DNA from: Ruditapes philippinarum
Lineage: Eukaryota
Assembly (NCBI RefSeq): GCF_026571515.1
Contig: NW_026854840.1
Coordinates: 1-64,000, forward strand
Length of the DNA: 64,000 nucleotides
Direction of reading: 5' to 3'
The notes below the pieces were generated by a model that saw nothing but the letters and a program-made list of their open reading frames with translations, was not told the origin of the DNA and did not search any database. Shown here in pieces: positions 1 to 64,000 of this stretch. The translations under genes and the position numbers were made by a program. The stretch's first letter is position 1; each line of letters starts with the position of its first letter.

Positions 1-2230
1 ATTTTCCCCTTTAAATTGAAAAAATTTTTCTGCTTTTTTTTCGCACCAAATAAACAAATTTTAAAAATTTAAAGAAATAATTTTATTTCAATAAGAAAAA
101 AATTTTTTGTCTTTTTTAATTAACTTTTAAAAAATTTTAATCTTAAAACAAAATTTAAAAAAACCCAGCTGTTTATGTTTTTCTGAATTTAAATTTACTT
201 GAAAAATGCCCTAAAGAAAATTAGAAAACCCCAAAGGCCCTTTTGGGTTCTTTCGTTGTAAAACCTAATTTAAGCTTAAAGTTTTTCAAAATGTGAAAGG
301 TTTCTGCCCGGTGCCAAAAATTTTTCCCCAAAGGTGCCCCCCTGAGGTCTTCCCCCCCAGTTAAAAAAATTTAATAAAAATTTAAAATTTTTAAAAAAAA
401 CCTCAAAAAAACATTTATATCCCCGAACTTTCCCGAAAACCCCAAATTTCTTTGAGGAGCTGGCTAAAAATTCAGGTTCATTTGACTTCTATATTTTTTT
501 GCCAAAAAATAGGGATAATTTTGAACATACAGGAAATAAAATACATTATTTAAAAAAAATTATGATAAATTAAGCTACATGCTCATGTTTAACTGTAAAG
601 TAGCTTCTGCAATGTAAACCTTCAAACTAAATGTTATACTGGACATGACACAATGTGTTCTAAATAATCAAAAGAAACAGAACATCGCTATATACCGCAA
701 ATAATCTGGGGTTTTTATCTAGCGCAAGTGATTATTCCATAAAATAGACATATAAATTGCTAAAATTATCCCTGTTTGAAAAGACCTGCGAAAAATTACA
801 CTGCGTCGTATCATATTTTATTCCAACTGCCGTTGCATCATTTCGTAAAACTCATTATTTTCTTAGAAAATAAACATCTCTTTCCAATTAAAATATTAGT
901 AAATGATGCAAAATTATATTTCTTCTAAACACTGTTGTGACTGCAGTTTTGATACAAAATCCAAAATGGTAATCTAGGTATTTGCGAAAAAGGCATGTTC
1001 CATAGAATCTGTCAAAAAATTGAGACAAGTTGAAAGCAACATTACAGATATTTGTCAAGAAATCAACTGAGGCCACCAACGGGAGCTTTACTTTCGAATA
1101 ACGTGAAGATATGCATAATCTATTGGCTCCGCAGGTGAAGTGGTTTTAGACCCCTGGTTGCTGAAACTTGAGGTTCCCCAAAATCATCTTTCTTGTTTCG
1201 GGGTCTATAGGACCTAAATTGTATAAGTGCGCTGTAAAAGCCAAACAAACAAATAAAAAAGTGGAATCCTTTCCTTCCTTTGGCTGAATTGCAAAATATC
1301 GATAACCAATGTTTAAAATTTGGTCAGTGTATCAAAGAGTTGTGTAATGGAATATAATTTATTGTGACGTTTTATTTTGACTGTATAAACTCGGACTACT
1401 ATTTGCTCACAGGAAATCACTTACTTTACTGTTAAAATGATATTTATGGTAATGATTTGATAACCGTTATTCCCTGCGGTCTGGAGACCCGCAGGGTATT
1501 GGTACGCGTTTAACTTTTGAGGCATGGAGGAGCACGTGACTTGTTTCGGTACATGGAGGAGCATGTGATCTGTAAAACCGTACATGATTGGTTAATTGAC
1601 CTTTTAGAAAACCTAGCTAAATACCGTTGCCGGTACGTTACGGATTTACCCTCTAAGGGAATTGTCCGAATTACACCTAATTAAGAACAAACAACTATTA
1701 CGTGATATTTTCTAATTTTCTATAATTATTTTACCGTTTTAAGGTGGAAAAACTTGAATGATGTGTTTGAAAATGATCAATGTATCTTTAAAATCTATCT
1801 CAAATTTTAAAAAACAATAAATTGTTCATACTGAAAATCTACAAAATTAAAATATTCGTAGTGGCATATGCCATAATAAATAGAGATATATTTTCTGCGT
1901 AAACTTGTGTGCGTAAACTTGTGTGTTTACTTTATTCTTTGTTTGCTCGGAATTATTCATAAAATGGCAGACCTATTTAATCATTTTATTAAAAACAAAT
2001 AATTGTTTTATGTTCGACCTTCTCCGGTCTTCAACGGTCACCAGTTTCCAAAGACCTTCTTTTATATTGATCGATTATTGTCAACAGTATATTCCTGATA
2101 CAAACGTTTATTTACCCCCCCCCCACAAACAATGATGAAAATAGTTCAATGAAATATCTTTATATCATTAAAAATGTTCCCCGCAGGAAACCATTTTACT
2201 TGTGCTTTACTTACTTGAGTATAATTGAAG

Positions 2231-2348
2231 GTATTGTAGCATTGTAAAGATAACACTTTTGCCGATCGCTGCCGTGATCAATGGGCAAGTTGTGCCAGAC
2301 ACAGCGAGTGTTCTTACATCGTGTAGTAATGGTGGTTCCGGGTTCAAT
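2231..2348 (+). pseudogene. Disrupted copy of the middle C-terminal-domain exon from a fourth paralog
   Basis: AG at 2229-2230 and donor gtcagt at 2349. Reads VL*HCKDNT/(frameshift)LPIAAVINGQVVPDTASVLTSCSNGGSGFN, homologous to gene B exon 46298-46429 (VMTKC...[31 protein letters not shown]). It is 118 nt versus 132 nt, with an in-frame TAG. Neighbouring exons were not found by eye. Confidence 0.75.
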
Positions 2349-3340
2349 GTCAGTATACTTACGTGTCGCATTGAAGGTTCCCTGATAACTGACATGCACA
2401 CATCTGCGAATATTCAATATTGTACAAGTTCATTTATGCTTAAGCCGTTGCTAAGGGGCGTAGCCGGTAGTTTCCACTTGACAGAACCGTCCATGAACAT
2501 GCTTAATCAAACCAAGCCTGCAACAATTTCAATTTTGCCGTGTTAAGCTTTCCTTAGGAATTATTTTCTCTATCTAATACCTGTTTTAAACGTTTAAATC
2601 TACATTTCGATATCCTTTATTGTGTTTATGACATTTAATACAATACAATTACACACATTATAACCTACTTGTTATGCTCCAAGAACGGGAACATAACTTG
2701 AAAACTCTTGGACATAATTTGTTTAAACTGCACACAGTGGTAGAGGGCACTGAGGCAAAGTGCAGTGCCTAAGAACCACAAATGTCCCGTTTTTAAAATT
2801 ATTTCCCCTTTTAGAAAAAAAATGTCCGTGGCATTCCTCTGAAACTACAAGAAATATAAACATAAAAACTTTGTTGGAAGATAAATCTCATTGGGTAGAT
2901 GTGCAGTGCAGAAGAACCGTTACACTGTTTTGCCTAATTTTGGAGTTATTGCCCATTGTTCATTTTTACACCTTTAACTTTGTCCGGGACATAACTCTGA
3001 AACTGCAAGAGATATTAACATAAAAATTTGTAGGTAGATAGATCTCATGAAATAGAAGTGCAATTTGAAAAGCTCTGCTGGAGTTATTGCCTTTTTCACA
3101 TTTTACACTGTGAACTTTGTGCGGGACATTACTGAAAAAATAAAGAGGTATCAACAAGAAAGTTTCACAAAAGGAAGTTTCAAAAGATCACATTTCAGCA
3201 GACGACACGATATTTAAACGAGACAAAACATGACACCATACAGATAAGTACAGTATACGAATACTTATACCGAAGGTTGAATAAATAGCCTTACTGTTGT
3301 AATTGTTCTCTGTAAATGACTTGCCATGTAAATACTGCTG

Positions 3341-5249
3341 TTTTAAGCTCACCTGAGCACGTCCGTCGTACGTCGTCCGTTGTCCGTTCACACTTTTCAA
3401 ACGACATCTCCTGTGAAACCATAAGGCAGATCATAATGAAACTTCACAGGGATGTTCCTTGTGTAAAGCCTTAACAAAGTTGTTCAAAGAATTCCATTCC
3501 ATGCAGAACTCTGGTTGCCATGGCAACCAAAAGACAAAACTTAAAAACATCTTCTTCTAGAAAATTTGGCATGAAACATCTTCTAGTGAATGTCTACCAA
3601 GATTGTTAAAAAAAATCTTCTTCTAAAAAACCCAAAGAGCTAGAACTTAGATATTTGGTATGAAACATGTTCTAATGGATGTCTACCAAGTTTGTTCAAA
3701 TAAAAGCCCTGGGGTCAAAATTGGCCCCGCCCCAGAGAGTCTTTGATTTTCCCTATATGCATATAGTAAAAACTTTAAAAAAAACTTCTTTTAAAGAACC
3801 CTAAGAGCTAGACCTAAGATATTAAGCATGAACTATCTTCTAATGAGTGTCTACCAAGATTGTTCAAATAAAAGCCCTGGGGCCAAAATTGGCCCCGCCC
3901 CAGGGGGTCATTGATTTTCCCTATATGCATATAGTAAAAGCTTAAAAAAATTTCTTTTACAGAACCCAAAAAGCTAGAGCTATGATATTTAGCATGAAAC
4001 ATGTTCTAATGGGTGTCTACCAAGTTTGTTCAAATAAAAGCCCTGGGGTCAAAATTGGCCCCGCCCCAGAGAGTCTTTGATTTTCCCTATATGCATAAAG
4101 TAAAAACTTTAAAAAATCTTCTTTTAAAGAACCAAAAGAGCTAGACCTAAGATATTAAGCATGAAATATCTTCTAATGAGTGTCTACCAAGATTATTCAA
4201 ATAAAAGCCCCGGGGTCAAAATTGGCCCCGCTCCAGGGGGTCATTGATTTTCCCTATATGTATATAGTAAAAACTTAAAAAAATTTCTTCTAAAAAACCC
4301 AAAGAGCTAGATCTTAGATATTTGGCATGAAACATGTTCTAATGGATGTCTACCAAGCTTGTTCAAATAAAAGCCCTGGGGTCAAAATTGGCCCCGCCCC
4401 AGGGGGTCATTGATTTTCCCTATATGCATATAGTAAAAACTTAAAAAAAATTCTTTTAAAGAACACAAAGAGCTAGAGCTAAGATATTTAGCATGAAACA
4501 TGTTCTAATGAGTGTCTACCAAGATTGTTCAAATAAAAGCCCTGGGGTCAAAATTGGCCCCGCCCCAGGGGTCTTTGATTTTCCCTATATGCATATAGTA
4601 AAAACTTAAAAAAAATCTTCTTTTAAAGAACCCAAAGAGCTAGAGCTAAGATATTTAGCATGACACATCTTCTAATGAGTGTCTACCAAATTTGTTCAAA
4701 TAAAAGCCCTTGAGTCAAAATTGGCCCCGCCCTAGGGGTCATTGATTTTCCCTATATACATAGAGTAAAAACTTAAAAAACTTTATTAAAGAACCCAAAG
4801 AGCAAGAGCTGAGATATCTGGCATGAAACATGTTCTAATGGATGTTTACCAGGTTTGTTAATAAAAGCCCTTGGGTCAAAATTGGCCCCGCCCTAGGGGG
4901 TCATTGATTTTCCCTATATTGCATATAGTAATTAAAAACTTAAAAATCTTCTTTTAAAGAACCCAAAGAGCTAGAGCTAAGATATTTAGCATGAAGCATG
5001 TTCTAATGGGTGTCTACCAAGTTTGTTCAAATAAAAGCCCTTGGGTTCCCCCTTGGCCCTGCCAGGGGGAAGGGGGCAAAAATCATTATTTTTCATTTTT
5101 TGTGTATAGTAAAAACTTAACATCATGAAACATCTTCTAATGGGTGTCTTCCAAGCTTGTTCAAATAAAAGCCCTTTGGTTTAAACTGGCCCCGCCTTCG
5201 GGGCCTATGTTCAGGTGAGTGACCCCAGGACCATCATGGCCCTCTTGTT
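3341..5249 (+). mobile_element. Non-autonomous Helentron-like (HINE/DINE-1/pearl-type) element carrying about 10 tandem ~167-bp repeats
   Basis: 5' T-run + agctcacctga, gtcc/gtc microsatellite-like tract, repeat anchor taaaagccc at 3701, 3869, 4035, 4202, 4368, 4534, 4701, 4862, 5032, 5166; 3' tcaggtgag (inverted copy of the 5' motif), short stem-loop ggaccatcatggccc, and terminal cttgtt. Confidence 0.8.
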
Positions 5250-6400
5250 TAAAATCTTCATGGTTTATTTACCTCATTTTTGTATCATGTATGATGCACT
5301 GAGAGAAATAAAGAATTTGAATTATAATAATCTTTATATTACATGATAAGTCTCTATATTGCATGGTTAAGGATTTCTTATTTTCGCCCTCACTCTCCCT
5401 CATGTTCGCCCGAAAATAAAACAATAATTTTCTATACTTGACTAGGAAAAAAAAAGACTATATCGTTTGCTACTTTATATTCTTTCAAAATTGTCAAACA
5501 ATATTCTCATACAATGCATAATTTATTTTATCATGTTTAATTTTATAAAGACAAAATATAAAAACAAATTTTCAATCAACATAATTATAAAGATACTTGA
5601 GATATTTGACAGTTTCGTTTCAACATGAAGCAACAATCACACGAACCAGTTATGTTGCTAGTACAGAAGCAAACCTCGAATCAACAACTGCGCCGCGAAA
5701 TAAGAAAGAGGGAAACGAAAACTATTTATCCCAAAGTTTTCCAAATACTACAAAGCAAAATAAATCAGAAAGTACTGAAACATTTAGTATGCTTGCCTAT
5801 AAGAGGACATAACTCACTATTTTGTTCATAATAATTGCAAGTTAGAAAAGTGAATGAAAAGTCGTTCTATTTGTAGAAGTTAAATTGTCTGTACACGAAA
5901 TAGACCAGTAAGCTATCTGAAAGCTGATAAAACTTTAACCTTTGCATGAGAAGAAAGCTATTGCAAAACGTTGAAAGTGAAGGTACGTAGTAAATTTAAT
6001 AAAATTAAAAAAAAAAGTTTTAAATAATATTAATATATAAATAATTATCAAGACATTGCATTTATTACGTTTCATTATTTCATCTTGCTGAAAAGTATTT
6101 TTATTTTTAGTTTGTTAACTGATAATGCATTTGCAATTTCAGTTTAAATTTAATAAAACTGAAATAATACTTTTAATGGTAAATGGCTAATGCTCTTATA
6201 TCAGATGCTCTTATATCCGTGAACTACATTTGCAAAGCCCGAAGACTAATTTAAAAGCCTGAGTCAACAGCGCGAGGGCTTCATCAAGTCCGAGGGCTTC
6301 CGCATATGTTAATGTAGTAAAAAGGTGCAATAGCAAACTATCGAATATATTCAAATATATTTTCGTTTGAGTTTATCAATCTCAATGAACTGTATCTTAA

Positions 6401-6722
6401 AGCAGCATGCCTCCAGAAGTGCCAGAACTATCAAGAAAATCAAATTTGAATTATTATACTAAGAGTTGATTTTTTAGAAGATGCATTACATTATTAATAA
6501 TTAATGTTCTTTGTTATAAATTTCTGATTTTGCAGTATTTGTCGCCAATCTATACTGGGTGACTTGCGCAATAAATGTATATTTTGACCTCTTTTTAGTA
6601 ATTTATTTGAATTGTGTCGGCTGCAATGTATAAATTACTTTCTTAGTTCATATCATATTTTTTTACTTTAACTTTCTAAATAAAAATCATTAAAATAAAC
6701 ATGAATCTGGAGGCATATTGCT
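6401..6722. mobile_element. MITE with TTAA flanks (Kolobok-like)
   Basis: ttaa|agcagcatgcctccaga ... tctggaggcatattgct|ttaa. Confidence 0.7.
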
Positions 6723-6808
6723 TTAACATTTTGAAAACAAGAATATTATTTAAAATGTGGACACAAATATAAATGATATAATGTGGGTTATCTTTTTGTC
6801 GTAGCGCA

Positions 6809-9800
6809 ATGAATTACATATGGATTACAGTCGCTGTTTTTCTCGTGTTGAGAGCAGAGGCAGCAACCGGGAAAACAAATGGTATATGTCATTCTTTATA
6901 TTATTGTTTAAAAAAATCTGCATGCAATTGTCTTTTAAAGCGGCCTTCAGTTTTTTCTAAAGGTTAAATATGCGAGTTTTAGATAAATTGTTTCATACTA
7001 TTGTCAAATCAAAAGAATTAAGGCCGAAAATGAAATAAACCGACGGTAAAATACATAAGGAACGATATAAACAAAAATGAAAATAGGCAAGGAAACCCCG
7101 TCATACCTCTAATCTACCGGTACGCTTTTTATATCTAAAAGCCGCTTTAAGGCATATATCTAACTGATTAAAATAAATTGAGTTCCTTTCAATACTCAAT
7201 AGTGCTCATAAGGGGGAGGGTCATACCTTAAGCCCTCCTTTTGTAGGATTTAAGAAACATAGTACATTATCATCTTTTCTATCACTGTCATTATTATTAT
7301 TATTATCAGCATTTCTTGCAATGTGATATATGTAGTTAACACATTATTTATTTAAGTTCAATTGCGTATGAAAACATGCTCTCGAGTCCGTTCCTGGAAC
7401 CAACTAGTACCTACGAATAAATGTTTAGTTTCACAACCACTTGCAATTTACATGGTTTGAACCCACGCGGTTTGTGATTCTTAGATTCCTACATATTATC
7501 ACTCTGCCAATAAATAGTTTTAGTCCATACTTTATATTGTATTGTTTACAAAATTAAAAAAGTTCTTTACTTATATATTATGCACTATTTTACATTTCAG
7601 CTAAAGTCAGTAGATTCCTTTATAGTCATCATGATAATCAGCCTGATTACCATAAAGTGGGTATGCTATATCAAAATATATTTGGCATATTTAGTATAAC
7701 AAACAAACAAGTGTACATATTATTATCCCTCGCCGATGAAATCGGGAGAGGAATATTGTTTTGGCGTTGTCTGTCCGTCCTTCCATCCGTCCGAATTTGG
7801 TTTCCGCGCTAGTTCTCTACAACTCCTGGCTAGAATTCAATGAAACTTTATGAGAATCATCAATATCAAGAGAAGATGCACATATCGTCGGCATGTTTCA
7901 GTCAGACCTTTAACACAGAGTTATGGTCCTTGATTAGTTATGGATTATGCATATAGAGCAAAAATCGTTTCCGCGCTACTTCTCTACAACTACTAGCTGG
8001 AATTCAACGTAACTTTATAGGAATCATCGATATCAAAAGGAGATGCGCATAACGTCGGCTTGTTCTGGTCAGAGCCTTTAACTCACAGTTATGGCCTTTT
8101 ATTAGTTATGCAGTATGCATATAGAGCAAAAATCGTTTTTGCGCTATTTCTCTGCAACTCCTGACCGGAATTCAACAAAACTTTATTGGAACCTTTAATA
8201 CCAAGAGGAGATACGCATATCGTCAGCTTGTTCCGGTCAGACACTATTAATCAGAGTTATGGCCCTTGATTAGTTATACAGTATGCATATAGAACAATAA
8301 TCGTTTCCGCGCTACTTCTCTGGAACTACTGGCTGGAATTCAACCAAACTTCATGGGAACCTTCAATACAAAGAGGAGATGCGCATATCGTTGCCTTGTT
8401 CCGGTCAGACACTTGAACTCAGAGTTATGGCCCTTGATTAGTTATGAAGTATGCATATAGGGCAAACTTTTTGGAACCTTAAAACCAAGAGGTAATGCGC
8501 ATATCGCCTTGTTCAGGTCAGACGCTAACTCAGAGTTATGACCCTTGATTATGCAGTATGCATATAGAGCAATATTTTTTTCCACGCTACTTGTCTGCAA
8601 CTACTGACTAGAATTCACTTAAACTTTATTGGAATCATTAATACTAAGATGAGATGTGCATAATTTGTTGCCTTGTTCAGACCAGACCCTTCATTACAGA
8701 ATTATGGCCCTTGATAAGTTATGTAGTATACATATAGAGCAATATTGCTATTTCTTTGCAACTGCTGTATTGATTTCAACAAAACTTTATAAGAACCATG
8801 GACACAAAAAGGCAATTAACCTCTCATTGCCATGTCCAGATATTACTATTTAACATCGAGTTAATTAAGGCTCTTTTCTTGCCCTGAATATTTATTATGT
8901 ACTAAAAATATTACTGTTTATGCCATGATAAATATATAAATAAAGCCTTACGTCTTCAGTTATTTTGTTAGTAATAACCAGTACTCGGCAGGGGGTATAA
9001 ATTCAACGAATTTGCTTGTTTTCATCTGTAAACGTCTTTAACATCCATGTTCTTCTGTTAAGTACATCATGTAAGACTTATTACAATGACCTTAAAATTC
9101 CTATATTTAATTTTATCAAACACTTCAAAAACAATTCGGAAAAAAAAACAGAAAAAAAAAAACAAAACTGTTAGAAAGACTTTTTAAAGAATATTATTTC
9201 CAGTCCGTTTCCTGGAACAAACCAGTACTAGTATCTTATGAAGAAAGTTGCAAGAACTTGTTTACAAGTCGAGTTTAAATATGTTTAAACAAAAGAATAT
9301 TATTGACACTTCCTTTCTTAACTTGTTCTTGCAGAATTTATACATTGCACTAAATTTAATGAAGTATAGATATGTTGTTTATTTCTTTATTAAGACCATT
9401 GTTCAAGACATCCGTGTCAAAACGGAGGAACTTGCGAAAATCACTCTTTGTACGCAACATGTAGGTGCACAGATGCTTACACAGGAAAACATTGTGAAAC
9501 ATGTATGCAATATTTCAATCTAGTTCTAGTATCATGCAATAATTAAAACGCTTTCGTTGTTTTTAACTTAGAGAATGACAATAAAAAAGATTATATTTGC
9601 ATTAGCTATTCTAAACAATTTAAGTGCCTTACAAAAAAAATAAAAATAATAACAAACAAAAAAGACCATAGACAGAATACGCACTGCGCTGGATTCAGGT
9701 TTGTAATAGAAAAATCCAATTACATATGTTTCATTCAAGTAAATCAAAACTGTTCCTCTGTCTTAACGAACGGGGAAGAGAAAAGGTACTTAAAACAATT

Positions 9801-12800
9801 GTCGACATCTGTTTGTGTCGTGTATGTGTGTGTTGAATAGGGATAATGGAGGGTCAGGAACGGCGTTTTATGTGCGTGCGTGTGAAGAAACGGTTCATGA
9901 TTTTAGCAAAATTTAATATGAATCCGATTTTTTCCAAAATAACAATTTATTCCTTTAATCGTTTGTATAAACGTTTAACAGAACAAATGCATTTACCAAT
10001 GACTGACATATGCTGATTTAGTTACTGACTTGTTATGTTATTAAATATGATATTTTTAGTAAAAGACCACTGTGCAAGCCATCCCTGTCAACATGGTGGA
10101 ACATGTCACAATGAGATGTCTTATCACCTTTTTTCGATGGCTCAATACAGATGCGAGTGTCAAACAGGCTGGATGGGTTTTAGCTGCGAAATCGGTACTA
10201 TTTCATTTCTGTATAAAATTTTCTTACGGTGGCAAAGAGGTGACATTTGCATTTGCAGTATTCTTTTCCTATCTTGAGGTCACATCTTATTATCTTGAGG
10301 TGACTTCAAGATGTTGTCTTATCGCTACAACATAATAAGTTGTGGCAACAATATAAAATAATATTGCAAATGTCACCTCTTTGCCACCGTATTTTCTAGG
10401 ATATCTGCTGTTTCTGTCCTAATAATCCTAGTGGTTGAACGTAATTTCAAAGTACTTATTCGAACTTATTATTGTTTTAAATATGTCAACATATTATTTT
10501 GCGACTTGCATTTCAATGACGAATTTCTGTCACAATCATCTTGTTTTGACGATTTTATTTCACTTGGAAATGATGTTAGGACATTCATACAAAAGACAAT
10601 GCTATTCGAATGGTTGAGGCCATTTAAAAACTATTATAACATAATTATAAGATTTTGTTTTCGTTTTTTTTTTCGTCTTTTTTTCCTTTTCTTTTTTCTT
10701 TGATTGGTCCGAAATCGGCGGTCAATTCACCTTACCCGCCTTCTTGTTTAATTTATCAGTGGTTATCAATTTTATACGCGAGTGACTGACTAATAATGAC
10801 ATAAGCGAATCAAATGCAGAAGAAAAGAGTTAATTCCTGAATTTTGTCAATAATATTTAACGCTTATTAATAAATTCAATGTAAATAACATTTGTCTCAT
10901 TCTTTGTTTTAATCATCGATAGTTGATCCCTGTTCAAACAATCCATGCCAAAATAGCGGTACATGCCATCATTCTTTACATCACCGACACGGATATTATT
11001 GCGCGTGCAGGACCGGATATGTTGGAGATTATTGTGAAACAGGTATTGATATATCCCTACCGAATAACAATTAAATTAACAACATTCACGTGTGCTTTTT
11101 TGTTAATAAATATGTTGTGGTGTATCAAATTATCTGATAATTATAGAATTAGACAGGTCAGGGATCAATGCTTTAACGGCTATAAACTTTCAAATAATTT
11201 TTGAAAAAAAATATATCAAAAGATAAAATTTCGTTATCGTTTATTCTGAAGATGTTAATTTCTAGTTCATTTAGTTGTCATTAAAAAAACTCACATTTTT
11301 CGCACTGTACCTCTGATCTGGCATGAACAGAAGTAACAGTTCCTTGCGAAAGTGAATGCAACTAGTACTAGTAAACAGCTTGACAGTTTGCACAGGAACG
11401 ATGCGGTGGGTGAATTGTGCTCTGACAAATTCAATGTGGCTTACTACCGCAATCTGGAGTGAAAACTACCAACACAACCACCACCGCCCCACTGCATCGG
11501 CTAAAGCAGAGTAGTGACACTGTAGTATTAGAATCAAGGGCCAGAAGAATATATTGCAACACTAAGTCATGTTATTTTTTCTTACCACCTAGATGTTAGC
11601 ACTACGTCAGATCCATGTGGAGACCAACCATGCAAAAATGGAGGTGGGTGTAAAAGCACAGGAGGTAGTTATGTGTGCACGTGCCCTCCTAATTGGTCAG
11701 GTACTAAGTGTGATACAGGTCAGTAACATTGTCCAATTAATGGAAATTATTTCCATCACGGAATTGCGTTCTTTATAAAATATTTATCATTTCTTATCAT
11801 GACGAAATAAATAATGCAGTCCAACTTCCACATACAAGCACTTCTTGAAAATGTATATTTTGGCTGTTGCTGGAGTATTATGCACGTTTTAAGTTTTTTT
11901 CTTGGTATTTTACCAAGTGTTTTGTATAGTTGAGGTTGCATTGTAATTTATGAAACAGGATTAAATAAATCAATTGTTGGATTTTTTTTAATTAAAAAAA
12001 ACAATTAAAACAATAAATATGTATTACATTTTGACAGAGTTCAAGATTATTTCAATCTTTTAGCATAGAACTTGCAAAATCACTTATATTGAAGAAAGTA
12101 ACGCAGGAATTATAATAGTTTCGCTGATAGATGCAAAAAACAAGAATAAAGATCAACAAGGCAAAGGCAACGTTCACAGGACGCAGTCCCCGACACACAA
12201 GTAGGGCACCCAGAAGGAGAAGGCACCAAACAAAAACCTGGAAAGGACATAATGGTGAAAGGAGTTGGACATGTAATGTGAAATAAAACTAAACTATAAA
12301 CTAAAGTCATGGACAAAAAAGAGCACCGCTGACAAATACATGTATATCTATAGTAATTCAAATTGGAAACAAGAGGGCCATGGTGGCCTCGAGTCGCTCA
12401 CCAGAAACAACTGCTTTTTAGTGTTGGAATGTCAATATATTCTAATATTAAATTTGAGCATAGAATATGTTTAAACAATAATTTGAAGAAATGCCATGAC
12501 CTGGGGCATTTAAGTTTTAGCTTAAATGGGGCTAATCAAATTAATATGAGCAAACTTGGTAAAGGACTTTCAAAGAATGCTACAAAGTTTTGTGATCATC
12601 TATCAATTATTTCAGTAGGAAATGATGTTCGAATGTTTTTTCTATTTTTAGCTTTAGTGGCCCCTTAAAGGGGCTAATCAAATTAATATAAGCAAACTTG
12701 ATAAAAGACTACCCAAGAATATTTCAGACAACGTTTGGTGATCATCCATCATTTGGTTATGAAGTAGAAGATGTTTAAAGGTTTTTCTATTTTTAGCTTA

Positions 12801-15800
12801 AGCGGCCCCTAAAAGGGGCTAATCAAATTAATATGAACAAACATAATAAAAGACTACCCGATAATGCTAAAGACAAAGTTTGGTGATCATCCATCAATTA
12901 GTTCTGTAGAAATAAACGTTTAAATGTATATCTATTTTTAATTTTAGCGGCCCCTAAAAGGGACCAAGCAAAATAATATGAGCAAACTTGATAAAAGACT
13001 ACCCAACAATGCTTCAGACAAAGTTTGGTGATCATCCATTCATCTAAGTTCTGTAGAAATAGACATTTAAAGGTAATTCTTTTTTTAATTGAAGCGGCCC
13101 CTAAAAGGGGTCAATCAAATTCATATGAGCAAACTTGATAAAAGACTACCCAAGAATGCTACAGACAATGTTTGGTGATCATCCATCAATTAGTTCTCTA
13201 GAAATAGACATTTAACAGAATTTCTATTTTTAGCTATAGAGACCCCTAAAAGGGGCTAATCAAATTAATATTAGCAATCTTGATAAAAGACTATCCAAGA
13301 ATGCTACAGACAAAGTTTGGTGATCATCCATCAATTAGTTCTGTAGAAATAGACATTTAAAGGTTTTCTATTTTTAGCTTTAGCGGACCCTAAAAGGGGG
13401 CAATCAAATAATATGAGCAAACTTGATAAATGATTACCCAAAAATGCTACAAACAAAGTTTTGTGATCATCCATCCATTATTTCTGTAGAAGAAGATATC
13501 TAAAGGGTTTTCTATTTTTAGCCCTAGAAACCCCTAAAAGGGGCCAATCAAATTAATATGAGCAAACTTGATAAAAGACTACCCAAGAATGCTACAGATA
13601 AAGTTTGGTGATCATCCATCAATAAGTTCTGTAGAAGAAGATGTCTAAAGGTTTTTCTATTTTTAGCCCTAGAGACCCATAAAAGGGGCCAGCCAATCAT
13701 ATGAGCAAACTTGATAAAAGACTACCCAATAATGCTACAGATAAAGTTTGGTGATCATCCATCAATAAGTTCTGGAGAAGATGTTTAAATGTTTTCCTAT
13801 TTTTAGCTCTGCTGATCCCTAAAAGTGGCCAATTGGAATGATATGAGCAAATTTCAGTGTGACTGTCATAAGGATGCTACAGACCAAATTTGAAGTAAAT
13901 CTGCTTAGTAGTTTTAGAGAAGAAAACGATTGTTGACGCATGACGACGGACGATTGATGCTGGAGCATCCCCCTTTGATACTAATAGCTCAGGTGAGCTA
14001 AAAATGCAAAAGCGTACACTTCGTTTGCTAAAAAAAACACATATATTTTACACCGTATTGCAAATCTTTTCGAGAAGTGTTTGCTTGTGCGAAGTAGAAA
14101 TATTTGTAATGCAGGTTAAAATTAAATGTCCTAGCTGCCGTATATTCTTCTTTCTATTTAGCTATAACTACCTCCTTCACGACAGAGCCTTCTCGCAGAA
14201 TAAATATCATATTTTATTTCTTTAATAACTATTGTTTTGTTCCGATAAAAATCTTATTTGCATTATAGACCTAATATCTACATGAAACGTATTCGATTTT
14301 AATTTGGGTCTCTTTTAAATGTAAATAGGAGGATAAATCATCTCTTTCATGATCAAACGGTCCATTTAAACGCTAAATTTGCTGACTAGGAAACGCCCAT
14401 ACAACTGTATTTCAAACGTAATTTTATCATCTTTACGCTTTCTGGAAACTTTAATCAAATTTACATGGTATAGAATTCTCAGATTTCGATATTTGATGTT
14501 ATGTTTACAAAATATATGAAAAAAGAAAACACTTTACCTTTTTTGACAGCTGATTCTAGCGACATTCACTAGCTTGGAAGTAGCGATAGAGCAATTTACC
14601 GTATAACTCAGAAAGAGGTAGCTCTATCATTTACCAGGCGTGCACTGAGTTTAATAGACTCGAAGTTACTTTTGAGTAATTCATATGTTATTCTATTATT
14701 CCGTTATTATATAAAACACATAGATAGAGAAAAACATTCAGAAAACAAAGTAGGGGTATATATACACGAGTCGGATTGTCGGTCGGTCAGCCTCATGGTT
14801 TCTGGACAAAATATGTGAACTAGAGTTCGGAATGAGTTATTGTAATAAAATTTGGTATATAGCAATGTTATGTGGAAACACCGGTTTGAATTGCATTTGG
14901 ACGCCCTGCTGGTCAAGAGCACTGTTACTAAAAAAAAATAAATTCAGACGATAGCAAATCTTAGAAATGAGATATTGTAATCAAGCTTGGTATATATAGC
15001 AAGCTTATAAGAAGATCCTGGTTGAGATTTGACCTCCCAAGGTAACTTAACTAAAACTAAACTAAAAAAAGATTTTCGGACAATAAATGAGATATTGTAA
15101 TCAAGCTTGGTATACATAGCAAACTTATATGTGGAAAACCAACAAAGATTGGTTTTGGTCCACCATGGGTCAAAGTCAAGGTGACTGATTTATTTATCTT
15201 CCAAGTTATAACCTAATTCGTCTTTGTCAGATATAAATGAGTGTGACAACACTGATCAGTGTAAAAATGGCGGGAATTGTACAAATACAGACGGGGCCTT
15301 CAGTTGTAACTGCAAAGATGGCTGGACAGGGACAGTGTGTGACAACGGTAATTGATATTTAGTATTTAATTTTGCTGATGTCTTTCATAAGATAATACCA
15401 TTTAACACATAAACAACGGCGCAGGAATGTAATAAAGCCATTTAATAAAAACGATGTTACTCTAATGTAATAGAACTTTCACGTGACGTCATTTGTGTAT
15501 TATATAAACAAATTGTTAAAGCGCACAAAATTAGCGTTACACCATTAAAGGCGCTTTTGAACAGGTCTTATTTTATAAATGTGACATATGATAGAATATA
15601 ACATTCTTGTAGATTTGATACTAAATTTATTGAACAAGTTGACTAAAATCATATTATGCGAGCCACTGGCATATTCTGCACTCATTAATATCTTCTATTC
15701 ATTATTAATGTTACTTCAAAATAGTTCACTAAATTCTGAAAATAGATCGATGAGGTTTCATAAATGCTGAAATATCAAATCAAAATCATGATATGGTTAT

Positions 15801-18800
15801 ACAGTTGGGATCAAGTCAATAATAATAAGTTACTTACCTGATTATTGTCTGTATTTGATAAAAAAATGTCTTCCACGCTAGAGAAAAACGTCTGGTCAGT
15901 TTCAAGCCAGTCAGTGTAAGACATGATGTAAATAGCATACCGACAATAACAAATACAAAAAGGTGTCTAATAAAAATATGCTAACCTTGAGAATGACCTT
16001 TTAGGTTGAGTGACACTGTTACACTGGCAATAAAACAATCATGCACATTAATATGATTGCAGCTATTTAAGCACAAAAAACAGGTCAAATATTTGAATTT
16101 AGAAATTAAATCCTATTATTTTATGCTTTTCAGTAGATTACTGATTTATCCGTGAAAATTATATTTGATAATTTCACAGTGAAATTTATCAAAATATAAT
16201 TTCACACTTTTCAATTATGACGAAACTACTTTTTTAAAGATTTTTCCCATGTGGTACCTCAATTTTATTTTTGCTGACAATTCTGACAATGTCAGGCTGT
16301 TTAAAGAAAAAGCAAGGCTGAAATTGATAAATAATTTAAATGTTAAAAGTAATAAAAAGATGAAAACTTACTTCTATTCATTCGAATTCCAATCACCAAA
16401 TTTCGTCTCTAAATTTATGTTTCATTTTTACAGTCTGAAAAATACATTCTTTCCACATGCAAAACTGCTCTTGATGACATTTGGGCATATTAAAGTATCC
16501 TACGAGCAATAACAGCCGAATGCTTTATGAAAAATTGAAAAGCAATTACAACCATCAGCTCGAAGAACAAGTAAACAACCAAGCGTTCCTGAGCCAGCTT
16601 CCAAGTTTTTCATTTTCCTAGCTGCTTTTTTAAAAATGTTTTCACATCTGTCAACACTAAGTTTTTGTCTGTTACAATCCTCAAATAAGTTTTCTTTCTT
16701 TTAAAAGGTGTATGACTAACAAATCCAAATGATATCCCTCTGAATCAAACACAATTATTTTCCTCCAGTGAAATACACAACTTCAAAAAATGGCTGCCGC
16801 TTACATTTAACAAAGCCAAGTCAAATATAAATTCGCAGTAAGTAACAGAAATATGGATTGATTGTTGGACTTTTTCTCCTACAAGACTCAACCGATCATT
16901 CATATTATTTTAATAAAATGAGTAAATCACCGTCATTTAAATAACGTTGATTGTCGGACTTATTTTTCAGCTCAAGACTTCTTGTTTTTTTATGAGAAAT
17001 TCCGACTAAATGGGGCTCTCAATGGGGAAAACAGATTTTAATATTAACGTTAATATTATGGAAATTTCGTTTTAACTTGTTTTTAAGCATAAAATAAAAA
17101 GAAAAATTGTTTGTTTTTTGTGTAAGATGTAATTTTATTTCATCTCGTGAACTTTAAAAACAGTATGCTCACGAGTGGCGTAATACTGTTTTTAAATCCC
17201 ACTCGATGAAATAAAATTTCATCATACACACAAACAAAAACCCTCAATATATCGTCCATGCTTTTATAATTGTTCTGTTATTCAGTTTTATATAAAATAC
17301 AGTCATCCTGCTGAAATTCATTTCATTGACATTCTTCCGGCATCAACACAATTTTTCATCAGCATCAGCAGCACCAGTACCAGCAGCAGCAGCACCACCA
17401 CCATCATCATCATCATCAGTGTAGTTGCATTTATATCAAAGAAAACAGAAATATAGTATTAATGTTTACATTCAACAACAACACCATCAATTACTTGAAC
17501 AAGTACTGGATATATTTGATTTTCATTGTAGATATTGACGAATGCACGATGTACCACTTTTGTCAAAACAATGCCACGTGTTTAAATTTACCAGGTACCT
17601 TTCACTGCACATGCGCAACAGGATACAGTGGTGTACAGTGTGCTCATGGTAACATGTTTTTATATAATCAATTGATGAAAACAAACGCTTTTCTTTAGCT
17701 TTCGACTTTTTTCTTTTCTCACGTCTATAAAATAACAAATGACACAACGTCCGTTTAACAATAAGATAAATGAAACTTGACGTTAACGCGGATATAAAAT
17801 ATGATAAACAAGATCAACAAGAAAAGGCGGCGTTCAATGAACGTAACCCCCACATGATTCAGCAACAAGAACCAGCCGCAAGGAGCCCAGACGGACCCCA
17901 ATGTTTATTGCTAAATGTTTGCCACATTGTTATGCCTATTTGCCTAAGTATTCTTCCGAGAAAATAGTAAAAACTTAGGTCGCACGGCCACAGTCATGAC
18001 GTCTATTGAGTTACGCTCATGCCGATGCTAGGGGGCGTGAGGGATGTTGCACTTTTTCATTATTCCTCATGTACAGAATCAATCAAACCAAGTCTGTAAT
18101 GTTCCTGCTAAATTGCTGTTTTTCATGATTTCAAGGGATCACATTTTCTAGATAAAGATGTATATCTATATATATTTCACAGAAGACGACCCGTGCATCC
18201 CTACTAACCCGTGTCAAAACGGTGCAACATGTAACAGAGACTCTTCCGGTCAGGCCACTTGCAGCTGTTTGCCAGGGTATTTTGGTGCTCTTTGTGATAA
18301 AGGTATGAAAGGCATTTATTTTGATATAGAGTGTTGGATGTTTAGACTGCGTCACTAGCGAAATTGTTGCCAAATAGCAGTAAAATATTGGCTAAATCAT
18401 ATACCTTACTGTAAATTTACTAAGTGTATACCCTCTTTGTGATACTCTAGACAAAATTAGAACTTGTATATGATTAAAAAAGCGACGGTGCTGAGGGTGT
18501 GGACGGTTAGATTAAATTTTCCGTACATGAACATGCTCAATCAAACCGAGCATGAACCATTTGAAATTAGGTATAGCAATCATTGTTTTACCATTTTCCA
18601 TTTAAAAAATCTTCAATAATGAAACATTACATAGCCTTATGTTTAATATATATTTTCTTATCTCTGTGTTCATGTGTCCTAGTTGTATGTCGATCTTGCT
18701 TCCTCATAGCTTGTACTAGTTTTTTTTAAACATTACGGCACTGGAAATACTTTTAAGATACTTGTGTACATGTACCATTTGATTAAGGTCTTGATCAATA

Positions 18801-21226
18801 AGTTGTGCGCAAATATTTACAGATCATTCCCTCACCTGGTTTTCCAGATTAATATTTTTTTATGTACAACATTTACCAAAACTGAAACTCTTGAAACGTT
18901 TCTCACTCAAATCGGGCTGATGATAAAATATGATGAACAAGATCAACAAGGAAATAGAGTGAAATAAGAATCCTTAAAGAAAACCCAATGCGGCAAAATT
19001 GAAAATGTTGCAGGCTCGGTTTGATTAAGCCTGTTGTCAAGTGGAAACTACCGTCAACGCCCCCAGCACCGGCTTAAGCAGAATTCAACATTTAACATGA
19101 ACTGGTAAAATTTGGAAGTTTAAACATCCGCAGATGTGTTCATATGGCGGTTATCTTGGAACATTCAACGTGACACGTTAGTGTCATTCCATGAAAAGCG
19201 GCATATGGTCCCCAAGTAAAAAAATGCGTGTGCCCTAAACGAGAAAACAATAGGCGGAACTAAATAAAATAGAATTTTAAAAGGGGGTCTGAGATTATGA
19301 AGCCTGCATATCACAGATATAACGTCAAAAGACAAATTTAAAAAGCAGGCCATATATCCTAAGAGTGATTCAACAGTATTAAAGTGAGGAATACTGGAAC
19401 CACCCAGCAAGAAAGATGTCGAATAGATAGAACTAAAATACCACAAGCACAACAATAACGTAAGGCGGCGTTCAATGTACGCAACACCCACCCCACCAAG
19501 CAGCAAGTGCCAGTGGCAAGGATCCCAGGAGGACCCCAAACAAAAACAGGACAGGGCACAAGGCAGAGTACGACAGGCCAACCACTAAAATCATACATAA
19601 GAATGAGATCGTACAAAAGTCGATATTCATTTTAATTATGATTATTTTTCTTTTGTATCCGTTTTTTTAATCAATTTATTAAATGCTTCACTTGATCAAT
19701 GCAGGAATTTCAAATTTAATGTTTTAGATTTTTTGACCTTAGTTGAGCTCTGTTAAAGTAAGTTAATATATGTATATATTATCCATATAGGTCAACCAAA
19801 CACATGTGACCATATTTGCACTCTGCAGTCTTTGGCGTCGCAACATTCTCTCCAGAGTGCCAACGCCGCCACGTGTTCTAGTTCTTCATTTGGTTCGAAC
19901 GAGGCGCTACCTATGCAATGCTGTTCAACACAGGCATCTAGTTCTTGGACCAAGGGCCCGGACGTAATGATAATTGCTTTTAAACATCTCCAATTACGCC
20001 TTAAAAAACGTAAAACGTTGCCCTGTTCATATAATTTCAGTGTTGTTATCAATTTCTGGTCTTTCATAAATATTAATTCCATGCAGATTAAATACAATTA
20101 CAAACGGTGCTAAGGGGGCTTCATGCATTTTACAATGTTCCTTTATCCGCCTGAACAGACTCATTCAAACAGAGTGTTTATTTGTCTCGAGAGGAATCCA
20201 GATTAAAAACGTTTTCGCATACAGATCTTAACTTCAACACAAGGGGATAATTAGTTTTGTTGTGTTAAATATGTAATTTTCAACGTCCATTCGACATTCC
20301 ATTTAATATTGCAATAATTATCAATGATATTTATAGGTCATGACGCAATGTAACAGTGGTGGCGCAGGATTTTCGGTATTTGTCTAAACTTTAGCATTCC
20401 ATAATTATCAATGCTATTTATAGGTAATGACGCAATGTAACAGTGGAACTATGACACCATATACTACTGTAGCAATATTCAGACCCGATGGCACGGTCGA
20501 ACCGGAAGCGGCTGGTATTCTTACAGAATGCCTCAGTGGTAGAGCAGGATTTTCGGTACTGGTTTATCCTTTCATATGAGCCGCGTCACGACAAAACCAA
20601 CATAATGGGTTTGCGACAAGCATGGATCCAGACCAGCTGCGCATCCGCGATCAATGCTGTTTGGTTACAAACCCTATTAGAAGTAGAGAAACTGAAAGCG
20701 AACAGCATGGATCCTGATCAGACTGCGCGGATGCGCAGTCTGGTCTGGATCCATGCTGGTCGCAAACGCATTATGTTGCTTTTGTCGTGACGCGGCTCAA
20801 ATGTATTTTTGCCAACATTTACAGAACTAAATCATTACATTCCAGAAGAAACAAACGCTATTCTAGGTGATATGTTTAAGATTTATGTTCAAGAGACCTC
20901 GATTATTAGTTCTCGCGATAAGTGGTCCAAAGTTGATACTACTACAGTAACTCCGCTATGGCTCCTATACCAGTAACTCCGCTGTGGTCCGCCTTGGCTA
21001 CTTGCCACTGGTTCTTGTTGCAGGGTCGTATTGGGGTTGTGTTCATTGAACGCCGCCTTTCCTTGATGATCTTGTTTATCATATTTTCTTTCAAATTTGT
21101 TTTCTATTTCTTTTGTTTTAGATTGTTCGCCAAGATTGTACGTCCTTGCCAACCCTTATCCATGTCAACGGAACAGCTGTTGGTCAAGTTGACAACAACC
21201 CGAACCATTACTCAATCGTGTTGTGA
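6809..21226 (+). CDS. Gene A: secreted protein, signal peptide + His-rich linker + 7 EGF-like repeats + C-terminal Tae2/Dae2-like (NlpC/P60) domain lacking catalytic residues; about 461 aa
   Basis: Manually spliced, all introns GT-AG, frame continuous (1386 nt). Exons: 6809-6881 (MNYIWITVAVFLVLRAEAATGKTN), 7601-7660 (AKVSRFLYSHHDNQPDYHKV), EGF exons 9395-9502, 10060-10194, 10923-11042, 11593-11718, 15231-15347 (DINEC, calcium-binding type), 17532-17648 (DIDEC), 18183-18302; C-terminal exons 19791-19963 (GQPNTCDHICTLQSL...SNEALPMQCC...WTKGPD), 20424-20555 (VMTQCNSGTMTPYTTVAIFRPDGTVEPEAAGILTECLSGRAGFS), 21122-21226 (IVRQDCTSLPTLIHVNGTAVGQVDNNPNHYSIVL*). The exon 7601-7660 is the least certain. 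Confidence 0.88.
6939..7146. mobile_element. Small MITE with TTAA flanks (Kolobok-like)
   Basis: ttaa|agcggccttcag ... ctaaaagccgct|ttaa. Confidence 0.55.
7720..9020 (+). mobile_element. Non-autonomous Helentron-like element with about 6 tandem ~168-bp repeats
   Basis: 5' tatccctcgccga, then a gtcc tract; unit start ttccgcgctacttctct recurs at about 7802, 7969, 8137, 8305, 8580; 3' tcggcagggggtata, hairpin aaattcaacgaattt, and cttgtt. Confidence 0.75.
10227..10389. mobile_element. MITE with perfect ~25-bp terminal inverted repeats and TA flanks
   Basis: ta|cggtggcaaagaggtgacatttgca ... tgcaaatgtcacctctttgccaccg|ta. Confidence 0.8.
12368..14003 (-). mobile_element. Non-autonomous Helentron-like element with about 9-10 tandem ~145-bp repeats
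   Basis: Reverse complement has the same termini as 3341-5249 (agctcacctgag ... ggtgagcgac...catggccctcttgtt); anchor tgatcatc recurs about every 145 bp from 12593 to 13753. Confidence 0.8.
20337..20375 (+). other. 39-nt internally deleted duplicate of gene A exon 20424-20555 (possible alternative exon or pseudo-exon)
   Basis: Encodes VMTQCNSGGAGFS, i.e. the start and end of the full exon. The acceptor context (ataattatcaatg[a/c]tatttatag) is duplicated and the donor (tcg|gta) is intact; phase 0-0. Confidence 0.75.
20578..20798. mobile_element. Fold-back MITE with ~70-bp inverted arms
   Basis: atat|gagccgcgtcacgacaaaaccaacataatg...gcatggatccagaccag ... ctggtctggatccatgc...cattatgttgcttttgtcgtgacgcggctc|aaat. 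Confidence 0.8.
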
Positions 21227-21274
21227 AACAATTTTCATCTAACGCGTGTTGTGTAATGTTTGACTAAACTTGAG

Positions 21275-21280
21275 AATAAA
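21275..21280 (+). promoter_or_regulatory. Putative polyadenylation signal of gene A
   Basis: AATAAA about 50 nt after the TGA stop. The motif is common by chance in AT-rich DNA. Confidence 0.5.
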
Positions 21281-22108
21281 TTCAATCCCAAATTATTTGT
21301 TTTATTCTTATTCCTTTTGATAAATAGGTGAAACTTTAGTGTTCATATAGTGTGGTGTTTGAGTGAGGAAGCATTCCCAATTTCATACTGGTAATCAATT
21401 GAAACATGAGCTGATTAATTATGGCACATAGTGCCGCCTTAGAAATCTATTATTTTATACTTTAAGAAGTGTCAAACATGAGTTGAATGATCGGTTAAGT
21501 GCATGTTAGATGTTAAACGATAAAAAGAAGCGCTGAACGTGCATTTATGTGCCGTAAAAGGAAACAAAATGTAAACAATGTACCATGCAAAATACTAATT
21601 CACTTTATAACTATATCAATTGCCAACAGATCAAAAGATGCAAAAAAGTTCATGTATAAATAAAGTAAATAATTATTTTTAATTTTGGAAACCGTAACAC
21701 GATACACAAAAATAAACTTTTTTTGAGAAATGAAAATGATAGCCTTTCTGAGGCATAATGTGTCTTTAAGTTCCATTTTCTATGTCATTGTCCAATTTAA
21801 TTAATCTGTAAATTGTTGTCTGATTTATATCAGTGCACATGATACATTAACTTTCGATAAACTCTTAGAAGTTTCGTGGATGGACACAGGTCGTCAATTA
21901 AATCTATAATTTAAAAGTGTTTCGTGCATTTATATCAAAAATTATAACATAGTCTGATCTGCTTGCTTTGGCACTAGGTTACCAAACGTTTTCTATACAA
22001 ACATTTACACAGACTTTAAATACCAATAGTATTTTAAGTATTCAAATATTTATGTCATAGTGTTTTACTTTTAAAACTACTTTTGTTATCGTGCGTTTTG
22101 TTGTACAA

Positions 22109-22260
22109 GTATCAAAATACGGTAGTTGGGTTGCGGATACCATGTTTGTAAAGGTAGTTAAATAACGGTTGTCCGTTGCGGATCCCGTGTATGTTTAGGT
22201 ATCGAAATAAGTTGTAGGTTGCAGATCCTGTGTATCTTAAGGTATCAAAATACGATTGTT
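22109..22260. repeat. ~44-bp degenerate minisatellite (about 3.5 copies)
   Basis: ggtatcaaaata...gttgcggatccc/atgt recurs about every 44 bp. Confidence 0.55.
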
Positions 22261-25260
22261 CATTTTTGGGTTCCGCCTGAGCTCCTTGCCGCTGGTTCTT
22301 GTTGCTGGGTCGTGTGGGGGTTGCGTTCATTGAACGCCGCCTTTCCTTGTTGATCTTGTTTATCATATTCTGTGATAATGCTTTATATACTTAAAGAATA
22401 TTATAAGTTTAATCTATTAAGCTATAAAATAAGATATATATATAAGTATATAGGTAAACCGTTTTGATTTCTCATTTTCAATGTTAAATATTCATACTCG
22501 TATACTTGATCATCAAATCACTCTGTATTAAATGTAAAACATATCGTTTTAAGAACAGACGAACACATCATGTGCCTTTCCAAACTCTGTTCATGCATAA
22601 AGGGACACCTGAGTAGAACTACCGGCATTCAAACGCATGAAATAATTTGAAGTCTCTTGTGGGATTGGAACCTTCAACGGTGTGGAGAAAGTGGTTTGAA
22701 GTCAGTGATTGGCGCCGGACGCCTAATATTTTATTTATAAACTACTACATGGAAAAGTGTCTGATTTGATAAAGTGAATGTTTCATCTGTGACCTTAACA
22801 CGATTGTGGAATCATAAATGGCTCATCGTGACTGACTGATAAACACACAAGTATGTGTGCACTTCTTTTATAGTCTATAACCTATGGAATGTAAAGGGCT
22901 TTTTGTTTCCTTTTATCCATTTAATGCATGACAAAGATTGTAGACTTATAACAGTTTATTTGTAGGCCAAATACGCCTTAAATGCTGTCATTTTTATTAA
23001 CTCGACTTTTTAAAGGTATAGTTTCATTCATGTCTGCGTTCCTGTTGCTGTCCGCCAAATTTATTGGGCTTTCTTTAGAGATTCTTATTTTTTTCTCTAT
23101 TTTAACCTTGATCATAAATTGTTTAGGTTCTTGGGGGTATTGTCTTCATTCCACAACAACCCTTTGGACAAGCTTTTAAGACAGACTAAACTTGAACATC
23201 TTTTTTTTATTAGTATAAGATTTCCATGTATATTAAACTCAAATTAAGCTTGGCTTATTTACCATTTTGATCTTAAAGGATTTTCAATGATTTTGCTACA
23301 ATAGACTGTAACTTAGTAAAAATGTAATTAAAATATGGATTATCCTCATACTCAAGGTCAAGGTCAGTTCAACCTTTAAGAGGGTATTATTCAATTGCGA
23401 TGTCTTGTCTAATTGAAAATCGTATTTTTGAGCTATTCTTGCCCGGTTTGAGTGACAATCATTGCACCGATTTTCAATTTTGGGACATTTTTCACTATGA
23501 GAATTATGATTCCGGAAAACCGGGAAAAGCAAATTATCTGAAATTTTGCACTCAAGCTATTGGGTTATGCCTACATCACACGGGACGTTAATCTTAAAAA
23601 GTTGTTTTGTCCCGTCATGTCTAAAACCTCAGTGGAGTCCCTTTAAGATAAAAGTATCTTTATGATCATGAAACATGCTTGACATGGTTATATCTGTATA
23701 TTGACCGAAATATTCAGAAGAATTCAGAATTCTGTGAAGGATTATTTAAACTTGAGGTAATCAAACCTTTAGATTATAAACGTCTATATCGATTTTATCC
23801 ATTATTGTCTACTACTTACTTAAAGTAGCTTGTCTCGCAATATTTAAACATTTTCTAAAATGTGTAGTATATTAAAGAAACGTTTAAGTAACCACAGGTG
23901 AATTGACACTGTATTAGACATTTGAATAATGCTTACAATTATATTTGTATTTTTACTATCAACGTACTTTTTCAGCTTACTAGGACAGCATATGTGTCTA
24001 GGACAGCATATGTGTAATTTAAGTGACTGGCTTATTTGACGAAATGATAATAACTTGATAAAAGTACTACATGATAATAACTTCTAAATGTACACATGTC
24101 TATAATATTACAATTAAGAAAGAAGATGCATGAATTGCCAAACGTTCTTGTAAAAGGACCTTTGCAACAATTTTCATATCGACCTATAGGCTTTAAACTT
24201 TGCATGATCTCTGAATATGCTTAAAGATGCATTTTTTGCTGAATGTAAAAAAGTTTTGGTTGCCGTTCTTGTTTTCGAGTTATCTTCCCTTGAAATTGAA
24301 TGTTTTGCTTATTATCGTTTAAGAGACAAAGTTTACTTCCTCCTCTAAAATTTAAAGGGAAGAAATAAACATGAGAAGAGTTTTTATTGGTCATATTTTG
24401 ATGACAAAGCGAAATCTGGGAATCGCATGGGCCATTTTAAAATATACAGTATTAATTGTGCCACATACTACTCATGTGACTACAAAGTCACATGATTGTG
24501 CTGGAGATATCATGTCTCTTTTACATTTAAATAAACTTTGAAAATAAACAACTTTTTTCCTCCCATCACATTATCAAAATCTATTTTTCTAACATTTTTT
24601 TTATTCTTAAAACACTACGTTAGATTTTTCAATGGAATATCAATGTAATCTATAATATATTATTGCTTAGATTTGTATCAGGGACTGACCGAATAACTAA
24701 TGTTTTGTGAAATTGTGGTTCAATCCTTTTTCTTTCAAAAATTGTATAATTATATAATTTTCTATTAATTTGAAATGAACATGTATATCTTGTAAAAAAA
24801 TGCAAAGAATAAAATACGTTTTAACTAAATAAACCTCACTTTCAGATTGTAAATATACTTGTTTTCTTCGAGGTTTGAATAAATTGATTAGATGAAACGG
24901 TGATACACCGACTAAGCCTTCTTTTGTGTATTTGATTACGAAACACATGTTGGTTTAACCCTCGCTTTAATGTAAGTCCAAACTATTCGTTCTGACCTAC
25001 ATTTTATTGAGCCATATATAGAAATTAACAACTATCTTTCGTTGATAAGAGAAATAAACAGGAGGAAATTTCTGTTTTGTATGTTAAAATCATTATTTGG
25101 ATTTCTAAATTATTATTCTTAATGAATACATATAAGACGGATTAATTGTTAATACATTCTCGGAAGCTTTAAGCATTGTTCTTCAGTTACAAGTTAGTAA
25201 CAATGTTTGAAAGGTCAATTGTGCATTAGAAATATTTTAAATTTTATTTCTCAAAAAGTA

Positions 25261-25318
25261 TTTTTATGCCACCGCAGCATCTGCGATGCGGTGGCATATA
25301 GCGATTCACCTGTGTGTA

Positions 25319-25362
<44 letters not shown>

Positions 25363-26970
25363 TGTGTGTGTTATATAGATTATATAGTGAACTTAAAAAA
25401 TCTTCTTGTGAAAAACCGCTAGTTCAATTTCAACCAAACTTGGCAGGATTGTTCCTTGGGTGAAGGGCTTCCAAAGTTGTTCAAAAAATTTCATTCCATG
25501 CAGAAATCTGGTTGCCATGGCAACCAAAAGGAACTAAAAGGATACATTTAAAAAATCTTCTTGTAAAGACCCAAAAGGCCTAGAGCTTAGATATTTTGCA
25601 TAAGGCATTGTCTGGTAGACCTCTGACAAGATTGTTCAAATTATAGCCCTCGGGTCAAAATTGGCCTCGCCCCGGGGGTCATTGATTTTCACTATGTACA
25701 TATAGTAAAAAACTTAAAATACCTTCTTGTAAAAACCCAAAAGGCTTAGAGCTTAGATATTTTGCATAAGGCATCATCTGGTAGACCCTTACCAAGGTTG
25801 TTCAAATTATAGCCCTTTGGTCAAAATCGGCCCCGCCCCGGGGTCATTGATTTTTGCTATATGTACATATAGTAAAAACTTAAAACACCTTCTTGTTAAG
25901 ACCCAAAAGGCTTAGAGCTTAGATATTTTGCATAAGGCATTGTCTGGTAGACCTTTACCTAGCCCGCCCCAGGGGTCATTGGTTTTCCATTTATGTATAT
26001 AGTAAAAACTTTTAAAAAATTCTTCTAACAATTGACAAATGTTAAAGGTTAGATATTTTGCATGAAACATTGTGTTGTAAAACTCTAGCAAGATTATTCA
26101 AATTATAGCCCGGGGGTCAAAATTGTTCCCGCCCTGGGGGTAATTGATTTCAATATATACATATCTAGTAAAAAATCAAAAAAATCTCATTGTCTGAAGG
26201 TTCAAGGCTTAGAGCTTTAATATTTGTTAAATAATATCATCTAAAGGTACTCTACCAAAGTTGTTCAAATTTTGCCTCTTGTGTCAAAATTAGCCCCGCC
26301 CCTGGGAGCCATAGGTTTATCCTAAATGTATATAGTTAAAACTTAAAAAATCATTTTCTCTTAATTTACAAAGGATAAAGTTAAGATATTTTGCATGAAA
26401 CATTGTGTAGTGAACCTCTAGCAAGATTGTTCAAATTATAGCCCTGGGTCAAAATTGGTTCCGCCCCGGGGGTCATTGATTTTCATTTTGTACATATAGT
26501 GAAAAAAAAAAGTTTGTTTGAAGGTTCAAGGCATAGAGCTTTGATGTTTGATATATAATATCATCTATAGGTCCTCTACCAACGTTGTTCAAATGTCAAA
26601 AATTGGCCCTGCCCGGGGGCAGTGATTCTCATTATGTACACATAGTAAAAACAGAAAATAAAACAAATGTTTTCTGAATGGGAGAAAGCTACAGCTTAGA
26701 TATTTTACTTGAAATGTTGTTTGGTGGACCTGTATCAAGATTGATATTAAACCCTTGGGTCAAAATTATGCCTTGCCCAAGGGGACAGTGACCTACTTTC
26801 TTGTCCTTTGTAAACAGCAATGACATTTTGACCATGTGCACAGTTTTAGTTGTAAAATTTAACTTTGACCTAGATTTTGATGATGTGACTTTCTTTCTTG
26901 TCCTTTGATGTATAGCTATGAAATTTGAACCATGCGGTGGCATAGCATTTTTCTCAAATGCAATCTTGTT
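25261..26970 (+). mobile_element. Non-autonomous Helentron-like element with (TG)n tract and ~165-bp tandem repeats
   Basis: 5' atgccaccgca...tgcggtggcat hairpin, (TG)n, repeats containing ggtcaaaattggccccgcccc; 3' tgcggtggcat, hairpin gcattt...aaatgc, and cttgtt. Confidence 0.8.
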
Positions 26971-27982
26971 TTTGTTTGTTTTTATTTGTTTGTTTTTTGT
27001 TGTTGTTTTTTTGGGGGGAGGGGATTGGGGTACTGTGTTGTGATATTTGCCATAGTTAAATTCAATACTTTTAGTAATAAGGACTGAGTCCCGCTTGGGC
27101 CGATGTAATAGGATGTACAGGACTGTGCTACAGCGTGAACAGGAGGGTTTGACGTTGAATGGGTTCTGTGAGAGATGTCACTCTTCCAGGACGTTTGAAT
27201 AAACATGGTTATAAAATGACATTTGCCAGGATATGTAAAAAATACGTCAAAATTCATTCAAGTCTGATATGAAAATGCAATTAGGCAATTAAGGCGTTAC
27301 GTCAGTCATGAATTCATGTTGGAATCTTAGAAAGAAGTCTTTTTTCCAGAATGACTGAATTAATTGTTCTTAAGATTGTCTATGTTAGGAAGGCACAAGT
27401 ATGTACATTTGAACCATATTTTACTATCTTAGGAATGTTGCCAAGCTTATTCGTTATAAAAAGAAATCAGAATGTTTCTCAAACGATAAACCGTTGCAAG
27501 AAGAATGGATGGTATGATATTTCACAAAAGTCGTCCATGTTCATCAATGTTTTCATGTTTAGGTATGTTGATGATGATGATGATGATGATGATGATAATG
27601 AAAATAATAGATTCTAAATGACTTTTCTACCTTGAACAAGACCTTTGGGATCCAAGAATGTCATACCACAACGTCCCCCCCCCCCCCAGCACACACAGGT
27701 TTTGGCTCAAATTTCGCCGGAGAGGTTGTATAATTTCATGTGAGGACGCTATTTTGCTAACAGAAATGTTGTTTTTTAATTTTCTTTTTGGGTGACCGCT
27801 AGAAAAAGGAAAAGTGCATGTTGAAGTATTCTTCTAAACCGTATGATATTTACAAGAACGATACAATCTATTTTAATGCCTCTCATGTTTTATTTCACTT
27901 TATATTGTCCAAATCTATTTGACTAAGAATACACGCATCACAATGACATTCTTAAATATCATTTTCTTTCTTCTTCAGGGAA

Positions 27983-30900
27983 ATGAACCTTTTTGCATTA
28001 GTCGTTGCTACTTCGTTTATAACGTCCTTAACCGCATCACAGAACACAAACGGTAAGTAAATTGATAACAAGGTGTACCATAATTTATTTGGGATTAAAG
28101 CGGCGCTGCAGTGTTTTAAGGCCAAAAAAATCGAAACATCTCGGCTTTTATTCATAATAACCTCGGATTGAAAGTAGTTCTATCTCGTGGTTTAAGGAGT
28201 AAACAAATAAAGAAAAATAAATAAATAAATAAAAAAAAAATAAACAACAAAACAGTGTAATGTTTGGTAAGGTGTAATAAGTGTATATTGTTTGACATCC
28301 AAAGGAAAATGAAGTCAATTTCGGTGAAAATTTGATTAAAATGTCTGACAATCAAAAACAATTTACTAATGCCCACTGATGAACAATTATAAACAGATCA
28401 AAATTAATGTCAACCGGAAGAGATTTTGTACTTTCGGTTTCTACAACTATAGTAATATATATGTATAATATGCTGTTAACATTTTTAGCTATAGCTTTAC
28501 TTAATTAAGGTGGATCTTTACTCAATATGTTAGAAAAAACATATTCAACTACTCCAAGCGTTTCATTACTATTTATTTACATGTATAACTTCTAAGCTTA
28601 AGTTACTACGAAATACCGTATCCTTCTACGTATCCGAAGTTTGGAGGAAAAGGCCGAGAAAATGAGATTGGGACCAATATTTATAAATAAGAAAATTCGG
28701 TTTTGATCAGAATAATCTATAATAATTGCGTAACCTTTTACTTTTGTGTGATCAATTTTCCATGCTTTGAACTTACCTTAGAACAGTCAATTTGAATTTT
28801 GAGGACAAAATATAAACACTTCTTGCACATCAGACTGGCGTTTCTATTAATTTCACTCATGCCGGAAATTTCATCTGGCAATAGGGGTGCGCTGTACAAT
28901 GGCACACTTGACGTTATGTAACCGTTATGAATGAAGATGTATTTTCATATACTCTTGTACAAAAATAGTTACGGATGAAATGACATAAATTTACATGGAA
29001 AATTGTTTTATTAAGGTAAAGAATTTAAATTATAATGAAATATGGTAGAATATGCACTAAAAATATCTGACATACGTTTGCAATTCGGATCGGAATATTC
29101 GTTCCTTGGGAACACGCCCAATGGCAATGGCGGTCACTGAGCAGGCCTCGTCAACGTCCAATGCGCGATCCCTGCAGGACGGATATTCCAATCGGAACCG
29201 CAACATACGACATCAAAATCTAATAGCGTTTCTTCAACTAAAAGCAGAAACAAGCTGGTTTGTTACCCGTTTCACATTCCTTTTAACAATTTGATAACTA
29301 TTCCATTGAACCTAAAGGCACTAAATTTGACTAAATAAGATAACACAAGTTATGGTGAAGTAAGTAAGTAAGAAGCCGCATGAATTGCAAATAAGTTCAA
29401 ATTGCCTTGCCGTAGGTTTAGCAGGTGCCATTTTGCCACAGTTTTGAAATTAAATTAAAAAGAAAGGCTATGAATTAAATTTGAATTTTCTCCGACAATT
29501 TTCTTATATTACCGATAAAAACTCAATACTAATCTTTTCATACTGAAATGTGTACTATAGCTTAAAGTGTCATTATGCTTCTTATTTCAATGTCTTAATT
29601 GACACTATGATTCAAAAGATTGAGTGTTGAAATGGTAACTAGAATCTGTTACGGATAAAAAAGTATTATGTCTAAAATATTTCAAAAACTGCTCCACTTT
29701 TTATTTTAATCGACCGTTACAGGTCCGATGGATATACACAGAACTTTCCTTCGGCCAGTGAGTTATGCGAAGTATATTTTAATATAGAAATGTTAACTTA
29801 TTTTGACTTTCACCCGTTCACTCACAATATTTCCTTGGATGGGCATACTGTCAGTTTAAATGTGTTTTTATTCTTGTTTAAATTTTCACCTTCTTTTGCA
29901 GGGGAAACAAGGCGTTTTCTTTTAGATGGTCTACATGTTGATAAGGATGAACTAGATAAGATTCCAGACTTTTTAAAGCAAATTGAGTGTACAAAATGTA
30001 AATGTGATCATGAATGTCACGCACGAGATTTTGATCTTAAAGGTAAAGCAAAATTTTTGTCAAAAACAAATGTTTTTAAGGAAAATTGAAGTTTTAATTT
30101 TTTTTTTTTTACATTCAAGAAACATTAAGAAAAACCTTCAAAACTCAAGGTATATTGCAAAATTTTTGTATCGACAACTTGTACCGGAAGCGATAGTTCA
30201 ATAAACTTCGGAGCAAACATACATGCACAAAATTTTCTAAAATTATTCCATATATAAAGTCTTCATTTTACCTCGTACATCTTTCAGCTGTGTGTAAAAT
30301 TATAAATTGTAATTTAATAAAATATTAAGATGATTACAACTGGGAGCAGAAAACCGATTTATATAAATCTATACCACACGGCTTTAACTTCCATTTCAAA
30401 GAATGTTTGATTATAGTAAGGCTGTAAGAGATGGACAGATGGGCTGCCAGACCATTGCTCTCTTTGAGCCTACATACACTTTAACACACTACCAAAGTTG
30501 TTGATACATGTACAACCTCTGTTACTCGGACGGGAATAAATTTAGTGTCTGTTTTAACAAAACGGCTATTTACATTTGAATTGAATTGATTATTGAATAA
30601 AGATTGTTATTGTTTTTTATGTTTGTTAAATAACATATATGTTAATAGAATAAGAGTTGCTAGTATTTTTATTTTTGTAACTTTAAAGCATCATAGATAA
30701 CTAGGCAGGACTATTAACAACTCAACTCTTAATTTTCCCGTCGAAAACAATAGGGAGAGCATTGGCTTTGTAATACAGGGGGCCGCTGGTTCGATTTTCG
30801 GGCTAAACGAACTATTTTTTGCGACAATTAATCATGAACATTGGTCTTAATGGTCAATTATCTCTTAAAAATGTTTTGCCAGTTAACCTGCCGGCTATAT

Positions 30901-33900
30901 GGGGAACGCCATGTTTGTTCTCGATATCGTGAATAATACCCACTTAGTATTGGTTTTCCAGGGGTTAAAATTAGCAACCGTATCGCTTTCAAAATTTCAA
31001 TCGCTTTCAAAAGCTCGCCGATGATTTGCAGTTTGAAAGGTCACGAGAAGGTTAGCTCCTATTGATGCCAGTCAGATCGTTATGCGTAATTTTAATCAGA
31101 TTGGATGGACAATCTGCAAAATGCGTGTAAATACAAAATATTTATTACCATTCTCTAAAGTGTGTGTTATTTAGCTTTTATAATAATTATTTTTACTTTT
31201 TCAGAGGATGATGTTTGCAAAGATTTCTGGGATTCCATTTCATGCACAGGTAAATTGATTTAAAAAAAGGTCAATGGTAGAAAACCATATAACTTTGTGC
31301 AAGACCAAAACTAAACAATTTCTTTGTCGTCATTCGGTTCTTCATAATTTTAAAAATAATAATAATAATAAATTAAAGAGAAAAAGTTCTAAATTCATAG
31401 AAAAACTTAAACTTGTAATTTCGCTTTTGTCTTTTTCATCAAATTCAGAACACAAGAAGAAAAACTAAACAAAAAACTATACGTGTTTCTAAGTTGCCGT
31501 CATCAACGTAGAACATGATAAAAAGAATTGACAATTTATTGGATTGAATTACTATTGGAACTCGCATAGGAATTCAAATGTCTTTGTTCAGAGTTGTGTG
31601 AAGTAGCTTTTCTCTCCCGTACATATCGTAAGATTAAGAACAAACTATTGTCTTGTCAGACGTCTATCGTGATTTGCACTCGCATATCAGATTGCTATTA
31701 GACTTTTTTAAAAATGCCTATATTTTTTACTTTTTCCACAATGATATATCACATAAATTATGTTGTTCCCGTGCACATAAATAAGTGTCTGAATTGCAAA
31801 AGGTAAGTGTGCACTTGGTCACAGCGGAAGTTTGTATGCTAATATAAAGAAATAAATATATAAATAATAGCCTATTTTCTCTATGAAAATATATGTATCT
31901 TTTGATCTAGTTATTTTATGTAATTATTTTCGAAAATTATATATGCTATGTAAAAAAATTACGTTTATACATGTACATACATATGCACATGTTTTATTGT
32001 ATTAAACAGTAATAGACGTTTTATATTATTGTAATATTGTAACGTTTCTTTTACGCGCCAAATGTGACGTCTATTAACGTATACGTCTGTTTTGTACTTT
32101 TACGTCATTTCCTTAATGTGTCAACTGAGGAAGCTGAATAAAGCGAAACATGTGTTGATACTTAATTTGTGTTGGTTTTGATCCAATTGTCTTAATATAT
32201 AAATAAGCAAAATATTAGGAATAAAATAGTGTGGAAATTAGCAAAATAGATATATTGACTACAAAACTGTTTGAATGTGATTGAATTGTAATTTTGTGAT
32301 ATCTTCTTGGTTAATATCTTGTTTCCTTTATTAAACTATAATATAATAAAAAGTGTTTGTGCCTTGTTTGAACATGGTGACGCAAATTTTTGTGTTACCT
32401 CCGGTATTTAATGATTAACTAATGATTAATTTTCATCCTTCCAAGTATCTTGATTAAGTTCACTTCATTAAAAGAATTTATCGAGCCTCGTTACATTTGT
32501 TGCCACATTTATACATTCAATACAAAAATTCTACAAAAATCTTGTTTTATTTTGCAACTTTACGTTTTTAAGCCATGGTGTCTCTCATTTAGCCTTAATT
32601 CACATGGTTACAACGGCAGATGTAAGATGATGTGTGGCAGCTGTAAAAAGATGTCAATTTCTGTACTTCAGGGTTTTTTTCTGGCCCTTCGGGATAATTG
32701 CATACAAAACGCCTGTGTTGATAATTGTTTTTATACCACTTAAGAGGTGCTCCTTGGCGTTTGATAGGTTGCGTTTCGATAGTGAGGTAGTTTAAACCCC
32801 TGGTGTTTCTTAAGTTAACACCTGAGATTAGCCAAGTTCATCTTTCATCTTTTAAAGGGTTATAATCCTACTATTTTACAACATATCGTATGCTTAGTGT
32901 TCAACTCATTAACAGTTTGATGCTACGCTTTACTGTTTTGATTACATTTGACGGACAAAGTCGGAGACTCTATGATGGGCAGATTTTAAAGCCCATTAAT
33001 TTCAATCATATTTTATTGCTATAAACATGTATATACAATACAGATACAAATTTTATATGTATTATAAACAGCAAAAACAAACGGGTTGGGCCCAAGTTCT
33101 TACAACATTAGCGGTCGGCCCTCCACGGAAAGCCTATTGGGACTGAATTGCCTTAATTTTGCTTCGTCGGGCCCTTGTAAGTGATCTTTTTGTTGCTCTG
33201 TCTTCCTTTTAGACATTGAGTACTTTTGTTATGGTCATTGGGTTTCCTTTTGTACGTTTCTACATGAGCATTTCGATGTTTTACTTATTTCACCCTGTGT
33301 AACTATGACAACTGTTAGAATTTTACTTGGCGGGGATTTATTTACTTACACTGTCTCGTTTATAGGGACATGGTGGAGCTAAAAGTGAGGTTTGGTGCAC
33401 CATTAACCAGTTTTAATTCCCCAGCAGTATTTATGCTGCTGACCGTTCCAAGGCGGCGCCCCTCTATGTTCGTCTGATATATGTTTTTGTTGTTTCATAC
33501 TGTTCTGGTGACACTTTTGCGTCCCTTGTTGATTTCTTGTCCACGGTAAGTATCTTCCCCTTTGCCCCCAGTTTTTATTTCCATTATTTATACCCCCTTC
33601 ACCAGGTGTCCTGTCCCCTTTGACTTTATGGGCCTATTATTCAGTCATTTATTTTTTTTCTTTAGTTCCTTATCAGTTACTAATTAATTCCTCTAATGTA
33701 TGATTTTAACGATTAACCTGCCCATGCTCCGCCTTTTGGCCTGTCCTGTTTTTGTTTAGAGTCCTTCTGGGCTCCTTGCGACTGGCTCTTGTTGCTGGAT
33801 CGTGTGGGGGTTGCGTTCGTTGAGCGCCACCTTTCCTTGTTGATCTTGTTTATCATATTTCCTGTTGCGGCGCCATATGACCTTTATTATGTTGGTCGTC

Positions 33901-36900
33901 ATAAAACAAAACAAACACAACTATAATGTATTATTTTCTCGTGTTCTATTTGAATAGCTACAGCTGTTTCATCTGGAAACACTGGAGTAACATCCGATCA
34001 CTGTGCGAGCGCACTGTGCAAAAATAATGGAACTTGCAACAATGTCCAAAGTACTTACATGTGTAATTGTCAGACAGGATGGACGGGAAACACCTGCGAA
34101 ACAAGTAGGTTTGTTTTAGTAATAGTTATTACTCGTTATCATTATTTCTGTTTTTATTAATGTTATAATTATATATTAATCATGTATTGCATTTTGTTTT
34201 ATGCAATTATTTTACCATAATTTTCAGAACTTTTGTTGTAATTTTTTTATCATTGTTGTTGTTGCCATTGGTATTATAATTATTATCATTATTATTATTA
34301 TTATTGTTGTTGTTGTTGTTGTTATCATTATTATAATTATTATTATTCTCATTATGAGTAGTAGTAGTAAAGTAGTAGTGGTAGTGTTGGTGGTGGAGGC
34401 GGTGGTTGTTGTTGTGGTGGTGATGCTTGTTGCAGTTATAGTATGAGTGGTTCTGATTGTAGTATCATATTTTGTTTCTTTAAATTACATTACTCATGAA
34501 ATTAAGCCTTTGTCTTAAACTGACCAACACCAGAATCCCAATATATTGTGAAAAATTGTAATGTTCTGACCGACATACCTCGAGGAAAACAAATTTTGCA
34601 GTACGTACTTAAGCAATAAAATATTATAAATACAATTGAATTCAATATGTAACTATCTTTTTTATAACGTATTACAAATACTTCTTTCTCTTAATAAATT
34701 TATGCACATTCATCACATTGTGTATTTAGAGGTACAACCGCAAGATCAGTGTGCAACTCTGAACTGTCACCATGGAACATGTTCCATAACCAATGGCGTG
34801 GCTAGTTGTACCTGTAACCAAGGCTGGAAAGGCAACCAATGTCAGACAGGTATCATTGAACAGTTTAACAAGTTTAAGTTTTAAGTTTACAAGTTTAACA
34901 AGTTTTATTCATATCAAACCAGAAGGTCAACGACCCATGTGGCAAAATGCAAATATGGCAGTTTACAAACTAGCATATAAGACCTACATAAATAATATTA
35001 ACGAACATATTTCCGTTTCAGTTTACGTAACAGTAAACATAACTTATTTAGCAAAAGGTATTGAGTTTTGCATTTAAAATAGTTTACATAATTACAAACG
35101 AAACTGGTGACAGATATGAATATAAACTGTCCAAAATACATAGATAACTAAGTGATTGAAGCAGTTTACCGGAAATATAGCAAATTATGATTTTAAAATT
35201 ATTGGTAACAATGATTCGCTGAATGAGTAAGATAATATAACATCTGAGAAAACCATATTTGTCAGCCTTGTCCGAAAAACGAAAGAGACAAGATTGGCAT
35301 ATGGTAAAACAAAAAGTTGTTTAACAATATCATGAAATAAAAGATATATTTACAAATTTAATTTTACAATTACTTAAGTTGCACAGTTGACAAAGTTACT
35401 GCACCTTAATAACCTTAATTACGCTGAATGAAAAAAGTGTTGTTCCTAACATTAAAAGATTGTAAAACATTGAACTGTTATGTACTATTTGGTAACATAA
35501 ATTGTTAATTTTACTGATGCAATCGTTTAAAGTTTCGGAAATATAAATAAATTTTCCTGGAAACTTTGAATAATACAGATGCTTAAACAATAGTCACTGT
35601 AAGGTTAATCATGACATCAGTTACAGTTTCAAGAAGCATGACGTCATTGTAAGCGTATTGAAGCATGATACCATTCTAAGCTTATTGATATATGACGCCA
35701 TTATAAGTGTATTGAAACATGACGTCACTCAAAACTTATTTAAAGATGACGCCTTTGTAAGCGTATTGAAGCTTGGTGTCATAATAAGCTTATTGAAACA
35801 TGACGTCATTGTAGGTGCAATGAATCATGACGTCATTCTCAGTTTTTTGAAGCGCAACGAGATTCTAAGCTAATTGAAGCCTAACGTCATTTCAAGCTTA
35901 TTGAAATATGACGCCATTGTAAATGTATTGAAACATTATCTCATTATAAGTTATTGAAACATGACGTCATTTAAGCGCATAAATGCATGACGACATTCTA
36001 TGCGTATTGAAGCACGACCTCATTCTAAATTTTTTGAAACATGACGTCATTGTAAGCATATCGAAACATGACGTCATTATGCGATTATTGAAACATGACG
36101 TCTTTGAAAGCGTATTAAAGCATGATGTCATTGTAAGTTTTTTGAAACATGACTTCGTTGTAAGCTTATAGATAAGAAGCTCGGAAAACTCTGTAATATG
36201 ACTAGAAAACGGCAAATTGCACGTTTAAAGCTGATGACGGTTTACTTAAAATTAGACTTGCCTCTGAAATCATGTACCAATTGAAAGGCTTTCATCAAAA
36301 CTATTAAAATGTTTCAAATTAATTCAATTTAATTAACACTTAACTATCTCTAAAGCTATGTTGACCCATGTGCATTTAACATAGATATAGAGAACATGAT
36401 GGCGAAGGTTTATCAGGACAGGAAGAAAGTGCGAGCTTTGGGGAACAAAGATTCACTTTCACAGCAAACCGGATAAACCGACTTCAGATTTGTTTTCGAT
36501 TCATCTTGCTTTTGTCTATTTTTTTCATGTTGTTTAGATTATTCAAACGGTTTCATTCACGATAACCTTTCCCCCGATAAAACAGCCTTTTTCTTGCATA
36601 TCAGACAGGATTATCTACCGTTTACACCGGTGCTAGAAAACCCTGTCTTACACCCCCCCCCATGTAAGACAAGTCGCGTGCTTTAAATGACGTCAGTGCT
36701 GCGCGCCTTTTATGAATGAATTGCGTTCTTAGGATGACGTCACTTAACCGTTATGAATGAAGCTGTAAGTTCATACGCTACTATTAGAAAAAAGTGCGTA
36801 ATGAGAATATCAGTTTTCGTAATTTCTGTTCTAAAATAATTGATATGTAATATGCAAGAAAAAGAATCAAACACTGGCTGTCGGTGCAGACGGGAATATC

Positions 36901-38197
36901 TAGCTCTCGGGTGACTGTTTAAGGCGGAAACTCGGCAGAGCCTCGTTACTGCCGTAAACAGTCACCTTTGAGCTAGATATTCCGGTCTGTACCGGCAGCC
37001 GGTGTAAGATTCTTATAATATATAACTACTAACCATGTAACGTCATCATAGGCTATCCATGTGACGTAATGACTGGAGATAGATAAGCTAATCCGTCAAG
37101 GCTTTATCCAGTTGATAATATAGACAGTAGCAAGATATTTCTTGGTTATTTCAGATATTAATGAATGTACACAACATCCATGTCTTCACAACGGATATTG
37201 CATGAATACGGATGGAACATATTCTTGTTCATGCGCGAATGGTTGGGAAGGCAGTCAGTGTGATATAGGTAAAATATCGTGTTTTTTGTATAGAGTTTTA
37301 ATGGTTTCACATATCAAGCATATAAATGGTTTGTTCACTTTATTTTCCTGTTATTCTTACGCGGATTTTTTTACGCTTTGGTCATATCTATCTTAGTTTG
37401 CTTTCCGCCTAACCGGCTACAGTGACAAAATGGGGAATAACCTCGCAATCGACAAACAGGATTCTTAGCCACATTTGCTTTCTGAATAAGTTGTGGGAGA
37501 CAAATGACCATTAGACTTAATGTCCGAAATCAAATGTGACAGAGCAATGAGGCCTCGTGAGAAAACCTAATCAGATTACATATTTAAACTGACAAGTATA
37601 AAATACTAAATTGTCCTATAATTTGAAAATGAATTGTTTATTTGTTTTGATTAAATATATGCTCGAATTTGCGTTTTGACCCTTCCTTTCTAGTAATTCT
37701 TTTTCATCACTGAAATAGCACAAAATGACATAAAAGAAAGGCTAAAATGTTTGATACAATTTTACACAATTGGTATTTTTAAATTATAGACGTATATTTA
37801 TAAATCATTTCATGCTAGTCAATCTATACAATGGCCTTGAGAAAAAGGTAGTTAATACAGTTCATACAGAATCGTATCAGTATCATTATAATTTAAACGA
37901 AAAATAAAACAAATGTAAAAGGCAATGACTAGTTGGTTTTATTTAACCATTGAACATTCATAAATGGCTACAAATGGGGTATACACAATGCACTATTCTT
38001 TACATGATCATACACGACCATGTGTTTTTTGTCCACAGACACCAATGAATGTTTGAGGAACCCATGCCCTATTGCCAACGCTACCTGTACCAATACTGAT
38101 GGGTCATACACCTGTAGTTGTCCGAGTGGATGGGAAGGCGTTAACTGCGAAATAAGTAAATTAGAAAACAACTTTACATTTGTGTTTGCGTTTGTAT

Positions 38198-38254
<57 letters not shown>

Positions 38255-41200
38255 CGTGCGTGTGTGCGTGCGTGTGTATGCGCGTGCGCGTATGTTGGTG
38301 TTTGTTCGTGCGTGTCTGTGTGCGCGCGCGATGATAATAAAAACTAGCTGTTTCTTTAAGACCTGACTATTCGTTTTTGTTCAAGCAAAATAATTTAGTT
38401 GTTATAGTATCTCAATCATTTACGTGTAAGTATAGTAATTGATGAATTGTTGACATTTCTCTGGCATTACCAATTATTTTACAGAAAGTAAATGACAGTC
38501 GCATCTTGAACCAGTGCTGAAGGACATACTATCACAGAAAGTTGATTATTTATCTTATGTACGGAGTCATCGTTCTCCAGAATTTTCTGTTCCTGACCGT
38601 CTCAAACGGACACGTACGTGTTTGATCCGGAATGTTGCTCCATAACTTTGAGCCTTCTTAAACCTAGATGAACTATTTCGAAGTCACCTTACTTCAATCG
38701 TATTAGGGACGCACAATAACGTGATGAGGCCCGGCTTTCACTTACATTCTCAGTCTGAGACAAATCTCAATCTAAGATTTCTAAATAGTGCCCGATATTC
38801 TTACTCACCTGAGAAAATCTCAAGTTTGTTTTCACTTAACTTTTTCTCAACACTTGAGATTTTTCTCAACTGCAATCTTCAAACGTTAATGTAATTGTGA
38901 ATTGTCGGCATGACTAAAATATGCAACACAGATTTATGTTTTGAAGTATACAGATCTAGTTACCATTTTGGTTTAAACCGAGGCAACAGAGAAATATTTT
39001 GTATATTTTCATTAGATCTACAGTACCTTATGGGCATACATGTTTTTCCAAAATACAAGAATATTTAAATGGAAATGATTTATCAAGGATGAATATAAAA
39101 GTAGGTTGGGATTTTTCTCCGGGAAAAAGCTCAGATTTGAGCTGAGATTCTGACTTTGAGAACGTTAGTGACAACCGGGCAACGATTGACAGTAAAAGTT
39201 AACAGCGGTCTGTTAGTTTGTACAAATGTAGCTCGTTCGTCCTTTTTCACATACATACGTTACTCGGTCAAATTACGTTTTTAGTACATGAACGTAGTAA
39301 TTATATCTAAACACAATAAATCATTTCTGAACAACATTGCATCACGTTTCAATCAAGTTTTTAATTTTTAAAGTACAACGTGGTCTCTCAGTACGCTCAA
39401 CCCGTTATGAGTTCGGGGACACAAACTAGTGTCACCAAAACAGTATGAAACAACAAAGACATACATTTGAGGAACACAGACGGGCGCCGCCTTGGAACGG
39501 TCAGCAGCAGAAGAACTGATGGGGTGTTTAAATCGGTTAATGGTGCACCAAACCTCACTAGCCCCACCCTGTTCCTATAAAATAAAATGAAACCCCGCCA
39601 AGTGAAATTCTAACAGTTGTTATGGTAACAAAAGGTGAAATAAGTAAACGTTCAGACGATATATCTTGAGAAAAACAGTCTGTTACTATCATTATTATCA
39701 TGTGCTACAAATACTTCTTTCTCTTAATAAATTTTTGCGCATTTATCAAATTTTGTATTTAGAGGTAAAACCGCAAGATCAGTGTGCAGCTCTGAACTGT
39801 CTCCATGGAACATGTTCCGTTACCAATGGCGTGGCTAGTTGTACCTGTAACCAAGGCTGGAAAGGCAACCTATGTCAGACAGGTATCATTGAACTGTTAT
39901 ATAAACAGTTATGTATCTGGAAACATAAATTGTTAATTTTACTGATGCAATCGTTTATAGTTTCGGAAATATAAATAGATTTTCCTGAAAACTTTTAATA
40001 ATACAGATTCTTAAATAGTAGTCTATGTAAGCTTATCAAAACATGACGTCATTATAAGCGTATTGAAACAGGCTGTCATTGTAAGCGTATTGAAACATGC
40101 TGTCATTGTATGCGTATTGAGTAATGACGTCAATCTAAAATTATTGAAACAAGAAGCCATTGTAAGCTTATTTAAGCTGACTGTCATTATAAGCTTATTC
40201 AAACATAACTTCATTGTAAGCGTATTATCAAAATGCTCGGGGAAACCATATTATATGACTTAAAAAACGGCAATTTGCACGTTTAATGCTTATAAATGTT
40301 AACTTAAGACTCAATTTAATTCCATCATTCGAAGAATTAAAAGTGCTGTAATCATATTAAACCATGAGCTGTTGAATGCATTTTCATTCGATTCGTCTAT
40401 CTTTACATCTACTATGGCTACATGTATGCCACTCAATCTTGTGTATTTAAGATAGATATTAGAAAATACATGGTTGATGTCGCGATGGAGAAGATTTATC
40501 CGGGCAGCAAGAAAGTGCGAGGTTTAGCGAACAAAAACTCACTTTCGCAGCAAACCAGACAAACTGTCTCCTATACCGAAATCAAAAATGTATTCGATTT
40601 ATCCTGCTTTTGTCTATGTTGTCATGTTTTTTTAGATTAATAAAACAATTTCATTCAAATTTAGTTTTCCCCCGATAAAACAGCGGTTATATGTACTTAC
40701 TTACTATGTAACGTCATCATAGGCTACCCATGTGACGTAATGACTGGAAATAGTTGATCCGGCAAGGCTTTCTCCAACTGATAATATAGACAGTAGCAGG
40801 ATAAAGATATTTCTTGGTTATTTCAGATATTAATGAATGTACACAACAGCCATGTCAACACAACGGATATTGCATGAATACGGATGGAACCTATTCTTGT
40901 TCCTGTGCGAATGGTTGGGAAGGCAATCAGTGTGATAAAGGTGACATATTATATTTGTGTATAGGGTTTTAATAGTTTCACATATCAAGCATATTAAAAT
41001 GGTTTGTTCAGTTTATTTTCCTGTTATATTTTCAGTCGAATTAAAACACTTTTCGGTAATATCCGGTTATATCGATCTTAGCGGTCGATCCGCTTATTCA
41101 GCTACAGTCCCATGATTAGCAATTTCCCCGCAAACGACCAACTTGATACCCACATTTGTTTTCTGAATAAGGGATGAAACACAAATGACAATTAGACCAA

Positions 41201-44200
41201 ATGTCTGAAATCAAATGTAACAGAGCAGAAAACCTGTTTATATTACATAATTAAACTGACAAGAATAAAATACTTAATTGTCCTATTTTTTTTATAGTGA
41301 ATTTGTTTTGATTAAATATATGCTTGATTTTTCGTTTTGATCCTTGCTTTCTCCTGATTGATTTTTTTTTCATCGGTGAAGTAGCATTAAAATCACAGAA
41401 AAGTATAATAAAATGTTTGATAAGAAATTTATTTACCGGGTTATTTATATTTCATTATTTTAGACGAATATATTAATTAGTATATTTTTATATCTTTTCA
41501 TGCTCGTCATTCTATACCAGGGCCTATTGAATTAAGTAGTTCATACAGTTTATACAGAATCGTATCAAATATAATTACCATCGAAAAAACAAGTTTAAGG
41601 CAATAATCGGTTGGTTTTATTCAACCACTAAATGGCTACAAATGATGTATACACAATGCACTATTCTTTACATGCTTATACACGACCATGTGTCCTTTGT
41701 CCACAGACACAGATGAATGTCTTCTGAACCCATGCCCTAGTGCCAATGCTACCTGTACCAACACTGTTGGATCTTACACCTGTAGTTGCCCAAGTGGGTG
41801 GGAAGGCGTTAACTGCGAAATAGGTAAATTAGAAAACAACTTTAAGACAAAATTATACACTTGTGTTTGCGTATGTTTGAGTATGTGTGTATGTGCGCGC
41901 GTCTTTGCGCGCGCGTGTGTATTTGTGCGCGTGCAATGGTAATAAAGTCGAACTCTTCTTTAAAACCTGACTGTTCGTTTTAGACATGCAAAATAATTAT
42001 GTTTTTATAGTATCTCAACCATTTACGTGTGGGTATAGTAATTGATGAATTGTTGATATTTATTTCTCTAGCAATACCAATTATTTTACAGAATGTAAAT
42101 GGCAGTCGCATCTTGAATCAGTGCTGAAGGACGGATTATCACAGAAAGTTGATTATTGATCTTATGTACGGACTCATCGTATTTTAAACTATTAACAGAC
42201 TGTTTCAGGACGGCCAAGGATGTGTTCGGGAATGTTCCTCCATAACTTTGAGCCAACTCAAATATTTGGTTTGGCATCCCCGTACTTTGATTAGATGGAC
42301 TTCCAACTTTCTATCGAGATGAACTATTTGAACGCAATTACAATACTTCGTCCGTACAAAAAACGCGCAATAACATGACGAGATCGGGCGATGATTGACA
42401 ATAGGAGTTTACAGCAATCTGTCAGTTTGTCAGCTTGTTCGGCCTTTTCACAACATAAGTTATTTCATAAGTCACATTACGTTCTTAGTACGTAATAATT
42501 CTGTCTAAATATAATAAATCAACATCATTTCTGAACAACATTGCAACACGTTTCAATCCAGTTCTAAATTCGGACACTCAGACAAAGTAGAAATAATATT
42601 GGGCAGTTTTCTCATGAATTATCTAGCAACTGTCTTGCTAAAATTTTGATTTATTCATTTCTGTTGGAAGTGGAGCAATAAAACGATGGGATGGTAGAGC
42701 GACAAGACAAAGAAAGTGTTGTGTGAGGACTGCTTGTGTTGCTCTACACTTGCAAATGTCGTTAGTTTGATATTGTCTATTTGAACGCCTATAATGAACG
42801 GTTGAAATAGAATGAGAATGACATATACATGCTGTTGTATAGCCGGCAAGACTGGACGTTATTTTACTAATGACGATCTGAACGCACATTGGGCATGATG
42901 AGGACTTGACAAGGACTTTATCAACTGTCTATGAACAAAGTGGACATGCTACAAACTTGTTCGTGCAGTATATAACGTATTTCTTATGTGTGAAATAAGC
43001 AACCCAACGGATTTAAACAGACTGCAATCGGCCATAAACTGACTGAAAAAGATGTTACCGGGTAATAAACCAGATCTGAACGGACTTCATGCGGTATAAC
43101 GGCGGTATCAGCGTATCATTAACTAACTGTCTGTGAACTATTTGGTTCGCATTGTAGATATTTTCCGGCGATATTTTTGCGTCTTACCACAGCCCGTCCA
43201 AGGATATTTTGAGAGTTACGGACTAGTTTGAGTGACAGAAGCATTAAGAAAAGGCATCATGGACTCGTATTGAAATTTAACTTACTATTCTCCCAGTAGC
43301 GCTTATCGTGATGCATGTACACCCAGTGTATTGGTAATGCAATTGTATGGCTATCGTGAATTAAAACATTTGTATTACATTGTTAATCCTTGTATTTTAG
43401 ATATTGATGAGTGCACAAGATACAGATTTTGTCAGAACGGGGCCACGTGTGTAAACACCCAAGGACAGTTTACTTGCACGTGTCAGAGTGGATGGAAAGG
43501 AACGCAGTGCCAAACAGGTTTTTGTGATATTTGACAAATTATACAGTCATGTTGTATAAGTTTGGTTTGATACTTCTGCATTGTAATTTCTATATCCACA
43601 TTATTTCTTCTTGAAATATTTACTGAATTTGGTCGAACCAGAGTGCTGGCTTTAGTTACAAAATGAATTGCAGTGATTGTACTTTTATAGGACACTAATG
43701 GGTTAATGTACCTTTTCTCATGAATAAATATCAGACTCGGCACAAGCACAATGACGCATTTAATGACTCTGTAATTCAACACACACATGAATATTGAATG
43801 CAAACAGAGACTAAAATTTTATGCTGCTATCTTGAAATAGGGTTTAGCCGGTAAATTATGATTTCACGCATTCGCTGGAAAAGAAGTATATTGAGACAGA
43901 CATATGTTTGTCTTTTGAAAATATTTCTTTTTTTCAAACACTTATTTTTTAGGCAAATATATACCTTTATACACTTTAATATACATTTGTATTTTGTAAA
44001 GTGTTGGATGTGAACCTGTTTGGATGTTTCACCAGTTTTACCTGCCTCAGTATAATGACGATATTTGCAGGTTTTCTATTTGAATATTAAAATATGTTTG
44101 TAATGTAAGATATTGACGTTTTTTGGTTTTTTTTATGTATTTTTTTTTCATTTTGATTAGTTAAAGTGACATTATGCTCATATTTTCAGTCAAGTGGAGC

Positions 44201-47200
44201 TGAATTGACTATATATTTCAAAAGATTGACAATCAAAATGGTGTTTGACCAAAAGTTGATATTGGAAAATGTTTTTGATAAAATTATAAATCTGCCTAAA
44301 ATTAAAAAAGACTGCCCTACTCTTTTTATAAACTAAGCATTAAAGGTAAATTCTAATGGATATTTACAGAAATTTCATTTGGATTTGTGCGTTGTTTATT
44401 GTTTATGCGAACTTACTTAAATTACTTGAATTAAAAGATATTATGGCAAAATGAAAACATTTTTTATCTTCATCCGTTCACTCACTATATACCCTTAGAT
44501 TGGCATAATGTCAATTTAAGTTTTAATGGCGCACCAACACTATACAGGTCATATGGTGCTTACCTCGGGTTGTGCTTAAGAATGCCCAGGTGATAATGTA
44601 ATTGTTGAATTAATATCACTTAACACTAAGTCTTACAAACTTAAAAGCAACACTAGGTGGCATAACCACCTCACCTGCTGGAGCTGAGTTACACAGATCA
44701 CATTTGTTTTTCTAATTGCATGGTTTTCAATTTGTGTTAAAACAGATGTGGATGAATGCTTGAGCAACACTTGCAAACATGGAGCTTGTAGCAATAACCA
44801 AGGCTCATACACATGTACCTGTTCTCCAGGGTGGTTTGGAGTTAACTGTGAAAAAGGTTCTCAAATATATATTTTTAATTTTGGAAACCAGTTATCTTTT
44901 AAATGTTCTCTTAGTAAAGACAATGTATTAGATAACTATCAATTATCATCAGTATTTTGGCAATTGATATGTTTATATATGATAATCATTTGTGCTTTTT
45001 TGAACAGATTGTGTAATTTTAAGTGCAGAAATGAAAAATTGTACTTTCAAACTATATGGCTATTAGCTTTCAAATTGAAATAAAAGTAAAATGGAATTTA
45101 CATGATTTTGTTACTTTACACTATTTATAGCAACAATGTTGCGCTTTCCAGTTGGTGACACTTTTTAATACATATAAACATAAGTGCGTCCCCTGTTCTG
45201 TCGACGCCCTGTCAGATGCAAGCCCAATATTGTGGCATAGAGCATGTTATTGTTAGAATAATCAACAACTTTTAAGTAGCTTTGTAGTCCTTGAATACTA
45301 AATATGCGTTCTTATAGCGTCAAGAAATTTGGTGAGTTCGTTTAGCGAACACTTGAAAATTAATACTTAAAAATGTGTCTTTTTTATATTACGCAGGTGC
45401 TAACTCAACCGAATGTGATCATATTTGTTCCCTAGAATCGGCCGTGAAACAGGTACCAGTTAACTTCCCCTCTGCCACGTGCAGTGGTTCCTCAACTTTC
45501 GCTCCGAATGAGGCGTTGCTTCAAACATGTTGTGGTATTGGTGATAAATCGGGTTGGAAACAAGGAGAAAAGGTAAAATTAAGTGTGAAACCACAATTGT
45601 TTGAAGACAATTGTACAAATTAGTCATTTATACTTGATTTATCAAATAAGAAGGGTCAACTCAGTAAAATTGTTAAAACTTATGGTCCAACCCTTTTGCT
45701 TTTATGATTATCTACAACATCTCCGAAAATGTTTTGTCATACGTTTGCATGTGACATTGTATTTGTTTTGTGTAGAATGAAATATAGAATTAAATAAAAA
45801 AAAAGAAAAAAAAAAAAAAGAAGCAATAAAATATGATCAAACTAAATTTGTCTGAAAACAATTTTATCTCAAGTAAGAGATTGAGTGTTTCAAATACATT
45901 GTCTTGTTCAAAGTTTAATTACTTTGTTAAATTGTATATTGTATATTAAAACAACTTTTGCAGAGCTACATTTTGTGCCATACCCCATGGATACTTACAT
46001 GTAATCAAAAAATTATTCTTGTCAAGTTGCCAAACAGTCTAACTGTTTCACAAACGATAATTCGTGATAATTACCATACATCGTCTTTCAAGTACTACTG
46101 GATCAGTTGTTGTGTAGTACATGTAGTATAACAGTAACCTAAAAAAGGGTTAAATTTAACATGTTAACTTATACAGAATTTGATTAAAGAACCTTCGATA
46201 TCTAAGGTTGATATTCAGTTAAAACTGATGAAATTCTAGAGTATCCATAAAATTCGTATGCTTTTCATTGTCAAAAATATTTATTTATATATAACAGGTC
46301 ATGACTAAGTGCGGCACAAATTCTATGAATGCATTCACGCCAGTGGCTGCCTACATAAACGGTGTCATAGTACCTGACACAGCTGGCATCTTGACTGGAT
46401 GTCTTCATCATGGGGAAACCGGCTTTATGGTATTTTATTTTTCCAAGTTGATCAATCTGGAACTGAATATTTGGAGAATAAAATATATAAGACAACACTT
46501 GCATTGCCATATTACAATTCAATACATTACTTTTTTTCTAAACCTAGCTTTATCAGTCAGATATCAGCTAGATTCCAACGATATAGAAGTGTGGATGCTT
46601 AGATAAAGCATATATATTGTTTTTATAGGACGGGCCCCACTTAGACTTTTTCAAGTCACGTACCTGGAATGCTTCAGAAATGTCTTACCATGTAATAAAA
46701 ATCTAAACCGACAATTCGCGTGCAAAATTTCATATCATGACCACCTGCTCAATCCGCTTTTTTAAATTTTTATTATGCTCAAATTTGATGTTTTAAAATA
46801 TTGATAATTGCTACATGGTCCCTTTGTAAATATAAAATAAACAAGTTTTGACTTCACACGAAGTAGATATGTTATGCTCTAAATCGTTCGGACTGTAAGT
46901 GGACAAAATAGAAAGTGTGAAAAAACTGGCAGTTTTTTTACAGAAAGGATTAGCTTTACTTGACCCATAATAAGAAACGAATATTTTCATATACTAGTAT
47001 ACTCTGTACGTTCTTTTATATAATCATAATAATAATAATAATAATAATAATAAGACATACTTATTCAGTAATAATGTTGTAGATTCCAATACATAATATC
47101 TGCAATAACAATATTATCTTTTGTGATCATTTCATAGAACAAATTGACCTCAAAAGTGTCTATTACGTATAATTGACCACAAAAGTGTCTATTCCGTATA

Positions 47201-47826
47201 ATTATGATGAATTTAACAATGGTCAGGATCACTGTCACTTTCTGTGGATCATCATTATCAAATTTTATAAATAATATAGAAATGGACAATATGGGCAATA
47301 TGAACATGTAAAAAGTCAGATAAGCTTACACATACATTTACGATCAGACTGCAGGCATGACCGGTGTTTTTTTTTATGTTTTCTTTTGTTAAAATCCTAA
47401 ACTACACGATGAACAATAACTTTATTTAATGACCAAAGACATCCTCTTTTATCGAGGCGTACTCGTTACGTATACCCTTTATTCGAGTATTTTTGTTTGT
47501 GTTATTTTCTTTCCGGCGCACGAATATAATTTTTGCCATATTGCGCCGACACAAGACCAATGATTCTGGCTAACATTCGAGTGTAGTCCAACGGAATTTC
47601 AACAATGGTTCAGAGAAGTAAAAATTTAACATGAATTCTGAAGCCTCATGGTTAATTATTTAGTTTCTGTTCCTGTGTTCAGGAGTTGTTTTTGTTATTA
47701 TAATATCCTTTATATTTTCAGATAATTCGGCAAGATTGCTTAACAAAGCCGACACTATATCACTTGAATGGCACAAACACTGGCATTTTTGAGAGTAACC
47801 CACAAAAGTACTACGAACTGATATAA
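27983..47826 (+). CDS. Gene B: secreted protein, signal peptide + 6-Cys N-terminal module + 9 EGF-like repeats + C-terminal Tae2/Dae2-like domain lacking catalytic residues; about 581 aa
   Basis: Manually spliced, GT-AG, frame continuous (1746 nt). Exons: 27983-28052 ([23 protein letters not shown]), 29902-30042 ([10 protein letters not shown]...[20 protein letters not shown]), 31205-31249 ([15 protein letters not shown]), EGF exons 33958-34104, 34730-34849, 37155-37268, 38039-38155, 39763-39882, 40827-40940, 41707-41823, 43401-43517, 44746-44856; C-terminal exons 45397-45572 ([15 protein letters not shown]...[10 protein letters not shown]...WKQGEK), 46298-46429 ([44 protein letters not shown]), 47722-47826 ([34 protein letters not shown]). 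Confidence 0.9.
32855..33860 (+). mobile_element. Decayed 3' portion of a probable Penelope-like/non-LTR retroelement
   Basis: Stop-ridden reading [42 protein letters not shown] (32855-32989) resembles, from memory, the C-terminus of bivalve RT-only retroelement ORFs. The terminal ~110 bp (…gttgctggatcgtgtgggggttgcgttc…ttgatcttgtttatcatatt) recurs at about 17797-17900(-), 19440-19575(-), 20984-21085(+), 22268-22368(+), and an internal piece at about 39470-39650(-). Confidence 0.5.
34250..34440. repeat. Compound trinucleotide microsatellite (ATT/GTT/GTA/GTG)
   Basis: Direct inspection; explains the poly-Ile/poly-Val ORF 34201-34446. Confidence 0.9.
35605..36170. repeat. 27-bp minisatellite (about 21 units), consensus ttgaaacatgacgtcattgtaagcgta
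   Basis: Visible 27-bp periodicity; a shorter array of about 7 units sits at 40030-40230 in the duplicate. Confidence 0.85.
38195..38330. repeat. (TG)n microsatellite with CG-rich extension
   Basis: Direct inspection. Confidence 0.9.
38728..39180. mobile_element. MITE (PIF/Harbinger-like termini)
   Basis: gcccggctttcacttacattctca ... tgagaacgttagtgacaaccgggc imperfect inverted termini; essentially absent from the duplicated intron copy near 42380. Confidence 0.6.
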
Positions 47827-47851
47827 GTGTAATGATTATAAATCAATGAGA

Positions 47852-47857
47852 AATAAA
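47852..47857 (+). promoter_or_regulatory. Putative polyadenylation signal of gene B
   Basis: AATAAA about 25 nt after the TAA stop. Confidence 0.5.
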
Positions 47858-47900
47858 GTTATTATGTGGTTGCTATATTCTTTTTGACTATATGACAACA

Positions 47901-48110
47901 GTGGTGTAGCCGAGTGGTTAACGTGTCAGACTAGTAGTCTTATGATCGCTAGCAGCATTAGTTCAAACCCCGTCAGGGCAAGTCGCTGTTTCCTTTAGCA
48001 GTAAAATTTACTCTAATTGATCAGTACTTGATGGTTCTAGGAACAGATTTGAAAATGCGTCTATACGCTTAAAGCTTTCTTCTCTATCGAACTTAAATAA
48101 ATTTTGTATA
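47901..48110 (+). mobile_element. tRNA-derived SINE, family 2 (CORE-like central region)
   Basis: A box tagccgagtgg, B box agttcaaaccc, then tgtttcctttagcag...cagtacttgatggttctaggaacagatt. Homologous to 53746-53955. Confidence 0.7.
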
Positions 48111-48473
48111 ACCCAACAGTGGTGGCTTGGTCCACAGATGAGTTCGTTTACTTGATAGTAAAATCCTAAAAACATATTCTTCTCTTTGAAGAGTTAATAA
48201 GCCAACATTTAAGAGTATATAACCTCCACTTTTAAGCCTCTACTTTGAAGAGTACATAAACTGAACTTTGAAGAGCACAATACCTGTATTTTGAATACAG
48301 TAGTACTAACTAAAACACAGAGTGGCAGTTTTTTTTTTAAAGAAAGGACCACATTAAATGGCAATACAGTGCTCGTGCATTTCATATTCAAGTTGATCAT
48401 ATTCGGTATTTTCCTACATTTCAATAATTTCTGTATTAACAGTTTTTAACCTAAATATGAGCATACTGTATCT

Positions 48474-48750
48474 GGGGCGTCCGTGGCCGAGTGGTTAAGG
48501 TCGTTGACTTCAAAACCACTTGCCCCTCACCGCTATGGGTTCGAATCCCGATAGGGACTTTTGATTCCTTCATGTGAGGAAGCTATCCAGCTAGCTTACG
48601 GAACGTCGGTGGTTCTACTCAGGTGCCCGTTCGTGCCTGAAATAATGCACGGAAGGGCACCTGAGGTCTTCCTCCACCAGTAAAGCTGAAACGTCGCGAT
48701 ATGACCTATACTGTGTCGATGTGACGTAAAACTCAAAACAAACAAACAAA
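48474..48750 (+). mobile_element. tRNA-derived SINE, family 1, near full length
   Basis: A box tggccgagtgg, B box ggttcgaatccc, body gtgaggaagctatccagctagcttacggaacgtcggtggttctactcaggtgcccg, (AAAC)n tail. Diverged minus-strand copies elsewhere in the window. Superfamily (possibly Meta/MESC-type) is unverified. Confidence 0.85.
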
Positions 48751-49909
48751 ATATTGACCGATAGCTTAAATTAGACACTCTTTGTAGGAAGATTATTAGG
48801 AACGTTATATATATTTTCCTACAAGTTAAGTAAAACAATTACGTAACTTGATTGCATGCTTTGTAAGCTGAATGCTATTATTTGTTTCTAACAATATTTT
48901 TATTAAATTATATTTCATACGGTTTAAAGTCTAAGAAAACTATTACTTAGAGTTTCCTTATTTCTTAAAAAGTAACTTCTATTATCAAAGCTTTAATTAA
49001 AGCGTGTCCATTAAATTTCTCTAAATGGAGCATTTTGACCAGGTTTATCGCTGCACCAATGAAGTCGTCCACACCCTTTCCCGTACCAATTGTGGTAGAC
49101 ACAAAGTGCCCGATCGTGCAATATTTAAGATACGAAATAATACAATCCACCTGAGATGAACCTACGACATTCTGTAAGCTAGCTGCATAGCTTCCACACA
49201 TGAAAGAATACAAAGCGGTATTTGAACCCAGAGCATTGAAGTTACCTACTGGGCTACGGTTGTCCCTCTTGTCAGGAATGCATTTAAATGATAATTACTA
49301 TAATTTCAGATGCTAAATATATTAAGTTACAGTGCCCGTAAATAATACAGTCAAACCTTTAAAATTCGGGAGTATTGATTCAGATGAAATACCACTCAAA
49401 CAGGCGCTAGATGATGGAGAGATGTTAAATCTACAATAAACAGACTTTACAATTATTCGTTCACTATACGAAGAAAATTGTTTAATGTGCGTATACTTGT
49501 ACCTTTATATGCAGTTATATTTGAAATGCCATCATTAAAATCCATTTTACCTATACATGGGAATTTAATGATATCATAATAAAACAGTACATTTTTTCTC
49601 CGCAAAATTATGTTTAATGAACAGAACAGAACTAGTTTTATCTGTACCGTATTTGTGAAGTATTATACTATAACGGACGCATTCAAAGTCTGTGATCGAA
49701 GTGTGAAGTAAAGGGCCGATAAGTTTGACCTCACTAGTATGGACGTAATACTACATTTTCATAATTACCCTATTAATATGATTTTTCAATCTTTGGAATT
49801 CTCATATTTATTCGGTATTGTGGCTGATTTGTGCCATGCTATACTTTCACTACGCGGGGCTCAGTGCGAAAACACGATTCCTATTATTATGGGTTTGGGG
49901 CGGGAGTGT

Positions 49910-50150
49910 ATTGGATTTTTCGCACCAACACTGTAAGGTCAATTGGTGACACTTCCGCTTTACTGGTGGAGGAAGGCGTCAGGTGCCCTTTGTGAATTAT
50001 TTCAGACACGAGCGGACCCCTTAGTAAAACCACCGACGTTCCCTAAGCTAGTTGGTTAGCTTGCTCACATGAAAGAATCTCCGTTGGGATTTGAACAAAC
50101 AGTGGTGACGGGTAAGCTGTTTGAAGTCAACGACCTTAACCACCTCGCCC
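49910..50150 (-). mobile_element. SINE family 1, diverged copy
   Basis: Reverse complement aligns to 48474-48750 (tactggtggaggaag, caccgacgttcc, ttgaagtcaacgaccttaaccac). Confidence 0.75.
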
Positions 50151-50994
50151 AAATCAATGTTATTATATCTCACCGAGATCATTTACTAATAGATTAAATC
50201 AGTTCATGTTCATGTCAACTTATACATGGAAAGAAATCTACAAGTAAAGATAAGATCGTTTATGAGTTACGTCTCAAAATTAATAGCCTACTCTAAATGT
50301 TTCCAGTTTGATCGAAAAATGTGTTTAATATTTTTGACATTATGTCATATAATCTTATATTGATAAAGTTTGACTTTATCAAAATTTACTAAAATATATA
50401 TTATAGACGCAACGCTGGCTGACATATAAATACGGTGTATTATGTATTATTATGTTACAATATCGTTGGCGCATGTGCAGTAGTGACCAGAAAAAATTAT
50501 ATATTTGTTTACAATCTAAGAATGACAAAAATGGGTGCTTTTTTAAAATTATATTTGTCCACCATTAACTGTATTTCTTTTTACTTAGAATTCAAGTATA
50601 AATAACTTGACGAATATCTTTTACAGCACATAAGGTTGATCAGTTGTTATAAGCAAGTTTCCTTTTTTACTATATACAATTTAATCTTTAAAAAATCAAG
50701 CAGAATACATTGTATTTCAACTCACTTTTTGATTAGTGTTTGTTTGTTTTGCTTTTAGTTTATCTTTTTTTTTTAATTAATTCTGACATTCACAATAGCA
50801 GGTGCAAAAGAACTGTTATGGGCGTCCGTAACAAGGCTTCCAATATTTCACCTAAATATGTTTTGGCAAAAAATCGTTCTTTGAAATCTTGCCAAAACGT
50901 AGCCTTTGCTTCAAAAATGTTTTTCGATAATTAGCGAGACAGAATTCTGGTCAGACGAAATTAAGTATTTGGAGGTTGTAGATCAATTGCTTTA

Positions 50995-51255
50995 TTGTTG
51001 TGTTTAACGTCGTACAAACACAGTATAGGTCATATGGCGACTTCAGCTTTTACTGGCACAGGAATAACTAAGGTGCCCAGTCCGTACATTAGTTCAAGAA
51101 CAAAGGATACCTGAGTAGAACCATCGACGTTCCGTAAGCTTAATAGATAGCTTTAGCTTTATCACACGTAGAATTTGAAGAAGCTGGCACGGCTAGAGCC
51201 TACACTTATCTGAGTTAAGTAGTTTGAAGTAAGCGAGCTTAACCACTCGGCATCG
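50995..51255 (-). mobile_element. SINE family 1, diverged copy just upstream of gene C exon 1
   Basis: cagtataggtcatatggcgact, cctgagtagaaccatcgacgttccgtaagct and ttaaccactcggc match the reverse complement of 48474-48750. Confidence 0.75.
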
Positions 51256-51487
51256 GGCTGAATTGATTGAGCAATCATTAGTCGTGGGAATGATCTTACA
51301 ATGTTCATGTACTTACTATTATTATTTTACAAATAAAAGGGTCGCTGTAAATCTTATCTTGTAGGTTACTGCGGAAAATATTTTTGAACATCAACTGTAT
51401 GTTTGACAATCAGTCCTGTATATTGGACTATTGTCGTTGTTTGTACAATTTACGTAAAGGGAATGTTGGCATTTCTAAATGGTCAGA

Positions 51488-54400
51488 ATGGTAAGTTATT
51501 TCTATTTCTTAAACATTAAACTTTAAATGCCAAAAGCCATTGTATCTAAACGCTTAAAAAAGATGAGAGTTTACATAAATTATTAAATAAAAGCGGTGCT
51601 TTATTGAGTTATTGAATTTCTGATATCTAGAGAAACAAATTAAAATAAACAAATAAATATTTTATTTATGTCGTTAGAAAAAGAAATATAGTTCTAAATA
51701 TATATTTGAATCCATACATTACCCAATTATAACTGTGAAAAAGATGAAAAGTACCATTAAGAATATGTTTGTTATATATTTTATGAATATTAAAGTGAAT
51801 TGGTCCAAAATGGAACGATTTTAATATCATACCAAACCACTTAAAATAAAAGTTGTACAAACACGTTCCCTTAATCTTAATATTCATTGACAAACAACAC
51901 GAAAAATTTCAGGTAATTTTACATAGTGACTTCTGATTTTATATTTATGAAGAAAGGAACTTAGATATCTATACATGTAAATATTCATATACGTAAATCT
52001 TTTATTTTGACAAGCAATACCGTCGTCTGGCTTCCAACTATTTTGATAAGAAGGCCTGGGTCACCGTTTTATGCTTAAATTAACGAAATTATGTCAATGA
52101 CTTTAAAGTAATGACAATAAAGTTTATAGGGTAAATTATTGCCCTTAAGAATACTTTATAAACATTTGTTTTGTTTGAAATTTGAATTTTTGTTTTGTCG
52201 AATAAAGCTTGATACATACATACATACATACATACACACGTACGTACGTACGTATGTACGCGCGAGCGCACGAACGCACATACATACATACATACATACA
52301 TACAATTCAATATGTAGCAGGTCTTGCAAGCCTATACAATTCAATATATACCATGTCTTGCAAGCCCATACAATTAAATGTGTATTATTTCTTGCAATTC
52401 TATACTATTTATTGTGTACCATGTTTAGCAAGTCAATACAATTCAAAGTGTAGCAGGTCAAACAATGAGAAACACCTTCCAATAACCTTAAACCTTTCTT
52501 TTGATTTTGTTTTATTTTGTGACTTTAGTCCAAAATATACATACCGAATTGCGCCGTAGACTTAAAGGTGCATAGGTGGATATTTGTCCATGTTTGTATT
52601 TAACGGTACATTTGCATACAGCAGTTTTATTATACAAGGTGGCCAAAGAAACACTAAAACCATTCATCCACTATCGAGAAGTGGTTTGTCCACTACCATC
52701 ATCAGCACTAGTTTAACATGCGGAAAGTCTTGTAAAAGTTTGACTGTATCTTTACTTTCTCGTTTGAACAGGAAGAGCACTGCTTTGTCTACTTTGTATA
52801 TGCTTACACTTTTGATATTTAATTGGATGCGTTATATTTATTTTCCTTTGATCATTTATTTGTTTCTGTTTTAGGTTAACATTTGGCATTTGCTGATAGC
52901 AATTATATTGAGTTGCAGCTATGCTGTTACGGAAAAAACAATAGGTAAAAAAGATTTAATAATCATGAGCATTTTTTGATAGATGAGAAATTACGTTTCG
53001 TTACAAGATAGTATGCAAACACATTCTTTGCATGCATAACCTGAATATTGTTTATAGAAAAAAATGTAATTAGGTGTAGCATAAGTGGGAGCCCGCCCCC
53101 TAGTGCGAGGCAACAGTGAAATACCACTACTTTTATCGTTTCTTTACTTATTCAGTGAGGCGGGGACCGGAGCGCAAGCTCCCAGGTTCTGGCGCTAAGC
53201 GGGCGCCCTCTGTCGGCGCCCGTGACCCGCTCTGAAGACCTTGTTAGGCACCGTAAAGGAAGGGTATAAATATATAAGTACACATGTACTTATCCAATAT
53301 TTACATCTAGCTTCTTTTGTTCTTATCCACATTATGCCTCATATTCGAATACATTTTCGCTTCCTTAGAAAGGGCAAACATTATTTTAATAACATATAAA
53401 TAATAGTTCTAGAGCATGTTACATGTATGTGCTTGTCAACTTAAAAGGTAGCAATACATGTGAAATAATTTGTCACAAGAGTAAGAAAATGTTAATAAGG
53501 TAGCTTTTTGACTACCGTACAAAATACTTAATCACTGTAAGTATATGTAAGCAGCAGAAGAAAAAGATGGTTTGGAAATTGGTCGACGAGTATCGTTTCG
53601 GACACTATAATAGTACACCGAGAATAAAACTCTTTTTTAGAAATAAAATGAATAAATAAATAAATATGTTTTAAATGTAATATGTCAAGACTTACAAATG
53701 TCTGAATACATGTGTTAGCTATCAATTCTAATACTAATACATGTGTGGCGTCGTAGCCGAGTGGTTAACGCTTCGAACTAGTTATCTAAAGATTACTAGT
53801 CGCGTAGGTTCAAACCTCGTCAGGGGTAAGCCGTCGTTTCTTTGAGCAGCAAACTTTCCTCATTGCCAAGTACTTGTTGGTGTCAGAAACGGATCTGAGA
53901 GTTTATAAGCTTTTAGATTTCTATACCGTCTAACTAAAATAGAGTTTGTATTAGTTAAATATATTACTACTTTAGATACGAAGAAAAGATTCGTCTTGCA
54001 AGACTCTACTTTACGTAATTACGACCCGCACACAGAGATCTCACTTTGCAAATGTTTCAATGACTGTCATCTTGATTCCTTCAATTTGAAAACTACAAGT
54101 ATGTTTCTTCTCTATTTTACAAATTTGTGTTGTCGTTTTTCTGGATTTTACTCATTTTTAACACATTTTGTGGTCATATCTTGGCAATGAATCCAGTAAT
54201 TACAATGTCCGAGATTGTTTATCACGGAGAATTAGGAACGACACTTGCTATAACATTACATGGTATGGTTTAATTATTACAATCAAAAGATGATTTGTTA
54301 GTAGATTCAATCTGATGAATTTCAAGAGATCGCTATCAATCGGAGGTAAAAAGGATATCACAGTCACCAAATTAAGAAACATTTGGCCATTTGAAATTAT

Positions 54401-57400
54401 TGAGTATTCAATGCGAAACAAAATAGATAATTTTATCTGTATTTTAATAATGGGGAAAAGTTATACCCGCAAAAAGGGCAGCATTATTAGAATTCAGGAC
54501 TGTTCAACGTCTCGATGAGGCAAATGTTAAACAATATTGTTCTGTTTAATGGCTTATTCTAATACATTATCGAGTTGCAAACGTGCATTGTGTATTTGTG
54601 TAATTCTAAATGATACACACGGAAACGAAGGACACGAAAACACGCAAAATGTGTTCTCTTAATATTGAAGCTTTTTAATGATACATTCTCAATTTAGATT
54701 TAATAAATGAAAATTTGTGCTTATCTATTAGTTTTATTTGTTTTATATCTTATTTTATTTATTTAGTTTTATCAAGCATTATTTCAGAAAATTATGTTGT
54801 AATAAAAGATTTCTTGCAGCATATGAATGAAGTGAGTTTCAGATATATTTTTCTTTGTTTCATATTTCAAAGATTTGACAAGATATAATCAGATCTGGAA
54901 TGCAACTGATTGTTCAGGTATGACATAGCGTTACATATTCCAGGCGATAGTAATTTTTAATTTGACTAAAATCAGCTCCTAAATTACGCTACCCATTAGG
55001 ATCTGACGGCCACCAATAGCTTGTCATACCGCGATCTTTCAAACAGCCAATCATCGAGAAAGCTTTCACAATTTTAAAAGCGATGTTGTTTGTAATTTTA
55101 ACCACTAGAAAAATGATACTGAGAAGTTTATTTTCAAGAACAAACATGGCGTTGTCCATATCGCCTGCAGTTAACTGGCATAATTTCTTTTCATTCATTT
55201 TATGTCATTTTGTGAGTTACGGATTATTGTCCACGCTTTTTTACAAGATTTTATATTCTTGCTTACAGTTTGGAATGGCACGATAGAGTGACAATGAAAG
55301 CCCCCTTATCACCACATTAAAAACATTTACGAATGTTTCAAAATTCTTAACTTATAGCAATGTGTGTTCCTGTTTCCACGAAACGCCTTAAGCAGATGGT
55401 TATTTTGATATTTTTGATATCTTTATATTAATACAAACATTTTATGCATGAAAACATACAGGACCATATGCACGACCGGTGGGTCCATTTCAACTTCCAG
55501 AATTCACGATTTCAGCTTCATTTATTCAACTTCATGAATTCGACATTATGAATTTAACTTCACGATTTTAACTTTATGAATTCAACCTCGTGAGTTCAAC
55601 TTCATGAATTCTGCTTCACGATTTCAACTTAATGTATCCAACTTCACGATTTCAGCTTCATGAATTAAACTTTATGAACACATGTTTTGAATTACACGAT
55701 TTCAACTTCGTGAAGTTGAAATCGTTAATTTTTAAAGTTTTAGTGAAGTTGAATCGTGAATTCTTGAATTCTTGAAGTTGAGATCGTGAATTCTTGATTT
55801 CTTAATGTTGAAATCGTGAATTCATAAAGTTGAAATTGTGAATTTGTGATAATGAACCTGAAAATTGAAGAAGTTTTTGAAATGTCACCACATGCTTTTC
55901 TACATATGTAATATATCTTTATTCTGTAATGATTCAGGAGAAACAAGATGCGGATTAAGTGATCCATGCAAAAATGGTGGGCATTGTATTGACAAAGACC
56001 ATGGTAATTTCTACACATGTAACTGTGAAAAGAACTTCACAGGCATAGATTGCAGCATCAAAGGTTAGCGCATGCGCATTTCCTTCAAAACCTATTCCTC
56101 GATCATTAAAAAAATCGTATGTTTCAAAGATTATGTCGAGTAGACGAGGCATATACTTTAATATAAACTAGGTCCATGTCTGTAATATTTTCCTGCTAAA
56201 AGATGTGTACAACTTGGTAAGTTTATATGAATCATGTGTCTATCTTGATATTCCGTTTTTGTCATCAGCATTATTGTTTGTTAATGTACGGGTATATTGC
56301 ATTTACAATGTATGAATATTGAATGTTTTGTTAATTTTACATAATCTACATTTTGATTCATTTGGTTTTGTGTTGACGAGAAACAATATGTACATTGTAT
56401 TACATCGATAATCAATTGACTGTTTATTTTACGAAGCCGATAGTAACGTTTGCCTTCATAATCCGTGTCTACACAATGGAACATGCAGTAATACTCAATC
56501 AAATAAAGTGAAATGTAACTGCCCACTTGGATATGATGGCCAGTTCTGCGAGAATGGTATTTATTTCAGCGCCATTTATTTACTTAATTTATATTTTTAT
56601 ATCGATATATATATAAATAAGTGGTGACTTAGTTTAACATTACAGTGGTGGCCTGTCAAACCTCAACCAATTATTTGGCATAGCGGTGCATGAAATAAGT
56701 ACTGGTTAGCTTTTGGGAAGCGCAGTCGATAGTGGATGAGATGAGCTTCAAACTTTAATTAACATTGAGCTAAAAATAAAATTGTCGAAACTGACTTTCA
56801 ATGTTTAAACCTTAATCTAAATATAATCGAGATTATTTCGTTACTATGCCTAAAACCGTATTTCTACTAAGTATGCTTGACCGGTGAAATCGGAATGGAA
56901 GTAAGTTATCTATTTAAAATACGTCGTCTTTTCTTCCTTAACATCCATAATCTCTGGCAAAGGTATGGGTATTTCTTACTGTATGTTATGCTAAACAAAA
57001 AATTAAACTAATTTGTGTAATATGTTAAAACAACCTCGTCTTAAATAATCCAAAATATACTATTGGAATCACCCTAATTATTTTAAATTTATTGTTCTTA
57101 TGACTACAGAAAATGTAACAGATAATCGTAATTTAAGTATTTACTGGTATAATGCGTTTACTAAACGTCGCCAATGACTCAATTCAATGTAAATTGCCAA
57201 TTGTACATGTAGATATCTATAGCATAATGTTATGTTACTTATGATGAGTCATTGTAAAAAAATCTATATTTTTAAAGAATATTGTTTCTCTCACGATGTT
57301 TCCTTTGCCCTTTCCCATTGAGCTACAAACACAATACAGTCATGTATTATTAACACAGACATAGACGAGTGCGACCAGTTCCATCTTTGTCAAAATGGTG

Positions 57401-60400
57401 CGACTTGTCATAATACCGATGGTCACTTTCAATGCATTTGCCTTGCTGGTTGGAGCGGTACCCTTTGCGAGACTGGTAACTTTTTCATTTACATCAACTT
57501 TACAAGAACACATTTGTTTAGTCTTTCTGAAATTTGTGAGTCAGATATTGAGAAAATCAACCGAATTTGTTAAATGGTTTCAGGTGCAACTGTTAGGGTG
57601 TGTTTGTTAAGCTTGAGAAAACTCGTTTGAAAAAATTATAGCCACGGTCATAAACGACATTTTTGCATATTTTTATTACAGGATATATTTGATAAAGAGT
57701 GAGACTAAAAAGTGTTGGAGCCGTATTCCGGTATATAACGGACAAGGCGCTTAAATGAATGAAATAAATGCTGAAATCTTGCCTTTTCACTCAAAGAAAT
57801 GTACATTTAAATGTTTTATACACATCTTCACATCAATTTATATACGATAACGAATAAAATAATATAAGAATGGACGAACAGAAGAGGTATTTTTCTGCCT
57901 TGTGATCATGATTTCTGCAAGCGTCTTTAGGTACTGCTCAATACTGTTGTGATAAGTCTATTTTGGTACATTTATGATTGAAAATATGTCTGACAAAAAT
58001 ATTTAAATTTAAATGTGCCCACAAGCTGATGTTACTATTTTAAACAAATCCGATATAATGTCAACAGGTTAGTGTCTTGTACTTTCGGTTTCTACAATCA
58101 TTATAATAAATATATAAATAATGTATCTTTTGCTATTGTTTTTATGAATTCACCTCTTTTAGGTGGACTTGATATATTGGAAATAAACTTGTCATCTCAG
58201 CATTAAATTACTATTTGTTTACATGTTTAGTCCGAAATACCGTATCCGTTCTGTGTATTCATGATACGAGCGTATTGTGTTCGAGGTGAAGACTTACGGA
58301 AAGGGCCGAAAAGTTGCGATTCAAATTGTATTTGTCTGTGTGTGGAGTGAGTTGATTTACATCTTCAGTTTATCTTTTTTTGCTCAGATGTGGATGAATG
58401 CTCATCAAACACTTGCTTGAATGGAGCCACGTGTAATAACACACCAGGCGGTTATAATTGCACATGTGGGTCAGGATGGACTGATGTAAACTGTGACACA
58501 GGTAAATAACATTTTCAGATTGAAATTAAATTATTAGTTTGCGAGATATAAAACAGGCTATAATAACAGATAAGAGACTTTTGTATTCGGTTTTTTGAGC
58601 TTTTTCAATTTTGAAATTCCTGTTTAATAGATTGGCGACTAGGAAGCTGTGGTCGGGCGGACGTCAGACATGTGGTTTCCTGTCTATAACTAAAGTTAGG
58701 AATAATATTATGCAATAGCAAATTTATGTAGAGACCTCGCGTGGGATTTGTTACTTAAAACACGGTATCTGATCAATAAATTATTGCATGCAAATAGCAA
58801 GCTTACTAAGAGACCGTGCATTTGACTTCTTTTAATCCTCTTGTGGGTTTGGTGGTGGGAGTCAAGGTCGCTGTTACTTAAAATAAAAAATGGTTTCCGG
58901 TCGATATCTAAAATTAGAAATTAGATATAGTAATAACAATTGATATTTATAAATTGATTTTGGCCCTCCTAAGGTCAATGTCAATGTCTTTGTTTACAAA
59001 AAATTGAAAAATGATTTCCAGTCAATAGCCGGAAGGAGTTAGGAATCTTTTCACACGGTGTTACACCGTTAACAATAGAATGATCTACGTCTTGCGCGTT
59101 TTACAGGTATTTTTATGTAAAAGTTTGTTTGTACGTGGAAAACTCAATATATGTTAAATTTCGGAGTATATTTGTTGCTAAGGAAAATGTTCTAGCTACA
59201 CTAGCTAAACACTTTTGCACACGATGTAGACATGTATGTTAAATTATACACATTCAATTCGGTTAAATTTAACCACTTGGTTACGTATAAATTTTATTAA
59301 CCAAATGTATAAAAATTGGATAAAATTTAACCGGCGTAACATTTTGTTTCAATTAACACTTGTGTGGGAGGGGGATTGAACTTATTAACCAAAATTTAAC
59401 CAGAAATAGAAACGGCTGTCGTTAATCTACTGCGTCTTAATTTTCATTCACATTTGTATAAAAGTAAACAATAATGGTCTTATATGATGGTAACTCTATT
59501 AGAAATCATGATATGATGGTAACTCTATTAGAAATCATTTAGAACTCTATGTATTTGCAGTTAAAGAGACACGATTTTGTTACAATAGTAAATTAATACA
59601 TTATTTTATTTTCCGGACAAGATGTCAACGAGTGTATGAATAGCCCTTGTATAAACAATGGAACATGTAATAACCTTAATGGAACCTACGACTGCGCCTG
59701 CCCCTCAGCATGGACCGGCACTAATTGTGAAACAGGTAAGTGTGATCTTCTGCCATTCATTTAAAGAATATATCATACAATTTACTTGCACTCATTCAGT
59801 ACCCTCTAATCTGATTTTATATCACATCACATAAAAATCAAGATGTATTTTAAAAGATGTGTTTAAATCATTGAATGCTATGCCATGTCTTTTACAGATT
59901 TAGACGAGTGCCAAACCTTTAACTCAAAAGGGTTTTTATGTTGGAACAACGCAACGTGCACAAATTCGATTGGTGGCTACACGTGTAATTGTGCAATTGG
60001 TTGGAAAGGACTATTTTGCAAAAAAGGTATGCATATTTAAATAGTGTATGCATATAACTGGAATTTTCGCCTTTTAAAGATTACTGCTTATTTTCAAGAA
60101 AAAAAGGAAAATCTATTTAACAATATTATACAATGTACATGTATTATCAAGTGAACAAAGAATGTTATCAACACATTGCAAACACCAATCTTTACTTGAA
60201 CTTGAAATGTTTCCTAATATCTTATTTTTTAAGTTGATTTTCGTGAATCTTGTGGCTTATCTTGATGCTTTAAGCCTTTGTCTTGTTAAGAATGGAGAAA
60301 ATCAAGGACAAAAGCCGTTGATAGTGAATAAAAAAATGACATCTTCATAAAGGAGTGCATGTAATTGACGAATGTTAGAAGTAATTTGTAAATGTACGGA

Positions 60401-63400
60401 GCAATCTTCAAATGAATTCATACTTGAGCATGGAAATATGTATAAAATATATACAGTTATAAAAATTAACTGGGTAAAATATGGGTATTTTTGTAAATGG
60501 GACCAATAAAAGAAAAGAGAATTGTGATACTAAAAATACAATACTGACTTGAAATTAAATTATCAAGACTAAATTTAAACATGTGTCGACTATTCTCCTA
60601 TACTTAAGATCCTAATTTTTCTTTTTTGTTGTTGTTTTTTTTTATCAATTAATGTCGTCATCTTATCATTTTGATTTTGAATCTTGTAGAAAACCACGAT
60701 TGTGACAGTTCACCGTGTGGAAATAATGGAACTTGCTCTCTTACACCATCTGGATTTAATTGCACATGCCCAGAAGGATGGGAGGGACAAGCATGTGCTC
60801 ACGGTGAAAAAAACCAAAACGTTTTAACATAATGTGTTTATGATGTGTTACGGGAATGTTTTAAAGAAATCGTTATTTAAATAACTATTCATATAACGAT
60901 TCTTTATGTTATGATATATTTTTCCTTTTTTTCTCTTTCATTTTATCAAAGGTTTTACAAATGATATGATATATTTAGACACAGTACATAAAAAATCGAT
61001 ACTTTTCAAAAGTTAAACGTACTGTCGTTATTGTGACTCATATTTCGGACTCATGCCAGCATTAAAAGAACACCCCTGAGTTTTTTTGACACGATGGGAT
61101 TAAACATTATTTCAAGATAAATGTTCCATTTTGATATAAGATTAGACCAACATTATCTTTATGTTTCTGGACTTTTGAACCTCAGTGGAGTTCGTTTATT
61201 CGTTTAATTACCTTTGATACTTTAGAAAAAAAAACACGAATTATGCACGCGAGCGTTATTTCAACTGTTGCCACTATATTACATTAAAAGTCGTGCTATT
61301 GTTACAACAACAACAACAACAACAACAGCAACAACAACATATTTAAAGGTTATTATAATATTTTTACAGATGCTGATGAATGCATTTTACAACCTTGTTT
61401 GAATAATGGTACGTGTTCTAATACAGAGGGTAATTATAGCTGTAAATGCAAACCTGGATGGACAGGCACACACTGTGATACAGGTAAATATTTATTGGCA
61501 AGATTGACCTGAAACATTTCAATATTCATTATGTCCTCTGAATTTAAATATTCAGTTAAAATTGACCTGTGATTGAAAATAAATTCCTAAGATATTTAAA
61601 TATTCATTATACATGTATCATCAAAGTTTTAATAATCATTGCATTGACCTTCTTCCGTAGTGATTGGCAATATATTCCTTAGATATTTGAAAATTCAGTT
61701 TGCCATCAGAATTTCAATATTCATTACATTGACCTTCTTCCGTGGTGATTGGCAATATATTCCTTAGATATTTAAGAATTAATTATGCCATCAGAATTTC
61801 AATATTCATTACATTGACCTTCTTCCGTAACTTAGGGCCCAGTTACACAGACGGTCGGTCCCCAATCGGTCATTTAATTTTAAATTTACTCGCTGTTATG
61901 ATCGGTTGTCATGCGTGATTTTTATCTGGTTATCTGTGTAAACGGCCATCGGTGACAGAAAGCAAACTCAAACGGGAATGGGTCGATGATTAAATGCTGA
62001 AATACTTTTGGTTTTTATCGTTTGTAAATCGGAGCTAAATCGGGCGTAACGCTGATTAACCGGTGTTTGATAGCTAGTCATCAGTGGTTAAACACTTTCC
62101 GTCAGATATGGCCGGTGATTCATATTTGGTCACCTTTGTCCGATCGGCGATATCGGTGATTAAGAGCTTGCACATCTCGTGATATAGGTTGCCGTCGGTA
62201 ATTTTTAAAATATTTTCACCGATCGAGAATTTTAAACGTGTTTAAAAGTCCCAATCGGTAATTTTTCACCGATGAAACTTATCTTTCCCCAATAGCAGTT
62301 GATAGGTGGAAAACAGGTGACCAATAGGTGATATCGGTGATAAATACGTTGTCATCGGTTCACTCCATAATTTGGCTAAAAAAACTACCGATCAATCACC
62401 GATGGCTCTGTGTAACTGGGGTGTAAGAGTATGAGAGCATCAGTGTAACTTAATGTAAAATCTTCTCATGTTAACATGTAGATCTAATAGAAATCGATAG
62501 GAGGTCACCCTCTTGTGACCTTTCAATCAGCCAATCAGTGGCCGCGTTCACGATCATGCAGCGGTTTAGTTTCTATTTTTAAGAGTTTATAAACAAGAAA
62601 CTTCTGCGCGATTTTCACAATTTCAAGATATAGCAGGTGAACAAAAAGGCAAAGCCCACGTTTTTTTTAAATAAATATTCTAAAATTGACACTTACATAA
62701 TGAAAATGATAGAATATAATTACGTTCCTAAAATTGAAATGTCTGTCTTAATTTGAAAATCGTGTTGAATCTGATGATCTGGTTCGTTCATAATTTCAAA
62801 TATTTTTGTAGAAAAAGTTTAATATAAAATTTCATTCGGTTTTCGTCATCTGGTTCAAAACCATAGAAGAAACCAAACCGCCGAATTTTCTGTTTGTGTA
62901 TCTATAATGTACAAGACATATAAACTTAACAAATCCACAGTGTTGTTAATGACACAAACTGTCAGGAAGAATCGGGATAAAAATAAATCTATAAAGAAAA
63001 TACATGTGTGTTGAATTTGATTCGTCCATATTCGAAATATAATTCCAAAAGCCAAACGAGAAGTTGACGGCCTGAGCACTTCTTTTTTTAAATACAACAT
63101 CCGAACTGAATATTCATAATAACATTGATTTACTCTTCTGATTCTAGACTATTCCCAGAGGTCACAGATATCAAGAGGATTAAATTTTTCGTTTGAGAGA
63201 AATATTGAATATATATTCACGAAACATGATAAAAGGCGTATATTTTCATGAGCCAGAAGGCAAGTCAAAATATGTGTCATTTTATCACGTTGAGTGATAA
63301 TATATACCATATTTCATGAAGAACGTAAAAATAACCTTTTTATGTAATTTCATTATCAGAGAAAAATGGTTTCGAATCTCCTTGCGGTCTTGTTTTGACT

Positions 63401-63850
63401 GTTTTTGCACGCGCAGCTTGACGTCACGTAAACAACTATTTAAACATCTGTACAGCGTTAATGACTGCATTTAAGATATTGGTGTTCGGATTTATTTTCT
63501 TAGACCATTTTCTATTGTTGAATTAGATTTTAAAACAAAATTCAACAAAAAGTTGCTTTTTTATTTATCAGATTTTTCAAACAAAATGGCGAAAGAAGTC
63601 CCTTAAAATAAATATGAGTTTTGACTCACTTTCATATTTATATTTCATATTTATTTTTAACAAATACGAAACATACTAGACTTATATAGCACCATATATC
63701 AGGGGTAAAAATAAATAATATTATATACAATTTCAGACCTTGACGAGTGTTCGCAATCACCTTGCCAACATAACGCCACATGTACAAATTTTGATGGAGG
63801 ATTTAACTGTAACTGCACTGACGCATGGACAGGTCCAATCTGTGTAAAAG
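51488..63850 (+). CDS. Gene C (3'-partial): signal peptide + 4-Cys N-terminal module + at least 9 EGF-like repeats; paralog of gene B
   Basis: ATG at 51488-51490 immediately followed by the donor gtaagt. Exons: 52875-52944 ([23 protein letters not shown]), 53976-54098 (DTKKRFVLQ...[18 protein letters not shown]), 54873-54917 ([15 protein letters not shown]), EGF exons 55938-56063, 56437-56556, 57359-57475, 58388-58501, 59622-59735, 59898-60026, 60690-60803, 61370-61483, 63737-63850. All EGF exons are phase 1-1 and GT-AG. The gene runs past the window end, so its C-terminal domain is not seen. Confidence 0.85.
52213..52283. repeat. (TACA)n/(TACG)n microsatellite
   Basis: Direct inspection; explains the HTYIHTY and CMYVCMY ORFs. 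Confidence 0.9.
53072..53240 (+). rRNA. Isolated 28S (LSU) rRNA fragment, non-functional, inside an intron of gene C
   Basis: Conserved LSU motifs aggtgtagcataagtggga, gtgaaataccactact...atcgtt and gacccgctctgaagac in the correct order, flanking a GC-rich expansion segment. Only about 170 bp, embedded in AT-rich intron. Confidence 0.85.
53746..53955 (+). mobile_element. tRNA-derived SINE, family 2
   Basis: tagccgagtggttaacg ... ggttcaaacctcgtcaggg ... ttgagcagcaaactttcctcattg; aligns with 47901-48110 and ends about 20 nt before the acceptor of gene C exon 53976. Confidence 0.7.
55483..55842. repeat. Fold-back array of short degenerate repeats (ttcaacttcatgaattcacgat, then its reverse complement)
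   Basis: Direct units run to about 55710, followed by inverted units (gaagttgaaatcgtgaattc). Confidence 0.65.
61640..61830. repeat. ~85-bp tandem repeat (about 2.2 copies)
   Basis: ttgaccttcttccgt recurs at about 61644, 61729 and 61814 with matching intervening sequence. Confidence 0.75.
61835..62423. mobile_element. MITE with TTA/TAA flanks (PIF/Harbinger-like)
   Basis: tta|gggcccagttacacaga ... tctgtgtaactggggtg|taa. Confidence 0.7.
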
Positions 63851-64000
63851 GTTTGAGTTAAAAAAAGCCAATACATTATGTATACCTTGATATGAGGAAA
63901 TTCATTTTTCCAAGAAAGCAGTTACTTTTAAACATTTATTGTGTTTCTACATGTACACTGTAATTGTTACCAAGATCACTAAAGGCTTATTGACAGATTC

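Follow-up and report, generated by a model that had tools for sequence, protein, structure and literature searches.

The window analyzed here is a 64,000-nucleotide stretch at the start of contig NW_026854840.1 (assembly GCF_026571515.1) of the clam Ruditapes philippinarum. Its forward strand carries genes A and B, the EGF exons of a third gene, C, and a degraded copy upstream of them (Table 1). Positions 45397-47826 hold the last three exons of gene B, which is spliced; joined in frame, they encode a 136-residue domain that ends at TAA. The product of gene B is the NCBI protein XP_060585349.1 (581 aa; P0001 hereafter), and 15 exons from position 27983 account for it letter for letter, in an exact mapping to the window. 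The domain exons are flanked by AG/GT ends and their frame is open to the stop codon. On the 3′ side, AATAAA lies at 47852-47857, and a loose poly(A) end was found behind 47875.

Table 1. Features of the window that belong to the gene family (nucleotide positions are those of the window; amino acid numbers are those of P0001 unless a Tae2 residue is named)
Feature	Positions	Strand	Remarks
Degraded upstream copy	978..2345	+	exon 1 (~978-1100) and exon 2 both frameshifted; DTASVL at ~2292-2309
Gene A	6809..21226	+	signal exon, seven EGF exons and dead domain; Asn at Cys site, Ala at His site
Gene A, domain exons	19791-19963, 20424-20555, 21122-21226	+	open frame; SNEAL (Asn AAC, 19898), EAAGIL, RQDC
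Gene B, 5′ exons (approximate)	27983-28054, 29904-30041, 31204-31248	+	predicted signal peptide, RRFLLD motif, small unassigned Cys-rich module
Gene B, nine EGF exons	33957..44858	+	one EGF per exon; EGF5-7 repeat EGF2-4
Gene B, domain exon 1	45397..45572	+	Asn482 (AAT, 45507) at the Tae2 Cys23 position; Cys 451, 455, 473, 489, 490; spliced in RNA contigs
Gene B, domain exon 2	46298..46429	+	Thr531 (ACA, 46379) at the Tae2 His73 position; Cys 508, 538
Gene B, domain exon 3 and stop	47722..47826	+	RQDC (47728-47739) where DQW is expected; Cys 553
Gene C (next paralog), EGF exons	56412..64000	+	dead domain past the window end, at G000:C3327:71913; both sites are Ser

Splicing of the three introns before and inside the gene B domain, with GT..AG ends, was observed in contigs of two of the four RNA runs; the other two runs consist of raw reads, with an exon depth of ~2 or 0 and no exon joints. 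A single 621-nt RNA contig runs from EGF8 into the final exon, and both the Asn and the Thr codon are preserved in it. Like the genes for Dae proteins (domesticated amidase effectors), gene B is an intron-bearing, expressed eukaryotic gene derived from tae; the Cys-His dyad that Dae proteins retain is absent from it. Exon 3 of the upstream DTASVL copy was not found; with its frameshifts, this copy counts as a pseudogene and is uninformative on selection. Two further paralogs lie past gene C, near 146 and 152 kb.

P0001 consists of a hydrophobic N-terminus, a small Cys-rich module (predicted fold with pLDDT below 50), nine EGF repeats and the C-terminal domain; the RRFLLD motif of its N-terminus is common to seven proteins. 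Judged by hydrophobicity only, no transmembrane window follows the N-terminus, and the protein is predicted to be secreted and soluble. NCBI labels it ‘neurogenic locus notch homolog protein 1-like’. The LNR repeats, transmembrane segment and ankyrin repeats of Notch are absent from P0001 (the Pfam matches are to EGF-type families only), and the label rests on the EGF repeats alone. Lacking a transmembrane segment, P0001 is not a sensor of the membrane-bound kind.

Neither Pfam nor NCBIfam has a named family for the C-terminal domain, single exons compared with Pfam also gave no match, and the single domain sequence had no match among PDB sequences. The NCBIfam model of the BPSL0067 family (NF033857, cut-off 27 bits) did not match P0001; 10 of 11 homologs matched it at 13.4-23.6 bits, none above the cut-off. 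An Atlas pointer led to BPSL0067-family clusters (features 0.93; structure TM 0.76). The AlphaFold2 model of the gene B domain, built from an alignment of 46 sequences, reached a pLDDT of 90, and Foldseek returned a sole match to it at E ≤ 0.001, Tae2 of Salmonella Typhi (6WIN). The same structure was the best of 48,161 chains in a VIA comparison (Z 12.8, rmsd 2.9, 115 residues aligned; next Z 9.0), and again the top match to the model of a paralog domain. All top fold neighbors of the domain model are peptidoglycan hydrolases. When a family profile (22 sequences) was compared with 177,635 PDB sequences, 6WIN alone was found at E ≤ 10 (E 0.034), and profile-profile comparison with 104 bacterial BPSL0067 proteins (kept from 120; the pattern search that gathered them makes their IATF and HAAI columns invariant) gave a probability of 98.3. 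The domain is thus predicted to have the Tae2/BPSL0067 NlpC-P60 fold, and the Tae2/Dae2 homology that had been proposed from the letters is borne out by the fold matches to 6WIN. With Tae2 and the BPSL0067 family the gene B domain shares the fold and the core motifs W..G..V, T.IA.F and the Q of DQW. Compared with Tae2, it lacks Cys23, His73 and the Asp and Trp of DQW; it adds four predicted disulfides, introns, a predicted signal peptide and an EGF stalk, and it stays below the NCBIfam cut-off.

Cys23 and His73 are reported as the catalytic residues of Tae2 (10.1101/2020.04.10.036376). In the family profile, Cys23 falls on the Asn482 column and His73 on that of Thr531. This register could be compared with active relatives of eukaryote type: a motif scan of metagenome contigs gave four matches, and three of them (L195-L197) were kept as active, Cys-rich homologs, the fourth (L194) being a chance match in another gene's frame. 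L196 (protein P0079) has a signal-like N-terminus and full catalytic motifs, and its alignment is gapless from the structural Cys through the catalytic Cys (hhalign probability 99.1). An alternative register, in which the conserved Cys473 would correspond to the bacterial catalytic Cys (MAFFT, global hhalign), needs a gap of 8-10 residues; it was rejected because in L196, whose alignment has no gaps, that Cys and the catalytic Cys are both present.

In 46 aligned domains, gathered by similarity to a query that is itself dead, so that active mollusc copies could be missed, the nucleophile column never holds Cys (0/46). It holds Asn in 14, Ser in 12, His in 7, Pro in 7 and other residues in six, with ten residue types represented. 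His is likewise absent from the base column (0/46), where Leu (16) and Thr (11) are found among others. The residue after the Cys site is Glu or Asp in 44 of the 46 domains, which would fit an ordinary helix start. The DQW region varies, the commonest residue occurring in 7/46 domains at the Asp105 site and in 9/46 at the Trp site. Four Cys and Trp498 are invariant family-wide, Gly is kept at 533 in 45/46 and Pro at 518 in 42/46. Among exons of this clam's genome, Cys occurs at its site in 0 of 26 distinct exon-1 sequences and His in 0 of 29 distinct exon-2 sequences; both are minimum numbers, in which haplotypes may be included, and one of an original 30 exon-2 sequences (L208) was dropped as a chance regex match. 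The clam genome was searched for an active copy by means of NF033857, an active bacterial protein and an active protein of eukaryote type; only dead exons or noise were returned. The NF033857 match L022 is a repeat and not a family member, and neither L163 nor L200 resembles the family.

The gene B domain is therefore very probably a pseudo-enzyme without either catalytic residue. The initial annotation had claimed loss of the dyad in every visible paralog, and this understated the scale, since the loss extends across bivalves and abalone. Asn at the nucleophile site of genes A and B, the change of DQW to RQDC in both, their intact frames and the 8 Cys in each domain all stand, and the profile comparison with Tae2 confirmed which residues occupy the dyad positions. 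Replacement of His in three copies holds for gene A (Ala) and gene B (Thr), but the third copy is the pseudogene. NEAL and RQDC had been read as conserved along with the Cys; the Cys skeleton and the core are indeed kept, whereas these two motifs are not family-invariant (Asn 14/46; Arg and Asp of RQDC, 7/46 and 9/46).

A sequence search of 1.84 billion representatives gave 55 matches at E ≤ 0.001. The 46 aligned domains are the query and 45 of these homologs; left out were the match to the query, its genomic fragment, seven partial or spurious matches and P0012, an oyster (Magallana) protein with a repeated domain. Names were looked up for 20 of the 55 matches, and the named members come from Mercenaria, Mactra, Potamilus, Sinanodonta, Saccostrea, Pecten, Mytilus and the abalone Haliotis rubra, under labels that include ‘notch-like’, ‘fibropellin-like’ and ‘uncharacterized’. 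Word-based homolog searches recovered nothing beyond the gene itself or a few proteins from mussels, the plasmids and viral contigs searched for the domain gave no match, and a phage search gave three weak matches at E 1-4. The family, as the sequences define it, is a bivalve-plus-abalone one, with dozens of copies in this genome. Its N-terminal partners include EGF (11/46), TSP1 (5), SH3_3 (2), VWA (1), ShK (1) and V-set (1), in addition to Thr-rich stalks; one of the two matches to the bacterial SH3_3 family is barely above the cut-off. The EGF stalk that had been proposed is present in P0001, but it is only one of several N-termini in the family. A dead mollusc Tae2 family was not described in the literature searched, which was mostly open-access, and a prior mention is possible.

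Co-occurrence of Cys across the family gave the pairs 451-490, 508-538, 473-553 and 455-489. Cys 455 is never present without 489 (both in 11 domains, neither in 33, 489 only in 2, one of them truncated). Four disulfides, 451-490, 455-489, 473-553 and 508-538, are predicted, which would leave gene B no free Cys.

Selection was analyzed by a simple NG86 count of dN/dS over exons 1 and 2 of 23 copies (one dropped out, and four contributed a single exon; the pairs are not independent). Only 26 of the 228 pairs were unsaturated. The ratio was below 0.4 in 20 of these, with values of 0.10-0.29 in the five closest pairs, and 0.59-1.13 in the remaining 6. For gene A paired with its closest copy the ratio was 0.52 (131 codons), and dS of gene B was saturated against the five paralogs listed. 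These data suggest that the dead domains are mostly under purifying selection, so that, with the breadth of the family, selection rather than decay is upheld as first proposed. The family is a real, ancient and expanded one of pseudo-amidases, with a putative function.

We favor, tentatively and at somewhat less than even chances, that the gene B domain is secreted and serves as a head that binds bacterial cell walls without lysing them. The nine EGF repeats would act as the spacer on which the protein, once secreted, presents the dead domain; in mucus or haemolymph this head would attach to peptidoglycan or to whole bacteria, which it would trap or mark. Ancestry, the retained fold, the hydrolase neighbors in fold space, the two SH3_3 fusions and a precedent in RipD argue for such binding. 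Against it, groove positions that are conserved in active enzymes vary in the dead family, and the TSP1, VWA, EGF and Thr-rich partners fit matrix or mucus proteins equally well.

Non-catalytic PGRPs, amidases turned receptors, had been named as the precedent. The proposed amidase-to-receptor logic is the same, but their fold is different and the gene B protein has no Amidase_2 match. A precedent with the same superfamily fold exists in RipD (Rv1566c): this dead NlpC/P60 domain, with catalytic Cys and His replaced, is reported to bind peptidoglycan (PMC12067865). RipD differs in being bacterial, in keeping the third residue, Glu, and in its distance from the mollusc family (Foldseek rank 50, E 0.69), so that catalysis would have been lost independently; the binding described there is that of RipD alone. 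An inactive DUF1175 is mentioned as binding peptidoglycan in a further paper (PMC10318531).

Nearly as likely as cell-wall binding is that the domain is a general extracellular interaction module with ligands among the host's own proteins or glycans, be it in mucus, gamete coats, the shell matrix or another matrix, its bacterial ancestry being irrelevant to the job. Variable groove residues on a fixed core and Cys skeleton would suit such a module, as would the fusions to EGF, TSP1, VWA, Ig, ShK and Thr-rich stalks and a very long retention with new near-invariant positions (Gly 533, Pro 518). Large tandem expansion is, however, typical of bivalve recognition families, and together with the SH3_3 match in two members and RipD it speaks against this reading. 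A scavenger or decoy, which takes up muropeptides (damping immunity or managing symbionts) or draws bacterial inhibitors away from a host hydrolase, appears improbable: the predicted secreted, soluble protein without a transmembrane segment, the retained fold and the many diverged paralogs would accommodate it, but the active Tae2-type partner was not found in this genome.

Catalysis could also persist through other residues, namely Ser at the old Cys site (12/46), the adjoining Glu or Asp (44/46) or His561 (His in 28/46). We consider this very improbable, since the Cys site of gene B is occupied by Asn, His is absent from the base site of every member, the co-occurrence pairs accommodate all 8 Cys, and His561 lies, in the model, on a later strand. 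Neutral decay of a once-active gene is largely refuted already. The frameshifted copy in the window and the pairs with dN/dS near 1 are what decay would produce; the open and spliced frame of gene B, Cys and Trp invariant across bivalves and abalone, and the low ratios in the five closest pairs are not.

Whatever the head binds, its origin may lie closer to eukaryotic enzymes than the initial annotation supposed. Repurposing of a bacterial toxin domain agrees with the Tae2 homology, but the nearer relatives are secreted, active enzymes of eukaryote type. L196 scores 76 bits on the dead-family profile, compared with 37 bits for the best bacterial protein. Like the dead family it has Cys at 451, 473, 490, 508, 538 and 553, whereas L195-L197 differ from that family in their full QCV, GHAA and DQW motifs; in bacterial members the skeleton Cys occur in 0-11 of 104. 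A quick IQ-TREE tree (89 rows of dead, bacterial and active eukaryote-type domains, 103 columns) placed the 46 dead domains on one side of a branch with SH-aLRT 100 and 40 bacterial rows on another with 96. Active eukaryote-type rows fell between them, L196 beside the dead clade with a support of only 82.

Tick Dae2 is a eukaryotic, signal-peptide-bearing Tae2 derivative, as the mollusc proteins are predicted to be. As judged by eye from Supplementary Figure S2 (PMC11347951), Cys residues of Dae2 match 451, 490, 508 and 538 and its residue at 516 is aromatic, but it lacks Cys matching 473 and 553. Unlike the mollusc domains, it retains both catalytic residues, Cys and His, and is lytic to Gram-positive bacteria (10.1101/2020.04.10.036376). 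It is a single-domain protein, with two types described in Ixodes, whereas the mollusc family is dead, multi-domain and present in dozens of copies. Since the Cys skeleton is common to active secreted eukaryote-type homologs and in part to tick Dae2, but not to bacteria, the parent of the dead family was likely a domesticated enzyme and not the T6SS toxin itself.

A bacterial Tae2-type gene would accordingly have become a secreted, disulfide-bonded eukaryotic enzyme, and the ancestor of bivalves and gastropods would have had an active Dae-type amidase of this kind. In one lineage, catalysis may have been lost once, before bivalves and gastropods split; the dead lineage would then have been kept, multiplied in tandem arrays and shuffled behind different spacers. 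The bivalve/gastropod split is Cambrian. Chou and colleagues are said to have listed dae genes in some molluscs in 2015. The full combination, an old peptidoglycan-recognition family with a horizontally acquired toxin fold, of a lineage shared with tick Dae2, inactivated once before that split and expanded as a modular head, is in our view rather unlikely to hold in every part.

Domesticated Tae amidases are familiar as enzymes that are active against bacteria, and the family points to a second fate for them: loss of catalysis, long retention and large expansion in bivalves and abalone. If peptidoglycan is bound, the family would be a new class of mollusc recognition protein, relevant to shellfish immunity. 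If the Dae2 lineage is shared, the toxin fold would have been captured much earlier, and more widely, than the tick transfer described to date implies. The shared Cys skeleton offers a direct test of the age of the Dae2 transfer. Compared with the SH3b-like N-termini found in the dead family, that of L197 gave a match that was only marginal (E 0.04, the best of 501) and was given no weight.

The EGF stalk of P0001, the product of gene B, contains a near-exact repeat: EGF5-7 repeat EGF2-4, flanking intron sequence included (window 34732-38154 and 39765-41822). This repeat is a recent internal duplication that made the stalk longer. Toward the N-terminus, a small Cys-rich module is preceded by an (R/K)RF(L/I)(L/F)D motif, an arrangement common to seven proteins. 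The module had no match in Pfam, and structure prediction yielded no confident fold for it.

On the minus strand of G000:C8999:1-65000, from the same genome, both the degraded copy and gene A have intact counterparts, which follow one another as in the window, and the satellite-like tandem arrays of the window are found on this contig too. DNA identity of the counterparts to the degraded copy and gene A is only 70-88%, and the region is either a haplotype that has diverged very strongly or another cluster. In RNA run X1, a second, deeper contig covering window 46309-46429 shows 6 base differences from exon 2 of gene B; by reading of the codons, these alter three residues and include one silent change. 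This contig stems either from an allele that has diverged or from a closely related paralog. A subfamily in the clam, comprising 8 of 26 exon-1 sequences, carries a SHEA motif, with His where the nucleophile formerly stood.

Features of the window and of related clam contigs
Feature	Location	Detail
Satellite-like tandem arrays	window 3600-5050, 7700-9000, 12350-14000, 25350-26900	
SINE-like elements	near window 47900, 48470 and 50000	
Small Cys-rich module	window 29904-31248	P0001 residues 53-84; C..C.C...C...C...W..I.C
SHEA-motif clam subfamily	contigs G000:C7860, C10701, C11746, C992	

Three sequences from metagenome contigs (L195-L197) are active, Cys-rich Tae2 homologs of eukaryote type. 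One of them, L197, has an additional N-terminal domain with weak likeness to the SH3b-type N-termini of members with the dead amidase domain. In the published type 1 transcript of Ixodes ricinus Dae2, a tick domesticated amidase effector, Ser is printed at the catalytic Cys position (PMC11347951 Supplementary Figure S2), which may reflect an allele, an error or a fault in reading the PDF. One oyster protein (Magallana gigas, P0012) contains up to three dead domains in tandem.
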